Origin: Alphaproteobacteria bacterium
GTDB lineage: Bacteria; Pseudomonadota; Alphaproteobacteria; Bin95
Assembly (NCBI GenBank): GCA_965205265.1
Contig: CBDBGH010000003.1
Span: 3,648,001-3,712,000, forward strand
Length of the DNA: 64,000 nucleotides
Direction: 5' to 3'
The number at the start of each line of letters is the position of its first letter. Positions within the stretch are counted from its first letter, which is position 1. The notes under the pieces are model-generated. The model was not told the origin of the DNA and did no database searches. It saw only the letters and a list, made by a program, of their open reading frames with translations. Both the position numbers and the translations under genes were made by a program. Shown here piece by piece: positions 1 through 64,000 of this stretch.

Positions 1-2
1 CG

Positions 3-194
3 CAGAATTGTGATCGCTGTGATCCACCGCAGGCGAATGGTCGCCAAATCATCCGAGTCGAGTGCAGCGGAGAAATCATGCTTGGCTCGATAAGCATCAC
101 GTAGAACGCGCCGCGCCGCAAGGGCATCGTATTTCGAATATCGATTATTCTTCTTCGCCCTGCTTCTGCGAGTGTTTTGCCAGGTCCTGGCCAC
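3..194 (-). CDS. Partial hypothetical protein running off the left edge
   Basis: GTG at 194 with GGAG upstream; open frame VARTWQNTRRSRAKKNNRYSKYDALAARRVLRDAYRAKHDFSAALDSDDLATIRLRWITAITIL to the window edge. Not in the ORF track; translated by hand. Confidence 0.4.
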   Translation of the reverse strand, partial: MARTWQNTRRSRAKKNNRYSKYDALAARRVLRDAYRAKHDFSAALDSDDLATIRLRWITAITIL

Positions 195-249
195 GGTGAA
201 GCTCCAGAGTGTTCGGAACCCGCGTCAACGGTTCCTGCCGGTGGCGTGT

Positions 250-388
250 CGAGTGCGGCTTCCGGCGATGCTCCTTCGGGAAGGGCATGCAGGCAAGGAC
301 ATCGTGCCCGGTCTCGTCCAGGAAGGTAGCGAACCTGGGCGCCCCGGCCCTGAGCCGGACCGCGACCTGTCGCCACTGGACGCCAGCG
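250..388 (-). pseudogene. IS256-family transposase remnant
   Basis: Minus frame reads QWRQVAVRLRAGAPRFATFLDETGHDVLACMPFPKEHRRKPHST, a decayed match to the IS256 C-terminal segment (QWRxVADQLRPK...LDEAExDVLAYMxFPKEHRxKLHST). No start codon or rest of gene. Confidence 0.7.
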
Positions 389-825
389 CATTTCTTCTCT
401 GTGTTCCTCTTTTTTTCTCAATGAGGGGTTGCAATGGGAAAGAAAATCTAACATAACGGGAAGCGGACGGCGCAAGAGGAGTCAGCTCTTGCACCGCCCT
501 GACCAAGGATCTTCTGGAGAAAGATCGCATGGCTGCTCACGAACTTAGCACGGCCCCGACGCCGGCTGTCAGCCCATACGACCGTCCCTGGCAACCGGCG
601 CGAACCGGGATTCCGCCCGGCATTTGCGCCGCCTCCCGGCGCGCGCCCTCCGGCCGCGCCCGGCGGTCATTGCGCCCGGAGACAGTCGGGGCTCACGCCG
701 CCCGCCCGCCCGCGGCGCATTCGCTGAATCCCTGAGTCCCCGGCGCCGTCCGGCGTCCGGCGATGACCGGCAACGTCCTGCGCTTCACAGGCGCAGGCGA
801 CAGGCTGTGGAACTGTGAGGAGACC

Positions 826-1704
826 ATGACCGACAGCGACTTCACCCTGCCGGAGGCCGCACCCGCCGTCCGGCTCGGGCCGAACCCCGACAACGGCCGC
901 GACCTGGTGGTCGGCGACGTCCATGGCCATTTCGCCACGCTGCGCCATGCGCTGGCCGAACTGGAGGTCGGCGCGGGCGACCGGCTGTTCTCGCTCGGCG
1001 ACCTGGTCGACCGCGGCCCCGACTGCTTCCAGGCAAAGGCCTGGATCGAGGGTTCGGCCCTCCCGGCTCTGGGGCCGGGACAGGCCCCGGCGCGGTTCGA
1101 CCTTGTCGTCCGCGGCGATCACGAGCAGCTGATGCTCGACGCGCTGGGCCCGCAGGTCTCGGCGGCATACAGGCCGCTCTGGCCGGCCGACTGGAACCTC
1201 TGGCGTCTCAATGGCGGAGACTGGTGGGAGGAGGGGGACCCGGTCGACCCCGCATCGGGGGGAGTCTGCCCCGGACTGCGATCCGGGAGGACAGGCGATG
1301 CCCGGTCCTGGGCCGTGGCGCTCGCGGGGCTGCCCTTCGCGGCCCGCATCGAGACGTCGCACGGCCCGGTGGGCCTCGTGCATGCCTGCCCGGTCCACCG
1401 CTCATGGGAGGCGCTGGAAGAGGCGCTCCGGCAGGACGGGCCCGACGGCCGCCGCACGCGCACGCGCGCGCTCTGGAGCCGCGTCCATCACCGGACCCGC
1501 CGGCCGGAGACCGACGGGCCGGTGGCGGGCGTGCGCGCCGTCCTGACCGGCCACACGCCCATGCCCGGGCCCGTCTGGCGCGCGAACGTCCTCGATATCG
1601 ACACCGGTATCGTCCGCCAGGGCATGCGCCGCCTCACTGTCGCACGTATCGACACGAAGGAGATCGGGACATGGACCTTCGACCGGGTGCCTGGCGAGAC
1701 GTAA
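826..1704 (+). CDS. Metallophosphoesterase, PrpA/PphA (lambda phosphatase)-like Ser/Thr protein phosphatase
   Basis: GDVHG, GDLVDRG, GDHE (variant of GNHE), LVHA, GHTP and IDTG motifs; GAGGAG RBS before ATG 826. Confidence 0.85.
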   Translation: MTDSDFTLPEAAPAVRLGPNPDNGRDLVVGDVHGHFATLRHALAELEVGAGDRLFSLGDLVDRGPDCFQAKAWIEGSALPALGPGQAPARFDLVVRGDHEQLMLDALGPQVSAAYRPLWPADWNLWRLNGGDWWEEGDPVDPASGGVCPGLRSGRTGDARSWAVALAGLPFAARIETSHGPVGLVHACPVHRSWEALEEALRQDGPDGRRTRTRALWSRVHHRTRRPETDGPVAGVRAVLTGHTPMPGPVWRANVLDIDTGIVRQGMRRLTVARIDTKEIGTWTFDRVPGET

Positions 1705-1910
1705 TGACAACCGGCCCGAAGACGCCATCCGGGATCGTGGGGGAACTGCGCTTCGGGATGAACAGCGCAGGGCAGTTCAACTTGTTCCTCTATGCGCCAT
1801 GCTCAAGGTAGCTACAGGCCAATAGGCCGCGCTCTGCTGCATCGCCTCCCCATAGACGGCCTGCGTCGAACGGATACCGTCTATGGGGAGGGACCGGCGA
1901 CCGGAAGGAG

Positions 1911-2957
1911 TCAGCAGCAATTGTCGTTGGGATGGTCTTGGTCGTCGTCTTCCCAATCGGCTTCTTCCTTGCCAGCAGCTCGACGCCGCACACGTCCAGC
2001 GAACTCTCGGTAGTGGATTTTCCCGTCTGCGTAGTCGGCCAGGAGGTCTTGGTAATTGTCGAAGCGGGTACGTGCATCTGGAAGCTGCTCGGGCAAGGTC
2101 GTGCCGATGAAACTCAAGAGGCGGGCGTCAGGCGCGTCGCCGACTCGGATGTCGTTGAAGCCGAGCGAGTCTTGGCGCATTGCGCGGTCAGCCAGACCCC
2201 TATCGGTGACGTGATAGAGCTGGTTGAGGGTTTGATAGAGAATTACGCCGCACTCGCCGAGGACATCGAAGGTAGCGCGCGGAAAGCGGCGAGCGACGAG
2301 GATCGGAACGCAGTTCAGCGCGACACACTTTTCAAGTAGCCGCTTGACTTCGTCCGTATCGGGGTAAATCCACCTACGGAAGCTCTTTGCCTCGACACCG
2401 GCAAACCCCGCTGTGCGATGCAGATAGAGGAAGTCGAGCAGACGTCCCTCGGGTATTGCGCGGCCCCCGATGTGGGCGGGTGGTTCCTCCTTGCGGTAGC
2501 GGCTCTTTCGTTCTGCGACGGACGGGTCGAAATCGGGAAATCGGCCGAAGTAGGGAGCATTGGATTGGGCACCAAGTGCGCGGAAGATGGCAAGTTCCAG
2601 GCACTGGCCCCGACGATCCGAAACGGCTGGTTTAGAAAGTGCACGGAGAACGCGCCTCAGCGTGGCGAGGCGTGCTTGTACGCCTGTTTCCGGGGCATCG
2701 GGAAGGTGGAACCACGACGGATCGTCGTTGATGCCGACAATCTCCACTAGGTCGCCATCGCGAACGAGGATCTTGCGGGCCATGCCCAATATATGAGGCT
2801 CCAGCGGCTGGGCGCCCGTGTCGCAGATCTCGTGTTCGAGCATCCGCGCTGTCATGACGACTCGACGGGAGAGGACGTCGCGCAGCCGAGCCTTGGCGAG
2901 CGCGAGGTCGGCCGGATCCGACTCCGGGTGCGATGACGTTGGGGGGCGACGCGCCAT
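1911..2957 (-). CDS. Hypothetical protein with probable PD-(D/E)xK restriction-endonuclease-like fold
   Basis: 348-aa ORF with GGAGG RBS; RGQCLE...LLDFLYL...GVEAKS pattern fits E...D...ExK; acidic C-terminal tail. Divergent from the conjugation operon. Confidence 0.6.
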   Translation of the reverse strand: MARRPPTSSHPESDPADLALAKARLRDVLSRRVVMTARMLEHEICDTGAQPLEPHILGMARKILVRDGDLVEIVGINDDPSWFHLPDAPETGVQARLATLRRVLRALSKPAVSDRRGQCLELAIFRALGAQSNAPYFGRFPDFDPSVAERKSRYRKEEPPAHIGGRAIPEGRLLDFLYLHRTAGFAGVEAKSFRRWIYPDTDEVKRLLEKCVALNCVPILVARRFPRATFDVLGECGVILYQTLNQLYHVTDRGLADRAMRQDSLGFNDIRVGDAPDARLLSFIGTTLPEQLPDARTRFDNYQDLLADYADGKIHYREFAGRVRRRAAGKEEADWEDDDQDHPNDNCC

Positions 2958-3019
2958 GGAATTGGAGCCTCCCTCAGGATAGTGAGTCAACACAGCGATT
3001 ATATCTTAATTGAATGGTC

Positions 3020-3052
3020 TTCCAATCACACTGTGCAGTTACTATAATTGGA
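3020..3052 (+). promoter_or_regulatory. Sigma70-like promoter of the peptide-E2-E1-JAB operon with overlapping short inverted repeat
   Basis: TTCCAA (3020-3025), 17 bp, TATAAT (3043-3048); TCCAAT (3021-3026) and ATTGGA (3047-3052) form an inverted pair over the -35 and -10. Confidence 0.55.
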
Positions 3053-3076
3053 TACTCTCAACTGAAGGATGGGACC

Positions 3077-3271
3077 ATGGCACGAAAACCTACGATCGAG
3101 GAGCTGGAAAGCATCCTGGACGACGAGGAGGACATCCCGATCGAGATACTCCCCAACGGCGAGATTCGGGCGCTTGGAGGTAGCGACGCGGCGGAGCGGA
3201 ATTTCCAGAAGCCGCTGACGATGCGTGAGGACCTCGGCGGCGAATACGGACGGCGAGGTAACCAAGCATGA
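3077..3271 (+). CDS. 64-aa acidic peptide; candidate conjugation substrate/modifier
   Basis: AAGGA/GGGA upstream of ATG 3077; MARKPTIEELESILDDEEDIPIEILPNGEIRALGGSDAAERNFQKPLTMREDLGGEYGRRGNQA; stop overlaps the next start (ATGA at 3268). Confidence 0.75.
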   Translation: MARKPTIEELESILDDEEDIPIEILPNGEIRALGGSDAAERNFQKPLTMREDLGGEYGRRGNQA

Positions 3272-3642
3272 ATCTGGCGCGAATCCGCGAAGACATCGCC
3301 GCTGCGCAACGGTATTTCCAATATGTTGAGGGCCGGGCGACGCCGGAAGGTGGCTTGATGGCGCTCATCGCGCTGCAGACCAGCGGGCGCCTCTACACCC
3401 TCGGCGTGTCGTTTCCAGATTCGTACCCGAACGCGATGCCCGAGGTACATGTCAGGAAACCGTCGCTGTCATACTCACCGCACCAGTACCTGCACGACCG
3501 GATCTGCTACCTCCACCCGCACATGTGGAACCCGGGTCGTCACAACCTGACCTTCGTCATACAGCGCGCCGCGAAATGGCTCGGCAAGTATGAGGTGTAC
3601 CGGAAGACGGGGAAGTGGCCGGGGGCAGGTTTGGACCATTGA
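3268..3642 (+). CDS. Prokaryotic E2/UBC-like conjugating enzyme (E2a)
   Basis: FPDSYPNAMPEV...SPHQYLHDRICYLHPHMWNP...KWLGKYEVYRKTGKWPG: YPxxxP, PH...IC catalytic Cys, WxP, and a C-terminal W..YE...TG.WPG as in CBASS-type E2s. Confidence 0.8.
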   Translation: MNLARIREDIAAAQRYFQYVEGRATPEGGLMALIALQTSGRLYTLGVSFPDSYPNAMPEVHVRKPSLSYSPHQYLHDRICYLHPHMWNPGRHNLTFVIQRAAKWLGKYEVYRKTGKWPGAGLDH

Positions 3643-3646
3643 GACG

Positions 3647-4246
3647 ATGAGCAACACTCAACGCCAGGCGACTGTGAAGCTGATCGAGGGGCAGGCATCT
3701 GGCCCGCGGTCCAACGATACGCACATCGAGTTCAAGCCCCTGCCGATGATGGCGCTGCGCAGCAGCCCAGGGGAGGTGCTCGACGAAGTGTCGAAGGAGG
3801 GGGCCGCCTACCTGATCGAACGCAACGGGCAGCAGAAAGCGTGTCTGGTTCCCATATCGTGCTTTCTGCCGGATATCCAGCGATCACGCGTAACGGCGGA
3901 ACTCGACAGACTCGAGGACTCCGTGGAGAAGTACCGCGTGGCAATCAGCGCCGAGCGGGAGATGCAGTTCCTTTTCCGCGAATTCAGCGGCGACACGCGA
4001 TTGGAGGTGGCGGTGACGCTGCCCCATGGCTACCCCAACAAGGCGCCCGTGGTGACGGCTGAGCCGATCGAGGAAGGCTGTCCGCACCGGTGGCCAGACG
4101 GGACGTTATGCCTCTATGGCGCAGTGGCGGTGTGGAACCCGGGTAGGCACGACGTGATGCACGCAGTCGCGCTCTTCCGGCGGTGGATCCAGCACTACAC
4201 CGTATGGCGGCAGACAACCGAGTGGCCGCGGGAGGGGTTGGAATGA
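3647..4246 (+). CDS. Phd/YefM-like DNA-binding domain fused to E2/UBC-like domain (E2b)
   Basis: N-terminal MMALRSSPGEVLDEVSKEGAAYLIERNGQQKACLVP (Phd/YefM pattern); C-terminal LPHGYPNKAPVV...CPHRWPDGTLCLY...WNPGRH...W...Y..W..T.EWP. Confidence 0.75.
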   Translation: MSNTQRQATVKLIEGQASGPRSNDTHIEFKPLPMMALRSSPGEVLDEVSKEGAAYLIERNGQQKACLVPISCFLPDIQRSRVTAELDRLEDSVEKYRVAISAEREMQFLFREFSGDTRLEVAVTLPHGYPNKAPVVTAEPIEEGCPHRWPDGTLCLYGAVAVWNPGRHDVMHAVALFRRWIQHYTVWRQTTEWPREGLE

Positions 4247-5085
4247 TGACTGACGGTCTTTTTGCGAGGGTTGAGCCTCTGTTCGACGTCGACGCATTCC
4301 GGGACCAGTGGGTGCTGATCGCCGGTTGCGGGTCGGGCGGCGGCCAAGTAGCGCTGCAGCTGGTCATGTCGGGAGTCAGAAAGTTCATCCTGGTGGACAT
4401 GGACGAGGTCGCGGTCGAGAACATCATCAGACATGTGTGCGGCCTCCGTTATGTGGGCTGGCGCAAGACCGCGGCGCTCGCCGACGTCCTCAAGGATCGC
4501 AACCCGGAGGTCGAGATCAGGTCGTTCAACGAGGATGTTCTCGAATGGCCGGGCTTGGAAGACGAGGTTGAGCGGGCGAGCGTGGTCGTGATCGGAACGG
4601 ACAACGAGCCGAGCCGCTACCGGCTGAACGAAGTATGCGTGAAAACGGCGACGCCGTTCACGGTCGGGCGCGTGTTCACCCGCGGCATCGGCGGCGAAGC
4701 CTACGCATACCGGCATGGAAGCACCGGATGTCTGGCCTGCCTGGAGGGGGTTCTGGAACGCACCCGGTTCCGGGAAGGGGTGCGCGAGATCGACCTCGCA
4801 ACGGAGGAAGAGCGCCAAAAGATGTACGACCTTGAAATCGAGGAGATCAAGGACTCGCCAGGCTTGTCGGTGGACATCGGCTTCATTGCCGCGTTTCACA
4901 CGCGGCTCACGCTGGACGCACTCGGTGAAATGGCCGACGAGCGGCCGAAGTTCATGACGCCGCTCGAGGAGAACTACCTCGTGTGGGGCAACCGGACTGT
5001 CCACCCGTTCTCGAAGAATTTCCAACTGCAGCGGATGTCCTTGCAGCCGCAGAAAGGCTGCAATGTCTGCGGAGGGCAGGTATGA
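4243..5085 (+). CDS. ThiF/MoeB/E1-like adenylating enzyme
   Basis: GCGSGG, DMDEVAVENIIRH, conserved K, TDN..SR, and two Zn-binding CxxC motifs (CLAC, CNVC); ATGA overlaps at both ends. Confidence 0.9.
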   Translation: MMTDGLFARVEPLFDVDAFRDQWVLIAGCGSGGGQVALQLVMSGVRKFILVDMDEVAVENIIRHVCGLRYVGWRKTAALADVLKDRNPEVEIRSFNEDVLEWPGLEDEVERASVVVIGTDNEPSRYRLNEVCVKTATPFTVGRVFTRGIGGEAYAYRHGSTGCLACLEGVLERTRFREGVREIDLATEEERQKMYDLEIEEIKDSPGLSVDIGFIAAFHTRLTLDALGEMADERPKFMTPLEENYLVWGNRTVHPFSKNFQLQRMSLQPQKGCNVCGGQV

Positions 5086-5996
5086 ACGCGATGAGAGACG
5101 TACGTTCGGTCAGGGTCGAAATTGCCGCGCGGGCCTTGGAGGCCGTTTTCGAGGAGTGCGACCGCTACGACAGCGACGAGACGGGCGGGCGGATGGTGGG
5201 GCACTTCTCGCTGGAGCGGAACACGCTGGTGGTGAGGGCGCGTGGAGTCATAGAACCGGGGCCTAACGCCAAGCGGACCAGCGCCAGCTTCTTCCAGGAC
5301 GGTGACTACCAGACCGAGATCTTCCGGCGGATCGAAGCCAAGGACCCGACGGTCGAGCACCTGGGCAACTGGCACACGCATCATGTGAACGGGTATCCGA
5401 ACCTGAGCGGAGGCGACGTGGCAACCTATCGCCGCATCGTGAACCACGAGCTGCACAACCTGGACTTCTTCTACGCGTTGCTGGTGACGGCGCGCCGTGA
5501 GGGACGGTCGGGACTCGGCCGTTACACGGTGCGGCACTACGTTCTGTTCCGCGGAGACGACGGGGTCTATGAGGTAGATCCGGGGAATGTCCGGATAACG
5601 GACGAGGCGACGATCTGGCCGAAAGACGCAGCCGGGCCGGGCGACGGGCTCGAAACCGACCCTCAACGAATGAAGCAGGCTGCTGCCATCCGCGCGCACG
5701 ACCTGCAGGTCCTCAAGGTCATGTACCCTTCGCTGAGTCCGCGACAGTCGGCGCGGTCGGAGATGTTCTTCTGGAAGGGGCCGTTGCCGCTGATCGATGG
5801 TACTGAAGCGGGGCTGCGGATCCTGGAAGTGGAAGACGATGAGGGGCTTGCCTACTACCTGAGGGTGAGCCCGGCCTCGGCGGAGGCGAGGGAGCTGTAC
5901 GAGACGCGCTTCCGAAGCGCGAGCGAGGCAGTGCGCACGCTGGAGGTGAGCTTGGACCGGGCGATCTACCGGTCTGCCGCTGGATCGGAGGGCTGA
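5082..5996 (+). CDS. JAB/JAMM (Mov34/MPN) metallopeptidase with additional C-terminal domain
   Basis: ETGG glutamate, PGP.A..T...F, and LGNWHTH-x8-SGGD Zn motif; about 110 further C-terminal residues of unknown function. Confidence 0.85.
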   Translation: MNAMRDVRSVRVEIAARALEAVFEECDRYDSDETGGRMVGHFSLERNTLVVRARGVIEPGPNAKRTSASFFQDGDYQTEIFRRIEAKDPTVEHLGNWHTHHVNGYPNLSGGDVATYRRIVNHELHNLDFFYALLVTARREGRSGLGRYTVRHYVLFRGDDGVYEVDPGNVRITDEATIWPKDAAGPGDGLETDPQRMKQAAAIRAHDLQVLKVMYPSLSPRQSARSEMFFWKGPLPLIDGTEAGLRILEVEDDEGLAYYLRVSPASAEARELYETRFRSASEAVRTLEVSLDRAIYRSAAGSEG

Positions 5997-6826
5997 TGAC
6001 GATGGAGATATTGACGCTCTATGCGGGTCAGGGGAATTTCGCGGTTGTCCGCCATGGTGGGCAGGCAATCGTGGTGGATACCCGGCGCCCGGCCGAATGT
6101 TCGGACGACATCGCGTCGAAGGTGAGCCGATTTCTGAGGGGGCGGGAACTGGTGGGCATCGTGTTGACGGGGTTCGACGACGATCACGCGGACCCGGACG
6201 GACTCGACTGGCTGCTGGAGGATTATGCGGCGGCCTGGGTGATGTATCCCAAGTACTACAAGGATACGGAAAACACGCAGCGGGTGTTCAACGTAATCCG
6301 CAAGCATGAACGACGGCGCGAGAACACGCACAATCCACTTGAGCGTGTGTCGGTTCGCCTCGACCGGCTAGACTCACGGTACCTCGACGAGCTGTCCGAT
6401 GAGTTCGACCTGGAGCTCTTTTCGCCGCACATCGAGGACATGGACAACTCGAACAACTGCAGCATCGTACTGAAGATCGAAGGAGTCGGACCAGACGGAT
6501 TCGGATACCTCGTGACCGGCGATACCGAGAACCCGCGCTGGGACAGGATTGTGGCTCTGTTCGACGATGCCTTGGCGGCGGACGTCATGGCTGCACCGCA
6601 TCACGGGTCCAAGAATGCGGCGCATCCGGGCATGGCCCTGGCGGTTTCGCCCGACACGGTGCTGATCAGCGCCGGCATCGACAATCAGTACGGACACCCG
6701 GACGCGAAGGCGGTGGCGCTCTATTCGCGCGTCGCCGAGCATGTGTTCCAGACCAACATCCGGACAGGGATTTCGTGGCTCACGAGGCGCGTGGGTAGTG
6801 ATTTCCCGACGCAAAGGGTGGCGTAA
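5996..6826 (+). CDS. ComEC/Rec2-type metallo-beta-lactamase-fold hydrolase
   Basis: AGQG, VVDT, TGFDDDH (variant of THxDxDH), NNCSIVL, LVTGDTE, APHHGSKN, ISAG..NQYGHP; TGATG overlap with the JAB gene. Confidence 0.85.
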   Translation: MTMEILTLYAGQGNFAVVRHGGQAIVVDTRRPAECSDDIASKVSRFLRGRELVGIVLTGFDDDHADPDGLDWLLEDYAAAWVMYPKYYKDTENTQRVFNVIRKHERRRENTHNPLERVSVRLDRLDSRYLDELSDEFDLELFSPHIEDMDNSNNCSIVLKIEGVGPDGFGYLVTGDTENPRWDRIVALFDDALAADVMAAPHHGSKNAAHPGMALAVSPDTVLISAGIDNQYGHPDAKAVALYSRVAEHVFQTNIRTGISWLTRRVGSDFPTQRVA

Positions 6827-7093
6827 CGAAGGGTCGGAGGATGCCTGGACCATTGGTCCCAGAGCGAACTTCAAGAACGCATGCCATTCCGATTTGACTG
6901 CAGTGGGCGGAACGCGAGGCGCGTCACCTGCTCCACGAAGGCGAGGGCAAGTGGGACTCGCACCGACCCCCGACGACAGCATCCTGCTTGCGACGATCTC
7001 GAAAGAGACGCGAATGCGTGGGTGGTGGGCGTAATGACGATCATCCGCAAAGGTGGGTGTGTCGGCTTCTCTACGCGGGCTTGGTGAGCAGCG

Positions 7094-8236
7094 ATGAAGG
7101 TCGCGCTCGCACTCTCCGGGGGCGGCGTCCGAGCGGCCGTGTTCCACTGTGGCGTGCTGCAGCGCTTGGCGCTGGACGGCTTGTTGGAATCGACGGCGTT
7201 TGTGTCGACGGTCTCAGGGGGCAGTCTGGTCGTGGGGTTAATCCTCTGCCAGAACGGCCATCAATGGCCGGGCAGCAAGGAGTTTCTCGAAGCCGTGCTG
7301 CCGAGCGTTAGGACTCGGCTCACGACGGCGACCCTGCAATGGTCCTATGCGTGGAGGTCGGTCGTGCTCCCCTGGAGACTTGCCCGCGGGCGTGCGCACG
7401 TTCTCGCGGGCCTGCTTGAAGCCCAATGGGGAATCTGCGGGACGATGCAGGACGCACCTGAGACACCCCGTTGGATGGTGAATGCGACCTGTTACGAAAC
7501 AGGGCGGAACTGGCGGTTCAGCCAGCGACGAATGGGCGACTACGCTACGAACTATGTGTTGAAGCCGACGACGCCAATCGCCGATGCGATCGCCGCTTCG
7601 GCCGCCGTGCCGGGGGCAATCGGACCGCTTGCGATCCGGTCGGCCGACTACGATTGGCACCGCTACGAGAGTGGACAGCTTGTGGCGAGCTCGACGCCTG
7701 CAAAGCGGTACGCGTTGTGGGACGGTGGAGTGTACGACAACTTGGGCGTGGAATCACTGTTCAAACCCGGCGGCGGATTCCGTGACGGCTTCGACTTCCT
7801 GGTGGTGAGCGACGCATCGGCACCGCTGTCCCTGGACATTGGGAAGGTCAAGCGAATGTTCATGCCATGGCGGCGAGCGCTTCGTCTGGTGGACGTGGCA
7901 ACGGAGCAGGTGCGGGGGTTGCGGGCGCGGTCGCTGATCGCCGAGTTTCAGCGAGCCCCGGCAGCGGGCGTTTATGTAAGGATTGGCAACACCGTCGAGA
8001 CGGTTTACGGCGCCGTACGCCGAGAGCCTCCCGCCGGGGAGCATCTCGGGGAGATCGACGTCGCCCGCGCGGAGCGTTTCAAGACGACTCTCCGACGACT
8101 TAGCGGGGAAGAGTTCGAACTCTTGAGGCGACATGGATTCGAGGTGGCGAACGCGACGTTGGCAACGCGGCAGCCCGAGCGGTTTTCGTACAGGGTGTTG
8201 TCCGGCGCGCCGCTTCCACGCCGATCAGCACCATAA
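7094..8236 (+). CDS. Patatin-like phospholipase
   Basis: ALSGGGVRA oxyanion loop, STVSGGS nucleophile elbow, ASAAVPG, DGGVYDNLG catalytic Asp. Confidence 0.9.
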   Translation: MKVALALSGGGVRAAVFHCGVLQRLALDGLLESTAFVSTVSGGSLVVGLILCQNGHQWPGSKEFLEAVLPSVRTRLTTATLQWSYAWRSVVLPWRLARGRAHVLAGLLEAQWGICGTMQDAPETPRWMVNATCYETGRNWRFSQRRMGDYATNYVLKPTTPIADAIAASAAVPGAIGPLAIRSADYDWHRYESGQLVASSTPAKRYALWDGGVYDNLGVESLFKPGGGFRDGFDFLVVSDASAPLSLDIGKVKRMFMPWRRALRLVDVATEQVRGLRARSLIAEFQRAPAAGVYVRIGNTVETVYGAVRREPPAGEHLGEIDVARAERFKTTLRRLSGEEFELLRRHGFEVANATLATRQPERFSYRVLSGAPLPRRSAP

Positions 8237-8334
8237 GTGACTGATCCCGTTGGATACCGAAGTATCAGGCCCCCGCGCATAGCGGCATGCCAGATCGAGT
8301 GCCCCGAAAGGCGGGAAGGCACGCCTGAGCCCTG

Positions 8335-10218
8335 TCAGAGCTTGAGCGCGCGCCCCTTGCGGCGGACCTTCTTCGGGGTGGGAATCTTCTCGCCCGGCCA
8401 GAGGATGTCGGCATAGGCGAGCGGGCGGTCGGCGAAGCCGAGCCGCATGGCGGGCGTGGCGCCGTCCACGCCGGTGTGGATGAAGTTGTTCACCGCCCGG
8501 AAGACGTCGAGATATTTCTGCACCATGTCCGGCCTGTAGGGCGCATAGCCGTACCAGACCTGCTGCCAGCGCCCGCTCGCCGTGTCGATCGGGCGCTCCA
8601 GGGCCGAGAGGAACCGCCGGGTCAGCTGGAAGACATTGTCCACCTGCGCGACCGAGGCCGCGAGATAGAGCCGGGCCCTGTCGTCGAGCTCCATATCCGG
8701 GCTCTCCGTGATCCAGCGGACCTCCTTGCCGGGCTCCTGGGCGGTCGGCACCGGGTGCCGCAGCCAGCCGTCCTCGGGCAGGCCGTCCGCCCGCAGGGCG
8801 GTCCGGATCATCTCGAAGCCGAGCTCCTCCTCCGTCATGCCCTCAAGATGTCGAGCCCGGGCGAAGGCCCGCATCTGCCTCTCGGTCTCGCGGTAGATGC
8901 GGTTGCGCTCGTCGATCGGGCAATCCTTGGCGTAGCGCACCAGGAAGCCCTGCGCGCGACCCTCGCAGACCTGCTCCTGGAAGGCGCACATGAAGGACGC
9001 GATGGTCGAGAGATGCTGGTCCATCGACAGCTGGAGCCGCTCGACGCCGGCGCCCTTCAGGATCTCGCGCAGCACGAACATGTGCCCGAGCGTCCGGTAG
9101 CCGGTCTTCACCAGCATGCCGGAGCGCAGCATGGTGTCGCGCAGCGGCCCCTGGCCCGGCACGATCTCCATCTCCGCCACGTCGGCATAGGCATTGGCCG
9201 CCCGGAAAGCGTCCTGGATGTCGCCGACGGCCTGTTCGGCCGCCCGGGCGCCCATGCGGCGCTGGCCGGTGCGCCCGCTGCGCATCTCGTCGCCGGCGAG
9301 CCAGAAGCGGGCATATCTGCGGAACGCCTCCTTGCGGGTCAGGTCGCCCAGTTCGGCCGACTCCTGGTTGACGTCGAACGGGTCGAAGCGCGGATCGTGG
9401 TTCACGTCCAGTTCGAGGATGAAGCGCGAGCCGGCATCGACGCTGCAGCAGGAGGTCACCTCGACCGTGCGGCGCTGGACCTTGCGCGGCCAGTTGACCA
9501 TGAGCGACTGCGAGTCGAGGGCGATGTCCATCTCGGCCGGCAGGCGCCGCGCGCCGGTCAGGAACGCCCGTGTGACGGCGCCGTTCATCTCCCGGCAGCG
9601 CCGGTGGATGAAGTCGAAGACCGTGTAGTAGTCCTTGCAGCTGTTGAGCCCGGCCCCTTCCACCGTGCGGCGCATCGGGGACTTGTTGGCGATTCGAGAG
9701 AGCACATCGGCGGCGAGCGACTGGTTCTTCGCGTGGATCCTGGGAGCCTTGCGCGAGACGAGGATGCGCCGCAGGCAGGCCTTGCACTGGTAGTAACGGT
9801 TCTCCGGCGTCTTGTAGTAGCCGCGCCTCCAATAGCGATCCCGATGCTCGCCGACCGAGAGGCCGAAATTGGCGCAGCCCTCAGTCTTGCAGGCGAAGTG
9901 GTGCTCCAGCGGCCGGGCATAGTCGGAGATGCGCTCGATCTCCTCGGCGATAGCCGCGTTCGAGCGGATGGCGCCCTTGCCCCTGCAGACCTTGCACTCG
10001 ATGGCGGGTTCCTGGCCCTTGGCGGTCGAGTTCAGCTTGTACCGGAGATCGCGGTCCCGGCTCGGCCCGGTCTTGCCGCGCTTCGTGCGCGCCGGCACGC
10101 CGAAATTGGCGCAGCCCGGCGTGCGGCAGTGGTTGACCTGAACCGGGAACGGTTCTCCGAGGAGCCTGGCATGGGCGATTTCGGGGACCCGGAGCGAGCG
10201 GCGGGGCGTTGAAGCCAT
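8335..10218 (-). CDS. Large Zn-ribbon/DDE transposase-like protein (IS1/IS6-like C-terminus)
   Basis: N-terminal CRTPGCANFG, CKVC, CKTEGCANFG, CKAC; putative acidic triad IALD, SMD, VDNVFQLTRR; C-terminal NF...TPAMRLG typical of IS1-like DDE enzymes; AGAGG RBS before ATG 10218. Confidence 0.6.
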   Translation of the reverse strand: MASTPRRSLRVPEIAHARLLGEPFPVQVNHCRTPGCANFGVPARTKRGKTGPSRDRDLRYKLNSTAKGQEPAIECKVCRGKGAIRSNAAIAEEIERISDYARPLEHHFACKTEGCANFGLSVGEHRDRYWRRGYYKTPENRYYQCKACLRRILVSRKAPRIHAKNQSLAADVLSRIANKSPMRRTVEGAGLNSCKDYYTVFDFIHRRCREMNGAVTRAFLTGARRLPAEMDIALDSQSLMVNWPRKVQRRTVEVTSCCSVDAGSRFILELDVNHDPRFDPFDVNQESAELGDLTRKEAFRRYARFWLAGDEMRSGRTGQRRMGARAAEQAVGDIQDAFRAANAYADVAEMEIVPGQGPLRDTMLRSGMLVKTGYRTLGHMFVLREILKGAGVERLQLSMDQHLSTIASFMCAFQEQVCEGRAQGFLVRYAKDCPIDERNRIYRETERQMRAFARARHLEGMTEEELGFEMIRTALRADGLPEDGWLRHPVPTAQEPGKEVRWITESPDMELDDRARLYLAASVAQVDNVFQLTRRFLSALERPIDTASGRWQQVWYGYAPYRPDMVQKYLDVFRAVNNFIHTGVDGATPAMRLGFADRPLAYADILWPGEKIPTPKKVRRKGRALKL

Positions 10219-10356
10219 GGCTCTGCCTCTTGTAATGAGGCGGTCCATCGTAACGCCGGAGGGGCTTCCTGTCAAGCCTGAATTAGAACATTGGCAAGTA
10301 AAAACAATGTGTTATCCGGGTTTCCTATCGACCCCCAGAGAATTCAAAGGAACTTT

Positions 10357-10504
10357 TGTGTCAGTTTATGACTGCTAAAATATGCCATATTATCAATGCA
10401 TTATATCGTATTTTGACACAGAATTTTCATCGGCTATCTCTCCGCCATAGCGGATGCTCCTTTTGTGGGAACCTGCTGTGAACTCGATACTCAACGTATT
10501 GATT
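10357..10504. promoter_or_regulatory. AT-rich spacer with two IHF-consensus sites and a TGTGTCA/TGACACA inverted pair
   Basis: TATCAATGCATTA (10391-10403, +) and AATCAATACGTTG (10492-10504, -) match WATCAANNNNTTR; TGTGTCA at 10357-10363 and TGACACA at 10414-10420. Confidence 0.5.
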
Positions 10505-10659
10505 TTCCGCCATTAACTGCCGCCGTTCAGCACCGCAACATGTTGCTTCGGAACGATTTCACGGGGTCAACGGCGGTGTCGAACAACATGGAGCGAGGCG
10601 CGCAAGCGCCGGATCGCGCCGGCCCGGGGTTTCGGTCGTGGCGCAGCGTCATGACGTGA

Positions 10660-10912
10660 ACGCGAACCCGGTCTTCAGTTGGCGACGACTATAGGGGCAC
10701 AGGCTGCGACCGGGGGCACCTGGCTCCGGCCGACGCCATGAAATGGTCGGAAGAAGCCATGAGCGGCAGCCTCTTCCTGGCGAATACCGCGCCGCAGGAC
10801 GGGGTAGGGTTCAGCCGGCACATATGGAAGGCGCTGGAGCGGGGGATGCGGCGCCGGGCCTGTGAACGCGGCCGGCTCCCTGTCATGACCGGGCCCCTTT
10901 ACGAGACCCGCC
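10660..10912 (+). pseudogene. DNA/RNA non-specific endonuclease (NucA/EndoG family) fragment
   Basis: DYRGTGCDRGHLAPADAMKWSEEAMSGSLFLANTAPQ...WKALE...TGPLY contains the DRGH motif; in-frame TGA immediately upstream, no N-terminus, and the 3' part runs into the ABC permease. Confidence 0.8.
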
Positions 10913-11932
10913 CTACCGCCCCCCTGCCGACCAGGAAGCGGCGGCAGTCCTGCCCTGTCCCTGCCTGTCCACACGGCGCCGGATGGCATCCTCAATGCTG
11001 CCGAGTATGCCTTTTGGCAGGAAGACGATGAACAGGACGAGCGCTACGCCGTAGATCGCGTTGTCGAGGCCGACGGCGTCCGTGCCAATGTAGATGCGCA
11101 GTATCTCGGCCAACAGCAGCGTGATGATGGCGCCGAAGGTCGGGCCGAACTGGGTAAACACCCCGCCCGCGACGACAGCGAACACGATCTGAAGCGAGAT
11201 ACCGATGCCGCTCACCGTGTCGGGCGCAACGAACAATTGGTATTGCACATACATCGCGCCGCCGAACGCCGTCATGACCGCAGAGAGCACGGTGATCTTC
11301 AGCTTTTCCCAGGTGACGTTGATGCCGGCGGCGGCGGCGCTGTCCTCGTCCTCGCTTATCGCATCGAGCGCATTGCGGACCATCGAGCGGTCCACTGCCC
11401 GCCAGACCAGGAGGCCGGCCAGCCAAACGACGACGGCGATCAGGAACCAGGTTTCCTTGTCCTCGAACTGCAGCGCGATATAGCCGGGCGTGTCGTCATT
11501 GCCCTTCGGCGTGGGCGTGAAGCCGAGCGAGCCGCCGGTATGGTCGCGCGTCGCGATCACCGTTTGCCGCACCACCTCCGTCAGCGCCAGGGTGACGAGC
11601 GCGAAATAGTGGCCCGTGATGCGGAACTTGAAGCAGGGGTAGCCGACGATCACCGCAAGCAGGGCCGCGAGCGCGAGCGCAATCGGGATGCCGAGCCAGG
11701 GCGTCATGCCGGCATAGTTCCAGAGCAGCGCCGTGGCATAGGCGCCGAGCCCCATGAAGGCGCCGTGACCGAGCGACACCAGGCCGAAACGGCCCATGAG
11801 CGACCAGCCGGTGTAGGTGAACGACCATATCAGGATCACGATCATGATATGCAGCGGATAGGACGGGATGCCGATAAGGGCCGCGATAGCGAGCAGCGCC
11901 GCGAAGGCTATCGGCAGGGTCAGGCTGTTCAT
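10913..11932 (-). CDS. Branched-chain amino acid-type ABC transporter permease (LivM-like)
   Basis: Hydrophobic; GLVSLGHGAFMGLGAY, GHYFALVTLA, AISEDEDSAAAAGIN; start MNSLTL overlaps the upstream stop. Confidence 0.9.
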   Translation of the reverse strand: MNSLTLPIAFAALLAIAALIGIPSYPLHIMIVILIWSFTYTGWSLMGRFGLVSLGHGAFMGLGAYATALLWNYAGMTPWLGIPIALALAALLAVIVGYPCFKFRITGHYFALVTLALTEVVRQTVIATRDHTGGSLGFTPTPKGNDDTPGYIALQFEDKETWFLIAVVVWLAGLLVWRAVDRSMVRNALDAISEDEDSAAAAGINVTWEKLKITVLSAVMTAFGGAMYVQYQLFVAPDTVSGIGISLQIVFAVVAGGVFTQFGPTFGAIITLLLAEILRIYIGTDAVGLDNAIYGVALVLFIVFLPKGILGSIEDAIRRRVDRQGQGRTAAASWSAGGR

Positions 11933-12903
11933 GACCGCCGCCCCATAATGCCCTCGGGCCGGACGAACATCATCGCGATGAAGAAGGCGAAGGCGAACAC
12001 ATAGCCCCACTCCAGGTCGAAGTGGTAGCCGCCGAGCGCAATCAGCTCGGACAGGATGAATGCGGCGATAAAGCCGCCCACCATGTTCCCGAGGCCGCCC
12101 AGCACGCAGATCATGAAGGTGATCGGCCCGAAGCTGAGGCCGACGAAGGGATGCACATCGTATTGCAGCACCAGCAGGCAGGCCGCGAGGCCGGCAAGGC
12201 CGCCGCCGATGGCGCTCGAAATCAGGTAGAGCCGGCCCTGGGATGCGCCCATGAGCGTCATGATCTCGCGGTCCTGGCTGATGGCGCGGATCGCCGTGCC
12301 CATGAAGGTTCGTGTCAGGAACAGGTAGAGGAAGGCGACGCAGGCGGCGGCGACGATGAAGGCCGCAAGCCGCGACCAGGAAATGTAGATGTCCTCGGTG
12401 AGCGGAAACGAGCCGAGCGAGACGCCCAGATTTCGGAAGTCGATACCGAAGGCGAGCGTGGCAACGCTCTGGAAGAAGAACAGCAGGCCTCCCGTCGCCA
12501 GCAGTTGGTTGATCGGTGCCGAGTCCAGCAGGTGACGGATGACCAACCGGTGCACGGCATAGCCGATAAGGGCCGTCAGCAGGATGCCCGCCGGCATGGC
12601 GAGCAGCAGCGGCACGCCGTAGTAGCTGTGCAGGTAGTAGATGCCGTACATGCCCAGCATCACGATCTCGGCGTAGCAGATCCAGACGACATCGACGACG
12701 CCGAAGATCAGGTTCAGGCCGAGGGACAGCAGAGCCAGAACGCCGCCGAGAAGCAGCCCGTTGATCATCGCCTCGTAGAGGAAAACGTCCGACACCGCGA
12801 AACCGAGATTACCCTCCCGTATGATCGCGGGCACATAGGCCAGGCACACGAACAGCCCTGCCGCGATTACGATCAGCCAGACGCGGGTGTCGATCCTGCC
12901 CAT
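11929..12903 (-). CDS. Branched-chain amino acid-type ABC transporter permease (LivH-like)
   Basis: LGLNLIFGV, GTAIRAISQD, VLGGLG, VRPEG motifs. Confidence 0.9.
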   Translation of the reverse strand: MGRIDTRVWLIVIAAGLFVCLAYVPAIIREGNLGFAVSDVFLYEAMINGLLLGGVLALLSLGLNLIFGVVDVVWICYAEIVMLGMYGIYYLHSYYGVPLLLAMPAGILLTALIGYAVHRLVIRHLLDSAPINQLLATGGLLFFFQSVATLAFGIDFRNLGVSLGSFPLTEDIYISWSRLAAFIVAAACVAFLYLFLTRTFMGTAIRAISQDREIMTLMGASQGRLYLISSAIGGGLAGLAACLLVLQYDVHPFVGLSFGPITFMICVLGGLGNMVGGFIAAFILSELIALGGYHFDLEWGYVFAFAFFIAMMFVRPEGIMGRRS

Positions 12904-12934
12904 TTCCGTTCCCCGTCCCCCGAAACGCCCGGCC

Positions 12935-13639
12935 TCAAAGGCCCATGTAGAGGCGCCGAATCTCGTCGCTCGCCGCCAGCTCTTCCGCCGAGCCGGTCAT
13001 CCGGATCGAGCCCGCCTCAAGCACGTAGGCCCGGTCCACGACGCGCAACACCTGCTGTACATTCTGCTCGACGATCAGCACCGTCAGCCCCTGCTCCCGG
13101 ATGACCCGGACCAGTTCGAAAATGCGCTGCACGATCACCGGCGCGAGCCCGGCCGAGGGCTCGTCCAGCAGCAGCAGCTTGGGTTCGCTCATCAGCGCGC
13201 GTCCGATGGCGCACATCTGCTGTTCGCCGCCGGAGAGCGTGCCGGCAAGCTGGTGGCGGCGCTCCTTCATGCGCGGGAACAGGTCATAGACGAAGTCGAG
13301 CCGCCGGGCGAAAGCGGCACGCGCAGAGGGCACAAAGGCGCCCATGCGCAGATTGTCCTCCACCGACATGCGCGGGAACAGGCGCCGGTTCTCCGGAACA
13401 TGCGCGATCCCGAGCTCCACTATGCGGTGCGGCGGCGTGGCGACGAGGTTCCGCCCTTCCATGTCCATGCGGCCGCCGCGCGCCGGGATAAGGCCCGAGA
13501 TGACCCGCATCAGCGTGGTCTTGCCGGCGCCGTTCGGGCCGATCACGGCGACAGCCTCGCCGGCCTTCACCTCAAGGGTGCAGCCGAACAACGCCTGGAA
13601 GGTGCCGTATCCGGCATCGACATTGGAGAGCGCGAGCAT
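12935..13639 (-). CDS. ABC transporter ATP-binding protein (LivF-like)
   Basis: GPNGAGKT, LSGGEQQM, LLLDEPS. Confidence 0.95.
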   Translation of the reverse strand: MLALSNVDAGYGTFQALFGCTLEVKAGEAVAVIGPNGAGKTTLMRVISGLIPARGGRMDMEGRNLVATPPHRIVELGIAHVPENRRLFPRMSVEDNLRMGAFVPSARAAFARRLDFVYDLFPRMKERRHQLAGTLSGGEQQMCAIGRALMSEPKLLLLDEPSAGLAPVIVQRIFELVRVIREQGLTVLIVEQNVQQVLRVVDRAYVLEAGSIRMTGSAEELAASDEIRRLYMGL

Positions 13640-13663
13640 GGGGTTCCGGCGTGCCGCCCTGTA

Positions 13664-14413
13664 TCAGCCCGGCGCCGCTACCGCGCCGGTATCGACCGTA
13701 TCCGTGCCGAGATAGACCTCGATCACCCGCGGGTCGTTCGCCACTTCCGCGGGCGTGCCCTCGGATATCTTCTCGCCGTGGTCCAGCACCATCACGCGGT
13801 CCACCACGCGCATCAGCACCCCCATGATGTGCTCAACCCAGATTACCGTGATGCCCATCTCGGCGCGGATCTTGCCGAGCATGTCCGCCGCCTGGTCCAT
13901 TTCGCTGTCGTCGAGGCCGCCCAGGCTTTCGTCGGCCAGCAGCAGCCGGGGTCTTGTCGCCAGCGCCTTGGCGAGTTCGAGCTTCTTGAGCCCGGCGGCG
14001 CCGAGGCTGCCCGTCTCGGCCCTGGGGTCGGTCGGCAGCCCGACCATCTCCAGCGCCTCCTCCGCCGCCTCCCAGGCCTCCGCCCGGCTGACGCCGTCCT
14101 GGCCGTAGAACCCGGCCAGCGCCGCGTTCTCCAGAATCGACAGCCGCCGGAACGGGCGCGGGATCTGGAAGGTGCGCCCGATGCCCATATGCACGATCCG
14201 GTGCGGCATCAGCCCGGCCAGTTCCCGGCCTTCGAAGCGGATCGAGCCGGCGGTGGGCGCAAAGGCTCCGGCGAGCATGTTGAAGATCGTGCTCTTGCCG
14301 GAGCCGTTAGGCCCGATCAGCCCCAGGATTTCTCCCTGCTCGACATCGAAGGAAACATCGTTCACGGCCGTGAAGCCGCCGAAACGCTTGACGAGATGTT
14401 CGACGGCCAGCAC
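13664..14413 (-). CDS. ABC transporter ATP-binding protein (LivG-like)
   Basis: GPNGSGKS, RTFQ, LLADE, VEH, C-terminal VIEVYLG. Confidence 0.95.
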   Translation of the reverse strand: MLAVEHLVKRFGGFTAVNDVSFDVEQGEILGLIGPNGSGKSTIFNMLAGAFAPTAGSIRFEGRELAGLMPHRIVHMGIGRTFQIPRPFRRLSILENAALAGFYGQDGVSRAEAWEAAEEALEMVGLPTDPRAETGSLGAAGLKKLELAKALATRPRLLLADESLGGLDDSEMDQAADMLGKIRAEMGITVIWVEHIMGVLMRVVDRVMVLDHGEKISEGTPAEVANDPRVIEVYLGTDTVDTGAVAAPG

Positions 14414-14455
14414 GGCGCGTGTTCCCTCCCCCGATGCGCGCGGATGCGCGAACCG

Positions 14456-15769
14456 TCACTTCGCGTAGGGCGAGGAATCCGGCAGCGGCAGCACGGGATC
14501 GATGGTCTGGAGCGCCTTCGGCCAGGCGACCTTGATCTCTTCGTCCACATACTGGACGACGACCGGGAAGGCCTCGGTGTTCTGGCCGTCCATGGCGCTT
14601 CCGGGCTCGGGAAATTTGACGCCGAAACCGAGCAGGGTGCCGCCGACCGGGATATCGGTCTCCAGCGCCGCAGCCCGCAGCGCGTCCGCCGAGATACCGC
14701 CATGGTCGCGGATCGCGCGCGGCAGCACGTCGGTGAAGAAGACATGCGCATTGGACGCCGCCATGCCGACATGGGCGGAAATCTTCTTCAGGTCCATGTC
14801 GGGCGTATCGACCGCCTTGGCGTATTCCTTGCCGACCAGTTCGGTCACCTCGCCCAGCCCGGGCGCAAGCGACGCTGGGTCAAGAAGCCAGATCGACACC
14901 GGATCGACATTGAAGATGTAGTTGGCCGCATCCCCGAAGGCTTCGTAGAGCTTGGCGGGCACGCCGTAGCCGGCGCCGTGGCCGATCAGCGCGCGGAAGC
15001 GCAGGCCCTGCTCCTGCGCCTGACGCAGGAACAGCGTGATATCCGGGTTGTAGCCGGTGTGCAGGATCACGTCCGGGCGGGCGCGTTTCAGTTTCGTCAC
15101 CAGCGAAGACAGGTCGGGCGCCGTGGTGGCGTATCCTTCCTTCAGCACGACCTCGAAGCCCTGCTCCTTTGCGCCGGCCTCGTTGCCGGCGGCCACGCCG
15201 GAGCCGTAGGGGCCATCCTCATGAATGATCGCGACCTTGAGGTCCGAGGGCTCGATGCCGAGCTTCTCCTGGGAATAGGCCGCCAGGAAATCGGTAGAGG
15301 ACGTGCCGAACATGCCGCCGTGGACCTGCGGGCGGAACACATATTTCAGGTTCCGGTCGCGGAGCACCGCCGGCGAGATGCAGGTGGTGATCCACATGAA
15401 CTTCTTGAGCTGCTCGACGCGGGCCGCGACCGGCACGCACTGGGCCGAGCTGTAGAAGCCGAGCAGCATGTCCACATTTTCCTGCTCGATCAGCCGGACG
15501 GCTTCGTTGATCGCGACATCGGGCTTGGACTGCGCGTCGGCATAGATCGGCTCGATCTTGTAGCCTTCGACACCGCCCTGGGCATTGATGTAGTCGATCA
15601 TGATCTTGGCGCCGCGGGCCTGGAGTTCCGACCCGCCGCCGGCCAGCGGCCCCGTATAGTCGTAGATCACGCCGATCTTGATGACTTTGTCCGCTGCCTC
15701 TGCCGATACTGCAAACGCCAATGCCGCCGCGCCTGTCACCAGGCCGCGTGCGATTGTTCCGAGCTTCAT
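14456..15769 (-). CDS. ABC transporter substrate-binding protein (LivJ/K-like)
   Basis: Signal peptide, IKIGVIYDYTGPLA, INAQGGV; first gene of the ABC operon. Confidence 0.9.
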   Translation of the reverse strand: MKLGTIARGLVTGAAALAFAVSAEAADKVIKIGVIYDYTGPLAGGGSELQARGAKIMIDYINAQGGVEGYKIEPIYADAQSKPDVAINEAVRLIEQENVDMLLGFYSSAQCVPVAARVEQLKKFMWITTCISPAVLRDRNLKYVFRPQVHGGMFGTSSTDFLAAYSQEKLGIEPSDLKVAIIHEDGPYGSGVAAGNEAGAKEQGFEVVLKEGYATTAPDLSSLVTKLKRARPDVILHTGYNPDITLFLRQAQEQGLRFRALIGHGAGYGVPAKLYEAFGDAANYIFNVDPVSIWLLDPASLAPGLGEVTELVGKEYAKAVDTPDMDLKKISAHVGMAASNAHVFFTDVLPRAIRDHGGISADALRAAALETDIPVGGTLLGFGVKFPEPGSAMDGQNTEAFPVVVQYVDEEIKVAWPKALQTIDPVLPLPDSSPYAK

Positions 15770-16181
15770 GGCACCCCTCCCGGTCTCGCCTGTAGCCGCA
15801 TTCTATAGCAGCCTGCCGGCGTGGAGTCAGCAAGCGGGAAGCATCGATGCGGGCAACAGCGGCACACAGGGACGCCTGGCCCCAAAGTGTGTTGGGTTAT
15901 CCCGCTCAACCGCACCGGGAAGAAGAGGGCAGAAGGAAAGATTGGCCCACAATATAGCCGGTCCGCTTGTTGCGGGAAGCTCATATCCTGCAAGGCATTG
16001 CAATAGAGCGCTTCTCCTTTTCCGGGCTCCGATCTTTATTTCCTGACGGCGACTCGGTCAGGATGATGTCATACCAGCGGCGTCGGGTTACGACTCATGG
16101 AGGATGCCCCCCGCTTGACCGCGCGGACGCCCGAACGCATAGACGGCGGACAGGCGCTCTCGGACGGGATGGAAAGCACCA

Positions 16182-16595
16182 ATGGCTCACACGCGAATCC
16201 GGAAATTCAATACGGCGGACACCTACCCGGAGCAGAACCTCGACAACGATCTTTGCCAGGCCGTTGTCGCGCGCGGGCGCATGGTTTTCCTGCGCGGCCA
16301 ATGTCCGCAGAGCCTCGAGGACGGCGCGAGCATCGACAGCCACGATCCGGTGGAGCAGACGCACGAGGTCATGCGGAACATAAGGCAGTTGATCGAGGAG
16401 GCCGGCGGCTCGATGGAGCATCTGGTCAAGATCGTTGTCTATCTGACCGATATCCGTCACCGCGAGCCGGTCTATCGGACCATGGGCCAGTATCTCAAGG
16501 GCATCCATCCGGTCTCGACCGGGCTCGTGGTTCAGGCGCTGGCGCGGCCGGAATGGCTGGTCGAGATCGACGGCACCGCCGTCATTCCGGATTGA
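16182..16595 (+). CDS. RidA family protein
   Basis: HTRIRKFNT..TYPEQ.LDNDLCQAV, LRGQ, PVSTG, EWLVEIDGTA. Confidence 0.9.
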   Translation: MAHTRIRKFNTADTYPEQNLDNDLCQAVVARGRMVFLRGQCPQSLEDGASIDSHDPVEQTHEVMRNIRQLIEEAGGSMEHLVKIVVYLTDIRHREPVYRTMGQYLKGIHPVSTGLVVQALARPEWLVEIDGTAVIPD

Positions 16596-16641
16596 GGAGG
16601 AATTTCATGGCGAAGCTCAGCAGCGAACGGGAGCGCGCCGC

Positions 16642-17316
16642 GTGACGTTCTCCATTGCCGCGCGCTGCGCCGACACGGGCATGTTCGGCGTTGCCGTCTC
16701 ATCGTCCTCCCCGGCGGTCGCCGCGCGTTGCGCCTATGTGCGCAACGGGGTCGGCGCCGCACTCAGCCAGAATGTCACCGATCCGCGCCTGGGCGAGCGG
16801 ATCCTCGACCTGATGGCGCTGGGCGCGAGCGCCGCGAATGCGGTCGGGACGGTGTCCGAAACAAGCCCCCATATTCAGTATCGACAATTGCTCGCGGTTG
16901 ACGGCGCCGGGAGGGCGGCCGTTTTCTCCGGCTCCAACGCACTCGGAAATGTGGGCGAGGCATCGGGACCGGATGTCGCGAGCGCCGGCAACCTGCTGTC
17001 GGTCGACACGATTCCGCGAACCATCGTCGAGGCGTTTCTCGCGAGCGGGGGACATCTCGCCGACCGCCTGCTTGCCGCCATGCAGGCCGCGGTGGATGCC
17101 GGCGGCGAAGCCGGTCCCGTCCACTCCGCCGGCATGAAGCTCGCGGGCGAGGTCCCCTGGCCGGTCGTCGATCTGCGCGTGGACTGGACCGAAGGCTGTC
17201 CGGTCGCGGAACTCGCGCAGGTCTGGAAGGTCTATGCCCCGCAGCTCGACGACTATGTGACCCGCGCTCTCGACCCCTCCAGGGCCCCGAATTACGGCGT
17301 GCCCGGCGACCGGTAA
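16642..17316 (+). CDS. DUF1028 domain protein (Ntn-hydrolase-like)
   Basis: TFSIAARC...GVAVSS, GGE.GPVHSAG, DLRVDW. Confidence 0.85.
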   Translation: MTFSIAARCADTGMFGVAVSSSSPAVAARCAYVRNGVGAALSQNVTDPRLGERILDLMALGASAANAVGTVSETSPHIQYRQLLAVDGAGRAAVFSGSNALGNVGEASGPDVASAGNLLSVDTIPRTIVEAFLASGGHLADRLLAAMQAAVDAGGEAGPVHSAGMKLAGEVPWPVVDLRVDWTEGCPVAELAQVWKVYAPQLDDYVTRALDPSRAPNYGVPGDR

Positions 17317-17344
17317 GCCGGCCCCGGGCGCTCCGCCCGGCCTG

Positions 17345-18385
17345 TTACGACTGTTTCCGGGCGAGCCGCGCACCCTCGACCATGGCCTTCAGTTTCGCCC
17401 TCGCGACCGGCAGCGACAGCGGGACCAGCCCGCAATCCGGTGCCGCCTGGATCTGCGCGGCCGGCAGGTGCTTCGCGGCTTCCAGCAGCTTTCCCGCGAC
17501 ATATTCCGGCGTTTCCACCTCGTCGATGCCGTTGTCGATGCAGCCGAACATGACCGTCTTGGAGGGGCAGAGGCGAAGCAGCGCGGGGTCCAGGCGCGAC
17601 GCCTCGAACTCAAGCGCCAATTGATCGACCCTGGAGCCTTCCAGCGCCTCCAGAATCACCGGATAGCTGTCCATGATCGGCCGGGGCACGCCGGGCATCG
17701 GGTAGCTGTAGCAGACATGCGCGGCCGTCAGCGTGTTCTCGATGCCCTCCAGACACCGGTCCAGCGCCGCGATGCCCCATTCCCTGACCTTGTCGGGATA
17801 GCGGCTGAACACCGGCTCGTCGAACTGGATGACGGCCGCGCCCATCCCGTCGAGCTCGCGCGCCTCCGCGTTGAGGGCGTCGGCCACATCCATCGCCATC
17901 GCCGCCTCGTCGCCGTAATGCTCGTCGGCCGTCGAATCGACCACGGTCATCGGCCCCGGCATCGTGATCTTCACCGGCCGGTCGGTCTCCGCCAGCATGA
18001 ATTTGAGATCGTCCGCAAGCATCGGCTCGGTGCGCCGCACGGGGCCGGTGCAGCGGCCGACCTCCGCCAGCCGGCGTCGGTTCCGGGTCCATTTCTTCGC
18101 CAGCGTCTCGTAGTCGAACCCGCTAAGGCGCATGGTGATATAGGTGAGGTAGGAACGCCGCCGCTGCTCGCCGTCGCTGACGATATCGATCCCGGCGGCC
18201 TCCTGGTCGTGCAGGGTCACCCGGGTCGCGTCGTCCATCGCCTCGGACAGCAGATCGCCCGAGAAGACCCAGTCCGCACCCTTGCCGTGAACCTGCTTGC
18301 CCGTCTCGTTGAGCGGCACCTGCTCCATCAGCCAGGCCGGCTTCGGCATGGACCCCACGACCGTGGTGAGAAACGGTTCCGTCAT
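17345..18385 (-). CDS. Core (single-barrel) MetE-family methionine synthase-like protein
   Basis: TTVVGSMPKP, SDGEQRR, QFDEP, HVC, LEF and PDCG Zn ligands; 346 aa, no N-terminal folate barrel. Confidence 0.85.
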   Translation of the reverse strand: MTEPFLTTVVGSMPKPAWLMEQVPLNETGKQVHGKGADWVFSGDLLSEAMDDATRVTLHDQEAAGIDIVSDGEQRRRSYLTYITMRLSGFDYETLAKKWTRNRRRLAEVGRCTGPVRRTEPMLADDLKFMLAETDRPVKITMPGPMTVVDSTADEHYGDEAAMAMDVADALNAEARELDGMGAAVIQFDEPVFSRYPDKVREWGIAALDRCLEGIENTLTAAHVCYSYPMPGVPRPIMDSYPVILEALEGSRVDQLALEFEASRLDPALLRLCPSKTVMFGCIDNGIDEVETPEYVAGKLLEAAKHLPAAQIQAAPDCGLVPLSLPVARAKLKAMVEGARLARKQS

Positions 18386-18564
18386 GGCGGCCTGCCCCCG
18401 TCGATCAGTCCGTTTCCAACGTTAGTGCATTGCCGGCTTCTCCGCCACTTCGCCAAGCCCCTGCCGCAGATGCGCTTTCCCGCACGCAACATCCGGTTGC
18501 GCCTACTGCCCGCAGGCGAACCGGGCTAGGATTGCGCCTGTCCGACCATGGCGGGAGAAGCGGG

Positions 18565-19869
18565 GTGGATATCGCGGCCCTGCGCGCGGCCGGCGCGCGC
18601 CACCTGATCCAGAGCGAGCTGCTGTCGGACGTGGTGCCGGCCATCGAGGGGCCGGTGTTCGTCCGGGCCGAGGGCGCCGAGATCTTCGATGCGGAAGGCC
18701 GAGCCTTTCTCGACTTCAACTCAGGCCAGATGTGCTCGGCGCTCGGCCACAACAATCCGCGCGTGACCGCCGCCGTGCGCGAGGGCCTCGGCACGCTGAC
18801 CCATGCGAGCTCGGTCTATTTCAACGCGCCGCAGCTTCTCCTCGCCGCGCGCCTGGCGGAGACCTTCGATGCGCCGCTCACCCGCTCGCTCTTCATCCAG
18901 TCCGGCGCCGACTCCAACGAGGCCGCGCTCTTGTTCGCGCGCCGCGCGACCGGGCGCACGGGCATCGGCGCGCTGCATCTGAGCTTCCACGGCTATACGG
19001 ACGTGACGCGCGCGATCAGCTTCGCCGCGGCCACGCAAGGGAACGGGCCGGCGATCCCGGAAGTGTTCGCGATTCCCGCGCCCTATGCCTACCGCTCGCC
19101 CGTGCCCGCCGAGGGCGAGGACTGGTGGCGCCCGCTGCTCGCCATCGCCTTCGACCTGCTCGACCGCGAATGCCCGGACAACCTCGCCGCCGTCATCGCC
19201 GAGCCGCTCATCAGCGCCGGCGGCGTCATCGAAATGCCGCCGGGCTACCTCAGGGCGCTCAAGGCGGGGCTGGAGGAGCGGGGCGCGCTGCTGATCCTCG
19301 ACGAAGCGCAGACCGGGCTCGGCAAGCTCGGCAGCATGTATGCCTACCGGCAGCACGGGGTCGTGCCGGACATCATGACGCTCTCCAAGCATTTCGGCGG
19401 CGGGCTGCCCATCAGCGCCATGGTGACGACCGATGCGATCGCCGAACGCGCGCTGGAAGGCGGGCTCACCTTCGGCCATTCGCACTCCTCCGACCCCATC
19501 GCCTGTACGGCGGGCCTTGCCAGCCTCGACGAAATCCTGGAAGAGGACGTGCCGGCGAAGGCCCGCGCCATCGGCGCCCGCTGGCTGGCCGGCATGGAGA
19601 GCCTCATGCAGCGCTTTGCGATCATCGGGGACCTCCGCGGCAGGGGCTGCCTGCAGGGGGTGGAGCTGGTGCGCGACCGCGCCACGAAGGAGCCGGCGAG
19701 CCGGGAGGCGCAGGACATCTACCGCGACTGCCTCGCCAACGGCCTGCTCTTCTCGGTGCGGGGCCAGCACGGCAATGTGCTCCGCTTCGTGCCGCCCTTC
19801 TGCTCCAGCGGCGAGCAGATCGACCGCGCTATTTCGATCCTGGAGGGTGCGCTCGCCCGCCACGGCTGA
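18565..19869 (+). CDS. Class III PLP aminotransferase, 2,2-dialkylglycine decarboxylase-like
   Basis: DFNSGQM, GADSNEAA, SFHG, DEAQTG, SKHFGGG (PLP Lys); GTG start estimated. Confidence 0.85.
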   Translation: MDIAALRAAGARHLIQSELLSDVVPAIEGPVFVRAEGAEIFDAEGRAFLDFNSGQMCSALGHNNPRVTAAVREGLGTLTHASSVYFNAPQLLLAARLAETFDAPLTRSLFIQSGADSNEAALLFARRATGRTGIGALHLSFHGYTDVTRAISFAAATQGNGPAIPEVFAIPAPYAYRSPVPAEGEDWWRPLLAIAFDLLDRECPDNLAAVIAEPLISAGGVIEMPPGYLRALKAGLEERGALLILDEAQTGLGKLGSMYAYRQHGVVPDIMTLSKHFGGGLPISAMVTTDAIAERALEGGLTFGHSHSSDPIACTAGLASLDEILEEDVPAKARAIGARWLAGMESLMQRFAIIGDLRGRGCLQGVELVRDRATKEPASREAQDIYRDCLANGLLFSVRGQHGNVLRFVPPFCSSGEQIDRAISILEGALARHG

Positions 19870-19896
19870 AGGGCCGCCCGCGCGGGCTTCTTCGCG

Positions 19897-20643
19897 TCAG
19901 GGCGCGCCGCCGTCCACGCGGATGACGGAGCCGGTGGTGAAGCCGCTCGCGTCGGAAGCGAGGTAGAGGGCGGCGGTGACGATCTCTTCCGGCTCGCCGC
20001 TGCGCTGGAGCGCGGCCTCGGCATTGCGGCGCGTCTCCTCGTCCCAGGCCCTGGAAATGTCGGTGAGGAAGCGCCCCGGCATGATGGCGTTGACGCGCAC
20101 CTTCGGCGCATATTCGCGCGCGAACGCCTCCGTCACCGCGTTCAGCGCCGCCTTGGCGCCGGCATAGGGCGCAAGCTCCGGGCGCGGGCGGATGGCGCCG
20201 GTGCTGGAGATGTTGACCACCGACCCGCCCCGGCTCATCGCCATGGCCGTGCCGAGGATCGCCGTCAGCCGGAACGGCCCCTTGAAGTTGAGCGCGATCA
20301 CCTTGTCGAACAGCTCCTCCGGCGTTTCCAGCGAGGAGGGCGCAAGCGGCGAGGAGCCCGCATTGTTGACCAGCACGTCGATGCCGCCCGCCGCCGCCCA
20401 GGCCCGTTTCGCGAGGTCCTCCAGCGCATCCCAGTCCGAGACGTTGCAGGGCATCGCCCAGGCGCGCCGGCCGAGCGCCTCCACCTCCGCCGCCACGGCC
20501 CGGCAGGACTCCTCGCGGCGCGAGACGATGACGGCATCGGCCCCGCGCCGCGCGAAGGCCAGCACCATCTCGCGCCCGAGCCCGCGGCTGCCGCCGGTGA
20601 CGAGCACGGTCCTGCCGGTGAAGTCGAACAACGGGTCGGTCAT
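19897..20643 (-). CDS. Short-chain dehydrogenase/reductase
   Basis: TGGSRGLG, NNAG, YAGAK, VDGG. Confidence 0.95.
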   Translation of the reverse strand: MTDPLFDFTGRTVLVTGGSRGLGREMVLAFARRGADAVIVSRREESCRAVAAEVEALGRRAWAMPCNVSDWDALEDLAKRAWAAAGGIDVLVNNAGSSPLAPSSLETPEELFDKVIALNFKGPFRLTAILGTAMAMSRGGSVVNISSTGAIRPRPELAPYAGAKAALNAVTEAFAREYAPKVRVNAIMPGRFLTDISRAWDEETRRNAEAALQRSGEPEEIVTAALYLASDASGFTTGSVIRVDGGAP

Positions 20644-20784
20644 GGCTTCTGCTCCGGCCGTTCAACAAAAAGTGATTTTGCCGGACGCGGCGAACGGTCA
20701 AATTACACGCAAGGGGCTGCGCGCAGCAATGCGGCGGCGCCGGGACTACCCTGCTGAAACCCCGACAATCCGAAAGGAAGCAGA

Positions 20785-21078
20785 ATGACGACCTCGACAC
20801 TCAAGGGCCTCGCGGTCGCCAGCGCTGTCGCGGCGGCGCTCGCTATGCAGACCGCCACCCCGGCCGCGGCCGGCGACAAGGAGAAGTGCTACGGCGTCTC
20901 GCTGGCCGGCAAGAACGACTGCGCCGCCGGCCCCGGCACCACCTGCGCCGGAACCTCCACCGTCGATTACCAGGGCAATGCCTGGACGCTCGTGCCCAAG
21001 GGCACCTGCATGACCATGGAGCTGCCGGGAGACCGCAAGGGCTCCCTCGAGGCGCTCGACCGCGACCTTCCGAGCTGA
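20785..21078 (+). CDS. bufA1: Bufferin precursor BufA1 (DUF2282)
   Basis: Signal peptide, then [14 protein letters not shown]...CAG...W..VPKGTC (four Cys); lies upstream of a DUF692 gene. Confidence 0.9.
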
Positions 21079-21090
21079 GGCCGGCGCCGC

Positions 21091-21118
21091 CCGCGTCCCG
21101 GATGCCTCCGGGACGCGG
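21091..21118 (+). terminator. Perfect 12-bp hairpin between bufA1 and bufB
   Basis: CCGCGTCCCGGA-TGCC-TCCGGGACGCGG; no U-tract. Confidence 0.55.
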
Positions 21119-21153
21119 CACGCCGGCCCCCGCCTGCCAGAAGAGGACCCGCG

Positions 21154-22011
21154 ATGGACGGCATGGACAGAGGGCGGGGCGGCCTGCCGCCCAGGGCCGG
21201 CGTCGGCTACAAGCCCCGGCACCTGGAAGACATCCTCGCCGCGCCCGGCCCGGTCTCCTGGGTGGAGATCCACGCTGAAAACTACATGGCGGACGGCGGC
21301 CCCGGGATCGCAGGACTCCGGCGGCTCGCGGAACGCTTCCCGGTCTCCTGCCACGGGGTCGGCCTTTCCATCGGCTCCGAAGGCCGGCTCGACGCCGAAC
21401 ATCTGGGCCGCCTGGCGCATCTGGTCTCGTGGCTCCGGCCCGCCAGCGTGTCCGAACATCTCGCCTGGTCCGGCCATGGCGGCGGCTATCTCGCCGACCT
21501 GCTGCCGCTGCCTTGCGACGAGGCGACGCTCGGGCGCGTTTCGGACCATATCGACGAAGTGCAGGAACGCCTCGGCCGCCCCATCCTGCTCGAAAACCCT
21601 TCGAACTATCTCTGCTTCTCCTCCAGCAGCATGGACGAGGTCGAGTTTCTGGGCGCAGTCGCCGCGCGCACCGGCTGCGGCCTCCTGCTCGATGTCAACA
21701 ATGTGCATGTCTCGGCGGTCAACGGAGCCTATGACGCGGAGGCCTATCTGGACGCCTTTCCGCTGGCCCTTGTCGGCGAAATCCATCTCGCCGGCCATAA
21801 AGTCGAGGCGGACGAGGGCGGCGGCCCGCTGCTGATCGACGCGCACAACAACCCCGTCGCCGATCCCGTCTGGGCGCTCTTCGCCCGCGTGCTCGCCCGC
21901 TCGGGGCCGTTGCCGACGCTGATCGAATGGGACAATGACGTGCCCGAATGGCCGGTGCTGGCCGCCGAGGCCGCGCGCGCCGAGGCCATACTGGCGGGCT
22001 GCCATGCCTGA
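21154..22011 (+). CDS. bufB: Multinuclear non-heme iron oxidase (DUF692), bufferin maturase
   Basis: EIHAENY, HGVGLS, SEHLAW, LENPS, LLLDVNN, EIHLAGH, IDAH, LIEWD. Confidence 0.95.
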   Translation: MDGMDRGRGGLPPRAGVGYKPRHLEDILAAPGPVSWVEIHAENYMADGGPGIAGLRRLAERFPVSCHGVGLSIGSEGRLDAEHLGRLAHLVSWLRPASVSEHLAWSGHGGGYLADLLPLPCDEATLGRVSDHIDEVQERLGRPILLENPSNYLCFSSSSMDEVEFLGAVAARTGCGLLLDVNNVHVSAVNGAYDAEAYLDAFPLALVGEIHLAGHKVEADEGGGPLLIDAHNNPVADPVWALFARVLARSGPLPTLIEWDNDVPEWPVLAAEAARAEAILAGCHA

Positions 22012-22762
22012 GTGGCAGGGCGCGTTCGCGGAGGCGCTGCTCGACCCGGCGAGGCCCCCGCCGCCGGACCTGGTCCGCCCGGACGGGCGGCCGGCGGGAC
22101 GGCGCTTCGACATCTACCGCAACAATGTCGTCGTGGTGCTCGTCGAAGCGCTCGGCGAGGCGTTTCCCGTCGTGCGGGCCCTTGTCGGGGAAGAATTCTT
22201 CGAGGCGATGGCGGGCGTTTATGTGCGCGCCCATCCGCCTTCCTCGCCGCGCATGATGTTCTACGGCGAAGGGTTCGCGCCCTTCCTCGAGAGCTTCCCG
22301 CCGGCGGCCGGCCTGCCCTACCTGTCGGACGTGGCGCGGCTCGAATATGCGCGCCGGCTGGCCTACCACGCGGCCGACGAGCCCGCCGTCGATCCCTCCG
22401 TGCTGGGGGAACTCGATGCGGCGGCGCTCATGGCGGCCCGCCTCTCGCTGCAGGCGGCCTGCCATGTGCTGCGCTCGGCGCATCCGGTCCATGCGATCTG
22501 GCGTTTCAACGCCACGGACGACAAGTCCCCGGTGCGGCCCGCCGCCGAGGACGTGCTGGTGTCGCGGCCGGAGGAGAGCGTGTTCGTGCAGCTTCTGCCG
22601 CCGGGCGGGGCCGCATTCCTGCTGGCGCTCCGGGCGGGCGAGCCGCTGGGCCATGCGGCGGAGCGCGCCGCGGCGGACGCGCCGGCCTTCGATCTCGGCG
22701 CCAACCTCGCCTCGGTCTTTTCCGCGCGCATCGTCAGCGCCATCTCAATTCAACAGGACTAG
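22004..22762 (+). CDS. bufC: DUF2063 partner protein of the MNIO
   Basis: RFDIYRNNV, FPV...VGEEFF, DVARLE, LRSAHPV..IW. Confidence 0.9.
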   Translation: MPEWQGAFAEALLDPARPPPPDLVRPDGRPAGRRFDIYRNNVVVVLVEALGEAFPVVRALVGEEFFEAMAGVYVRAHPPSSPRMMFYGEGFAPFLESFPPAAGLPYLSDVARLEYARRLAYHAADEPAVDPSVLGELDAAALMAARLSLQAACHVLRSAHPVHAIWRFNATDDKSPVRPAAEDVLVSRPEESVFVQLLPPGGAAFLLALRAGEPLGHAAERAAADAPAFDLGANLASVFSARIVSAISIQQD

Positions 22763-22777
22763 CCGGGAGACCCCGCG

Positions 22778-23329
22778 ATGAATGCCCTTTACCGCCTCGA
22801 AGACGCGATTCTCGGGCCGTTCGGACGGCTGCTGGACGGCGCCGTCATGGCGGCGCTCGCCCGCCTCGTTTTCCTGGCGACGCTCGCCCCCTTCTTCTGG
22901 TCTTCGGCCATGACCAAGCTGGGAGAGGGGATCGGCGGCATCTTCTCGCCCTCGGCCGGCGCCTATGTGCAGATCCTGCCGGCGCAGATGGAGGCCGCCG
23001 GCTATGACGAGTCGAAGCTCGGCCTCCTCGCGGATCTGGTCGTGCTCGCCGGCATGTGGGCGGAGTTCATCATTCCCGCGCTGATCGTGCTGGGCCTGTT
23101 CACCCGCGCCGCCAGCCTCGCGATGGTCGGCTTCATCCTGGTGATGAGCTTTGTCGATATCGCGGGCCACGGCGCGGACGCCGCCACGATCGGCATGTGG
23201 TTCGACAGAATTCCGGACGCGAAAATCATGGACCAGCGGCTCTTCTGGATCTTTGTGCTGCTCATCTCCATAGCCCGCGGCGCCGGCCCCCTCTCGCTGG
23301 ACGCCCTGCTGAAGCGCGGGAGCGGGTAG
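22778..23329 (+). CDS. bufD: DoxX-family membrane protein
   Basis: FFWSSAMTK, AEF..P.L..LGLFTR, GAGPLSLD. Confidence 0.85.
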   Translation: MNALYRLEDAILGPFGRLLDGAVMAALARLVFLATLAPFFWSSAMTKLGEGIGGIFSPSAGAYVQILPAQMEAAGYDESKLGLLADLVVLAGMWAEFIIPALIVLGLFTRAASLAMVGFILVMSFVDIAGHGADAATIGMWFDRIPDAKIMDQRLFWIFVLLISIARGAGPLSLDALLKRGSG

Positions 23330-23359
23330 GCCCATTCCTCGTTGGCTGCGGTTGCCGGT

Positions 23360-23392
23360 AATTCAGACCGGTCGTATAATCCGGTCTGAATT
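23360..23392 (+). promoter_or_regulatory. Toxin-antitoxin operator palindrome around a -10 box
   Basis: AATTCAGACCGG-tcgTATAAT-CCGGTCTGAATT, a perfect 12-bp inverted repeat 15 bp upstream of the antitoxin ATG. Confidence 0.75.
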
Positions 23393-23407
23393 GCGGGAGT
23401 GGTCCTT

Positions 23408-23650
23408 ATGGAGAGAATTGGCTCTTACGAAGCCAAGACGCATCCGTCGGCGCTGCTCAACCGGGTCGCGCAGGGCGAAAGCCTTACCGTCACGCGGCAC
23501 GGCAAGCCGGTAGCGAGGCCGGGTCCCGTTGCCGGCGACCGCGACCGCGCCCGGGAGGCGGCCGCGCGTATCGCCGAACGCCGCCGCCACCTGAAGCTCG
23601 CGCCTGTGTCGGAGTTGATGGAGACGATCCATGAGGGGCACCGCTATTGA
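23408..23650 (+). CDS. Phd/YefM family antitoxin
   Basis: MERIGSYEAKTH.SALL.RV..GE...VTRHGKPVAR; two prolines at normally hydrophobic positions suggest decay. Confidence 0.8.
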   Translation: MERIGSYEAKTHPSALLNRVAQGESLTVTRHGKPVARPGPVAGDRDRAREAAARIAERRRHLKLAPVSELMETIHEGHRY

Positions 23651-23766
23651 TGCCCATCGTCATCGACTGCTCCCTGCTTCCGGCCTGGAGCCTGGCTGAG
23701 GAGGAAGAAGAGGCAGCAACCGAAGCCATTCGCAGAACAGCGGCGCGCCGGCATGATGGAACCTGA
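23650..23766 (+). pseudogene. Truncated VapC/PIN toxin
   Basis: TGATG-coupled to the antitoxin; MPIVIDCSLLPAWSLAEE matches a PIN N-terminus, then stops at 38 aa. Confidence 0.7.
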
Positions 23767-23998
23767 TGAGATAACAGCCTTGGCGACGGTCGGTTTGATG
23801 CTGGCGACCTTCGTCACATGCTTCCTGATCTGGCGGGGGATCAAGGCGATGGATCGCTCGTCGGCCGAGCGGGCGAAGGATCGCCGCGAAGCCCGCGAAG
23901 CGGACCTTCGCCGCCATGACGAAGCGATGGCGGCTCTGCGGGCGTTGATCGAGCGCACGGCGCCGGCGCCTGCAGAGCGCGCGGGCGAGGCTGACTAG
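23753..23998 (+). CDS. Small hypothetical membrane-anchored protein
   Basis: One hydrophobic helix followed by a charged helical tail. Confidence 0.55.
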   Translation: MMEPDEITALATVGLMLATFVTCFLIWRGIKAMDRSSAERAKDRREAREADLRRHDEAMAALRALIERTAPAPAERAGEAD

Positions 23999-24003
23999 GT
24001 GTC

Positions 24004-24267
24004 GTGACGAAGCGTCTGCGGATTTCCGGCCAGTCGCAGACGCAGCAGCTTGCGGAGGCGCTTCGCGCCATGCACCGGCGCGCGGACGGCGGCGGCAAGT
24101 CAGAAGCCGTCATCCTGTTCGGGATTGTCTACAGCGCCGAGATCGAGGCTTGCGGCGAGAGCAAGGCGCAGCTTGTGAAGCGCGCCGGCATCGGCCCGAG
24201 CTATGTCACGAATATCGGTAGAGGCATGAACTTGGCGCGTGCCGGCGTCCGCGCGCCCGAATGCTGA
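24004..24267 (+). CDS. Small HTH-like hypothetical protein
   Basis: ILFGIVY..EI...LVKRAGIGPSY.T.I.RG.NLA, a helical HTH-like pattern. Confidence 0.55.
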   Translation: MTKRLRISGQSQTQQLAEALRAMHRRADGGGKSEAVILFGIVYSAEIEACGESKAQLVKRAGIGPSYVTNIGRGMNLARAGVRAPEC

Positions 24268-24654
24268 AATGCGCCCGGCGCAAAGGCGGCCCGGCTCAAA
24301 GGCGAGCCCGGCTCAATCCCGTCCAAAGCCGCGCGGAAGCTCCACATCAAGCTCGTCCAAGTCGAGTTCACACACGGCATCCAAGAGTTCGGCGGTCGGG
24401 CTTTCGGCGAGGCTCTCCGGGAGGCTGTCGCGCCAATCGCGATATTCGGCTTGCAGAGTCTGGAGAGTCTCGACGGCATCGGCCCGTCGCTGGAGCCGCG
24501 AGCGCTGGTCGGCCGGGGCGGTGGAGGCGGAGGGCGTGGCCCTGATCGGTCTTTCCGGCGAGGGGCGGTAACGGTCCGGGTCGCTTGACGAATTTACCGC
24601 GCGGGCCGGGCCGGGTTATCCTCGCGCCGAGGCATCGCCGGCAGGGAGGGCACG

Positions 24655-24948
24655 ATGGCGAAGGGTTACTGGGTGAGCTGCTACCGGTCGATCGCGAATC
24701 CCGACGCGCTGGCCGCCTATGCGAAGCTCGCGGGACCGGCGATAGAGGCCGGCGGCGGCAGGTTCCTCGCGCGCGGCGGGCGCGTGCAGGCCTATGAGGC
24801 GGGCGTCGCGGAGCGCACCGTGGTCGTCGAGTTCCCGAGCTTCGAGCAGGCCGTGGCGACCCATGACGGCGAGGCCTACCGGGCGGCTGCCGCAAAGCTC
24901 GAAGGCGCGGTCGAGCGCGACCTCAGGGTGGTCGAAGGCGTCGATTGA
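24655..24948 (+). CDS. DUF1330 domain protein
   Basis: GGRFLARGG, VVVEFPSFEQA, RDLRVVEG; GGAGG RBS. Confidence 0.9.
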   Translation: MAKGYWVSCYRSIANPDALAAYAKLAGPAIEAGGGRFLARGGRVQAYEAGVAERTVVVEFPSFEQAVATHDGEAYRAAAAKLEGAVERDLRVVEGVD

Positions 24949-25028
24949 CGCCGCGCCGGACGCGGTGACGGGCCGGGCCTGCAATGATAGTCTGGCCGCG
25001 AAACGGCGAACCGAGGAGGACCCGAATC

Positions 25029-25346
25029 ATGGCGGTAACCGCGATCGTCCGCATCCCGCTCTCTGCCGGCATGACGCGCGAGGCGGCGAGGGCCGCGTTC
25101 GAAGCATCCGCCCCGCGCTACCGCAGCGTCCGGGGGCTGGTGCGGAAATACTATCTCTTCTCCGAAGAATCGCGGACGGGCGGCGGCGTCTATCTGTTCG
25201 ACTCGCGGGAGGACGCCGAGCGGCTCTATGACGACGCCTGGAAGGCCAATATCCGCGAGCGCTACGGCGCCGAGCCGTCGATAGAGATCTTCGAGTCGCC
25301 GGTGATCGTGGACAACGACGCAGGCGCCATCTCCACCGCAGCCTGA
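25029..25346 (+). CDS. YdhR-family putative monooxygenase
   Basis: GLVRKYYL...GGGVYLF; GAGGAGG RBS. Confidence 0.8.
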   Translation: MAVTAIVRIPLSAGMTREAARAAFEASAPRYRSVRGLVRKYYLFSEESRTGGGVYLFDSREDAERLYDDAWKANIRERYGAEPSIEIFESPVIVDNDAGAISTAA

Positions 25347-25524
25347 CCCTTATCCCCGGCGACCGGCTCCTTCCGCAAAGGGAACCTCTCTCCGGGAGAG
25401 CCTGTTCGCGGACGCATCGAGGTCGGCGCCGCGAGGCATGTTCTCGACCAGCCACCGGCCCATGGGCGGGCGGGGCTGCGTCTTCGCATACCACTCGGCC
25501 GCGGGCACGACTACGAAGGCCCGT

Positions 25525-27440
25525 CCTGACTTCGACGGTTGGGCTGACTTCTGACCGATCTCGCGTCTGGAGTTTTCAGTAAAGCCAATGAGTTGGCAGT
25601 TGCGGTGCGGTCAAGCTGCGTTGTAGTGCCTAGTAAATCTTTGAGACTGTCAATGCCTCCGCCACGCGCTACACTCCCCCCATGTTCGTGCGCATCAAGA
25701 CCTCCCCCAACAGCCCGCGACGCTCGGTCCAGATCGTCGAGGCCGTGCGCGACGGCGGCAAGGTCCGACAGCGCATCGTCCGCCATGTCGGCGTGGCCAT
25801 GGACGAGGACGAGCTCGAGCGCCTGAGGCAGCTCGGCGAGTACGTCAAGGCGAAGCTGGAGGACGAGCGTCAGCCGGCATTGTTTGCGCCCGAGAAGATC
25901 GCTGAGCAGGCGATCCGTGTCGGCCGCCGGGGGGACGGCAAGGAGGAACTCCCGGTCGACCTCAAGCAGCTTGAAGAGGAGCAGCGCCTGATCACAGGCA
26001 TCCACGAGGTCTATGGCGAGATCTACCGGCTGCTGGGCCTCGACGCGCTGCTGCCGCGCTCGCGCTACCGGGCCTCCCATGACGCGCTGTTCCATGTGGT
26101 GATGGCGCGGGTAGCCAACCCCGACAGCAAGCGGGGCAGCGTGCGCCGGCTCGAGGAGGACTTCGGCGTGAGTCTTCCGCTCGAGAAGGTCTACCGGATG
26201 ATGGATCAGCTCGACGCGACGGTGATCGAGCGACTGCGCACGCGCGTCGGCGAGGCGAGCCGGTCGCTGCTGCCGGAGCCGGTCGCGATCCTCTTCTTCG
26301 ATTGCACCACGCTCTACTTCGAGACGGCCGCCGAGGACGAGCTTCGCCAGCACGGCTTCAGCAAGGACGGCAAACACAAGGACTCGCAGGTTCTGCTGGC
26401 GCTGATGGTGACGCGCGAAGGGCTGCCGATCAGCTACGAGGTCTTCCCCGGCGCCACCTACGAGGGACACAGCATGGTCCCGGTCCTGCAGGACATGCAG
26501 CGCCGCCACCAGGTGGAGCGCACGGTATGCGTGGCCGACCGGGGCATGCTGAGCGCCGACAACCTCGACGCCATGGACGCCATCGGCGGCGAGTATGTCG
26601 TCGGCGCGCGGCTGCGCAAGCTGCCGCTCGCGCTGCTGGGGCAGGTTCTCGACCCCGGGACCTATGCCCCGCTGGAGGGCTCACAGGACCGCCGGGTCGG
26701 CGAGTGGGAGTACAAGGGCCGTCGCCTGATCGTCGTCTTCTGCCCCCAGCGCGCACGCAAGGACGCGCACGAGCGCCGCCATCAGGTGGAACGCCTGCTC
26801 GACAGGCTGGCCCGCAGCGACAATCCCAGGGAACTGCTCTCCAATCACGGGGCGAAGCGCTTCATCGCCGTCGAGGGCGACGCACGGCTCACGGTGAACC
26901 CGGAGAAGATCGCCGAGGCCGCACGATGGGACGGGCTCACCGGCGTCATCACCAATCTGCGCGACGCGCGCGTCACCGAAGTGATGGCTCACTACCAGGG
27001 GCTCTGGCAGGTCGAGGAGAGCTTCCGGATCACCAAACACGACCTGAAGATACGTCCCATCTGGCACTGGAACCCGGACCGGATCCGCGCTCACATCGCC
27101 ATCGCCTTCCTGGCCTTCGCCTGCGTTCGACACCTTGCGTACCGCGTCGCCATCCAGAAGCGGCGGATGTCCCCGGAGGTCATCCGCTCCGCCCTCGTCC
27201 ACCGCCAGTGCTCCCTGCTGCGCTGTCGGCAATCGGGCAACCGCTACGTCATCCCCTCGAAGCCGACACCGGCGGCGGAGCAGATTTACGCAACCATGGG
27301 GCTGCCCCTGACGATCACCCCGTATCAACTCGCCTGACCGTCGACGAAGCACGGCTCGAAGAAATGCCGGATGTAGTGCCTAGCCGAAATGAGAACCAGG
27401 CAATATCAACTACTTATGCGAATCAACCGTCGAAGTCAGG
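25525..27440 (+). mobile_element. IS1634-family insertion sequence, 1916 bp
   Basis: Perfect 17-bp TIRs CCTGACTTCGACGGTTG (25525-25541 and 27424-27440); 8-bp direct repeat AGGCCCGT at 25517-25524 and 27441-27448. Confidence 0.95.
25682..27337 (+). CDS. IS1634-family DDE transposase
   Basis: FFDCTTLYFE, GFSKDGK, VADRGM, Y..LWQVEESFR..K.DL..RP..HW...RIRAH. Confidence 0.95.
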   Translation: MFVRIKTSPNSPRRSVQIVEAVRDGGKVRQRIVRHVGVAMDEDELERLRQLGEYVKAKLEDERQPALFAPEKIAEQAIRVGRRGDGKEELPVDLKQLEEEQRLITGIHEVYGEIYRLLGLDALLPRSRYRASHDALFHVVMARVANPDSKRGSVRRLEEDFGVSLPLEKVYRMMDQLDATVIERLRTRVGEASRSLLPEPVAILFFDCTTLYFETAAEDELRQHGFSKDGKHKDSQVLLALMVTREGLPISYEVFPGATYEGHSMVPVLQDMQRRHQVERTVCVADRGMLSADNLDAMDAIGGEYVVGARLRKLPLALLGQVLDPGTYAPLEGSQDRRVGEWEYKGRRLIVVFCPQRARKDAHERRHQVERLLDRLARSDNPRELLSNHGAKRFIAVEGDARLTVNPEKIAEAARWDGLTGVITNLRDARVTEVMAHYQGLWQVEESFRITKHDLKIRPIWHWNPDRIRAHIAIAFLAFACVRHLAYRVAIQKRRMSPEVIRSALVHRQCSLLRCRQSGNRYVIPSKPTPAAEQIYATMGLPLTITPYQLA

Positions 27441-27584
27441 AGGCCCGTCTCCTGCCGATTTGCTGTGGCCCCTCCTCTTCGGCCCGGCGCAGCACTTCGG
27501 AGAGGCGCGACCTGGCCTCGGCGACGGTCCAGACCCGACGGGCTTCCGGGTGTTGGCGAGTCATGGCATCCCCTCTCCTTCTCC

Positions 27585-28202
27585 CTACCGGTCGCCGTAA
27601 TGGCGGCGCCAGATGGGGCCGACGACCGGGTGGGCGCGGACCGCGTCCCCGATCCGGGCGAGGCGCGGCGGCTTCGTATCGCCGCGATACCAGACGAGGA
27701 ACATGGCGAGGTAGATGTCCGCCACCGTCATCTCCCCGCCCAGCAGGAAGGGCCCCTCGACATGCGCGTCGATGACGGCCAGCGCCTCGCCCATGCGGCG
27801 GATGGCGGCGGTCCGGACGGCGTCGTGTCCTTCGGCATCGTCGGTGAAGCGGAACGGGTAGCCCCGCCTGAGCACCGCTTCGTAAAGGTTCACATTGGCG
27901 AAGACGGTCCAGCGCAGGAAGGCGGCGTGCGCTGGCGTGCCGGGCGGCGGCGCCAGGCGCTTCTCCGGGAAGCAGAGCGCGAGATGGACCAGGATCGCCG
28001 AGGTTTCCGTCATGACCGAGCCGTCCGGCAGGATCAGGGTCGGCAGCTGGCCCCAGGGATTGGTTGCTCGAAAACTCTCGGGCAAGGGCGTCCCGGCCTT
28101 CGAGTCCAGTTCGATGAGCTCGAACGGCGCCTCCGCCAGGGCGAGCGCCGCCTCGACGACGAAACCGCCCGAGCCCGGCCGGTTGTAGAGCGTGTAGCCC
28201 AC
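27585..28202 (-). CDS. Glutathione S-transferase family protein
   Basis: NPWGQLPTL..PDGSVMTETSAI, FLLG..TVADIYL; [11 protein letters not shown] before GTG. Confidence 0.9.
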   Translation of the reverse strand: MGYTLYNRPGSGGFVVEAALALAEAPFELIELDSKAGTPLPESFRATNPWGQLPTLILPDGSVMTETSAILVHLALCFPEKRLAPPPGTPAHAAFLRWTVFANVNLYEAVLRRGYPFRFTDDAEGHDAVRTAAIRRMGEALAVIDAHVEGPFLLGGEMTVADIYLAMFLVWYRGDTKPPRLARIGDAVRAHPVVGPIWRRHYGDR

Positions 28203-28213
28203 GGATCCCTCCT

Positions 28214-29077
28214 TCAGCGCGCCAGCATGGCGGCCCAGTTGGCGTAGAAGCGCTCGCCGGCGGCGCGCCAGCGGTCTCCGGGCGGTCGAGCGGGATCGTC
28301 GCCGGGATAGTAGTCCCGCGGCACCGGCACGTCGTCGCGGCGGCCGAGGTCGCGCCGGTATTCGTCGTCCAGGGTCGTCGCCTCGTATTCGAAATGGTTG
28401 AGCGCGTGGACATGGCCGAGCGCCGGCTCCGCCACCGCGCCGACATTGGCCTCGTCGTGGTCGAGCAGCAGGTCGAGGCCCGGCCCGGCCCGCGCCAGGT
28501 CCTCGCGGCGGGTCTCGGTATGGCGCGAGACCGGCATCGCCACCGGCCCTTCCAGCCCGGCGACGGCGGCGCTGCCGGGCGCGGCGATCCGGTGCTCGAA
28601 CACGCCGAAGCGCTTTTCCGTGAGCGTGTGCTTGGGCAGGCCGCGATAGCGGTAAAGCGCCGCCTGCGCCGCCCAGCAGAGCGTGAACAGCGGCGTCTTC
28701 CGGGCGCGCAACCCGTCCAGCAGATGCGCGATCTCCTCCCAGTAATCGACCTCCTCGAAATCGAGCAGCTCGATGGGCGCGCCGGTCAGGATCACGCCGT
28801 CCGCCTCCTCCGCCCTGTCCAGCCCGCCATAGAAGGCGCCCATATGCCCGGGGTCGGCATTCTTGCCCCGGTAGCGCGAGGGAACCGCGAGCGAGAGCGC
28901 AATGTCCGGTCCGGCAAGGCCGAGCTTGCGGGCGATCTGCCGCTCCGTCTTCTGCTTTTCGGGCATGAGGTTGACCAGCAGCACGCGCCGCGCCGGCCGG
29001 TCGTCCGAGAAGAGCGGCACGCCCTCCTCCGCAAGCTCCGCCGCTGCCGGCAGTCCTTCCGCAAGCCGAATGGCCAT
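28214..29077 (-). CDS. metA: Homoserine O-acyltransferase, MetA family (GAPIE suggests acetyl-CoA specificity)
   Basis: NLMP.K..TE.Q, TGAPIE...FEEVDYW.E, CWAAQA, P.SRHT, HFEY. Confidence 0.9.
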   Translation of the reverse strand: MAIRLAEGLPAAAELAEEGVPLFSDDRPARRVLLVNLMPEKQKTERQIARKLGLAGPDIALSLAVPSRYRGKNADPGHMGAFYGGLDRAEEADGVILTGAPIELLDFEEVDYWEEIAHLLDGLRARKTPLFTLCWAAQAALYRYRGLPKHTLTEKRFGVFEHRIAAPGSAAVAGLEGPVAMPVSRHTETRREDLARAGPGLDLLLDHDEANVGAVAEPALGHVHALNHFEYEATTLDDEYRRDLGRRDDVPVPRDYYPGDDPARPPGDRWRAAGERFYANWAAMLAR

Positions 29078-29982
29078 CAGCCGCCCTTCCTTTCCGCCCG
29101 GCGCCGCTCGCAGAGCCCGATATAGCCCTCCAGCCGGTCGCCGCCATGCTCCCAGAGCGTGGCGAGGAACCGGTCGGCATCCGGTATCCCGTCCTCCGGG
29201 AACACGTCTGCGGTCTCCAGCGCCAGGCCGTAGCGGGCGAGGCGCTCATAGCGGGGCCGGCGAAAGGCCAGCAGTTCCGGGAAGAGCGGGCGCGCGAAGC
29301 CTACCGGGTCGATGCCCGCGCCGTCTTCGGGCATGCCCTCCAGGCGCGGCATCAGGAAGTCGGGATTGTAGAACAGCGGCTTGGGGTGGGTGCGGGCGCG
29401 CGCCTTCAGTGTCTCCTCGAAGGCGGCGTCGGCGCGGATATAGACAATCAGGCTGTGGGCCGTCAGCCGTTCCAGCACCGGGTCCTCCGGGTCTTCGAGA
29501 TCGACGACCTCGCAGAGCGAGCCGGAGGCGTCGTTGACGAAACTCTCGCAACCGTAGAGCCGCCAGCCCTTGGCGATGAAGTCGGGCACGTCGAGCATCG
29601 ACTGTATCTCGGCGTCCCGGTAAAGCCTCTGGCGGTGGAGGAAGGTCTCCATGTCCAGCCCGCCCGCGGCCGGGTCACCATACATGCCGAGAAAGGTCGA
29701 GACCGGCTCCAGGTTGTCCACGGAGATATTGTGCTCGATATAGATCGAGTCGGAGCGCAGCAGGTCGGCGACGAACCGGTCCGCCATCGACATGATCTTG
29801 AACTTGATGTTGTCGAGGATGTGCTCGGCCAGGTAGCGCGTGCCGATGCGGTAGTCGGCGGAATAGTGGAACCAGTCGGCCGACCGGCGCAGCGAGGTCG
29901 AGAGCACGGTCTTCCCGACGCCCGACATGCCGAGCAGCGTGATCGCGTGGGGGAGCGCCCGGAAAGCCTCGAAACCGCCCAT
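29077..29982 (-). CDS. Uncharacterised P-loop ATPase coupled to metA
   Basis: GMSGVGKT, WFHYSADYRIGTRY, DASGSLCE, PKPLFY; stop overlaps the metA start. Confidence 0.8.
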   Translation of the reverse strand: MGGFEAFRALPHAITLLGMSGVGKTVLSTSLRRSADWFHYSADYRIGTRYLAEHILDNIKFKIMSMADRFVADLLRSDSIYIEHNISVDNLEPVSTFLGMYGDPAAGGLDMETFLHRQRLYRDAEIQSMLDVPDFIAKGWRLYGCESFVNDASGSLCEVVDLEDPEDPVLERLTAHSLIVYIRADAAFEETLKARARTHPKPLFYNPDFLMPRLEGMPEDGAGIDPVGFARPLFPELLAFRRPRYERLARYGLALETADVFPEDGIPDADRFLATLWEHGGDRLEGYIGLCERRRAERKGG

Positions 29983-29990
29983 GGCCGCCC

Positions 29991-31259
29991 TCACCCGGCA
30001 AGGCGCGGATGCAGCCAGGCGGCGGCCGCAAGCAGGTCGGCGTCCCCGCCCGCCCGGCCGACAAGCTGTACCCCGACCGGCAGGCCGTTGCCGGGCGAGA
30101 ACCCCGGCAATGTGATGCAGGGCACGCCCAGCGTCGTCCAGATGCGGTTGCATTCGGGCGAGCCGGTCCAGCCGAGCCCCTCCGGCGCCTCGCCGGGCGC
30201 AGCCGGGGTGATGAGGACGTCCACGCCGTCGAAGACGCTTTCGAAGGCGGCCCGCGCCGCCTCGCGGATGCCGAGCGCCCAGAGATAGCGTTCGTGGTCC
30301 AAACCGAGGCCGGTTTCGACAATCTGGCGGATGGCCTCGCTCATGTCCTCCCGGTGCGCGCGGTATTCCCAGGCGAGCAGGCGGGCGCCCTCATAGGGCA
30401 TGATGACATCGTGGGCCGCCGGCACCTCGTCGCAGGGAGGCGGCAGTTCCAGGTCCTTCGGCCCTGCCTCCGCCGCTGCGCGCGCCACCTCCATCGCCTC
30501 GGCCGAAGCCGGCTCGACGCAATGCCAGGCCGGGCTCGGGCACATGGCGAACCGCGCCGGGCGCGCCTCGGCCGTCGCAATGGGAATGCCCGCCATGGCC
30601 TGCACGAAGGCGCCTGCATCGGCGACCGTGCGCGCCATGGAGCCCACCGTGTCCAGCGTCTCGGAAATCGGCTTCACGCCCGCGCGCGGCACCGTGCCGA
30701 ATGTGGGCTTGAAGCCGACCGCGCCGCAATAGGAGGCCGGGCGGATCACCGAGCCTGCGGTCTGCGTGCCGATGGCCAGCGGCACCTGCCAGTCCGCGAC
30801 CCCGGCGGCCGAGCCCTGCGAGGAGCCGCCCGGCGTGTGGGCCGGGTCCGCCGGGTTCATGGTCTTGCCCGGATGGCGCATGGCGAACTCGGTCGTCACG
30901 GTCTTGCCGAGCACGACCATGCCGGCGTCCCGCAGCAGCGCCACACATGCCGCGTCCCAGGCCGGGCGGTTGCCGGGCGTGTAGATCGGCGAGCCGTAGC
31001 CGGTCGGCATGTCGTGGGTGTCGATGATGTCCTTGATGCCGGCCGGCACGCCGTGCAGCGCCGAGCGCGGCTCCTCCCGGTCGCGCTGCCTCGCCTCCGC
31101 CAGCGCCGCCTCCGGGTCGAGATGAATCCAGGCGCCGACCGCCGCGTCGCGCGCCTCGATATGCGCGAGGCAGGATTCGACCAGCCCTTCGGATGTCAGG
31201 TCCCCCGCCCGGATGGCGGCGGCGGCGTCGAGGGCGGAGAGGAGATGGGGCTGGGTCAT
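29991..31259 (-). CDS. Amidase (amidase-signature family)
   Basis: GIKDIID, GKTVTTEFA, PGGSSQGSAA, GTQTAGS.IRPASYCG. Confidence 0.95.
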   Translation of the reverse strand: MTQPHLLSALDAAAAIRAGDLTSEGLVESCLAHIEARDAAVGAWIHLDPEAALAEARQRDREEPRSALHGVPAGIKDIIDTHDMPTGYGSPIYTPGNRPAWDAACVALLRDAGMVVLGKTVTTEFAMRHPGKTMNPADPAHTPGGSSQGSAAGVADWQVPLAIGTQTAGSVIRPASYCGAVGFKPTFGTVPRAGVKPISETLDTVGSMARTVADAGAFVQAMAGIPIATAEARPARFAMCPSPAWHCVEPASAEAMEVARAAAEAGPKDLELPPPCDEVPAAHDVIMPYEGARLLAWEYRAHREDMSEAIRQIVETGLGLDHERYLWALGIREAARAAFESVFDGVDVLITPAAPGEAPEGLGWTGSPECNRIWTTLGVPCITLPGFSPGNGLPVGVQLVGRAGGDADLLAAAAWLHPRLAG

Positions 31260-32431
31260 GCTTGCCTCGCGAAACTGCGGCCGATGAGTTGGCGGTGGAT
31301 CTGGTTGGTCCCTTCCCAGATCTGGGTGATCTTGGCGTCGCGCAGCAGCCGTTCGGCGCGATACGCCCTGATATAGCCGTAACCGCCGTGAAGCTGCACG
31401 CACATATCGGCGGCCTTCATGGCGAGGTCGGAGGCGGAGAGCTTGGCCATGGAGGCCTCAATGCCGATATCGTCGAGCCCCTCGTCCACGAGCCCCGCGA
31501 CATAGCCGAGCCAGAGCTCGGCCTGGGCGAGTTCGGTGGCGAGGTCGGCCAGCATGAACTGGATGCCCTGGAAATCCGCGATCCGCCGGCCCGACTGGCG
31601 GCGCTGGCCGATATAGTCCACGGCGTCGCCGAAGGCGGCGCGCGCAATGCCGAGCGCATGGGCGGCGATGGAGGGCCTGGACTTGTTGAGCGCGCCGAAC
31701 AGCACCTTGAGCCCCTCACCCGGCCCGAGCACCAGGTTGGCGCGCGGCACGCGCACGCCCTCGAAGGCAAGCGCGGCGGTGGAGCTGGCGCGCAGGCCCA
31801 ACTTGTCCTCCAGCCTGAGCACGCTTATACCGGGAGCCTCCTTCTCCACCGCGAGCGCCGTGATCGCCGCGCGCCCGTCCTCGATTTCCGCCCATTTGCC
31901 GAACAGCAGATAGACGTCCGCCACGTCTCCGTTGGTGATAAAGGTCTTGGTCCCGTCGATGACGATGTCGCCGCCGTCCGGGCGGAAGCGGGTGCGCATG
32001 CCGGTCGCGTCCGAGCCGGCGTTCTCCTCGGTGATGCAGAGCGCGGCGAGGCCGCCATCGGCGATGCGCGGCAGGATACGGCGCTTGAGGTCCTCGCTGC
32101 CGAAGTCGATCACCGGCTTGACGGCGTGGAAGGTGGTGGACCACACGATGCCGGTCGCCGCGCAGGCCCGCGCCATGTCGTGCGCGGCGCGGATATAGCA
32201 GGCGAAGGAGAGGCCGGCGCCGCCATAGGCCTCGGGCACGAACATGCGGTTGAGTTCGAGCGCGCGCATGGCGGCGAGATTGTCCCAGGGGAAGCGGGCC
32301 TCCGCGTCCAGCGCTGCCGCCGCCGGGGCGACCGTGCGCCCGGCAAGCCGCTTCACGGCTTCCAGCACGGCCGCTTCCTCTTCCGGCAGCGCTTGTTCGA
32401 GGCGGGCGTCGAGGCGGTCGAGAACGGTCAC
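31256..32431 (-). CDS. Acyl-CoA dehydrogenase
   Basis: TEENAGSD, GTKTFITNG, KLGLRASST, HGGYGY, IWEGTNQI. Confidence 0.95.
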   Translation of the reverse strand: MTVLDRLDARLEQALPEEEAAVLEAVKRLAGRTVAPAAAALDAEARFPWDNLAAMRALELNRMFVPEAYGGAGLSFACYIRAAHDMARACAATGIVWSTTFHAVKPVIDFGSEDLKRRILPRIADGGLAALCITEENAGSDATGMRTRFRPDGGDIVIDGTKTFITNGDVADVYLLFGKWAEIEDGRAAITALAVEKEAPGISVLRLEDKLGLRASSTAALAFEGVRVPRANLVLGPGEGLKVLFGALNKSRPSIAAHALGIARAAFGDAVDYIGQRRQSGRRIADFQGIQFMLADLATELAQAELWLGYVAGLVDEGLDDIGIEASMAKLSASDLAMKAADMCVQLHGGYGYIRAYRAERLLRDAKITQIWEGTNQIHRQLIGRSFARQA

Positions 32432-33141
32432 TGGTTGATACTCTGCGCCCCGTCCATCACGATGGTTTCGCCGGTGAGGTAATGGATCTTCTCGGCGAAG
32501 AGCAGCGCCACGAAGCGCGCCACCTCATCCACCCGGCCGGGCCGGCCGATCGGGATGCGCCGCTCCAGCCAGGCGCGGAAGCGCGGATTGGTCAGGATTT
32601 CGGCGTTCATGTCCGTCTCCACATAACCGGGGGCGACGGCATAGACCGAAATATTGTCCTTGGCCCATTCCACGGCGAGGCAACGCGTGAGGCCGGAAAC
32701 GGCGGCCTTCGACGCGCAATAGGCGGTGTTGCCGCGCACGCCGAGCCGTTCCCAGTAGGAGCCGATATTGACGAGGATGCCGCCGCCATTGGCCTTGAGA
32801 TGCGGATAGGCGGCTTGGGCGGCGGCGAAGACGGCGGTGGTGTTGACCGCCATGGTGCGGGCGAAGTCCTCTACGGGGAAGTCCGCGCTCGGCCCCTGCA
32901 GGTGGACGCCGGCATTGTTCACAAGCCCCTCCAGCCCGCCCAGGTCCTGCGCCGCCGCGTCGAGCGCGCGGGCGAGGCCGGCCGTGTCGGTCACGTCCAC
33001 GGGGTAAGCCGGCAGGTCCAGCCCCTGCGGCCCGCGGCCGGAGCGTGTCAGGCAGGCCACCGCGAAGCCCCGCGCCGCCAGCGCCGCCGCAATCCCCGCG
33101 CCGATGCCCCGATTGGCCCCCGTAACCGCAATAGCGCCCAT
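32428..33141 (-). CDS. Short-chain dehydrogenase/reductase
   Basis: TGANRGIG, NNAG, YCASK. Confidence 0.95.
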   Translation of the reverse strand: MGAIAVTGANRGIGAGIAAALAARGFAVACLTRSGRGPQGLDLPAYPVDVTDTAGLARALDAAAQDLGGLEGLVNNAGVHLQGPSADFPVEDFARTMAVNTTAVFAAAQAAYPHLKANGGGILVNIGSYWERLGVRGNTAYCASKAAVSGLTRCLAVEWAKDNISVYAVAPGYVETDMNAEILTNPRFRAWLERRIPIGRPGRVDEVARFVALLFAEKIHYLTGETIVMDGAQSINQ

Positions 33142-33346
33142 CGGTCCTCCGTCTTTGCCGGTCGCTTGCCCAGGCGCGAGAATGGCACGGATGACGGCAG
33201 TCCGTCAGCCTGGGCGTATTGCTGCCCGTCGCGGCAGCTTGAGCGTACCGCTTCCGCTTGCCGGGCGCCCGCGGTGATGTTTGCGTCACTTGTTGCATTT
33301 ATGGTGTCTGGTAATTACCTTTCCGCCAGAATGATGGAGAGGCGCG

Positions 33347-33793
33347 ATGGGCGGAAGGACGGCGACAGGAATTCCCAGCGAGCGCGACACGGTTCTGGCG
33401 GGTGAGGCAGGCCGCAAACTCACGACATGGAGCGACGGTGCGGACCCGGTGTCTGCGCGTTTCGGCGGCGCTACTGCGGAACCCGTGGACATTCCCTTGT
33501 CGGCTCTTCGCCTGCTCAAGGAGATTCTGGACCAGATGGCACACGGAAACGGTGTAACCTTGACACCGCTGCACGCCGAACTGACGACGCGACAGGCGGC
33601 CGACCTCCTGCAGGTATCGCGAACGCACCTGGTGCAGTTGCTCGACGAAGGCCGCATACCCTGCCGCAAGGTAGGCGCACACCGGCGGGTCCGCGCCCGG
33701 GACGTTCTTGTCTATCGCCGCGAGACGGAATTCTCACGCCGCGAGGCGCTGGACGAACTCACGGCCCTCGATCGAAGCCTGGGCCTCCAATAG
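33347..33793 (+). CDS. Excisionase-type HTH protein (antitoxin-like partner of PIN toxins)
   Basis: ELTTRQAADLLQVSR..LV.LLDEG.IP..KVG.HRRV. Confidence 0.85.
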   Translation: MGGRTATGIPSERDTVLAGEAGRKLTTWSDGADPVSARFGGATAEPVDIPLSALRLLKEILDQMAHGNGVTLTPLHAELTTRQAADLLQVSRTHLVQLLDEGRIPCRKVGAHRRVRARDVLVYRRETEFSRREALDELTALDRSLGLQ

Positions 33794-33796
33794 GCA

Positions 33797-33955
33797 ATGC
33801 CGTCTCCAACGGCGTTGCTCGACGCCAATGTTCTTTATCCGGCCGGCCTTCGGGACCTGCTGTTGCGTCTGACAGGGGAGAGCGTCGGGGCACGATTGTT
33901 CGCCGCCGATAGGCCGCATTTCTCTCCCAACCATGCCGCCGCCCGATGCCGTTGA
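33797..33955 (+). pseudogene. Truncated PIN-domain toxin
   Basis: MPSPTALLDANVLYPAGLRDLLLRL is a PIN N-terminus; similarity is lost after ~25 aa and the frame stops at 52 aa. Confidence 0.75.
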
Positions 33956-34013
33956 TCCTCCCTGGCAGGCCCCCTACGCTGTCTCCGGGACGGGCATTCG
34001 GGGGTGGCGGCCG

Positions 34014-35162
34014 ATGGGCGGCGAGTTGGATTTCGAGGCGTATCTGGCCGAGGTGGAGGCGTTTACGCGCGAGGAGCTGATTCCGAGCGAGGAACGGGTG
34101 GAGGAGCTGGGCCATGTGCCCGAGGACCTGGTGCGGCGGATTTCGGAAATGCGCCTCTTCGCCATCTCCATCCCGGAGGAATATGGGGGGCTGGGCCTCA
34201 GCCAGGAGCAGCAGGTGCGGCTCACCTTCGCCTTCACCCGGGCCTCGGCGGTGTTCCGCGCCCGCTTCTCGACCACGATCGGGCTTTGCAGCCAGGCGAT
34301 CCTCGACTTCGCGACGGAAGCGCAGAAGCTGAAATACCTGCCCGCCATGGCCGAGGGCCGCTGCACCGGCGCCTTCTCGCTGACCGAGCCGGACTACGGA
34401 TCGGACGCGGCGAACCTCGCAACGACGGCGGTGCGCGACGGCGCGGACTATGTGCTGAACGGCACCAAGCGCTACATCACCAATGCGGCGGACGCCGACA
34501 TGTTCCTTGTCATGGCGCGCACGGGCGGCCCCGGTGCGGGCGGCGTCTCGGCGTTTGCGGTCGATGCCGGCACGCCGGGCATCCGCGCGGGCGCGCCCTT
34601 CGAGATGATGGGGCACCGCGGCTCGCGCGTCTCGGAGGTCTATCTCGAGGACTGCCGCGTGCCCGGGGACGCGCTGGTCGGCGGCCGGGAGGGGCTCGGG
34701 CTCAAGGCGGCGCTCAGGGGCATCAACCATGCGCGCACCCATGTCGCCGCCACCTGCGTCGGCCAGGCGAAGCGGCTGGTCGGCGAGGCGGTGCGCCATG
34801 CCCGCGAGCGCCGCCAGTTCGGCAAGGCCATCGGCGAACACCAGCTCGTCCAGGCCATGCTCGCCGACATGCGCGCCGACGCCTATGCGGCCGAAGCGAT
34901 GGTGCTGGATTGCGCCCGGCGGTTCGAACAGCGCCCGCTGCCCTTCGCGGACATCGCCTGCGCCAAGTATTTCGCCTCCGAGATGGTGAGCCGCGTGGCC
35001 GACAAGGCGGTCCAGATACTCGGCGGCCAGGGCTATATGGCCGAAAACGCCGTCGCCCGCCTCTACCGCGACACGCGCCTGTTCCGCATCTTCGAAGGCA
35101 CATCGCAGATCCAGCAGCAGCAGATCGCCCGCGCCATGCTGCGCGAGGTGCCGGATACTTAA
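34014..35162 (+). CDS. Acyl-CoA dehydrogenase
   Basis: IPEEYGGLG, LTEPDYGSD, NGTKRYITNA, LGGQGY, IFEGTSQIQ. Confidence 0.95.
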   Translation: MGGELDFEAYLAEVEAFTREELIPSEERVEELGHVPEDLVRRISEMRLFAISIPEEYGGLGLSQEQQVRLTFAFTRASAVFRARFSTTIGLCSQAILDFATEAQKLKYLPAMAEGRCTGAFSLTEPDYGSDAANLATTAVRDGADYVLNGTKRYITNAADADMFLVMARTGGPGAGGVSAFAVDAGTPGIRAGAPFEMMGHRGSRVSEVYLEDCRVPGDALVGGREGLGLKAALRGINHARTHVAATCVGQAKRLVGEAVRHARERRQFGKAIGEHQLVQAMLADMRADAYAAEAMVLDCARRFEQRPLPFADIACAKYFASEMVSRVADKAVQILGGQGYMAENAVARLYRDTRLFRIFEGTSQIQQQQIARAMLREVPDT

Positions 35163-35233
35163 AATCCCGGTCCGGGCGCACCATATCGGGAAGCAGGAGC
35201 GGCAGCCGCTACCCGTTACCGGAGGGACAGGCG

Positions 35234-36073
35234 ATGGGTCTCAAGAACATTCTTGTGCATGTGGACGCCAGCGAGCGCGCCGGGGAGCGCGTTCGCGTTG
35301 CGGCGGAGCTCGCCCGGGCCGACGACGGCCATCTGACCGGGGTTTTCGTTTCGCCGGACCCGCTGATCCCGACCTGGATGGTGGCGGGGATGCCGGCGAG
35401 CACGCTCGAAGCCGCCGTGGAACGGGTCCGCGGCGAGGGCGAAACGGCGCGCGGGCGCTTCCAGGAGATCGCGGAGCGGGCCGGCGTCCATGCCGAATGG
35501 CGCCTGGCGTCGGGGTCGGTCAGCCAGGTGACGGCCATGCATGCGCGCTATGCGGACCTCGCCGTGGTCGGCAAGGGCAGCGCCTCGGAGCCGGAACTCT
35601 ACCCCTATCCGGACCTCGCTGCGGACCTCACCATGAGCTGCGGCCGTCCGGTGCTGGTGGTGCCCAACTCCGGGCGGTTCGACCGGCTGGGCGAGAACGT
35701 GCTTGTGTGCTGGAACGCCAGCCGCGAGGCGACGCGGGCGGTGAACGACGCCATGCCGCTGCTGCGCCGGGCGGAGAAGGTGGTGGTCCTCTCGGTCAAT
35801 GCGCGCCGGCCCTCCGGCGGCGACCACGGCGAAATCCCGAGCGCCGATATCGCGCTGCATCTGGCGCGCCACGGCGTGAACGCCGAAGCCGCCAACACCG
35901 TCGCCGACGGTATTTCCGTCTCGGACATCGTGCTCTCGCATGTCAGCGACCGCGGCATCGACCTGATCGTCACGGGCGCCTGGGGGCATTCCCGGATGCG
36001 CGAATGGGCGTTCGGCGGCGTCACCGCCTCGCTGCTGCGCGACACCACGGTCCCCGCCCTGATGTCGCATTGA
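35234..36073 (+). CDS. Universal stress protein (tandem USP)
   Basis: KNILVHVD, GRPVLVVP, WNASREA.RA, GAWGHSR..E..FGGVT. Confidence 0.9.
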   Translation: MGLKNILVHVDASERAGERVRVAAELARADDGHLTGVFVSPDPLIPTWMVAGMPASTLEAAVERVRGEGETARGRFQEIAERAGVHAEWRLASGSVSQVTAMHARYADLAVVGKGSASEPELYPYPDLAADLTMSCGRPVLVVPNSGRFDRLGENVLVCWNASREATRAVNDAMPLLRRAEKVVVLSVNARRPSGGDHGEIPSADIALHLARHGVNAEAANTVADGISVSDIVLSHVSDRGIDLIVTGAWGHSRMREWAFGGVTASLLRDTTVPALMSH

Positions 36074-36137
36074 AACCCGCGTCCTCCGGGCGTATGAACG
36101 GGAGACGCAAGGACTGCGTCCGGCGGGAGAGACGGCG

Positions 36138-37403
<1,266 letters not shown>

Positions 37404-37449
37404 GCGTCACTCCGTCGTTCCCCCCTTTTCCGGCTAGGCCCCCTCTTCT

Positions 37450-37537
37450 CGTCATACCCGGACTTGTTTCGGGTATCCATACGGCCGCCCGGCGGAGCCG
37501 CTTGAGAGAGATACCCGGAACAAGTCCGGGTATGACG
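37450..37537. repeat. 88-bp palindromic REP/RPE-like element, copy 1
   Basis: CGTCATACCCGGACTTGTTTCGGGTATC...GATACCCGGAACAAGTCCGGGTATGACG between convergent genes; followed by a CCTGAGCCTGTCGAAGG unit near 37571. Confidence 0.85.
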
Positions 37538-37615
37538 GAGGGCGCGTCCGGGCAGGGCGGGGGAGTCCGTCCTGAGCCTGTCGAAGGAAGCGCGTATCGA
37601 AGGGCCGGGCGGAAC

Positions 37616-39100
37616 CTAGCCGCAGGCGTATTCCGCGGCGAAGCGGCCGGCGCGGCGGCCGAACACGCTGCCGGACATGAGGCCGGAGCCGCCCGGATAG
37701 TTCTCGAAGAACAGGCCGCCCACCAGTTCGCCGGCGGCATAGAGCCCGTCTATGGGCCGTCCCGAAAGGTCCTGGACGCGGTTCTCATTGTCGATCTGGA
37801 GGCCGCCGAAGGTGAAGGTGACGCCCGTGGTGGTGACGAAGGCGACATAGGGCGGGCGGTCGATGGGCAGCGCCCAGTTGGTCTTGTCCGGGCTCAGCCC
37901 CCCGGTCGAGACCCCGTCCAGCACGGCGGGGTTGTAGGCATTGGAGGACCGGCAGGCGGCGTTGAACTCGCGGACCGTCTTCGCAAGCCCCGCCGGATCG
38001 ATCTCCAGCCCCGCCGCCAGCTCCTCGATCGAGTCCGCCTCCACCCTGGTGACCTCGCGGATGCGGTATTCGTCGCGCAGCATGTGGACGGTCTTCGCGT
38101 CGAAGATCTGCGCGCACCAGCGGTGCGGCTGCTCCATAATGGCGCGGCCGAAGCGCACATAGGTGAGGTTGCGGTAGTCCTCGCCCTCGTCGACGAAGCG
38201 CTCGCCGTCGAGATTCACCATGATGCCGAGCGGGTAGCTGTGCTTCTGGAAATTGTCGCCGACGGCGCGGTCGCCGTAGGGCGGGGCGGAGATGTCCCAG
38301 CCGACGGAGTGGCAGCCGGACCAGTTGCCGTGCGGGCGCGCGCCCGCCTCCAGCGCCATGCGGATGCCGTCGCCGGTATTGTGGCGGGTGCCGCGCACGC
38401 GGGCCAGGTCCCAGCCGTGGCCGAGATAGCGCGCGCGCATCTCCGGATTGGCCTCGAAGCCACCGCAGGCGAGCACCACGGCGCCCGTCTCCAGCACCTC
38501 GTAGCCCTCGGGCGTGCGCAGCCGGAGGCCGGTAATGCGCCCGGTTTCGTCCTGGATGAGGCCCGTGGCGCCCGTGTCGTAGCGGATCTCGATGCCGAGC
38601 GCCCCGGCCCGGCGCAGCAGGAAATCCACCAGCCCCGCCCCGCCGCCGACGGCCTCGATATTCACGCCTCCGTAGAACACCTGTTTGCCGTCCACCTCAT
38701 AGGACTGGCGGCCGAACATCGGCACGAAGCGAACGCCGTTTTCCCTGAGCCACGCCATGGCCGGGCGCGAGTCGTCGATCAGCGTCCAGGCAAGGTCCTC
38801 CTCCGCCTGGTGGCGCGTCACCTTCATCAGCGTGTCGTAGAAGAACTGCCGGTCGTGGGTGGGGAGCTCGATGCGCGCCTTCTCCGCCTCCGAGAGGTCG
38901 GTCAGCACATCGGTGCAGACATCCTCCAGCCCGTCATGGACGAAGCGGAAGCCGCCGGCGGTGAAGAACGAATTGCCGCCCCGCTCCTCCTCCGGCGCCT
39001 TTTCCAGCACCACGACACGGGCGCCCCGTTCCCGCGCCGAAATCGCCGCGCACAAGGCTGCGTTGCCGCAGCCGACGACCGCGACATCCCATGCCGTCAT
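37616..39100 (-). CDS. FAD-dependent oxidoreductase, tricarballylate dehydrogenase TcuA-like
   Basis: VVGCGNAA, RGGNS, GGFEAN, NTGDG, RFVDEG, TFTFGGL, NYPGGSGL..G.VFGR. Confidence 0.85.
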   Translation of the reverse strand: MTAWDVAVVGCGNAALCAAISARERGARVVVLEKAPEEERGGNSFFTAGGFRFVHDGLEDVCTDVLTDLSEAEKARIELPTHDRQFFYDTLMKVTRHQAEEDLAWTLIDDSRPAMAWLRENGVRFVPMFGRQSYEVDGKQVFYGGVNIEAVGGGAGLVDFLLRRAGALGIEIRYDTGATGLIQDETGRITGLRLRTPEGYEVLETGAVVLACGGFEANPEMRARYLGHGWDLARVRGTRHNTGDGIRMALEAGARPHGNWSGCHSVGWDISAPPYGDRAVGDNFQKHSYPLGIMVNLDGERFVDEGEDYRNLTYVRFGRAIMEQPHRWCAQIFDAKTVHMLRDEYRIREVTRVEADSIEELAAGLEIDPAGLAKTVREFNAACRSSNAYNPAVLDGVSTGGLSPDKTNWALPIDRPPYVAFVTTTGVTFTFGGLQIDNENRVQDLSGRPIDGLYAAGELVGGLFFENYPGGSGLMSGSVFGRRAGRFAAEYACG

Positions 39101-39129
39101 GGCCTCGGTCCCCCGGTTCGGGTTTTCGT

Positions 39130-39546
39130 TCAGTCTTCCAGCAGGCCCGTCGCGGAGCCGAGAACGACGGTCTTGCCTTCCTGGTTCTTCGTCTCGATGC
39201 CGATCTCCGCCACGGCCCGGCCATCTTCGTCGCGGATCTCCTGCACCGTGGCGGTCGCGGTCAAGGTGTCGCCCGGCCAGACCTGGTTGGTGAAGCGCAC
39301 GCCGTATTTACGCACGTTCTCCGCCCCGAACAGGTCGGTGACGAGCGTGCCGGTCATGCCCATGGTCAGCATGCCGTGGGCGAACACGCCCGGATAACCG
39401 GCGGCCTCCTTGCAGTAGAGGTCGTCGGTATGCAGCGGATTGTAGTCGCCGCTCGCGCCCGAATACATCACGAGCTGGGTGCGCTTCAGGTCCTCGACCA
39501 CGACCTTCTCGAAGGTCTGGCCGACCGAGATTTCGCTGGCTTTCAT
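39130..39546 (-). CDS. MaoC-like dehydratase
   Basis: YSGASGDYNPLH...AHGML, RF..QVWPGD. Confidence 0.9.
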   Translation of the reverse strand: MKASEISVGQTFEKVVVEDLKRTQLVMYSGASGDYNPLHTDDLYCKEAAGYPGVFAHGMLTMGMTGTLVTDLFGAENVRKYGVRFTNQVWPGDTLTATATVQEIRDEDGRAVAEIGIETKNQEGKTVVLGSATGLLED

Positions 39547-39560
39547 CTTCCGGGTTCCCC

Positions 39561-40052
39561 TTATCCCTGATCGACCGGCCGTTCGGTCCTCACGCCGACG
39601 CCGCGCGCCCGGCAGACATGGTTGCCGTCCTGGTCGTAGTAATCGACGAGGCGCTCGGTGAAGGTGAGCTTGCCGGCGCGGCGGCTTTCCTTCTCCCAGG
39701 TCTCGCCCTGGCTGTAGCGCGCGGTCAGCACGTCGCCCGGCCGGATCGGGCGGGTGTATTCGAAATGCTGCTCGGCATGGAGCCCGCCCGAAGTCGCCGG
39801 CTTGCCCTCGATGCCGGACGGGCTGCCGCCCGAGCCGAACCAGGCTTCGCCGTCCTTGATGCGCAGCGGGTAGTCGGGGTCGAACTGGGCCACCGCCTGG
39901 GGGAAGGTCGGTGGCGCCACCCGGGCACCCATCGGGTTCCCCTCGCCCTGGCCCGGATCGTGATAGGCGGGGTTGTAGTCTCCGATCGAGCGGGCGAACA
40001 TCATCACATGCGCGCCCTCGACCGGGAAGGTGACGGTCTTTTCGTCCGACAC
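39561..40052 (-). CDS. MaoC-like dehydratase N-terminal (hotdog) partner
   Basis: FARSIGD.NP.YHD, APPTF, LHAEQ.FEY.RP..PGD. Confidence 0.85.
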   Translation of the reverse strand: MSDEKTVTFPVEGAHVMMFARSIGDYNPAYHDPGQGEGNPMGARVAPPTFPQAVAQFDPDYPLRIKDGEAWFGSGGSPSGIEGKPATSGGLHAEQHFEYTRPIRPGDVLTARYSQGETWEKESRRAGKLTFTERLVDYYDQDGNHVCRARGVGVRTERPVDQG

Positions 40053-40101
40053 GGGGTCTGCTCCCTTGCTTCGCTGCCGAGCGGGCGACTATAGCGGGGC
40101 C

Positions 40102-40560
40102 ATGGACGCGGACAAGAGCACGCTTCACCTCATCAAGCTGTCGGTCGGCACCGACAGCGTCGAGGGGCTGGCGGACTGGCAGGAGAGCCGCCGCGCCCAC
40201 TGGAAGGCGGTGGAAGGCCGCGCCATCGCAAGGCACATCACCCGCATGACGCCTCGGCGCGGCGACGCGATACTTGCCGGCGGCGGGTCGATCTACTGGG
40301 TCATCAGGGGTTTCGTGCAGGCGCGGCAGCGCATCCTCGCCTTCGAGCCGGCGCCGGGCGCGGGCGGCAGGCCGAGCTGCGCCATCCTGCTGGACGATGC
40401 GCTGGTCCGCGTCGTGCCGCGCGCCCACCGCCCCTTCCAGGGCTGGCGCTATCTGCGCGGCGAGGACGCGCCCGCCGACCTTCCCGCAGACTTCGCCGCC
40501 GAAGGCGACACACTCCCCCCGCGCCTCGCCGCCGAACTCGGCGAACTCGGGCTGCTGTAG
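40102..40560 (+). CDS. DUF1489 family protein
   Basis: LHLIKLSVG, TRMTP.R, GGSIYWVI.G, RPFQGWRYL. Confidence 0.9.
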   Translation: MDADKSTLHLIKLSVGTDSVEGLADWQESRRAHWKAVEGRAIARHITRMTPRRGDAILAGGGSIYWVIRGFVQARQRILAFEPAPGAGGRPSCAILLDDALVRVVPRAHRPFQGWRYLRGEDAPADLPADFAAEGDTLPPRLAAELGELGLL

Positions 40561-40581
40561 GGGAAGCGAAAACGGCTCCGC

Positions 40582-42012
40582 TCACGCGGCGAGCGCGAGC
40601 AGGCGGTCGAGGTCGAGATGCGCTTCCAGATGGTCTGCGAGGCCGTCCAGCACGGCGTCGATTTCCGCTTCGTAAGCCCGTTGCCGCTCCGCGCCCATGC
40701 GCGCGAGGAAGCGCTCGCGGAACCCGTCATTGGCGAACAGGCCGTGGCAATAGGTGCCGAACACGAGGCCGTCTTCCGAGACCGCGCCCTCCGGCCGTCC
40801 GTCGAGATGCAGGAACGGCCGGGCAAGACCGGGCCCGGACGAGCGGCCCATGTGGATTTCGTAGCCGGTGAGTCCGTCGGCGGTGCGGACCGGCACGGTC
40901 CGTTTCCCGGTCTCCAGCACCGTCTCGATGTCGAGCAGCCCGAGGCCGGCGCTCGACCCCGGCGGGCCTTCGACGCCGTCCGGGTCCGACACGCGCCGGC
41001 CCAGCATCTGGAAACCGCCGCAGAGCCCCAGCACGCGCCCGCCCCGGCGCAGATGGGCCCGGATGTCGATATCCCAGCCCTGGTCCAGCAGGAAGGCGAG
41101 GTCGGCCCGCGTGTTCTTGCTGCCGGGCAGCACGGCGAGCCCGATATCGGCGGGCAGCGCTTCGCCGGGGCGCACGAAGCGGACGCCGACTTCGCCGGCC
41201 AGCGGGTCGAGGTCGTCGAAATTGGCGATGCGCGGATAGCGGAACGCGGCAATGCGCGGCGGCCCCTCGCACGAACGGTCGGCCTCCAGGGCCATGGAGT
41301 CCTCCGCCGGCAGTTTCCGGGCGTCCCCGAACCAGGGCACCACGCCGAGGCAGGGCAGCCCCGCGAGGCGCTCCAGCGCGGGAATCGCGGGGTCGAACAG
41401 GGCCGGGTCGCCCCGGAACCTGTTGACGATATAGCCGCGAAGGCGCGCCGCATCGGCGGGCGGCAGCACATGGCGCGTACCGGCGATCGCCGCGATGACG
41501 CCGCCCCGGTCGATGTCGGCCACCAGCACCACCGGCAGCCCGGCGGCCTCTGCAAAGCCCATATTGGCGATGTCGCCTGCGCGGAGATTGATCTCCGAGG
41601 CGCTGCCGGCCCCCTCGACCAGTACGAGGTCGGCATCGGCGGCCAGCCGGCGGAAGGCATCCAGAGCTCCCTCCAGCAGGCCGGCCTTCAGGCGCGCATA
41701 GTCCTTCGCGTCCGCCCGGCCGACGGCGCGTCCGGCCAGCACGACCTGCGCGCCCCGCTCCGATTCGGGCTTCAGCAGCACCGGGTTCATGTCCACATGC
41801 GGCGCCACCCCGGCGGCCCGCGCCTGAAGCGCCTGGGCGCGGCCGATCTCGCCGCCTTGCGGCGTGACCGCAGCATTGTTCGACATGTTCTGCGGCTTGA
41901 ACGGCCTGGTCCGGAGGCCGCGCCGCGCCCAGGCCCGGCAGAGCCCCGCCACGATGAGCGACTTGCCCGCATCCGAGCCCGTCGCCTGCACCATCAGCGC
42001 TTTGGCCGGCAT
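40582..42012 (-). CDS. cobQ: Cobyric acid synthase
   Basis: [44 protein letters not shown]. Confidence 0.95.
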
Positions 42013-42059
42013 GGTGTCGCGCCCGCTTCGAGAGTGACCGGAACCGGCGCTGCGGCCCG

Positions 42060-42758
42060 CTAGAACCGGCTCAACGCCTCGCGGAGCGCATCGGCGGCGG
42101 GGTTGGCGTGGGCGCGCTCGATGACGATGGCGTGAGGCGTTGCGCCCTCCTTGTAGAAGGCGCGGTTCCAGTCCTGGCGGCGCGCAATCACCGCGCCCTC
42201 CAGGGAGGCGCCGGCGAACAGGCCCTGGCTCGTGGAGAAGGTGAGAATGTCGGGCCCGATATTGCTGGTCGTCGAGCCCTCGATACCCGCGCCCTTGGGC
42301 CCGGCCGCGGCGGAGGCGTCGGCGCCGATCTTCATCTGGTCTTCGAGCACCGCCTCAAGGGCACCGTCCGTGCGCATCAGCAGCATCGCTTCGGCGGTCT
42401 GGCCGCCGATCTGGAAGCCGAAACTTATCGAGGCCATGGTGTAGAAGGCCGGGTAACTCCAAGATCCCTTCTCATCGCGGACCAGCAGCACGCCGCTGCC
42501 GCCCTCGCCGCCTACCAGGAATGCGCCCTTGATGAGGGTCGGGAAGATCAGCACGGCCTTCGCCCGGCCGAGAAAATGCTGGAGGCTCGGCCCGACATCC
42601 GGATCGCGGGCAAGCCGCTGGACCGCGATCCGGGCCTTGTCCACGAGCTCGGTCGCTTCTGTCTCTACCGACGAGGCCGCGGCGGGCGCGGACCAGAGCG
42701 CGGCGACCAGCAGGAGCGGGAGGATCGGGCGGGCTGACATGTGCTTCATCGGCGCCAT
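42060..42758 (-). CDS. Ysc84/SYLF lipid-binding domain protein
   Basis: Signal peptide; [34 protein letters not shown]. Confidence 0.85.
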
Positions 42759-42762
42759 GCTC

Positions 42763-43392
42763 CTAGAATTCGATGCCGATCTGAGCCTTCACACCGGCGC
42801 GGAAAGGATGCTTCACCAGAGTCATTTCGGTGACGAGGTCGGCGACTTCAATCAATTCGGGCCGGGCATTGCGCCCGGTGACGACGACATGCAGATCCTC
42901 GCGGCGGTTCGTCAGCGCCGCGAGCACCCGGTCGAGGTCCAGATAGCCGTAACGCAGCACGATGTTCAGCTCGTCGAGAATCACCAAGGCGTTGGACGGG
43001 TCGGCCATCATGGCCTCGGACAACTCCCAGGCGGCTTCGGCGGCGGCGATGTCGCGCGCGCGGTCCTGCGTCTCCCAGGTGAAGCCCTCGCCCATGGCGC
43101 GAATCTCGACCAGCTCCGGGAAACGGGCGAACACCTCGCGCTCGCCCGTCTTCCACACGCCCTTGACGAACTGCACCACGCCGACCTTGAGGCCGTTGCC
43201 GACGGCGCGGGCCGCCAGCCCGAAGGCGGCGGTCGATTTGCCCTTGCCCTTGCCGGTATGGACGATCAGCAGGCCCTTTTCGATGGTTTTCGTGGCCAGC
43301 ATCCGGTCGCGCGCGGCCTTGCGCTTGCGGGCTTTCTCGTTCGCCCGGGCGTTAACGGCCTCCTCGTCGAGAGAGCCGGTCTCTCGGCTCAT
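42763..43392 (-). CDS. cobO: Cob(I)yrinic acid a,c-diamide adenosyltransferase
   Basis: HTGKGKGKSTAAFG, QFVKG, GEGFTWETQ, TGRNA, KHPF..G.KAQ.GIEF. Confidence 0.95.
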   Translation of the reverse strand: MSRETGSLDEEAVNARANEKARKRKAARDRMLATKTIEKGLLIVHTGKGKGKSTAAFGLAARAVGNGLKVGVVQFVKGVWKTGEREVFARFPELVEIRAMGEGFTWETQDRARDIAAAEAAWELSEAMMADPSNALVILDELNIVLRYGYLDLDRVLAALTNRREDLHVVVTGRNARPELIEVADLVTEMTLVKHPFRAGVKAQIGIEF

Positions 43393-46300
43393 GGATGCTC
43401 TCCGCCGGCCAGCGACCGGAGCAAATCATAGCCGAAATTGGCCCTCGGACGCCACAGGCCCCGGTCCAGCGCTTCGAGGAATCGCGCCGCCGTCTCGCGA
43501 AGCGCGGCGGGATTGCCGTTCTCCATGAAAGCGCGCACCTCCTCGTCCCGGATATAGGCGTCGAACAGCATCTCGAAATGGTGGTCCTTCACCGCGCCCG
43601 TGGTTGCGGCGAAGGCGAAGAGGTAATCGACGGTGGCGGCGATTTCGAAGGCGCCCTTGTAGCCGTGGCGCATGACGCCCCGGATCCATTTGGGGTTGGC
43701 GGCGCGCGCGCGCACCGTGCGGGCGATCTCCTCCTCCAGGCTCATGATGCGCGGGCGTTCCGGGCGGGTGTGGTCGTTGTGATAGACCGCCGGCCGGCGC
43801 CCGGAGAGCATGGCCGCCGCCGCCGCAAGCCCGCCCTCGAACTGGTAGTAGTCGTCGCTGTCGAGCAGGTCGTGCTCGCGGTTGTCCTGGTTGTGGACGA
43901 CGGCTTCGACGCGCGCGAGCCGGCGCTCGAAGGCATGGTGCGCGGGCCGGCCCTCCTCGCCCGCGCCATAGGCGTAGCCGCCCCAGGCGACATAAGCGCG
44001 CGCCAGGTCCTCCGGCCCGTCCCAGCCGCCCTCGTCGATCAGCGCCTGCAAGCCCGCGCCGTAGGCTCCCGGCATGGAGCCGAACACGCGCCAGGTCGCC
44101 TCGCGGAAGCCGTCCCCTTCCGGCGTGCGGAGCGGGTTGTCGTCCTCGTCGAGCCGTGCCACGGCCCGCACCGCGCTGTCGAACAGGTCGATCAGGCCCG
44201 GAAAGGCGTCGCGGAAGAACCCGGAAATGCGCAGCGTGACATCCACGCGCGGGCGGTCGAGCACGCGGCGCGGCACGATCTCGAAGCCGGTGACCCGCCC
44301 GGAGCCGCTGTCCCAGGTCGGCCGCACGCCCATCAGCGCCAGCGCCTGCGCAATGTCGTCGCCGCCGGTCCGCATGGTGCTGGTGCCCCACGCGCTGAGC
44401 GCCAGCGCGCGCGGCCATTCGCCGTGGTCGCGGACATGGCGCTCGACCAGCAGGGTCGCCGAATGCCAGCCGAGCTGCACGGCGGCGGGCGTCGGCACGG
44501 CGCGGGTATCGACGGAGTAGAAATTGCGCCCCGTCGGCAGCACGTCCGGCCGCCCTCGCGTCGGCGCGCCGGAGGGTCCGGGCTCGACGAAGCGGCCGGC
44601 CAGGCCCGCCTGGAGGCCGGCGATTTCCGCCTCGCCCGAGCGGTCCAGAGCCGGGGCCAGCGTTTCCTTGAGGAAGCCGAGCGCGGCAGCGCTTTCGGGG
44701 CCGGGCGGCTCGTCCGCGCCTTCCGCCAGCCGGGCCATTGCCGCCTCCAGCCGCTCCAGCGTGTCGCCGGCCGTGCGCCAGAGCGCATCGCCGGTCAGGA
44801 ACGCGGGCCGGGGGCCGGTCCAGGGTGCGGCAAGGTCCTCGCCGAGTTCCAGGCCGAGGTCCGCCGCGAGCGCCGGCAGCAGCCGCGCGCGCATGGCGGC
44901 CACCAGCAGGTCGCGCCGCTGCCGGCCTTGCGGAGACGCGCCGAAGACATGCAGCCCGTCGCGGATCTGCAGCTCCTTCAGCTCGCAGAGATAGCCGTCG
45001 AGCTTGCCGAGCGCCGCCGCTTCGCCGTCCTCGGGGCGGATGCCGCAATCGGCCGCCAGGCCGCCGCGCCCCGCGAGGTCCAGGATCGCCTCGGCCAGCA
45101 CGGGCAGGCGGCGCGGGTCCAGCGTCGTTGCCTGGAAATATTCGTCCACCAGCCTTTCCAGTTCCACCATGGCCCCGTGGCTCTCCGCGCGGGTGAGCGG
45201 CGGGGTCAGGTGGTCCACAATTGCGGCATGAGTGCGGCGCTTGGCCTGCGCGCCCTCGCCCGGATCGTTGACGATGAACGGATAGAGGTTGGGCAGGGGG
45301 CCGAGCACGGCGTCGGGGAAACAGTCCCCGGAAAGCGCCAGCGCCTTGCCCGGCAGCCATTCCAGATTGCCGTGCTTGCCGAGATGGATGACGGCATGCG
45401 CCCCGAAGCCGCGCCGCAGCCAGCCGTAGAACGCCAGATAGGCCGGCGGCGGCGGCAGGGCGGGGTCGTGATAGCTGGAAGCCGGGTCGATGTCATAGCC
45501 GCGCGACGGCTGCACCGCGACGGCGATATCGCCGAAGAGGAGCGCGGGTATTACATAATCCCGGCAGGCAAGGCCCCAGCGTTCCCGCACGGCGGCGGTC
45601 GCGCCCGCGGGCAGGCCGTTCACGAAACTGTCGAATTCCTGCTTCGGAAATACCGGGCCTCCGGCACGCGCCCGTTGGAGCCGGCGCATCAGCGCGTCGC
45701 CGTCCGCCGGCAGCCCTTCGGCCCCGAGCGCGCGGAGCACGGTGAGCGCCGAGGCCGGGGTGTCGAGGCCGACGCCATTGCCGATGCGCCCGTCGCGCGT
45801 CGGGTAGTTGGCGAGGACTACGGCGATGCGCTTGCGCCCCGGCCGGCGGAGCCGCGCCCAATTGGCGGCGAGCGCCGCCACGAAGCGCGCCCGGTCCGGC
45901 ACCGGCCGGTAGCGGGCGATGGCGCATTCCGTCGCCGCATCGCGGCGGCTCGCGGCCTTGAAGGAGACCGCGCGCGAGATCAGCCGCCCGTCCACTTCCG
46001 GCAGCGCGATGTTCATGGCGATGTCGCGCGGGGAGAGGCCGCGCGTCCCCTCCCGCCAGACGGCCTCCGCGCCGCCCGAGAGCACCGCCTGGACCACCGG
46101 GCAGTCATAGCGGTCGAGCGGGCCCGGACCGTCCGCGCCGCGCGCCGCGAAGCCGGTGGTGTTCACGATGACGGAGGGCGGCTCCTTGGCGAACAGGCGG
46201 TGCAGCAGGCGGAGCGAGTCCGGGTCCTTGAGGCTCGATATCGCGACCGGCCGGGGCGACAGTCCCGCCGCTGCCATCTCTTCGGCCAGCATGTCGATGG

Positions 46301-46907
46301 CCGCGACATTGCCGGATTGCAGATGCGCCCGGTAGAAAAGCAGGGGGGCAACCGGGCCGTCGCCCGCGGCCGCCTTATAGGGCTGGGCGCGCGGGATCGG
46401 CGCGGGTTCCTGCCAGCGGGCGGGGCGGCCGAGCAGGTGGGCGGCGTAGCGCAGGCAGTTCAGCGCGTTGTCGGGGCCGCCCTCCGCCAGATAGCGCCAG
46501 AAACGGCGGCAGGCGTCCGTACCGAGGCTGGAGAAGGCGTCGAGCTCCGGGTCCGGCCGATCATCCCCCGGCAGCAGCGCCACCGGCGCTTCCAGCGCGC
46601 CCAGCCGCTCGACGCCGTAAGGCCAGTAGCCGCGCCCGCCGAGGAGCCGCACCACAACCAGCCGGGCGCGGGAGAGCACGCGCTCGACATGCAGGTCCAC
46701 GGACAGGTTGTGGCCGAGCGCCATGATGTTGGCGAGGCGAAGCGTCGGGGCCTCCGCGTCCTCGGCAAGGCGTTTCCGCTGCGCTTCGGCGAGGAGCGTG
46801 AGTTCGGTGTCGGCCGCGCTCAGGATCGCGATGTCGCCCGGCGTCTGGCCGAGATCGACCGCCTCGCCTTCCTCGACCGCCCCGGGGGTTGCGGCTAGGA
46901 GATGCAC
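43389..46907 (-). CDS. cobN: Cobaltochelatase subunit CobN
   Basis: HLL...G...DLGQTP, PEVDGR, GKHGNLEWLPGK, IRDGLH, LPTGRNFY, NPKWI.G.MRHGYKGA. Confidence 0.95.
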   Translation of the reverse strand: MHLLAATPGAVEEGEAVDLGQTPGDIAILSAADTELTLLAEAQRKRLAEDAEAPTLRLANIMALGHNLSVDLHVERVLSRARLVVVRLLGGRGYWPYGVERLGALEAPVALLPGDDRPDPELDAFSSLGTDACRRFWRYLAEGGPDNALNCLRYAAHLLGRPARWQEPAPIPRAQPYKAAAGDGPVAPLLFYRAHLQSGNVAAIDMLAEEMAAAGLSPRPVAISSLKDPDSLRLLHRLFAKEPPSVIVNTTGFAARGADGPGPLDRYDCPVVQAVLSGGAEAVWREGTRGLSPRDIAMNIALPEVDGRLISRAVSFKAASRRDAATECAIARYRPVPDRARFVAALAANWARLRRPGRKRIAVVLANYPTRDGRIGNGVGLDTPASALTVLRALGAEGLPADGDALMRRLQRARAGGPVFPKQEFDSFVNGLPAGATAAVRERWGLACRDYVIPALLFGDIAVAVQPSRGYDIDPASSYHDPALPPPPAYLAFYGWLRRGFGAHAVIHLGKHGNLEWLPGKALALSGDCFPDAVLGPLPNLYPFIVNDPGEGAQAKRRTHAAIVDHLTPPLTRAESHGAMVELERLVDEYFQATTLDPRRLPVLAEAILDLAGRGGLAADCGIRPEDGEAAALGKLDGYLCELKELQIRDGLHVFGASPQGRQRRDLLVAAMRARLLPALAADLGLELGEDLAAPWTGPRPAFLTGDALWRTAGDTLERLEAAMARLAEGADEPPGPESAAALGFLKETLAPALDRSGEAEIAGLQAGLAGRFVEPGPSGAPTRGRPDVLPTGRNFYSVDTRAVPTPAAVQLGWHSATLLVERHVRDHGEWPRALALSAWGTSTMRTGGDDIAQALALMGVRPTWDSGSGRVTGFEIVPRRVLDRPRVDVTLRISGFFRDAFPGLIDLFDSAVRAVARLDEDDNPLRTPEGDGFREATWRVFGSMPGAYGAGLQALIDEGGWDGPEDLARAYVAWGGYAYGAGEEGRPAHHAFERRLARVEAVVHNQDNREHDLLDSDDYYQFEGGLAAAAAMLSGRRPAVYHNDHTRPERPRIMSLEEEIARTVRARAANPKWIRGVMRHGYKGAFEIAATVDYLFAFAATTGAVKDHHFEMLFDAYIRDEEVRAFMENGNPAALRETAARFLEALDRGLWRPRANFGYDLLRSLAGGEHP

Positions 46908-47938
46908 CGCCCGCCAAGCGTCCGGGCGACGGCCTTGCGGTCGAGGCCGGCGAAGCCGATCACCACAAGCCGCGTTAGCGGCTCCTCGCCGGCCTGCCAG
47001 GGCCGGTCGTACCACGTCTCGGTGCGGGCGCCGACGCCCTGGACGGCGAGCCGCATCGCCTTGCCCTCGACCGCGGCGAAACCCTTGATGCGCAGCACAT
47101 CATGGTCCTGCGCGGCTTCCGCGATGCGTTCGGCAAGCGCGGCCGGCTCGACCGGCCCCGCCTCGACCGCGAAGCTCTCGAAATCGTCATGGTCGTGCCC
47201 GTCCTCGCCGTCATGGTGCGAGGGGCGCGCGTCGAGGTCGTCTTCCGCCGCTGCTTCCAGGCCGAGAAGCAGCCGCGCATCGACGGCGCCGCCGGTCGCG
47301 CCGACAGCCTTGACGGCGGGCGAGCGCAGCCCGGCCCGCACCTCTTCCAGCACGCCCTGCCAGGCCGGCCTGTCCAGCAGGTCCTGCTTGTTGACGACGA
47401 CGAGGTCGGCGGCGGCGAGCTGGTCCTCGAACAGCTCCTCCAGCGGCGCGTCGTGGTCGAGCGCCGGATCGGCCCGGCGCGCCGCGTCCACGGCGTCCGG
47501 GTCGGCAGCGAAACGCCCGGCGGCGACGGCCGCGGCGTCCACCACCGCGACAACGCCGTCCACGGTGGTGCGGGAGCGCACCTCCGGCCAGGCGAAGGCC
47601 TGCACAAGCGGCTTGGGCAGCGCCAGGCCCGAGGTCTCGATAACGATATGATCGGGCGGGTCGGGCCGGTCGAGCAGCGCCTGCATGGTCGGCAGGAAAT
47701 CGTCCGCCACGGTGCAGCATATGCAGCCATTGGCGAGCTCCACGATGTCCTCGTCCCCGCAGCCCTCGATGCCGCAGGCGCGCAGCAGATCGCCGTCTAT
47801 GCCGAGGTCGCCGAATTCGTTGACGACCACCGCGAGGCGCCGCCCGCCCGCATTCTCCAGCAGGTGGCGGACCAGGCTGGTCTTGCCCGCGCCGAGAAAG
47901 CCGGTGACGACGGTTGCCGGTATCTTCGGTTTCAGCAT
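46895..47938 (-). CDS. cobW: Cobalamin biosynthesis GTPase CobW
   Basis: GFLGAGKT, NEFG, NGCICCTVADDF, ETSGLALPKPL, HHDGEDGHDHDDF. Confidence 0.95.
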   Translation of the reverse strand: MLKPKIPATVVTGFLGAGKTSLVRHLLENAGGRRLAVVVNEFGDLGIDGDLLRACGIEGCGDEDIVELANGCICCTVADDFLPTMQALLDRPDPPDHIVIETSGLALPKPLVQAFAWPEVRSRTTVDGVVAVVDAAAVAAGRFAADPDAVDAARRADPALDHDAPLEELFEDQLAAADLVVVNKQDLLDRPAWQGVLEEVRAGLRSPAVKAVGATGGAVDARLLLGLEAAAEDDLDARPSHHDGEDGHDHDDFESFAVEAGPVEPAALAERIAEAAQDHDVLRIKGFAAVEGKAMRLAVQGVGARTETWYDRPWQAGEEPLTRLVVIGFAGLDRKAVARTLGGRCIS

Positions 47939-47951
47939 GGGGCGCGCGCTT

Positions 47952-48443
47952 TCACGGCTTGAGCGGGAGGGGGAGGCCGGCCGCGACGAACACGACCCGG
48001 TCCGCGATGCGGGCGACGTCCTCGTTCAGCCGCCCCTGCGCCTCGCGGAAGCGCCGGCCGAGCGGCGTCGGGGGCACGAGCCCCATGCCGGTTTCGTTGG
48101 AGACCAGCACGGTCTGCCGGCTGCGGCTTGCCAGCGCCTCCAGCAGCGCGCCGGTGTCCGGCTCCCGGCCGGCGGCGAGCGCATTGGAGAGCCAGAGCGT
48201 CAGGCAGTCCGCCAGCACCGGCATGTCGCCGGCCTGCCGGAGCGCCTCGGGCAGGCGCGAGGGCGCCTCGACGGTCGTCCAGCAGGGACCCCGCCGGGCG
48301 CGGTGGCGGGCGATGCGCGCCGCCATCTCGGCGTCGCCGGCCTCGGCCGTGGCGATATAGACGGCGGGCCCGTCGAACAGCGATTCGGCGTAGCGGCTCT
48401 TGCCGGAGGCAGCGCCGCCCAGCACCAGGGTCGTGGCGGTCAT
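47952..48443 (-). CDS. cobP: Adenosylcobinamide kinase/guanylyltransferase (CobP/CobU)
   Basis: GGAASGKS, EM..RI..H..RR, DCLTLWLSN, VSNE.G.G.VP. Confidence 0.9.
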   Translation of the reverse strand: MTATTLVLGGAASGKSRYAESLFDGPAVYIATAEAGDAEMAARIARHRARRGPCWTTVEAPSRLPEALRQAGDMPVLADCLTLWLSNALAAGREPDTGALLEALASRSRQTVLVSNETGMGLVPPTPLGRRFREAQGRLNEDVARIADRVVFVAAGLPLPLKP

Positions 48444-48531
48444 GGGGATGTTTGCTACCGGCGTTTCGCCGGCCGTTCAAGGCGCGCGGTCCGGCTCGAC
48501 TTTCCGGACGCGCCGGGGCATATCCCGGTCC

Positions 48532-48774
48532 ATGTTCACGCTGCTCCGCCGCATCCTGTCCCTCTATCTCGGCATCGGGTTCCTGCTGGGGCTGGTCGCT
48601 GGCTTCTCGCGCCTGTTCGTGCGGGTCGTCCACGGCCTCGGACCCGGCGAATTCGGACCGGCGCTGGGCGATGCGGCCTTGTGGGCTTTCATGCGGCTCT
48701 GGCTCTGGCCCTGGCAGTTCTGGACCGAGGTGGTGGAGGGCGAACGCACCCTGCTCGGCTGGCTGCTGGCCTGA
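48532..48774 (+). CDS. Small hypothetical membrane protein
   Basis: 80 aa, two hydrophobic segments, fills the gap between flanking genes. Confidence 0.55.
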   Translation: MFTLLRRILSLYLGIGFLLGLVAGFSRLFVRVVHGLGPGEFGPALGDAALWAFMRLWLWPWQFWTEVVEGERTLLGWLLA

Positions 48775-48828
48775 GCGGGCGGCGGCGCGCATACTCCGGG
48801 GCGGCACGCGGGACAAAGGGGAAGCGCG

Positions 48829-49722
48829 ATGGAACTCGGATTCGTCGGCGTGGGCGCGATGGGCGCGCCGATGGCCGGGCGGCTGCTGGACGGGGGCCAC
48901 AGCCTGGTCGTGCATGACATCCGCGCCGAGGCGGTGGCGCCGCTGGCGGCCCGGCAGGCGCGCACGGCGGAAAGCCCGAAGGCGGTGGCCGACATGGCGG
49001 AGACGGTCATCGTCTCGCTGCCGACGCTCGGCGCCTGGCGCGAGGTCGGCCTCGGCGAAGAGGGTCTCGCGAAGGGCGGGCGGATCGCAAAGGTGGTCAA
49101 CACCTGCACGGTCGGCTCGGGCTTCATCCGCGAGATGGCGGCCACGCTGGGCGAGGCCGGCATCGCGATGCTCGACTGCCCGATCAGCGGCGGGCCGCCG
49201 GGCGCGGAGGCGGGCACGCTCTCGGTGATGGCGTCCGGCAGCCGCGCGCTCTTCGACGAGCTGCGCCCCGCGCTCGACTGCTGGGGGCATACGGTCGTCC
49301 ATGTGGGCGAGGAGCCGGGCGCGGCGCAGACCGTCAAGCTCGTCAACAACATCCTCTCGGCCGCCGCGCTCGCCGTCACTTCCGAGGCGCTGGTAATGGG
49401 CTCCAAGGCCGGGGTCGATCTCGAAGCGATGCTCGAGGCGGTCAATGCCGGCTCCGGGCGCAACAGCGCAACGGCCGGCAAGATCCCCGCCTCGGTGCTG
49501 GACCGCTCTTTCGCCTACGGCGCGGCGCTGGACATCCTGATGAAGGACATCGAGCTTGCGCTCGCCGAGGCGGAGCGCCTGCAGGTGCCGTCCTGGGTCT
49601 CGGCGGCCGTGCGCCAGTTCTTCCGCCACTGGCACATGCAGGGCAAGGGGCGCGAAGACATCACCTCCATCGTGCAGATGGTCGAGGGCTTCGCCGGCCA
49701 CACATTGCCGAAGGTTCGCTGA
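48829..49722 (+). CDS. NAD(P)-dependent beta-hydroxyacid dehydrogenase (3-hydroxyisobutyrate DH family)
   Basis: GFVGVGAMG.PMA, D.PISGG, KLVNN, KD..LA. Confidence 0.9.
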   Translation: MELGFVGVGAMGAPMAGRLLDGGHSLVVHDIRAEAVAPLAARQARTAESPKAVADMAETVIVSLPTLGAWREVGLGEEGLAKGGRIAKVVNTCTVGSGFIREMAATLGEAGIAMLDCPISGGPPGAEAGTLSVMASGSRALFDELRPALDCWGHTVVHVGEEPGAAQTVKLVNNILSAAALAVTSEALVMGSKAGVDLEAMLEAVNAGSGRNSATAGKIPASVLDRSFAYGAALDILMKDIELALAEAERLQVPSWVSAAVRQFFRHWHMQGKGREDITSIVQMVEGFAGHTLPKVR

Positions 49723-49732
49723 GCCGGGCGCG

Positions 49733-50764
49733 CTATTGCCTGCGCTCCAGCAGGCAGGCGTCGCCATAGGAGAAGAAGCGGTAGCGCTGCTGCACGGCGT
49801 GGGCGTAGGCGGCGCGCATGCGCTCCAGGCCGGCGAAGGCCGCGACCAGCATGAACAGCGTCGAGCGCGGCAGGTGGAAATTGGTGAGCAGCAGGTCGGC
49901 CGTCCGGACCTCCCGGCCGCCAGGGCGCAGGAATATGTCGGTCTCCCCTTCCCAGGCCGCAACCTCGCCCGAAGGGCCGGCCGCCGACTCCAGCAGGCGG
50001 AGCGCAGTGGTGCCGGCCGCGACCAGCCGGCCCCGGCGCGCCCGGATGCGCGCGGCCGCCTCTTCCCCGATGCGCCCCCACTCGCTGTGCATGCGGTGCT
50101 CGGCCGGGTCCTCGGTGCGGACCGGCAGGAAGGTGCCGGCGCCGACATGCAGGGTGACGGCGGCGCGCTCCACGCCGCGCGCGTCCAGCGCCGCCAGCAG
50201 GCGGGGGGTGAAATGCAGCCCGGCCGTCGGCGCGGCGACCGAGCCCGGTTCGCGGGCGAACACCGTCTGGTAGGCGTCCCGGTCGCCCGGGTCGCCGCCT
50301 TTCGGACGCTTGATATAGGGCGGCAGCGGCATGGTGCCGTGCGCCTCCAGCGCCGCGTCGAGTTCCGCCCCTTCCGCCGAGAACGCCAGCGCCACTTCCC
50401 CGCCCTGGCGGCGCTCCTCCAGCACCGCTTCGAGCCCGCCCGGAAAGGCGATCCGGTCGCCTTCGCGAAGCCGCCGCCCGGGCCGGGCGAAGGCGAGCCA
50501 GCGCCGCCTGTCGAGGCGCTTGTGCAGCAGAGCCTCCACCGCCGCGGCGCCGCGCCGCCCGTAAAGGCGCGCCGGGATCACGCGCGTGTCGTTGACGACC
50601 ATGAGGTCGCCTGGCCGAAGCAGGTCCGGCAGTTCGGCAATGCGGCGGTCCGCGAGCTTTTCCCCGACATGCAGCAGCCGCGCCGCGTCGCGCGGTTCCA
50701 CCGGCCGCTGCGCGATCAGCCCGGAAGGCAGGTCGAAATCGAAATCGCCGGTGCTCAGGGTCAC
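49733..50764 (-). CDS. queA: S-adenosylmethionine:tRNA ribosyltransferase-isomerase
   Basis: [52 protein letters not shown]. Confidence 0.97.
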
Positions 50765-50882
50765 GGGTCGCCAGGCTCCGCCGCGGGCCCGGACCTTCGC
50801 AGGCCGTGCAGAGCCTGTCAAAACGGTCCGGGATTTGAGATAAACAACCTTCGACGCGGAAACGCCGGAGCAAATCCAGGTC

Positions 50883-51614
50883 ATGGCGATCGGATTGAAG
50901 GAAGGCCGCAGAATGGCCGCCCGCGCCCGCCGCTGGACCCTGGTCAAACGGGTCATGCTGCTTGTGGCGCTGCTCGCCATCGCCGTATTCGCCTACGAGA
51001 CGGGCGCCACCCGCACGCAATACCGCATCGAGCGCCTGGAGGAGAGGCTGGCGGCCCAGGACGCCGCCATCGCGCGGCTCGAGGCCGAGAAGGAGGAGCT
51101 CGACAGGCGCCGGCTGGCGGCGGTCCAGAACGAAAGGACGCTTCAGGCCCGCTACGACCGCAATGTGCCGACCGGCAGGCGCAAGGAGATCTTCGAGCTG
51201 CTTCTGGAACGGCTCGACGCCGGCCTGGAGGAGGAGCGGATCGTCTTCCTGCTGCACGAGGCGGAGGCGGAGCCGGATTGCGACCCGGAGCCGGTGACCA
51301 AGCGTTTCGTGCTGGCGACGCCGCTGCATGACGGCGCCAACGCGTCGGCGCAATTCGCGGAAGGCGCGATCACGGTCACCGGCGAGGGGCAGGCGGAGCT
51401 GACGGAGGCGGGCCTGCCCGAGGCGTGGTTCGACCCGGCGGCGCCGGTCATGCTCCGCTTCACGGCCATCGGCGGCGATGCGACGGAGGCGCAGGGCAAG
51501 CTGCCGCTCGACCACTCCCTGCGGCTGGCCGGCAACGAATACCGCTTCGCCGCCCGCGCCGGCCCCCGCTCCTTCGTCCACATCACGGCGCTCCGCTGCG
51601 ACTTTCCGGGGTAG
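50883..51614 (+). CDS. Hypothetical membrane-anchored coiled-coil protein
   Basis: N-terminal TM helix, coiled-coil-like stretch, beta-rich C-terminus with two Cys. Confidence 0.7.
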
Positions 51615-51623
51615 CGGGCGGCG

Positions 51624-51663
51624 TTGACTCAACCGGATATCTAGCTACATAGTTAGCTAGATA
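51624..51663 (+). promoter_or_regulatory. Promoter and operator palindrome of the vapBC-type module
   Basis: TTGACT at 51624; TATCTAGCTA-catagt-TAGCTAGATA perfect 10-bp inverted repeat (51638-51663) over the -10 region. Confidence 0.75.
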
Positions 51664-51686
51664 AATGCCGGCCAGGGTGGAAAGCC

Positions 51687-51920
51687 ATGTATGTCGTCAA
51701 TGTCCATCGAGCCAAGACCGAGCTTTCCCGATTGCTGGCAAGGGTCGAGGCCGGCGAGGATGTCGTCATCGCGCGGCGGGGCGAGCCTGTTGCGCGTCTC
51801 GTCGCGTGCAGGGCCCGAAGCAGGCGCCGGCCCGATGTCCTGAAGGGGAAGATCGCGATTCCCGACGGCTTCTTCGACCCGCTGCCGGAGGAAGAACTGA
51901 CGGCGTGGGAAGGCCGGTAG
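51687..51920 (+). CDS. Phd/YefM family antitoxin
   Basis: VNVHRAKTELSRLL.RVEAGE.VVIARRGEPVARLV...F.DPLP. Confidence 0.9.
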   Translation: MYVVNVHRAKTELSRLLARVEAGEDVVIARRGEPVARLVACRARSRRRPDVLKGKIAIPDGFFDPLPEEELTAWEGR

Positions 51921-51922
51921 CG

Positions 51923-52309
51923 GTGCTGCTGTTGCTGGATACCCATGCGTTTCTCTGGTGGATTGCAGACAGCGGGCGGCTTTCCGGTCCGGCGCGCGCC
52001 GCGATCGCCGACGAAGCGAACGACATCGCGGTCAGCGCGGCGTCCGCGTGGGAAATCGCCACCAAGTTCCGGACCGGCAAATTGCCGGGATGCGAGGCCG
52101 TGGCGGTCGATGTCGCCGGCCATATCGCCGGGCAAGGTTTCGAGGGTCTGGCAATCGGCGTCGCCGATGCCGAGCGCGCCGGGCGCCTGCCCGGCTCTCA
52201 TCGCGACCCGTTCGACCGGATGCTCGCCGCCCAGGCCCTGGCGCGCGGTATCCCCGTCGTTTCGGTCGATCCGGTGTTCGACGGTTTCGGCGTCAATCGG
52301 CTGTGGTGA
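51923..52309 (+). CDS. VapC/PIN toxin (intact)
   Basis: LLLDTHAFLWW, SAASAWEI..K, HRDPFDRML.AQA, SVD. Confidence 0.9.
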   Translation: MLLLLDTHAFLWWIADSGRLSGPARAAIADEANDIAVSAASAWEIATKFRTGKLPGCEAVAVDVAGHIAGQGFEGLAIGVADAERAGRLPGSHRDPFDRMLAAQALARGIPVVSVDPVFDGFGVNRLW

Positions 52310-52336
52310 AGGGGCATCCTGCCTCGCGCGCCGGGT

Positions 52337-53605
52337 TCAGGCGGGCGGCAGGCGGAGCTTGTCGGCGTGTATCTCGACCACGGCGTCGAGGTCCGGGTTC
52401 TGCAGCGTCACGTCGATGGCGCGGACGCCGAACATCGCCGGGTTGTGCGGCAGGAGCGGCTCCCTGCCTTCGGCGAGGTCGCGGGCGAGTTTCAGCAGCC
52501 GGCGGCGGGCGGCGATGATCGCTGCGTCCGAGGGGCCGAGATGCTCGTTCTCGCGGTCCACGATGGGGCCCATGCTCTCGACGATGGCGCGGTCCTGGTT
52601 GTTGACGCCGGGAATGCCGGTCGCATTGCCTGCCCGCTGCGAGGCGCGGTCCAGCATGTAGCCGTTTTCCCGGTTGACCTCGGGCGTGAAGCAGCCCGGA
52701 AGCGTGCGCGGCGCCGCGCCCAGGCCCGTCTCCAGATAGTCGCGGTCCTCTTGCGTCATCGGCGCTTCCGGGTTGTAGGAGGTGCCGAAGACGAAGCTGT
52801 TCTCGTCGTCTATCGGGATGTAGGCGCGCGACGAGATCGGGTATTCGGGATGCGGGATGATGGAGTTGGTCGGCAGGATCCACTGCGTGATGCGCCAGTT
52901 GAACGAATTGTCCGCCGCGCCGCGCTGCGAGCCGTAATAGAAGCCGTAATCCGTCGGCCGGATATGGATCGACGGCATGCCGTCCTTCTGCCAGTTGCCG
53001 TGCGCGGCGGCGAGGCCGGGCGAGAGCGCGGACATGTCGGCGAAGCGGTGCAGGAAGGTCGTGTGGCGGGTGTCGATCTCGCCCTCGAAGCCCTGGAAGT
53101 AATTGGCGCGCAAATGCCACTTCTTCTGCCAGCGGTGCTCCGGCGCCAGCATGGCCCACTCGAATTCCGGCAGCGGCGGGCGCCTGTCCTCCGGCCCCAT
53201 ATAGACCCAGATCCAGCCGCCCCACTCGGCGGCCGGATAGGCCTTCATCCGCACCTTGCGCCTGTAGTCGGTCCCGGGCGGCTCGTTCGGCATCTCCACG
53301 CAATTGCCGTCCACGTCAAATTTCCAGCCGTGATAGACGCAGCGCAGGCCGCAGTCCTCATTGCGGCCGAAATAGAGCGAGGCGCGCCGGTGGGGGCATT
53401 TCTCGTCGAGAACGCCGATCCGTCCTGCCGTGTCCCGGAAGGCCACGAGGTCCTCGCCCAGCAGCCTGAGCCGCACCGGGTCGCAATCGGGCCCCGGCAA
53501 TTCCTCCGGCATGAGCGCCGGAAGCCAGAACCGGCGGAACAGCGCGCCCATCGGCGTGCCGGGGCCGGTCCGGCAGAGCAGTTCGTTGTCTTCCGGTTTC
53601 AGCAT
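52337..53605 (-). CDS. Rieske oxygenase alpha subunit (phthalate 4,5-dioxygenase-like)
   Basis: GPGTPMG.L.RRFW.P, CPHR...CVYHGW, EG.ID..H..FLH, QDRAIVES. Confidence 0.9.
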   Translation of the reverse strand: MLKPEDNELLCRTGPGTPMGALFRRFWLPALMPEELPGPDCDPVRLRLLGEDLVAFRDTAGRIGVLDEKCPHRRASLYFGRNEDCGLRCVYHGWKFDVDGNCVEMPNEPPGTDYRRKVRMKAYPAAEWGGWIWVYMGPEDRRPPLPEFEWAMLAPEHRWQKKWHLRANYFQGFEGEIDTRHTTFLHRFADMSALSPGLAAAHGNWQKDGMPSIHIRPTDYGFYYGSQRGAADNSFNWRITQWILPTNSIIPHPEYPISSRAYIPIDDENSFVFGTSYNPEAPMTQEDRDYLETGLGAAPRTLPGCFTPEVNRENGYMLDRASQRAGNATGIPGVNNQDRAIVESMGPIVDRENEHLGPSDAAIIAARRRLLKLARDLAEGREPLLPHNPAMFGVRAIDVTLQNPDLDAVVEIHADKLRLPPA

Positions 53606-53752
53606 TGCGGAACGCCTCGCTCGGGTCCGGTGTCCGGCGGAGCATGCCGCCGCCCGGCCCGGCCATCAAGCATTGCAGGCGCCCTTTCGCGCGCCCGGCG
53701 GTGATAGGGTAAGCTCGCCCGCAAGGGGCAGGAGCCGGGAGGGGGCTGCGCG

Positions 53753-55831
53753 ATGGGCTGGCGGATCGGGGTCGATATCGGCGGGACGTTCACCGATGTC
53801 GCCGTGCTGGACGAGGAGAGCGGGCGCGCGGGCATCGCCAAGGTGCTCACCACGCCGCGCGACTTCGGCGCCGCGGTGATCGACGGCGTGCGCGCGGCGA
53901 TGGGGGAATACGGCATCGACCCCGCTTCGGTCTCCCTCGTCTCCCACGCCACCACGATCGTCACCAACGCGCTGCTGGAAGCGAAGGGCGCCGATGTCGC
54001 GCTCATCGCCACCGAGGGCTTCCGCGACGTGCTGGAACTGCGCCGCTCGGCCCGCGCGGACCTCTACGACCTCTTCCAGAACGCCCCGGCGGTGCTGGTG
54101 CCGCGCCGCCGGCGCTTCGAGGTAGCCGGGCGGATCGACGCCCAGGGCGAGGTCGTGACGCCCTTGGACGAGGCCGGGCTGGATGCGGTCGTCGAGCGCA
54201 TCCGGGGCCTGGATGTGGAGGCGGTCGCGGTCTGCCTCATGTTCTCCTTCCTGAACGATGCGCATGAGCGCCGGGTGGGCGAGCGGCTCCGCGCCGCGCT
54301 GCCGGGCCTGCCGGTGTTCCTCTCCAGCGAGGTGCTGCCGGAAATCCGCGAGTTCGAGCGCACCAGCACGACGGCCGTCTGCGCTTATGTCGGGCCGGTG
54401 CTGGCCTCATATCTGGACCGGCTGGAGGCCGCGCTGGCGGAGCTCCGCCTGCCTTCGCTCTATGTCATGGGCTCGAACGGCGGCGTGTTCGACGTGCCCG
54501 AGGCGCTCAAGATGCCCGCGGGCGCCGTCGAGTCGGGCCCCGCCGCCGGGGTCATCGCCGCGCAGCGCATGGGCCGCCAGCTCGGGCGCGCGAACCTCAT
54601 TTCCTTCGACATGGGCGGCACCACCGCCAAGGCGAGCCTGATCGAGGACGGCCGCATCGAGACCACCTCCGAATACGAGGTCGGCGGCGAGGGCAATGTC
54701 GGGCGCTGGCTGCACGGCACAGGGCACCCCATCCGGGTGCCGGTGATCGACCTCGCGGAAGTGAGCGCGGGCGGCGGCAGCATCGCCTGGCTCGACCCCG
54801 GCGGGGCGCTGCGCGTCGGGCCGCAAAGCGCGGGTGCGGAGCCGGGCCCCGCCTGCTACGGGCAGGGCGGGACGCTGCCGACGGTGACGGATGCGAATGT
54901 CGTGCTGGGCTATCTGAGCCGCACGCACCTGCTGGGCGGGCGGCTGCCCATCGACGCGGCCGCTTCGGAAGCGGCGATCCGCGAGCATATCGCCGACCCG
55001 CTGGGCCTGGATGCGGAGGAAGCCGCGGCCGGCATCGTCCGGGTCGTCAACAACAGCATGGCGGAGGCGCTGCGCATCGTCTCGGTGGAGCGCGGCCACG
55101 ATGCGCGCGAATTCTCGCTCGCCGCCTTCGGGGGCGCCGGCCCCGTCCACGCGGCGGCGCTCGCCGGGGAGCTCGGCATCGCGGAGGTGATCGTGCCGCC
55201 GATACCGGGCGGGTTTTCGGCGCTCGGCCTCGTTGCGACCGACCTCCGGCGCGACTGGTCCCACACCTTCTACGCCCGCATCGACGAGGCGGACCTGGAC
55301 GCGCTCAACCGCCGGCTCGCCGAGCTGGAGGCCGCCGCCCGGACCATGCTGGAAAATGCCGGCCTGCCGGAGGCCGACCGCTCCATCGAGCGCTCCGCCG
55401 ACTGCCGCTACACGAGGCAGGCCTACGAGCTGACCGTGCCGCTCGGCGAAGGCCCCGTGACCCGCGCGCTGCTGGACGACCTCGCGGGCGAATTCCACGA
55501 CCGGCATCTGCGCACATACGGCCACAAGAACCCCGACGAGGCGGTGCAGATGGTGAATGTCCGCGTGACGGCCACGGGCCGGCTGCCGGGCGTCGAGTTC
55601 CATGCGGATGCGGGGGCTTCTGCCGCGCCCGCCGGGGAGAGGGAGCGCGAGGTGGTGTTCGGCGAACGGCTGTGCTGCCCGGTCGTCGCCCGGAGCGACC
55701 TCCCCGCCGGGGCGGAGGGCCGACCGGGCCCGTTTATCGTGGAGGAGATGGACTGCACCATCGCCGTGCCGCCCGGCTGGCGGGCCCGGCGCGACGGGCG
55801 CGGGTTCATCCTTATGACGAGGAGTGCGTGA
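53753..55831 (+). CDS. Hydantoinase A / 5-oxoprolinase family subunit
   Basis: GVDIGGTFTD, EFERTSTT, ESGPAAG, DMGGTT, SAGAEPGPACY, FGGAGP.H. Confidence 0.95.
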   Translation: MGWRIGVDIGGTFTDVAVLDEESGRAGIAKVLTTPRDFGAAVIDGVRAAMGEYGIDPASVSLVSHATTIVTNALLEAKGADVALIATEGFRDVLELRRSARADLYDLFQNAPAVLVPRRRRFEVAGRIDAQGEVVTPLDEAGLDAVVERIRGLDVEAVAVCLMFSFLNDAHERRVGERLRAALPGLPVFLSSEVLPEIREFERTSTTAVCAYVGPVLASYLDRLEAALAELRLPSLYVMGSNGGVFDVPEALKMPAGAVESGPAAGVIAAQRMGRQLGRANLISFDMGGTTAKASLIEDGRIETTSEYEVGGEGNVGRWLHGTGHPIRVPVIDLAEVSAGGGSIAWLDPGGALRVGPQSAGAEPGPACYGQGGTLPTVTDANVVLGYLSRTHLLGGRLPIDAAASEAAIREHIADPLGLDAEEAAAGIVRVVNNSMAEALRIVSVERGHDAREFSLAAFGGAGPVHAAALAGELGIAEVIVPPIPGGFSALGLVATDLRRDWSHTFYARIDEADLDALNRRLAELEAAARTMLENAGLPEADRSIERSADCRYTRQAYELTVPLGEGPVTRALLDDLAGEFHDRHLRTYGHKNPDEAVQMVNVRVTATGRLPGVEFHADAGASAAPAGEREREVVFGERLCCPVVARSDLPAGAEGRPGPFIVEEMDCTIAVPPGWRARRDGRGFILMTRSA

Positions 55832-55832
55832 C

Positions 55833-57584
55833 ATGGCCGCCCATCCGTCCGTCGTTAAGACCGACGCCGCCACCTTCGAGGTCGTCAAGAACAGCCTCTA
55901 TGCGGTCGCCGAGGAAATGAAGGTGGTGCTGGCCAAGACCGCCTACTCGCCCATCCTCAAGGTGGCGGGGGACTATTCCTGCGGCGTGTTCGACGACCGG
56001 GGCGAGATGGTGGCCCAGGGCCCCGACCTGCCGATCCACCTCGGCTCGATGCCGGACGCCGTGCGCGCGGTGGTGCGGGCCTGGGAGGATATCGAGCCGG
56101 GGGACGTGTTCGTCCACAACGACCCCTATTTCGGCGGCTCGCACCTGCCGGACGTGAATGTCGTCTCGCCCGCCTTCGTGGACGGCGCGCTGCTCGGCTT
56201 CTGCTGCGTGCGCGCCCACTGGCCGGATATCGGCAGCGCCACGCCCGGCAGCTACGGTGCGGTGACGGACGTCTATGGCGAGGGGCTGCGCCTGCCGCCG
56301 GTGCGCATCCACCGGGGCGGGGCGGTCAACCGCGATGTGGAGGACATGATCTTCGCCAATGTGCGCACCCCGGACGAGCGCCGGGGCGACCTGCGCGCCC
56401 AGATCGCCGCCAACCGCCGGGCCTGCGAGCGCCTCGCCGCGCTCGCCGGCAAATACGGGACGGACAACCTCAAGCGCATCATGCAGGAGGTGATGGACTA
56501 TTCCGAGGCGATGATGCGCGGGCTGCTCCGCGACATGCCGGACGGGGAGGGCGCGTTCGAGGATTTCTGCGACGGGGACGGCATCGTCGCGCCCGGCTCG
56601 AACCGCGACGAGACCTTCGACATCAGGCTGCGCATAACCAAGCAGGGCGATGGCGTGACGGTGGATTTCGAGGGCTCCGATGCGCAGGTGGCGGGCCCGA
56701 TGAACGCGCCGCTCTCGGTCACCTCCTCGGGCGTGTTCGCCGGCCTCAAGATGGCGGTGGACTCCGCCGGCGTCGTGCCGCCCAATTCCGGCGCCTGGCG
56801 TCCCGTAAAGGTGCTCGCGCCCGAGGGCTCGGTGGTGAACGCGCAATATCCGGCCCCGGTCGTCTATGCCAACCACGAGATGTCCCACCGCATCTGCGAC
56901 ATGGTGTTCGGCGCGCTCGCGGCGATCGTCCCGGACCGGGTGATGGCCTGCTCCCAGGGCACTTCGGCCGTGCTGACGCTCGGCGGCACCGACTACCGCA
57001 CCGGCGAGCACTATGTCAGCTACGAGACGGTCAAGGGCGGCTTCGGCGCGCGGCCCGACCGGGACGGCATCAGCGCGGTCGCCAGCGGCATCTCCAACAC
57101 CATGAACACGCCGGTGGAGGTCATCGAGATGAGCTTCCCGGTGCGCGTCGAGTCCTATGAGCTGCTGCCCGATTCCGGCGGGGCCGGGCGCTGGCGGGGC
57201 GGGCTCGGCGCGCGCCGCACCTGGCGCATCCTGGAGCGCGACTCGCGCGCCACCGTCTGCTGCGAGCGCACCAAGTCCGCGCCCTTCGGCATAGAGGGCG
57301 GAGCGGCGGGGGCGCCGGCGCGCATCTCGGTCGTCGATCCGGACGGGGCCGAGCGGGTGCTGAACAGCAAGGGCGCCTTCGATGCGCCGGCGGGCGCGCT
57401 GGTGGTCTTCGACGTGCCGGGCTCCGGCGGCTACGGCCCGCCGGCGGAGCGCGACCCGGCCCGGCTCGGCCAGGACCTCGCCGACGGCTATGTGACGCCC
57501 GAGGGCGCGCGCCGCGACTACGCCGCCGCGGACCCCGACGCCCTGCTCGCCGCCGCGAACGGCAGGGACGCGGCGGGCGAATAG
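55833..57584 (+). CDS. Hydantoinase B / 5-oxoprolinase family subunit
   Basis: PIHLGSM, NDPY.GGSHLPD, HWPDIG, EGLRLPP, NTPVE, DSGGAG..RGG.G, GGYG. Confidence 0.95.
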   Translation: MAAHPSVVKTDAATFEVVKNSLYAVAEEMKVVLAKTAYSPILKVAGDYSCGVFDDRGEMVAQGPDLPIHLGSMPDAVRAVVRAWEDIEPGDVFVHNDPYFGGSHLPDVNVVSPAFVDGALLGFCCVRAHWPDIGSATPGSYGAVTDVYGEGLRLPPVRIHRGGAVNRDVEDMIFANVRTPDERRGDLRAQIAANRRACERLAALAGKYGTDNLKRIMQEVMDYSEAMMRGLLRDMPDGEGAFEDFCDGDGIVAPGSNRDETFDIRLRITKQGDGVTVDFEGSDAQVAGPMNAPLSVTSSGVFAGLKMAVDSAGVVPPNSGAWRPVKVLAPEGSVVNAQYPAPVVYANHEMSHRICDMVFGALAAIVPDRVMACSQGTSAVLTLGGTDYRTGEHYVSYETVKGGFGARPDRDGISAVASGISNTMNTPVEVIEMSFPVRVESYELLPDSGGAGRWRGGLGARRTWRILERDSRATVCCERTKSAPFGIEGGAAGAPARISVVDPDGAERVLNSKGAFDAPAGALVVFDVPGSGGYGPPAERDPARLGQDLADGYVTPEGARRDYAAADPDALLAAANGRDAAGE

Positions 57585-57600
57585 CCATGCCCGCTGAGCC

Positions 57601-58150
57601 TGCGCCTTCAACGCCGCCTACGGGAACGAGGCGGCGCTCCGGGATCTCGTCGAGCGGCCCGAAGCTCGACAAAGCGAGGCGCACCGGTTCGGGAGGTTTC
57701 TGCTCGCCGTCGTCAGGAACGACAAAGACGGGACCATCTACAACATAGTCCGGCAGCAGTATTCGGGGCCGGTCCGGGTGCTTCTGGACAAGCGCTGTGT
57801 CTTCGGCCCCTTCTGGAGTTCCGTCTGGGGCCCTTGACCGGGACGGTTCCTGGGACAGGAAATTCGGGCATGACAAGCGCGAGGTGAACCGGGCTCCGGT
57901 CAATCGCGACACCTTCAACATTCTGACGCGCGTCTTCGACCGGCTCTACACCTTGTGCAACCAGATCTTTCACGGCGGCGCGACATGGCCCGCCGGCTTC
58001 GGGCGAACCCAGATCCGCGACGGCAGCCGCATCATGGCCTCGCTCGTGCTGGCGACCCTCGACATCATGCAAGGCGGCATCGAACGCAACCCGGATTCGG
58101 AACTCCGGGGAACGGTCGCCTACCCCCGCATCAACCCGGAGCCGGAATAG
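57601..58150 (+). pseudogene. Degenerate HEPN-domain protein
   Basis: One frame reads AFNAAYG...YSGPVRVLLD...FGPFW, a frameshift near 57830, then FDRLYTLCNQIFHGGATW (RxxxxH with R replaced by C); N-terminus missing. Confidence 0.65.
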
Positions 58151-59400
58151 ACACCGCGCCGCCCGGCGAGATGCCGGGCCACGCTGCGGGCGTCCTCGCC
58201 GACGCCCCAGAGGATGCCGGATTTGCGCCATGTCATCCAGTTGAGGCCGGCGAAATAGAGGCCGGGCCACGCGCTCACCCCGCCCGGTGCCACGGGATAG
58301 CCGGCCTCGTCGAGCACCGGGGCCTCGATCCAGGAGAAGTCGTAGCGGTAGCCCGTCGCCCACACGACGCTGGCAATGCCCGCCCCGGCGAGGTCGAGCT
58401 CGCGCCGGATTTCCGGCATGGCCCCGTCCCCGGGCGGGCCGCCGGCAAGCTCCTCCGCGCTCGGCGGCGGCGCGTCGATGCCCTGCGCCTCGATATGGCG
58501 GTCGAATTCGGCGGTGATCCGCTCGCAGAACCCGTCTGCGAAGCGCATTTCGTCATGCAGCCCGCCGTCGAAGCGCGCCCGCTCGCCGTTGCAGCCGACC
58601 AGCCGGCCGAGCAGGCGGATGCCGCGCCGGTGGAAGTCGTGCAGGCTGAGCGTGCGGCCGCCATCGCGGCCGGTCAGGTGCGGGTCCGCCCGGAAGCGCA
58701 GCCGGGGGCTTTCCAGCATGGCCGGGGTGCGGTCGAGATAGCCCATGTCGCGCTGCCACTGGATGCAGTCCCGCCCCCGCCAGCGCCTCGGCAGCCGCCC
58801 GGCGCGGCCGACGCACAGCCAGACATCGCGGCCCGCCTCGTGCAGCTCCTCGGCGATCTGGCAGCCGGTCTGCCCGGCGCCCACGACCATCACGCCGCCC
58901 GGCGCCAGCATGCCGGGGCGCTTGTAGCCGTCGGCGGCAATCTGCTTCACGCGGCCGGGCAGGCGTTCGGCAACGGGCGGGATGTGCGGCGCCTGGTATG
59001 TGCCGGTCGCCACAACGACATTCTCCGCCCGCCAGACCCCGGCATCGGCCTCGACCGCAAAACCGTCCCCGTCGGGCCTGACGGCGCTTGCTTCGACCCC
59101 GCAGCGCAGGGGTGCGTTGAAGGCCTCCGCCCAGCGCTCGAAGTGGCGCACAAGCTCGTCGCGGGTGAGGAATCCGTCCGGGTCGCCGCCCGCATAGGCC
59201 GCGCCGGGAAGCGCGATCGACCAGTTGGGGGTGACGGTGCAGAACGAGTCCCACCGGCGCTCGCGCCAGCTCGCCGCGACGGCGGACCGCTCCAGCACGA
59301 CATGGTCGACGCCGAGCCGGGTGAGGAACCAGCTGACGGCAAGGCCGCCCTGTCCGGCCCCGATGACGACGGCCTCGAGGCGCGGCCCGTCCGCCGCCAC
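58120..59400 (-). CDS. Flavin-containing monooxygenase family protein
   Basis: VIGAGQGG, RWDSF..VTPNW, VVGAGQTGCQIAEEL, VVWATGY, PGLYF.G; start estimated. Confidence 0.9.
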   Translation of the reverse strand: MAADGPRLEAVVIGAGQGGLAVSWFLTRLGVDHVVLERSAVAASWRERRWDSFCTVTPNWSIALPGAAYAGGDPDGFLTRDELVRHFERWAEAFNAPLRCGVEASAVRPDGDGFAVEADAGVWRAENVVVATGTYQAPHIPPVAERLPGRVKQIAADGYKRPGMLAPGGVMVVGAGQTGCQIAEELHEAGRDVWLCVGRAGRLPRRWRGRDCIQWQRDMGYLDRTPAMLESPRLRFRADPHLTGRDGGRTLSLHDFHRRGIRLLGRLVGCNGERARFDGGLHDEMRFADGFCERITAEFDRHIEAQGIDAPPPSAEELAGGPPGDGAMPEIRRELDLAGAGIASVVWATGYRYDFSWIEAPVLDEAGYPVAPGGVSAWPGLYFAGLNWMTWRKSGILWGVGEDARSVARHLAGRRGVYSGSGLMRG

Positions 59401-59408
59401 CGTTCCGG

Positions 59409-59903
59409 CTACTCGCCGGCGCTGAACTTGACGAAGTCGAGCGGCGGCGGGTCCATGCCCGCATGCGAGAGCATGTGGTGCGTCTGCCCGCGATGGTGGA
59501 TCTGGTGCTGGAACAGGTTGGTGAGGCAGCGCCGGAGCGGCAGGCTGAAATATTCGCCGGTCTCGACCGTGTCGAAGGAGAGCGTGCCGTCGAGCGCGGC
59601 CGGGTCCAGCCCGTCGGCATATCCGACATACCACCGGTCCTGCGCAGCATGCGCAGCGCGGAGCGGCTCGAATTCCTCATGGAGGATTTCGTCGAGGCGC
59701 GTGAAGCTCGTCGGCTTCTTCTCCAGCCGCTCGCGATAGATGAGGTCGGACAGCAGGATGTGGTTGAGCGTTGCGTGGATCGAGCGGAAGAAGCCCCGCC
59801 GGTCGAGGATGCGCTCCTCATGCGAAAGTTCGGCGCAGGCCGTGTAGAGGCGCCGGTTGGCCCAGGCGTTGTAGCGGGCGGCGGTGGGAAGATCGACAAG
59901 CAT
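59409..59903 (-). CDS. DinB family protein
   Basis: ARYNAWANRRL, FF.SIH.TLNH, HQIHHRGQ. Confidence 0.9.
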   Translation of the reverse strand: MLVDLPTAARYNAWANRRLYTACAELSHEERILDRRGFFRSIHATLNHILLSDLIYRERLEKKPTSFTRLDEILHEEFEPLRAAHAAQDRWYVGYADGLDPAALDGTLSFDTVETGEYFSLPLRRCLTNLFQHQIHHRGQTHHMLSHAGMDPPPLDFVKFSAGE

Positions 59904-60021
59904 GGGAGGACGCCCTCCAATCCCGGTTTGGACGATACCGGCCCGCCTGTTAGCATGAAAACGGGACCGCGCCATTATCCTCCGGAAGCAGGCGGCGGAA
60001 CCCGGGCGGCAGGAGGCATTC

Positions 60022-60441
60022 ATGTTGCGCTCGCTCATCCTGGCCCTGGCCTCGGTCGGCATTGCCGGCGCCGCGCTCGCCGGGCCCGAGGGGACATGGC
60101 TCACCGAGGGCGGCAAGTCGCATGTCGAAATCCGGCAGTGCGGCGACGAGTATTGCGGCAGGCTCGTGTGGCTCAGGGAGCCAAATAACGAGGACGGCTC
60201 GGTCAAGCTCGACAAGAACAACAAGGACGAGGCGCTGCGGTCCCGGACCATCCTCGGGCTCGAGCTGCTTTCCGGCTTCCCGGCAGGCGGCGACGGGCCG
60301 TGGAAAGGCGGGCGGATCTACAACCCCGAGAACGGCAAGACCTACCGCTCGAACCTCCGGCTGAAGGACGACGGCGCATTGCGGGTGAGCGGCTGCGTGT
60401 TCATTTTCTGCGAAACCCAGATCTGGACCCGGGTCGAATAG
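60022..60441 (+). CDS. DUF2147 domain protein
   Basis: Signal peptide; G.W.TE, CGRLVW, GRIYNPENGKTY, GC...C.TQ.W.R. Confidence 0.9.
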   Translation: MLRSLILALASVGIAGAALAGPEGTWLTEGGKSHVEIRQCGDEYCGRLVWLREPNNEDGSVKLDKNNKDEALRSRTILGLELLSGFPAGGDGPWKGGRIYNPENGKTYRSNLRLKDDGALRVSGCVFIFCETQIWTRVE

Positions 60442-60506
60442 GCCGAGCCGGTCCCGCTCCGGCTCCCGGAATCCTCCGCTGTTCGATACGCCCAAGAGCA
60501 CAGGCG

Positions 60507-61526
60507 ATGAGACACCCTCTGGCGGCCGCTTTCCTGCTTCTGGCCCTCCAGGCCGCTGCAGCGGAGCCTGCGGGCTTCCGGAGCGTGACCGTCCCGGCGG
60601 CGCATCACGGGCGCGGGATGTCCGGCGCGCTCTTTTATCCCTCCGCCGGCGGCGGCGAAGCGGTTTCATTCGGCGAGAACAGCGTCTTCCAAGGCACGCG
60701 GGTACTCGACCGCGCGCGGATGGCGGAGGGCTCTTTTCCCGTGGTTCTGGCAAGTCACGGCCTGGGCGGCCATATCGGCGCGCTCGGCTGGCTGACCGCC
60801 GGGCTCGCCGAGGCGGGCGCGCTCGTCATCTCCGTCAACCACCCCAACAGCACACGACAGGACTTCGACCTCCAGGAAGGGCTGAAGCTCTGGACGCGGG
60901 TGCAGGACCTCCGGGCGGCCCTCGCCTGGCTCGCCGCGCAGCCGGAACTCGCCGCCATTGCCGACCTCTCCCGCATCTACGCGGTCGGCTTCTCCGCCGG
61001 CGGCTGGACGGCGCTCTCCCTCGGGGGCGCTCGCGCCGATCTCGAAGGCTACGGCGCCCGTTGCGAGACCGCGCCGCCCTCGCCCTGGCAATGCGCGGAC
61101 CTTGCCCGGCGCGGCGCCGACCTCACCGCCTATTCGGCCAAGGAGTGGAATGCCGGGCGCAAGGACGACCGCATCCGCGCCGTCGCCGCCATCGACCCGG
61201 CGCTCACCTGGGGCCTCGGGCCGGCGCATGTCCGCGACCTGGTGGACCGGGTGCTGCTGATCGGCCTCGGCATGGCGGAGACGCGGCTGCCGGCAACCGA
61301 TTTCAGCGAGACGGGGAGCGGGTTCGCCGCCCTTGTCCCCGGCGCCGAAATCGAGACCATGGCCCCGGCGGCGCATTTCTCGGCCCTGCTGCCCTGCAAG
61401 CCGGAAGGGCCGGCGATCCTGGCCGCCGAAAAAGACGACCCTGTCTGCGACGACCCGCCGGGCACGGACCGCGCGGCGCTGCACAAGCGCATCGTCGCCC
61501 GAATCGCAGGCTTCCTCGGCCTGTAG
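60507..61526 (+). CDS. Secreted alpha/beta hydrolase
   Basis: Signal peptide; SHGLGG, NHP, GFSAGG nucleophile, HFS.L..C. Confidence 0.85.
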   Translation: MRHPLAAAFLLLALQAAAAEPAGFRSVTVPAAHHGRGMSGALFYPSAGGGEAVSFGENSVFQGTRVLDRARMAEGSFPVVLASHGLGGHIGALGWLTAGLAEAGALVISVNHPNSTRQDFDLQEGLKLWTRVQDLRAALAWLAAQPELAAIADLSRIYAVGFSAGGWTALSLGGARADLEGYGARCETAPPSPWQCADLARRGADLTAYSAKEWNAGRKDDRIRAVAAIDPALTWGLGPAHVRDLVDRVLLIGLGMAETRLPATDFSETGSGFAALVPGAEIETMAPAAHFSALLPCKPEGPAILAAEKDDPVCDDPPGTDRAALHKRIVARIAGFLGL

Positions 61527-61663
61527 GACGGCCAGGCCGCGCCCTTATATACGGAAGAATTGTTCCGGGAATGGCCCGGACGGATTATGCTGCATTGTGC
61601 TGTTCGCTCATGTCGGAAGCCCTGTTGCCGGCTGCCGCGCAGCGGAAGACAAAGGAGAGGACC

Positions 61664-61906
61664 ATGACGGCAAGCGCCGAATTGCTCCGGCGCATCACGG
61701 CCCGCCCGGACGTGTTCGGGGGCAAGCCCATCGTCCGCGACATGCGCATATCGGTGGAACTCATCCTGAGCCTGCTGGCGCAGGGCGTGACTCCGGAGGC
61801 CGTACTGGACGACTACCCGGGACTTGAGCCGGACGATATTCGCGCCTGCACCGCATATGCGCATGCAGCTATTGCGTTGCCAAGGCACACGATTCCGCCT
61901 GCTTGA
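61664..61906 (+). CDS. DUF433 family antitoxin-like protein (solo)
   Basis: RIT..P.VFGGKP.VR.MRISV..IL..LA.G....L.DYP.L...DI.AC..YA; [12 protein letters not shown]; no toxin follows. Confidence 0.85.
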   Translation: MTASAELLRRITARPDVFGGKPIVRDMRISVELILSLLAQGVTPEAVLDDYPGLEPDDIRACTAYAHAAIALPRHTIPPA

Positions 61907-62041
61907 TTCCTGACCGGCAGTCGGTCAACGACCTGTCGCCGCGCCTCCAGTTCGTTGCCCCTGACTACGCTCCTACCGCATGCACATCTCGTTTCGGTCG
62001 GTAACCGGCGGCCCGACCCTTTTGCCTTCATACCCCCATAT

Positions 62042-62129
62042 CGTCATACCCGGACTTGTTCCGGGTATCTCTCTCAAGCGGCTCAGCCGGGCGGCCGTGT
62101 GGATACCCGGAACAAGTCCGGGTATGACG
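62042..62129. repeat. 88-bp palindromic REP/RPE-like element, copy 2 (opposite orientation)
   Basis: Same arms as 37450-37537 with the spacer reverse-complemented; a CTTGAGCTTGTCGAAGG unit near 62141 and an extra half arm GGAACAAGTCCGGGTATGACG near 62256. Confidence 0.85.
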
Positions 62130-62359
62130 GAGAAGCCTGTCTTGAGCTTGTCGAAGGGGGGCGTTCGAGCCTCACGGGCAAGGGGCGGATCGCAGACGCC
62201 GCGCGCTCCCGAAATCCCGTTCGGCTTCCCCTCAATGTCTGAACCGGACATCAGTGGAACAAGTCCGGGTATGACGGAGGGGGGCCGCGAGAATCGGGGC
62301 GACGATCCTGGGCTGGACTCCCAACGCGGCCCGATCCGACTGGACTGCGGGCCCCTGCC

Positions 62360-63967
62360 CTACATCCGGAAGACGCCGAAGGCGCCGCGCTCCACGGGGG
62401 CGTTGAGGGCGGCGGAGAGGGCCAGCGCCAGCACGGTGCGGGTCTGGGCCGGGTCGATCACCCCGTCGTCCCAGAGTCGGGCCGAGCCGTAATAGGGGTG
62501 CCCCTGGGTCTCGTACTGGTCGAGGATCGGCTGGCGGAAGGCCTCCTCCTCCTCGTCCGGCCAGTCGCGCCCGTCGCGGGCGAGCGCGTCCCGGCGCACG
62601 GTCGCGAGCACCGTCGCCGCTTGCTCCGCGCCCATCACCGAGACGCGCGCATTCGGCCAGGTAAAGAGGAAGCGCGGCCCGTAGGCCCGCCCGCACATGG
62701 CGTAATTGCCCGCGCCGAAGCTGTTGCCGATGACGACGGTGAATTTCGGCACCCGCGCGCAGGCCACGGCATGGACCATCTTGGCGCCGTCGCGCGCTAT
62801 GCCGCCCGACTCGTATTTCCGCCCGACCATGAAGCCGGTGATGTTCTGCAGGAACACCAGCGGGATGCCGCGCTGGGCGCAGAGCTCGATGAAGTGGGCG
62901 CCCTTCTGCGAGGACTCCGAAAACAGGATGCCGTTATTGGCGACGATGCCGACCGGGTAGCCCTCGATATGCGCGAAGCCGGTGACGAGCGTCGTGCCGT
63001 AGAGCGCCTTGAACTCGTCGAGCCGGCTGCCGTCCACAAGCCGCGCGATGACCTCGCGCACATCGTAAGGCGTCTTCCAGTCCGGCGGCACGATGCCGTA
63101 GATCTCCTCGGGGTCGTATAGCGGCTCCTCCGGCTCGCGCAGGTCGAGCTCCGGGCGCTTCACGCTGTTCAGATAGCCGAGCGCGGTGCGCGCGAGCGCG
63201 AGCGCATGGCCGTCGTCCAGGGCGTAATGGTCGGTCACGCCCGAGATGCGGGAATGGACGTCCGCCCCGCCCAGCTCCTCCGCGCTCACGATCTCGCCGG
63301 TGGCGGCCTTCACCAGCGGCGGGCCGCCCAGGAAGATCGTGCCCTGGCCCTTCACGATCACCGCCTCGTCGGACATGGCCGGCACATAGGCCCCGCCCGC
63401 CGTGCAGGAGCCCATCACCACGGCGATCTGCGGGATGCCGTCGGCCGACATGGTCGCCTGGTTGTAGAAGATGCGCCCGAAATGGGTCGCGTCCGGGAAC
63501 ACCTCGTCCTGCTGGGGCAGGTTGGCGCCGCCGGAATCCACCAGATAGACGCAGGGCAGCCGGTTCTCGCGCGCGACCTGCTGGGCGCGGAGATGCTTCT
63601 TGACCGTCAGCGGGTAGTAGGTGCCGCCCTTGACGGTGGCGTCATTGGCGACGACGACGCATTCGCGCCCGTGCACGCGCCCGATGCCGGTGACGATGCC
63701 GGCCGAGGGGATGTCGTCCTCATAGACGCCCCAGGCGGCGAGCTGGGAGAGCTCCAAAAAGGGCGAGCCGGGGTCGAACAGGCCGCGCACCCGGTCGCGG
63801 GGCAAGAGCTTGCCGCGCGCCAGATGGCGCTGGCGGGCGCGTTCACCGCCGCCTTCCTGCACCCGGGCCACGGTCTCGCGCAGGTCGGCGGCGAGCGCCT
63901 GCATCGCGTCCGCATTGGCGCGGAATTCCCGCCCCCGCGTCCGGAGCCTGCTTTCGATAACGCCCAT
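62360..63967 (-). CDS. mccB: Methylcrotonyl-CoA carboxylase beta (carboxyltransferase) subunit
   Basis: [54 protein letters not shown]. Confidence 0.93.
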
Positions 63968-64000
63968 GGCGCCCGCCGTTCCCCCCGGGGCGCCCGGCCG

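Follow-up and report, generated by a model that had tools for sequence, protein, structure and literature searches.

Seven co-oriented genes, all on the + strand, span positions 3077–8236 of the 64,000-nt stretch of DNA analysed here (the window). The lead gene (3077–3271) encodes an acidic peptide of 64 aa, the proposed modifier precursor, and is followed by E2a (3268–3642; 124 aa, UBC fold, PADLOC E2 4.2e-11), the proposed catalytic E2, and by Phd-E2 (3647–4246; 199 aa), which fuses a Phd/YefM-like N-terminal domain to an E2/UEV-fold domain. Next come E1 (4243–5085; 280 aa, ThiF 1.9e-28), a minimal adenylation enzyme of the ThiF/MoeB/MccB type, a JAB/JAMM metallopeptidase (5082–5996; 304 aa, Prok-JAB 7.2e-6), an MBL-fold hydrolase (5996–6826; 276 aa, Lactamase_B 6.4e-5) and a patatin-like phospholipase (7094–8236; 380 aa, Pfam 7.6e-18). 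The domain identities that the original prediction gave to all the enzymes are upheld by profile matches (Pfam/PADLOC) and, for Phd-E2, by Foldseek, which returns a UEV/E2 fold. The layout it described is read directly in the sequence, with ATGA overlaps at 3268, 4243 and 5082, a TGATG overlap at 5996, a 4-bp gap ahead of 3647 and a patatin start 267 bp past the MBL stop codon. An AAGGA ribosome-binding site (3064–3068, + strand) lies before the peptide gene. The single sigma70-like promoter that had been proposed retains a tentative –10 element, a perfect TATAAT hexamer (3043–3048, + strand) 29 bp ahead of the start codon of the peptide gene, but the –35 element (TTCCAA, 3020–3025, + strand) is weak, with 3 of 6 consensus positions, and a promoter scan made its sole call on the – strand (3025–2998) and none on the + strand. 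The lower GC content claimed for the locus is borne out by values of 0.625 for 3077–6826 and 0.685 for the whole window, the 5160-bp stretch ranking fourth lowest of 118. By comparison, the predicted flanks fare less well. For the proposed IS256 remnant, six ORFs in positions 1–735 have no Pfam match at E ≤ 1, and the transposase-like gene (8335–10275, – strand) finds its sole support in its nearest ESM Atlas cluster (0.97), auto-named 'putative transposase', with zero Pfam, NCBIfam and PADLOC matches. The gene directly upstream of the cassette (1911–2993, – strand) encodes a 360-aa protein with no assigned family.

The first six genes are a real, widespread unit. A search of 185,579 species genomes yielded 61 loci, a sporadic distribution that includes Pseudomonadota, Acidobacteriota, Gemmatimonadota, Binatia, Verrucomicrobiota, Planctomycetota, Elusimicrobiota, Eremiobacterota, Armatimonadota and Myxococcota. 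The gene order recurs in unrelated genomes across many phyla, being complete in 45 of the 52 genome loci with enough flank; the other seven are apparently truncated or decayed. JAB is encoded in 61 of 64 pattern matches, taken at one genome per species. The peptide also led to metagenome loci; 71 of the best 80 extend 400 bp or more downstream, and a script scored E2a directly downstream in 62 of these; E2a is present in all the other nine, which were flagged merely since its match begins before the peptide match ends. Of these best 80 loci, 27 extend 3.9 kb or more downstream, and the order E2a–PhdE2–E1–JAB–MBL holds in all of them. The gene set corresponds to none of the system models of PADLOC 2.0, NCBIfam r20 or Pfam, and no published description of the six-gene cassette was found, in line with the earlier claim that the architecture is undescribed.

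The peptide consists of a helix, a β-hairpin (ILPNGE) and a flexible tail ending ...KKPLTMREDLGGEY, followed by a 7-residue variable tail, GRRGNQA. Its AF2 model (pLDDT 68.6) shows the helix and the hairpin and no β-grasp fold. Profile searches together with this model agree with the original prediction that the cassette holds neither a CD-NTase nor a β-grasp Ubl. The motif LGGEY is present in all 57 peptide copies from genome loci, with no residue after it in 18, 2–12 residues in 38 and a longer extension in one. Seventeen columns are invariant across 38 sequences, among them L53, G54, G55, E56 and Y57. In the best 150 of 589 family representatives, [LIVM]GGEY occurs in 138 peptides, GG is altered with EY kept in three, and EY is altered with GG kept in five. 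The family has no member that stops at ...GG, and conservation is as strong for Glu-Tyr as for Gly-Gly, so that the activation site is not fixed by sequence, which weighs against the reading favoured below, that the peptide serves as a protein tag. In a single natural peptide–E2a fusion (P0156), cleavage would be required. The dedicated modifier would be a peptide of ~55–57 residues, neither a β-grasp Ubl nor a whole enzyme.

The E1 contains the motif GCGSGG, Arg63, Asp120, Zn cysteines 163/166/273/276 and an invariant KDS205PG loop, and GxGxxG, Arg63, Asp120 and the Zn Cys4 are invariant across its orthologues. By comparison, its alignment has no conserved crossover-loop Cys, whereas Uba5, Atg7 and Cap2 carry their catalytic Cys at this position; the lack of a conserved catalytic Cys also weighs against a tagging role. 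The best solved relatives of the E1 profile are MccB (2.3e-19), MoeB and ThiF, and later PaaA. MccB makes a peptidyl-adenylate antibiotic and not a conjugate, a further point against tagging. The relationship to MccB and PaaA, the missing Cys and a substrate that is a short ribosomal peptide would all suit a RiPP-like maturation, in which the E1 modifies the peptide C-terminus, for example to a peptidyl-nucleotide, and JAB and MBL process a product that acts as a toxin or signal instead of a protein tag. We consider this very unlikely: the cassette encodes a pair of E2-fold proteins, of which one keeps its Cys in at least 95% of sequences, the ThiF match of the E1 begins at residue 18, which leaves no N-terminal peptide-clamp/RRE domain, the 55-residue conserved core far exceeds an MccA-type leader plus core, and the neighbourhood is a defence island with no recurrent exporter or immunity gene among the neighbours.

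The complex of two E1 copies with peptide residues 1–57 was modelled alongside three controls. Its ipSAE score, which expresses the model's confidence, is 0.78 for E1–peptide versus 0.08 for the best control, although part of the 0.78 may reflect likeness to the MoeB–MoaD, ThiF–ThiS and MccB–MccA complexes, which are already solved; among solved complexes 58 of 80 reach the mark for this score, compared with 2 of 110 among mismatched pairs. The model runs have at least 83% of contacts in common, with a partner pLDDT of at least 63. In the model, peptide residues 19–30 and 46–57 lie against E1 residues 28–33 (P-loop), 118–121 (Asp120), 142–152 and 204/206, which puts the peptide tail in the E1 adenylation site. 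This modelled binding holds with Glu-Tyr still on the peptide, as would be expected if the enzymes were a conjugation or defence system that conjugates some other protein, and the peptide acted as a pseudo-substrate, a regulator or an inhibitor of antitoxin type, which until infection would occupy E1 or JAB or shield MBL or patatin. The invariant Glu-Tyr with zero members ending at GG, the antitoxin-type Phd domain in the operon, the phage-borne peptides described below, which would fit as antitoxin mimics, and the Gly-type tail on the MBL of the 6A-MBL system point the same way. However, the C-terminus of the cassette MBL is not conserved, a Gly-type tail is missing from every other cassette protein, the peptide tail is shaped like those of Ubl precursors, the peptide–E2a fusion occurs naturally, and JAB, the only protease of the cassette, could do the trimming that the variable tails require. 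We therefore regard such a non-modifier role as unlikely, if the most serious competitor to tagging.

The remaining enzymes also carry conserved motifs. E2a has conserved His72, Cys80 and a WNP motif; at least 95% of 57 sequences retain Cys80. The Phd domain of Phd-E2 matches PF02604 at 9.4e-5 in the window protein and at E ≤ 0.01 in 26 of 26 orthologues. Its Cys155 is missing in 4 of 26 orthologues and a few loci are without Phd-E2 altogether, which points to a probable role as UEV-like cofactor or regulator and not as second catalytic E2. The JAMM residues of JAB (Glu33, His98, His100, Ser109 and Asp112) are intact in the window and invariant in the family, and its conserved C-terminal domain of ~130 aa has no assigned function; JAB is proposed to be a peptide-processing and deconjugating enzyme. 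The metal motifs DxDH, SPH, TGD, HHGS and GHP of the MBL are conserved, and its nearest relatives are the ComEC C-terminal MBL domain and defence-associated MBLs. The MBL is proposed as a nuclease-type effector or regulated enzyme, but could have another role. Judged by the conserved catalytic motifs of E1, E2a, JAB and MBL, the cassette enzymes look active. The patatin of the original prediction is present downstream but is not a fixed member, being one of several alternative downstream genes, among them those for a 254-aa and a 234-aa protein without assigned family. It occurs anywhere in the locus in 31 of 54 loci, directly after the cassette in 19, and is absent from 23. The window copy has the motifs GGGxR, TxSxG and DGG, read from the sequence, and zero matches to PADLOC effector models.

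Among known systems, 6A-MBL was listed by Iyer, Burroughs & Aravind 2006 (Table 1, row 6a), carries the label of an anti-phage system in NCBIfam (NF058523/NF058524) and is credited to Van den Berg et al. 2024 in a passage of a 2026 review. Like the cassette, it pairs an MBL-fold protein with E2, E1 and JAB activities, lies in a defence context and lacks a CD-NTase and a β-grasp Ubl. However, its E2-E1-JAB is one ~665-aa protein in a two-gene system, whereas the cassette has separate genes, a Phd-E2 paralogue and a peptide gene. Its models score the window proteins at 47 and 48.5 (cut-off 320) and 33 (cut-off 220), its MBL hardly aligns with that of the cassette (BLASTP E=0.11), and its enzymes end in a Gly-type tail that cassette MBLs lack. 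Bil (BilABCD, bacterial ISG15-like), as described in PMC11601596 and PMC10557695, resembles the cassette in having separate modifier, E2, JAB and E1 genes and no E3, and its modifier is conjugated in phage defence. By comparison, Bil uses a modifier of one or two β-grasp domains in place of helix, hairpin and tail, its E1 is a multidomain IAD-AAD-CYS protein, whereas the cassette E1 is 280 aa long, one adenylation domain with no Cys domain, and Bil is described there without an MBL, second E2 or Phd domain, all three of which the cassette has. Bub (6E/DUF6527), according to PMC11601596, shares an E1 without catalytic Cys and a Ubl–E2 fusion cleaved by JAB, paralleling P0156. It is distinct in using Ser in its E2, where E2a keeps Cys, and in its β-grasp Ubls and DUF6527 serine protease, families that no cassette protein matches in a Pfam scan.

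The closest profiles are those of type II CBASS Cap2/Cap3 (E1 PDLC00837 2.3e-27, JAB PDLC00895 2e-18, E2 PDLC00876 4.2e-11), in which a disordered C-terminal tail is likewise threaded into E1, JAB antagonises conjugation and patatin effectors (CapV) occur. By comparison, CBASS conjugates a CD-NTase, a signalling enzyme, and fuses E2 and E1 in Cap2, whereas the cassette has a small dedicated peptide, no CD-NTase and unfused E2 and E1. A type II CBASS or 6A-MBL in decayed or split form, now without its cyclase or fused architecture, could account for these best matches, for the weak 6A-MBL matches and for a patatin, a known CBASS effector type. This is extremely improbable, because 45 of 52 loci across phyla carry this six-gene set with its catalytic motifs intact and the 6A-MBL scores fall far under the NCBIfam cut-offs. 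Furthermore, none of the 25 listed neighbour families (each matching at least 2 of 134 flanking ORFs) is a cyclase and no CD-NTase recurs in the 8-kb flanks. Homologous loci are without CD-NTase or Ubl, so decay from CBASS or Bil does not explain the window cassette, and complete 6A-MBL pairs lie directly downstream of the cassette in nine loci (NF058524 403 bits, cut-off 220; NF058523 644 bits, cut-off 320), side by side as two distinct systems.

The expected proximity to defence genes extends beyond 6A-MBL. MkoA (846 bits) is downstream in two loci, and among 134 other flanking ORFs up to eight match MBL-type defence models, six PDC-M48B, three AbiEii, two retron-type RT and two Cas1. The setting is mobile and of low GC, with transposase and integrase genes nearby. 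Single components occur on phages as well. The peptide is found without any cassette enzyme within 6 kb in 15 IMG/VR loci on uncultured phage contigs, and in three of these (L066, L074 and L075) its gene lies between portal and scaffold or major-head genes. Five further IMG/VR loci carry a 163–179-aa JAB with intact motifs and no other cassette component; in a quick tree these short JABs group within the cassette JAB clade, parted from 6A JAB domains by a 100* branch. No peptide was found in the five JAB-bearing and no JAB in five peptide-bearing viral records, blanks that are weak as several records are fragments; the same peptide profile matches in the window's own genome. Phages appear to answer with lone peptides as decoys or lone short JABs as deconjugases, but the phage copies could instead be the origin of the peptide.

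Minimal homodimeric E1-like adenylases with Zn Cys4 act on the C-terminus of a small partner in MccB–MccA, ThiF–ThiS and MoeB–MoaD as well. These pairs have no E2, JAB or protein conjugation; ThiS and MoaD are β-grasp proteins, and MccA is a heptapeptide held by an extra N-terminal clamp domain, unlike the cassette peptide and E1. Pup is a ~60-residue, largely disordered, acidic bacterial protein tag with a GG-Glx motif at its end. Pupylation (Pup/PafA/Dop) uses a glutamine-synthetase-like ligase, whereas the cassette uses E1/E2/JAB and has a Tyr after the motif, and a Pfam scan of the cassette proteins found no PafA/Dop-like family. The small, acidic, largely disordered modifier with its GGE-containing end nevertheless recalls Pup and would suit a tag that serves housekeeping or stress (protein turnover or regulation) and not phage defence. 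The sporadic distribution, low GC, nearby transposase and integrase genes, adjoining 6A-MBL, MkoA and PDC-M48B, swappable effector-like genes downstream and single components on phages make this distinctly unlikely.

The original prediction held that the peptide is processed, adenylated and conjugated, with MBL and/or patatin as effectors, and that the system is undescribed. This interpretation is supported, as the peptide is co-conserved with the enzymes, the GG motif is invariant, the model places the tail at the E1 site, the order recurs and the neighbours are defence genes. We infer every reaction of the following scheme from the genes present, their motifs and the E1–peptide contact of the model. 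The precursor, which ends in LGGEY and a variable tail of usually 0–12 residues, would be trimmed by JAB, most likely after Gly55 or alternatively after Tyr57; cutting after Gly55 would leave Glu-Tyr invariant and everything beyond free to vary. The minimal ThiF-type E1 dimer would then grip the hairpin, thread the tail into its ATP site and adenylate the new C-terminus, after which the E2 Cys may attack the adenylate directly, or invariant Ser205/Tyr195 may form an oxyester as in Bub. E2a Cys80 would hold the peptide as a thioester and pass it to an amine on the target, with Phd-E2 as UEV-like partner or adaptor and possibly as autoregulator through its Phd/YefM dimerisation and DNA-binding fold, and JAB would also reverse conjugation. 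On balance, we lean towards the cassette being a new ubiquitination-like, peptide-tagging defence family, a view of its function and chemistry drawn from sequence and modelling. Its output would be phage defence, in which either phage proteins are tagged, as in Bil, or the MBL hydrolase is switched on by tagging along with whichever effector lies downstream, as in CBASS priming.

The cassette consists of six co-oriented genes on the + strand, encoding an acidic peptide (3077–3271, 64 aa), an E2 termed E2a (3268–3642, 124 aa), a Phd–E2 protein (3647–4246, 199 aa), an E1 (4243–5085, 280 aa), a JAB protein (5082–5996, 304 aa) and an MBL protein (5996–6826, 276 aa), and is followed on the same strand by a patatin gene (7094–8236, 380 aa). 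In agreement with the original prediction, the genes overlap by ATGA at 3268, 4243 and 5082 and by TGATG at 5996, with 4 bp separating E2a from the start of Phd-E2 at 3647, and the lower GC content judged by eye holds on computation (0.625 for 3077–6826 vs 0.685 for the whole window; fourth lowest of 118 same-size windows). The sigma70-like promoter proposed in front of the operon stands as far as a perfect TATAAT at 3043–3048; its –35 element is weak, and the scan called no + strand promoter. A promoter-like site on the – strand (3025–2998) lies near a divergent gene (1911–2993, –) for a 360-aa protein without a family match, and the search for operator-like repeats returned only a weak 14-nt direct repeat (3007/3045). 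The 360-aa protein accompanies the cassette in the three closest loci (L002–L004, 63–77% identity) and not in distant ones. The low-GC stretch is bounded by a high-GC gene for a calcineurin-like (lambda-phosphatase-type) Ser/Thr phosphatase (763–1704, +) and by a 646-aa ORF with Cys-rich N-terminal motifs (8335–10275, –). For this ORF the transposase-like assignment comes down to one lead, an ESM Atlas neighbour cluster named ‘putative transposase’, and the IS256 remnant proposed on the other side was not recovered, the six ORFs in 1–735 having no Pfam match at E ≤ 1. A tRNA or att site beside the island was sought, and window positions 1–14000 contain no tRNA.

The six-gene cassette is a real unit. 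Among 5741 candidates, 1154 JAB relatives were retained at E ≤ 0.001, and a scan of one genome per species yielded 61 loci out of 64 pattern matches, distributed over at least ten phyla. As had been suggested as a test of the system, the order peptide–E2a–Phd-E2–E1–JAB–MBL recurs across unrelated genomes in tblastn searches with the window proteins. All six genes occur in this order in 45 of the 52 loci whose flanks reach at least 2.1 kb upstream and 0.9 kb downstream of JAB; the seven incomplete loci are truncated at the 5’ end (L012, L042), lack Phd-E2 (L051, L056, L037) or have genes that are split (L046, L059). In metagenomes the peptide profile yielded 271 confirmed loci, of which the best 80 were kept; these are the most query-like and sample the peptide family unevenly. 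Among them, 71 of 80 have at least 400 bp downstream, and E2a was scored directly downstream by script in 62 of the 71; the remaining nine all contain E2a and were flagged only because the E2a match begins before the peptide match ends. The five enzyme genes are present in all 27 loci of the best 80 with at least 3.9 kb downstream. Two cultured bacteria carry the cassette, Mesorhizobium sp. AR10, on whose plasmid pMspAR10a the cassette and a patatin gene adjoin an IS30 transposase, and Bradyrhizobium genosp. A BDV5028. On pMspAR10a the genes are annotated piecemeal as a hypothetical protein, E2, ‘Phd/YefM family antitoxin’, ThiF, two hypothetical proteins and patatin, and the names found in source databases extend only to ‘ThiF family adenylyltransferase’ and ‘hypothetical protein’.

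Comparison with known bacterial E1/E2-type defence systems places the cassette outside each of them. The Pfam matches of the window proteins are ThiF (1.9e-28), Prok-JAB (7.2e-6), Lactamase_B (6.4e-5), Patatin (7.6e-18) and PhdYeFM_antitox (9.4e-5), and both E2s match RWD/UQ_con weakly. In PADLOC 2.0, matches in the window are limited to CBASS-type E2, E1–E2 and JAB profiles plus weak generic defence MBLs; the patatin and the peptide have no match. These best matches relate the enzymes to Cap2/Cap3 of type II CBASS, whereas E2 and E1 are separate in the cassette, so that they denote homology rather than membership. A decayed CBASS or Bil locus was rejected as a reading, since the set is conserved across loci and cyclase and Ubl are absent. 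The seven window proteins have no Pfam or NCBIfam match to the CD-NTase of type II CBASS, and the lack of a CD-NTase noted originally is borne out in PADLOC, whose sole cyclase matches are weak and tie both E2 domains to the C-terminus of a single cyclase model. Membership of 6A-MBL was also rejected, since matches fall below the curated cut-offs and both systems co-occur in the same loci. Both NCBIfam models of 6A-MBL were matched below threshold. The fused E2–E1–JAB model (NF058523, cut-off 320) gives 47 bits for the window E1 and 48.5 bits for JAB, which are separate genes; the MBL model (NF058524, cut-off 220) gives 33 bits for the window MBL, which is better matched by the ComEC C-terminal domain and aligns with a true member in BLASTP at E = 0.11. 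The E1 of Bil is a multidomain protein that combines an inactive and an active adenylation domain with a mobile Cys domain, whereas the 280-aa cassette E1 has one ThiF domain. Bub (6E) employs a DUF6527 serine protease and a Ser-type E2, whereas the cassette contains no such Pfam family and E2a keeps Cys80. Bil, CBASS, 6A-MBL and Bub each have defining features that the cassette lacks, and the architecture has no counterpart among the system models of PADLOC 2.0, NCBIfam r20 and Pfam, in line with the original prediction, which did not recognise it. A full-text literature search found no description of the gene set or of the LGGEY and ILPNGE motifs, although supplementary operon tables and E2-fold/RING surveys outside its reach could list the family. 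The cassette falls within E1/E2/JAB conjugation in bacterial immunity: its enzymes are built of CBASS-type domains, its MBL theme is common to 6A-MBL, and with a separate modifier, E2, JAB and E1 it would operate most like Bil.

The peptide is the most distinctive component. Alignment of 38 orthologues reveals 17 invariant columns (L10, L14, E17, I24, L25, P26, N27, G28, E29, P46, T48, E51, L53, G54, G55, E56 and Y57), which include the ILPNGE hairpin motif and the LGGEY motif at residues 53–57. LGGEY is present in all 57 peptide copies from genome loci; after its Tyr the protein ends in 18, continues for 2–12 unconserved residues in 38 and bears a long extension in one, and the Mesorhizobium copy terminates in LGGEY. 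A profile search of 1.84 billion representatives recovered 589 family members at E ≤ 0.001, 250 of them at E ≤ 1e-10. Among the best 150 of the 589, [LIVM]GGEY occurs in 138 and none has GG as its final residues. One family representative, P0156, is a peptide–E2a fusion. In five further proteins (P0200, P0202, P0210, P0258 and P0259) the peptide domain is part of a larger protein whose remaining N- or C-terminal regions are unrelated, among them Cys-rich and other unassigned regions. The AlphaFold2 model built with the alignment contains a helix (residues 7–14) and a hairpin (22–32), with an unstructured C-terminal half (pLDDT 68.6). A β-grasp fold, which is that of the Bil modifier, is therefore unsupported for the peptide, whose model is helix and hairpin only and which has no Pfam match; the model thus favours the proposed absence of a canonical Ubl. 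ESM Atlas gave no usable match for the peptide.

The E1 belongs to the ThiF superfamily (PF00899, 99.7 bits vs a cut-off of 28.1). Across 27 aligned sequences, the GxGxxG glycines G28/G30/G33, R63, D120 and the Zn-binding C163/C166/C273/C276 are invariant, and no catalytic cysteine was found at or past the crossover loop: the stretch between C166 and C273 has no conserved Cys and holds an invariant KDS205PG loop instead. Its contact with the peptide was predicted in one job with two E1 chains and peptide residues 1–57, both supplied as alignments. The E1–peptide pair scored an ipSAE of 0.78, to which solved E1–Ubl and MccB–MccA complexes may have added, whereas none of the three controls exceeded 0.08. 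This mark was attained by 58 of the 80 solved complexes and by 2 of the 110 mismatched pairs. The model does not tell Gly55 from Tyr57 as the activated end. At least 83% of contacts are common to the runs, with a partner pLDDT of at least 63. In the model, the hairpin (19–30) and tail (46–57) of the peptide contact the E1 P-loop (28–33), residues 118–121 around Asp120, residues 142–152 and residues 204/206, a predicted geometry that is the one by which a Ubl tail occupies an adenylation site. The best solved relatives of the E1 are MccB, MoeB and ThiF, and an MccB-like peptide maturation pathway is one rival reading of the cassette; another is that the peptide serves as a regulator or pseudo-substrate.

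On the most economical reading, the cassette would tag in a ubiquitination-like manner with a peptide dedicated to that purpose as modifier, and the remaining enzymes can be assigned parts in this system. E2a fits the UBC fold with a catalytic Cys about 8 residues past a conserved His: at least 95% of 57 sequences retain His72 and Cys80, and the protein has PADLOC E2 matches. The second predicted E2 was upheld as a C-terminal UEV/E2 fold in Phd-E2 (model pLDDT 84.1; top Foldseek match Vps23 UEV), in which 4 of 26 orthologues have Ser or Gly at the position of the Cys, and we read this protein as a UEV-like partner or regulator. Its N-terminal domain matches PF02604 in all 26 orthologues at E ≤ 0.01 (best 6.8e-9), the window protein itself scoring 22.5 bits, under the 29.8 cut-off, and its secondary-structure order fits the β-α-α-β-β Phd/YefM fold. 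No toxin partner for the Phd domain was seen, so the Phd part is a domain rather than half of a toxin–antitoxin system. In a cultured Mesorhizobium locus (L164, NZ_CP080523.1 115261–120167), RefSeq names Phd-E2 a ‘type II toxin-antitoxin system Phd/YefM family antitoxin’ and gives the label hypothetical protein to the peptide, JAB and MBL; the antitoxin name is misleading because it rests on one domain with no toxin partner present. The JAB (PF14464, 26.3 bits; cut-off 25) has invariant JAMM residues E33, H98, H100, S109 and D112 and carries an extra conserved C-terminal domain. The MBL keeps its metal motifs (DxDH, H, D, HH, H) and has an unconserved C-terminus. A full-length ComEC was rejected for it (TIGR00361, 78.9 bits vs a cut-off of 190, with the C-terminal MBL part alone matched); it is related to the ComEC C-terminal MBL domain and is not a ComEC. 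The patatin (PF01734, 65.8 bits vs a cut-off of 27.7) has GGGVRA, TVSGG and WDGG in its translation, read against the oxyanion GGGxR, the GxSxG-type Ser and the DG[GA] Asp.

In the proposed mechanism, JAB would trim the LGGEY precursor, E1 would adenylate the peptide, E2a would carry it, and Phd-E2 may assist or regulate, while MBL and the variable downstream gene would be effectors or regulated enzymes. Cleavage by JAB after Gly55 is favoured because it would account for a Glu-Tyr that is invariant while the tail behind it varies in both length and sequence, as is also the case in the precursors of SUMO, NEDD8 and UFM1.

The gene after MBL differs between loci. In 19 of 54 loci a patatin match begins within 350 bp after MBL on the same strand; counted over the whole locus, 31 of 54 have one. 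Two further protein families, of ~254 aa (10 loci; representative L019:9796–10560) and ~234 aa (7 loci; representative L036:4433–5137), sit mainly directly 3’ of MBL; Pfam, NCBIfam and PADLOC gave no significant match for these two families, and both are possible alternative effectors in the patatin slot. The ~234-aa family shows a weak transporter-like match. Known defence genes also adjoin the cassette: a complete 6A-MBL pair follows it in 9 loci, often with a patatin behind (NF058524, 385–403 bits, cut-off 220; NF058523, 572–644 bits, cut-off 320), and Mokosh MkoA in 2 loci (846 bits). A survey of 134 flanking ORFs of 220–650 aa within 3 kb in 51 loci, with four recurrent families left out, returned in PADLOC MBL-type defence models (up to 8), PDC-M48B (6), AbiEii (3), retron-type RT (2) and Cas1 (2). 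No cyclase is found among the 25 families of at least two members listed from these ORFs, singletons falling below the list. Integrase, Fic and IS genes are also found close to cassette loci. A non-defence role of the cassette is the rival reading on which these neighbours bear. The nine 6A-MBL enzymes beside the cassette (L005–L009, L012, L013, L031 and L058; for example L006:9778–10926) end in [PY][RG][AR]G plus 0–2 residues, as in PRAG, PRAGKS and YGRG. By analogy with the cGAS of type II CBASS, this end resembles a C-terminal Gly followed by a short pro-tail, which suggests that in 6A-MBL the MBL itself may be the substrate conjugated by the fused E2–E1–JAB.

Single components of the cassette occur in phage genomes. 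The peptide profile, which as a positive control detects the window’s own genome, found 15 IMG/VR loci (L063–L077), 13 of which show the full ILPNGE...LGGEY pattern when counted from the sequences; in none did tblastn find a cassette enzyme within 6 kb. The peptide gene lies between portal and scaffold or major-head genes in three phages (L066:5995–7065, L074:3036–3230 and L075:5977–6180), an arrangement that L067 shares with L066 by clustering. In L068 it lies between the major-head gene and a neck gene, and in L063 and L070 a terminase gene is ~3 kb away. L069 and L073 are two copies in one record, lie amid replication genes and bear coiled-coil N-terminal extensions. In L066 the peptide makes up the N-terminal part of a 356-aa ORF that also encodes a hydrophobic segment. 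The JAB profile found five IMG/VR loci (L158:4890–5429, L159:5776–6504, L160:5998–6489, L161:5992–6501 and L162:5998–6510), whose JABs of 163–179 aa keep the signature motifs and catalytic residues and lack the C-terminal domain, with no other cassette gene nearby; that of L160 lies between terminase and portal genes. In a quick maximum-likelihood tree, all five are placed within the JABs of the cassette, a group parted from three 6A JAB domains by a 100* branch. Searches of the five JAB-bearing phage records (two complete) did not recover the peptide, nor was JAB recovered from five peptide-bearing records (four at least 94% complete). Neither has a tblastn match in 50,697 GenBank phage records (INPHARED), so the phage copies are known solely from uncultured IMG/VR contigs. 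Lone host-system components in otherwise ordinary phage genomes are the usual sign of counter-defence genes, and eukaryotic viruses carry deubiquitinases and deISGylases; the stand-alone phage JAB is accordingly a candidate deconjugase. An alternative for the peptide is that it arose in phages and is not a counter-defence gene. Returning to the tagging system, we tentatively propose, with a confidence somewhat short of even, that this E1–E2 cascade uses a non-ubiquitin-fold modifier, a ~55-residue tag of helix, hairpin and LGG tail freed by JAB from the LGGEY precursor, and forms a fifth, widespread family of ubiquitination-like immune systems in bacteria beside type II CBASS, Bil, Bub and 6A-MBL, which phages would counter along two independent routes, by decoy tags from head-gene modules or by a trimmed ‘de-tagging’ JAB.

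The features likely to surprise specialists are the non-β-grasp peptide modifier and the phage-borne single components. The lone phage peptide and JAB genes are a candidate anti-defence pair and offer a natural test of tag function; the side-by-side arrangement with 6A-MBL may help to explain that system, and the carriers Mesorhizobium sp. AR10 and Bradyrhizobium genosp. A BDV5028 make study practical. To our knowledge, the cargo of every characterised E1–E2 pathway is a β-grasp protein, except in CBASS, where it is a whole enzyme moved by its tail. If the proposal is true, the cassette would be a compact, genetically encoded tagging system with a tiny non-β-grasp peptide as its apparent cargo, so that the ubiquitin fold would not be needed for E1/E2 chemistry, and it would represent a new branch at the bacterial roots of ubiquitination.

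Follow-up and report, generated by a model that had tools for sequence, protein, structure and literature searches.

Known bacterial ubiquitin-type defence systems conjugate either a beta-grasp ubiquitin-like (Ubl) modifier, as in Bil and Bub, or the C-terminus of one of their own enzymes, as in CBASS (the CD-NTase) and 6A-MBL. Three other kinds of small protein are relevant to the peptide described here: Pup, which is of similar size, acidic and largely disordered and has its chemistry at a Glu side chain; the JAB-trimmed sulfur carriers of the QbsE/QbsD kind, which show two-residue tails; and the Phd/YefM antitoxins, in which a neutralising, toxin-binding C-terminal tail follows the N-terminal domain.

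The 6A-MBL antiphage system corresponds to row 6a in Table 1 of Iyer et al. 2006 and to the NCBIfam families NF058523 and NF058524, and is credited to van den Berg 2024 (doi 10.1016/j.chom.2024.07.007). According to the Discussion of PMC11601596, a fused E2-E1 serves MBL pathways to conjugate their own signalling enzyme. The passages of the same article on Bub operons describe the Ubl BubA fused to the E2 BubB, an operon peptidase which cleaves the fusion, and BubA as a beta-grasp Ubl ending in Gly in a system that uses oxyester chemistry. In type II CBASS, according to the sections of PMC10097602 on Cap2, a ThiF-type E1 and an E2 activate a non-Ubl C-terminus, that of the CD-NTase, and a JAB peptidase (Cap3) trims it and reverses conjugation; substrates end in Gly or Ala, and terminal Ser, Val, Arg or Trp abolish conjugation.

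The window, a stretch of 64,000 nucleotides from an Alphaproteobacteria bacterium, carries a cassette with the gene order peptide, E2a, Phd-like-E2b, ThiF-type E1, JAB peptidase, short MBL and often a patatin. The peptide gene opens a translationally coupled operon along which start and stop codons overlap: the peptide stop TGA (3269-3271) overlaps the E2a ATG (3268-3270), and the E2b ATG lies 4 nt past the E2a stop (Table 1).

Table 1. Features of the cassette and its flanks, in window positions.
Feature	Position	Strand	Remarks
360-aa protein, no known family	1911..2993	-	Divergently transcribed; no Pfam, PADLOC or NCBIfam match
Shine-Dalgarno-like AAGGA	3065..3069	+	7 nt upstream of the peptide ATG; read directly
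Peptide conserved core, residues 1-57	3077..3247	+	Predicted N-terminal helix and ILPNGEIR hairpin; C-terminal motif KPLTMREDLGGEY
Variable 7-residue tail GRRGNQA and stop	3248..3271	+	No conservation; overlies the E2a ribosome-binding site and ATG
E2a	3268..3642	+	124-aa UBC-fold E2; PADLOC E2 4.2e-11
E2b	3647..4246	+	Phd/YefM-like N-terminal domain and second, more degenerate E2 domain; start inferred
E1, ThiF-family adenylyltransferase	4243..5085	+	Pfam ThiF 1.9e-28; ATGA overlap with the E2b stop
JAB/JAMM metallopeptidase	5082..5996	+	Prok-JAB 8.5e-6; PADLOC JAB 2.5e-18; about 150 aa of extra C-terminal region
Short MBL, ComEC-like metallo-beta-lactamase fold, 276 aa	5996..6826	+	Lactamase_B 6.4e-5; ComEC/Rec2 2.3e-22
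Patatin-like phospholipase	7094..8236	+	Pfam Patatin 7.6e-18; frequent, non-obligatory neighbour

The peptide gene is real and very widely conserved. The 64-codon ORF at 3077-3271 of the plus strand, read from the sequence, runs from ATG to TGA, and its product shows all the features that had been described for it in an earlier note: 64 aa, no cysteine, an acidic N-terminal half, ALGGS (residues 32-36), DLGGE (within DLGGEY, residues 52-57) and a short tail (GRRGNQA). All 562 candidate proteins were homologous at E <= 0.01 and are mostly 64 aa long, and every one of these 562 protein clusters is unnamed or labelled hypothetical. The earlier note had held that the lack of a homologous ORF at this position in related loci would refute its reading, but such an ORF was found throughout: the peptide gene lies directly 5' of the first E2 gene (E2a) in 7/7 related genome loci (L008, a weak 31-residue match in which the cassette is absent, was left out of the count) and adjoins E2a in all 75 metagenome loci with room, defined as at least 150 nt beyond the peptide stop. 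On a Mesorhizobium plasmid (L009) it again precedes E2a, under the RefSeq name hypothetical protein; the search of a plasmid collection with the peptide gave a single match only. The cassette occurs widely among environmental bacteria and also in an archaeal MAG, and the 562 protein clusters therefore represent a sizeable unannotated family. Its distribution is sporadic and accessory, with the cassette present in one of 41 relatives, namely the genome of the window itself. Across related loci the peptide is the best-conserved member by tblastn, with identities of 58-68% against 50-53% for E2a and 40-43% for JAB, and this conservation rules out a chance ORF.

The peptide gave no match in Pfam, PADLOC, NCBIfam or PHROGs and no usable match in the ESM Atlas. 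No published description of the peptide or its motif was found in the literature search; LGGEY occurred in seven papers, all unrelated, DLGGEY and ILPNGEIR in none, and the Ledvina preprint has no passage on MBL operons. Small ORFs or split variants of 6A may, however, appear in the supplementary operon tables of PMC11601596, PMC10557695 and van den Berg 2024. A promoter and terminator scan of 2850-8500 gave no site on the plus strand and one promoter-like site on the minus strand, no better than shuffles.

In the 40-row peptide alignment (A1), 22 columns are invariant, including L53, G54, G55, E56 and Y57, and the LGGEY/GGEY motif is kept in 120/120 sequences of one set and 80/80 of another (200/200 overall). 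Both LGG motifs pointed out in the earlier note are present, but only the second is conserved, the first (ALGGS) shrinking in A1 to a nearly invariant G34 and S36. Conservation is unbroken up to Tyr57 (codon 3245-3247), which closes the conserved core, and then ends; 13 natural copies, L007 among them, terminate at this Tyr. The variable tail expected by the earlier note is thus borne out, but its two candidate boundaries, GG and GGEY[G/A], are not, since GGEY is invariant and G58 lies outside the invariant block. The invariant G54-G55 pair is joined by an equally invariant E56-Y57, so the conserved region closes after Tyr and not after Gly. Nothing points to the cut behind GG or YG that the earlier note proposed. 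The tail beyond Tyr57 has 0-17 residues (1-17 in the n=120 set and 0-13 in the n=80 metagenome set). After two of the 80 metagenome ORFs, which run off the contig, were dropped, 59/78 cassette copies have G, A or S at position 58, while 11/78 have no residue there and 8/78 a different one. G58 was rejected as an obligatory terminal residue because it is missing or bulky in 19/78.

The codons of the tail overlie the ribosome-binding site GGCGAGG (3252-3258) of E2a and its ATG, which accounts for the richness of the tail in Gly, Arg and Ala. In 11 tail-less loci the stop follows directly after Tyr, and the same stretch is then a GGAGG-like Shine-Dalgarno sequence plus spacer. Because of this overlap, the variability of the tail proves only that the peptide can do without it and is no proof of its removal.

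AF2 modeling of the peptide on the 40-row alignment predicted a helix at residues 7-14, strands at 22-24 and 30-32 and coil in the remainder, at low confidence (mean pLDDT 65, pTM 0.24), so the predicted fold is tentative. The peptide is accordingly predicted to be a mostly disordered, non-beta-grasp molecule with a short helix, a hairpin and coil; no beta-grasp fold appears in this low-confidence model, and no Pfam family matches. The label Pup-like given in the earlier note holds for size, acidity and predicted disorder; it fails for the end, which is GGEY rather than GGQ/GGE, and for the partners, as the cassette genes examined encode a ThiF-type E1, E2s and JAB and no PafA or Dop. The chemistry would also differ, being predicted at the alpha-carboxylate. 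A resemblance to the C-terminal part of the canonical 6A MBL (P-[IL]-E-[IF]...E-I...G) was rejected as homology because hhalign gave a probability of 0.76% over 14 columns.

Natural in-frame fusions of the peptide to E2a were found in three distinct clusters (P0134, P0135 and P0137) and in P0125. In the AF2 model of P0134, the E2 part (pLDDT 80-93) resembles Ubc9/UFC1 (Foldseek E 1.8e-4, prob 1.00), and the peptide part (pLDDT 38-52) showed no docking on E2a in cis, a weak negative given only six paired rows. Extra domains always join at the N-terminus of the peptide and its C-terminal end stays constant. In P0123, for instance, the entire peptide comes after a Phd/YefM domain (Pfam 2.7e-8); in a phage protein (L126), a Phd-like domain (phrog_375, 0.0017) is followed by the last 15 peptide residues only. 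A Phd-like domain also recurs in E2b (Pfam PhdYeFM 9.4e-5, below the cut-off; PADLOC E2 4e-8), whose plasmid homologue bears the RefSeq name Phd/YefM antitoxin.

The enzymes of the cassette look active, as the predicted catalytic residues of E2a, JAB and E1 are intact. E2a shows H72 and C80 in 63/63 sequences and the C-terminal H124 in 62/63; E2b shows Cys155 in 27/32 and His147 in 28/32, after rows shorter than 150 aa (4/36) were dropped. E1 carries a GxGxxG loop, Asp120 and a four-Cys zinc site, and the nucleotide loop and Asp120 are intact in 43/43; downstream of the first CxxC, where published work puts the ThiF/Cap2 catalytic Cys, there is no Cys. In a profile search the nearest solved relatives of E1 were MccB (9e-18), ThiF (8e-17), MoeB (7e-16) and Cap2 (8e-8). 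The JAB start was placed at the ATG overlapping the E1 stop (ATGA); the longest ORF begins at GTG 4983, and distant homologues align from residue 34-45 onward only. Numbered from that GTG, E66, H131, H133 and D145 are each kept in 23/23, rows shorter than 280 aa (11/34) having been dropped. The MBL, presumed to be the effector, has invariant metal-site residues, and its C-termini differ among eight loci. The patatin, a possible second effector, adjoins the cassette in L001-L003, in L009 and in 12 of the 24 metagenome loci that extend far enough to either side. The C-termini of MBL, JAB, E1 and E2b were rejected as substrates of E1 because they are unconserved, which also disposes of the MBL end that the earlier note had named as an alternative. 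The peptide end is the sole conserved, substrate-like C-terminal motif among the cassette proteins.

Sequence comparison shows the cassette to be distantly related to the antiphage 6A-MBL system, in a split form. Both have E2, E1 and JAB modules of the Cap2/Cap3 lineage beside an MBL-fold protein and a sporadic, accessory distribution; however, the canonical system has a single E2-E1-JAB polypeptide, whereas the cassette has its modules on four separate genes, including a second E2 fused to a Phd-like domain. Scores fall well short of the NCBIfam cut-offs: against NF058523 (cap2_3, 320 bits) E1 reaches 47 and JAB 48.6, and against NF058524 (MBL enzyme, 220 bits) the MBL reaches 33. Canonical loci lack the peptide gene (0/9, best E 1.3). 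Their MBL has about 110 aa more than that of the cassette, and in 8/8 its flexible tail terminates in Gly or in Gly and a few further residues (our own reading of eight loci rather than a published definition); this Gly-ended tail is missing from the 276-aa MBL of the cassette. Type I Bub, in the passages of PMC11601596 on these operons, likewise has a modifier gene directly before the E2 gene, at times fused to it in frame, and its own peptidase (BubCD); in contrast, the cassette piece is a 57-residue peptide of predicted non-beta-grasp fold ending in Tyr, the cassette E2 retains its Cys, and cleavage of the fusion is putative. With type II CBASS the cassette shares the patatin, a common effector there (PADLOC matches, and PMC10097602), but it has no CD-NTase and its invariant end is Tyr and not Gly/Ala.

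These results suggest that the peptide is probably the piece which the cassette enzymes either activate or are controlled by. The specific reading that it is a dedicated small C-terminal substrate of the ubiquitin-type cascade of the operon stands, in our judgement, at about an even chance. The peptide is encoded with E1, E2 and a deconjugating-type peptidase, the setting of a Ubl-type modifier. The substrate reading is supported by the obligate linkage before E2a with overlapping start and stop codons, by the status of the peptide as best-conserved member of the cassette, and by the sharp conservation boundary at its C-terminal motif, as in Ubl precursors. It is further supported by the intact catalytic residues of E2a, JAB and E1, by the absence of a rival conserved C-terminus in a cassette whose canonical counterpart has a Gly-ended MBL tail, by the peptide-E2a fusions, which parallel the BubA-BubB precursor, by the joining of extra domains at the N-terminus only, and by the Discussion statement of PMC11601596 on MBL pathways. 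The modifier role proposed in the earlier note is therefore backed by the sole substrate-like end, the canonical MBL tail and the fusions, although an antitoxin-like role stays as a rival, given P0123, L126 and the phage copies.

As a mechanism, the tail or the in-frame E2a fusion after Tyr57 would be trimmed, presumably by the JAB peptidase, and the ThiF-type E1 would adenylate the conserved ...LGGEY end. E2a would then receive the peptide on Cys80, helped by the Phd-E2b protein, and the peptide would be conjugated to a target in a manner reversible by JAB. It would thus fill the role of the Gly-ended tail of the canonical 6A MBL and of the CD-NTase C-terminus in type II CBASS. For the activated residue, Tyr57 takes about half of our confidence; about a third goes to Gly55, with Glu-Tyr cut off, and the rest to residue 58. 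If the peptide is a true substrate, bacterial ubiquitin-type defence would have a third solution, namely a free-standing, non-beta-grasp peptide whose ...LGGEY end is invariant, and activation of Tyr57 would broaden the range accepted by ThiF-type E1 enzymes.

Several observations weigh against the substrate reading. We know of no ThiF-type E1 that uses a C-terminal Tyr as its substrate, E1 has no Cys at the ThiF/Cap2 catalytic position, and the peptide fold is of low confidence. If Gly55 were the true end, the strict invariance of Glu56-Tyr57 would be unexplained, and tail variability shows dispensability only. An invariant Tyr also departs from the terminal-residue rule given for Cap2 in the part of PMC10097602 cited above.

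Stand-alone homologues of the peptide were found on about 15 phage contigs of IMG/VR, while 50,697 GenBank phage records gave no match with either the window peptide or a phage homologue as query. Eleven distinct stand-alone phage homologues retain all invariant residues, and ThiF is absent from the near-complete phage genomes carrying copies (0/5). Several copies lie in head-morphogenesis modules beside portal, scaffolding and major head genes and others in replication or other modules, with varied genome positions as for accessory genes. The phage homologues appear more diverse than the cassette clade: 9/11 fall outside this tight clade on long branches, in a tree based on 57 columns with a midpoint root. 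Because the phage copies keep every invariant residue, the version of the substrate reading we favour is that conjugation of the peptide restrains the MBL and patatin effectors; a copy supplied by the phage would then hold the system off, and the direction of this regulation is itself inferred. The fullest statement, in which a Tyr-ended, disordered 57-residue peptide is a new modifier, Pup-like in form, on an E1-E2-JAB cascade, a 'conjugatable antitoxin' restraining nuclease and phospholipase effectors, with phages having taken up functional copies that keep the defence off, is in our view improbable as a whole.

The main rival of the substrate reading is a non-covalent regulator of antitoxin type, which we regard as unlikely but possible. 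A labile, disordered peptide would bind E1, E2, MBL or patatin via ...LGGEY and silence the system; its loss in infection would free the effectors, the phage copies would be antitoxin mimics, and E1, E2 and JAB would use another substrate. A small gene for an acidic peptide, first in a translationally coupled operon and with a largely disordered product by AF2 prediction, suits such a regulator, and P0123 and L126 show the Phd/YefM layout, placing the peptide or its last 15 residues at the position of the toxin-binding tail. Phage copies with every invariant residue at varied, accessory-like positions, and without E1, are most simply explained by a non-covalent inhibitor, and as the tail after Tyr is neutral, a free carboxylate may be unneeded. 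However, an apparently active E1-E2-JAB set would be left without any substrate C-terminus in the cassette, and neither the end of conservation at one exact residue nor the Gly-ended canonical MBL tail, lost precisely in the cassette MBL, would be explained. Furthermore, the window peptide lacks a Phd domain and gave no match to any antitoxin family (Pfam, NCBIfam), the classical toxin partners Doc and YoeB are absent from the cassette (same databases), and the fusion model, which covers E2a as a partner, showed no docking. Were the peptide a plain antitoxin-like inhibitor, it would still be the regulator of an uncharacterised 6A-MBL relative.

There is a slim chance that the peptide is a decoy copied from a phage protein. 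Some phage activity, such as a protease with a cut site behind ...GGEY, would then act on it and expose the end for E1, making the peptide an infection sensor. The diversity of the phage homologues, the copies in head-morphogenesis modules and the small residue after Tyr in 12/12 phage and 59/78 cassette copies are consistent with it, as is a report (PMC12991175) that CBASS enzymes sense phage prohead proteases. Nevertheless, phage copies are rare and occur in other modules too, unlike a core morphogenesis protein, the 13 Tyr-ended cassette peptides require no cut, the GGAGG-like ribosome site accounts for the small residue in the cassette copies, and the tree has the few columns and midpoint root given above.

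The slimmest chance is left to a RiPP-like or ThiS-like role in small-molecule chemistry, with the peptide as scaffold or carrier, in which E1 would adenylate the C-terminus for sulfur transfer or for a terminal Glu-Tyr product, with MBL and JAB as tailoring or release enzymes. MccB, like the cassette E1 in this scheme a ThiF-fold enzyme that adenylates a short ribosomal peptide (MccA) at a C-terminal residue other than Gly, is the top solved relative of E1, the cassette peptide is short with an invariant C-terminal Glu-Tyr, and JAB-trimmed carriers of the QbsE/QbsD kind exist; however, MccB is only about 3 bits above ThiF/MoeB and matches in the Rossmann core only (MccB 111-264), and E1 lacks its N-terminal peptide-clamp, since only about 15 residues precede the fold. 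The cassette peptide is conserved along its whole length, unlike the short variable core peptides of the MccA kind; the presence of two proteins of E2 fold, in one of which the His/Cys pair is invariant, points to protein conjugation; no rhodanese, radical-SAM or transporter gene is present in the cassette; and sporadic spread, 6A-MBL kinship and phage homologues better match conflict systems.

With the stand-alone phage homologues, function can be put to a direct test as a defence and counter-defence pair; should these homologues act on the cassette, they would represent an anti-defence gene of a new type. Finally, membership of the divergent 360-aa protein in the system is uncertain because it is conserved beside the cassette only in the closest relatives, L001-L003 and L030, where it shows 63-79% identity by tblastn.

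The peptide gene encodes a cysteine-free product of 64 residues with an acidic N-terminal half, in which residues 52-57 (DLGGEY) are followed by a basic tail of 7 residues. An AAGGA sequence lies 7 nt upstream of its ATG, and its stop codon overlaps the ATG of E2a. Among 5.8 billion proteins searched, 562 candidates were obtained and every one of them matches at E <= 0.01; nearly all have 64 aa and none carries a name beyond "hypothetical protein". With these homologues and a fixed place ahead of E2a, the small acidic ORF pointed out in the earlier note is a real gene. No family match was found in Pfam, PADLOC, NCBIfam or PHROG, and the ESM Atlas gave no usable hit. In the AF2 model built with the alignment, residues 7-14 form a short helix and 22-24 with 30-32 a hairpin, the remainder being coil (mean pLDDT 65, pTM 0.24); this predicted fold is not a beta-grasp.

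The 40-row peptide alignment has 22 invariant columns, including the ILPNGE.R hairpin and L53, G54, G55, E56 and Y57; the first of the two LGG motifs previously described is not conserved as such. GGEY is present in all 120 homologues listed and in all 80 metagenome copies, and conservation stops directly past Tyr57. Among the 120 listed homologues, tails range between 1 and 17 residues and the residue after Tyr is Gly in 61, Ser in 16, Ala in 11, Arg in 10 and another one in 22. The 78 complete metagenome ORFs show tails of 0-13 residues, with Gly (38), Ala (11), a stop (11), Ser (10) or others (8) after Tyr. Peptides ending exactly at Tyr were also found in an archaeal MAG (L007) and in a Mesorhizobium plasmid. 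Eleven loci have no tail; past their stop come a GGAGG-like ribosome site and, 10-15 nt on (40 nt in one), the E2a start. Tails are rich in Gly, Arg and Ala because tailed copies read through this stretch. Being variable, and absent in some copies, the tail is therefore dispensable, and the last residue under selection is, as judged from these alignments, Tyr57 and not Gly55 or residue 58. The earlier expectation of an end at GG or GGEY[G/A] with variable tails thus holds for the tails, and neither for the GG end nor for the Gly/Ala end.

At the operon junctions, neighbouring genes overlap by ATGA or lie a few bases apart, which suggests that translation of its genes is coupled.

Genes of the peptide cassette and the patatin gene that follows it in the window
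Feature	Position (nt)	Strand	Remarks
Peptide	3077-3271	+	First gene of six-gene operon
E2a	3268-3642	+	PADLOC E2, 4e-11
E2b	3647-4246	+	Phd/YefM-like domain and second E2 domain
ThiF-type E1	4243-5085	+	Pfam ThiF, 2e-28
JAB peptidase	5082-5996	+	PADLOC JAB, 2.5e-18
MBL-fold protein	5996-6826	+	276 aa
Patatin-like phospholipase	7094-8236	+	Downstream of operon

For the enzyme residues, each distinct sequence of the metagenome loci was counted, together with that of the window. His72 and Cys80 of E2a are present in 63/63 sequences, Glu66, His131, His133 and Asp145 of JAB in 23/23, and the nucleotide loop, Asp120 and four-Cys site of E1 in 42-43 of 43; the MBL metal-site residues are invariant (31/31). 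The E1-E2-JAB set is complete and apparently active. By profile search, the solved structures nearest to E1 were MccB (9e-18), then ThiF and MoeB, with Cap2 at 8e-8. The four-Cys site of E1 consists of two CxxC pairs, and Cys29, Cys66 and Cys132 are invariant. E1 has no Cys at the place given for the catalytic Cys of ThiF and Cap2, about 17 residues past the first CxxC, where Jenson et al. (PMC10097602) place the predicted catalytic Cys of Cap2. Of 32 E2b sequences, just 27 have the candidate catalytic Cys155 and 28 have His147, with Cys66 of the Phd-like domain invariant; in part of the family this second E2 may be a non-catalytic variant. Conservation of E2a extends to its final residue, with a WPGA motif and a terminal His (codons 3628-3639) in 62/63; the ends of E2b, E1, JAB and MBL are variable.

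The order peptide-E2a-E2b-E1-JAB-MBL is kept in all seven related genome loci, from Pseudomonadales, Binatia, other Gammaproteobacteria, Longimicrobiales, Xanthobacteraceae and a Methanosarcinales MAG (the weak partial match L008, an eighth locus, was left out), and in the RefSeq-annotated Mesorhizobium plasmid. Among 80 metagenome loci, E2a directly follows the peptide in all 75 that extend at least 150 nt past the peptide stop, and all six cassette genes were detected in 35. Patatin adjoins the cassette in 12 of the 24 loci with room on both sides. Of the 40 relatives searched, among them 16 species of the same genus, none has the peptide, and the window's own genome has it once; the cassette is therefore accessory. 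Its best-conserved member is the peptide, with 58-68% identity versus 50-53% for E2a and 40-43% for JAB. The Methanosarcinales MAG shows the whole cassette (L007, 5812-9532), with a tail-less peptide and 40-68% identity to the window proteins, which suggests a cross-domain transfer or a binning error.

According to NCBIfam, E1, JAB and MBL are distant relatives of the "anti-phage 6A-MBL system", scoring 47 bits (cut-off 320), 49 bits (320) and 33 bits (220), respectively; among 401 genomes of the phylum, 9 exceed the NF058523 cut-off of this system. The name 6A refers to row 6a in Table 1 of Iyer et al. 2006 (PMC1779556), which gives a single E2-E1-JAB protein and a specialised MBL and notes no Ubl; its antiphage activity is credited by citing papers to van den Berg et al. 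2024. The peptide profile found nothing in six-frame translations of the nine canonical 6A-MBL loci from these genomes, and the best E value anywhere in loci L010-L029 was 1.3. In canonical loci the MBL adjoins the fused enzyme and has 380-403 aa. An Ala/Gly-rich C-terminal stretch is present in 8/8 full-length canonical MBLs, four ending in Gly and four in Gly plus 1-6 residues. This Gly-ended stretch fits the canonical MBL itself being the E1 substrate. It matches both the description of MBL pathways as conjugating their own enzyme through an E2-E1 fusion, like type II CBASS (PMC11601596), and the Gly/Ala rule described for Cap2 substrates (PMC10097602). The window-type MBL, by contrast, has about 110 residues fewer and shows no conserved C-terminus, and neither do E1, JAB and E2b; the peptide is therefore the sole product of the cassette in which a substrate-like C-terminal motif is conserved. 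For homology of the peptide with the tail region of canonical MBLs, hhalign gave no support (probability 0.76%).

Nineteen matches were found among longer proteins. In-frame peptide-E2a fusions form three distinct clusters (P0134, P0135 and P0137), plus P0125, in which Tyr is separated from the E2a start Met by one to a few residues; they resemble type I Bub, whose Ubl is described as encoded fused to E2 and freed by the operon peptidase (PMC11601596). In the AF2 model of P0134, the E2 domain (pLDDT 80-93) matched Ubc9 and UFC1 by Foldseek (E about 2e-4, probability 1.00); the peptide part has pLDDT 38-52 and thus gives, in this model, no sign of being a folded N-terminal domain of E2a. Several other longer matches look like frameshifted read-through. 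P0121 (263 aa), on a single short contig of 1354 nt, shows two peptide-like repeats, each ending in LGGEY, ahead of E2a; it may be a precursor holding several peptides or result from misassembly. In the metagenome protein P0123, the whole peptide comes after a Phd/YefM domain (Pfam 2.7e-8).

The most economical reading, to which we give about an even chance, is that the peptide would be the substrate of the E1-E2-JAB cascade. It draws on a complete and apparently active enzyme set, an MBL that has lost its conjugation tail, and a peptide that is always present, whose selected region ends sharply at the C-terminal motif and which is sometimes fused to E2 like Bub Ubls. Against it stands the selected end, which is Tyr and not Gly/Ala; Cap2-type enzymes are described as intolerant of other ends (PMC10097602).

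Homologues were also found in IMG/VR, where two scans gave 17 and then 14 loci, about 15 different contigs overall. Thirteen of the loci carry genes for small proteins (11 distinct sequences) with 45-60% identity to the peptide, which keep its invariant residues, with conservation ending after LGGEY and short variable tails. On the viral contigs L110-L122, L126, L137 and L140, the stand-alone homologues occupy varied genome positions, some of them after portal genes. The contigs are true phages: the peptide is flanked by genes for portal, scaffolding and major head proteins in L113, L122, L116 and, weakly, L121, and has large terminase, helicase or exonuclease genes nearby in L110, L118, L114 and L117. 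No E2, E1, JAB or MBL was found within about 7 kb of the homologues, no ThiF-family gene in five nearly complete viral genomes (94-100% by CheckV, terminal repeats in one), and no neighbour gene common to unrelated phage contigs. GenBank phage records gave no match to the peptide. In a tree on 57 columns, 9 of the 11 phage sequences form long branches beyond the tight cassette clade; the tree is a weak guide to transfer direction. L126 (6830-7045, +) encodes a Phd-like domain followed by just the last 15 residues of the peptide motif, and such a domain is common to this phage, P0123 and the E2b N-terminus (3647-about 3900).

The phage homologues may be counter-defence genes. A possible, less probable role for the peptide is that of an antitoxin-like inhibitor mimicked by the phage copies; Phd fusions would be expected of it, as would phage copies without E1, and both speak against the cascade-substrate reading. 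The two could be joined: conjugation of the peptide would hold effectors off and phage copies would stay competent for host enzymes, from which their keeping of every invariant residue would follow. Two further readings have a low probability: a decoy imitating a phage protein and, marginally less likely, a carrier or RiPP-like role.

Ubiquitin-type conjugation systems are a known kind of antiphage defence; here the candidate substrate is unusual and phages carry a candidate counter-measure. A literature search, excluding supplements and the main 6A-MBL paper, found no paper on the peptide, its motif or the split cassette.

Around the cassette, a divergent 360-aa protein (1911-2993, -) with no match in Pfam, PADLOC or NCBIfam accompanies it only in L001-L003 and L030. 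Just past the patatin gene lies a 646-aa ORF (8335-10275, -) that matches nothing in Pfam or NCBIfam and has several Cys-x2-Cys pairs near its N-terminus; it may belong to a mobile element or to defence. Upstream of the cassette, 763-1704 (+) encodes a calcineurin-like metallophosphoesterase (Pfam 3e-8).
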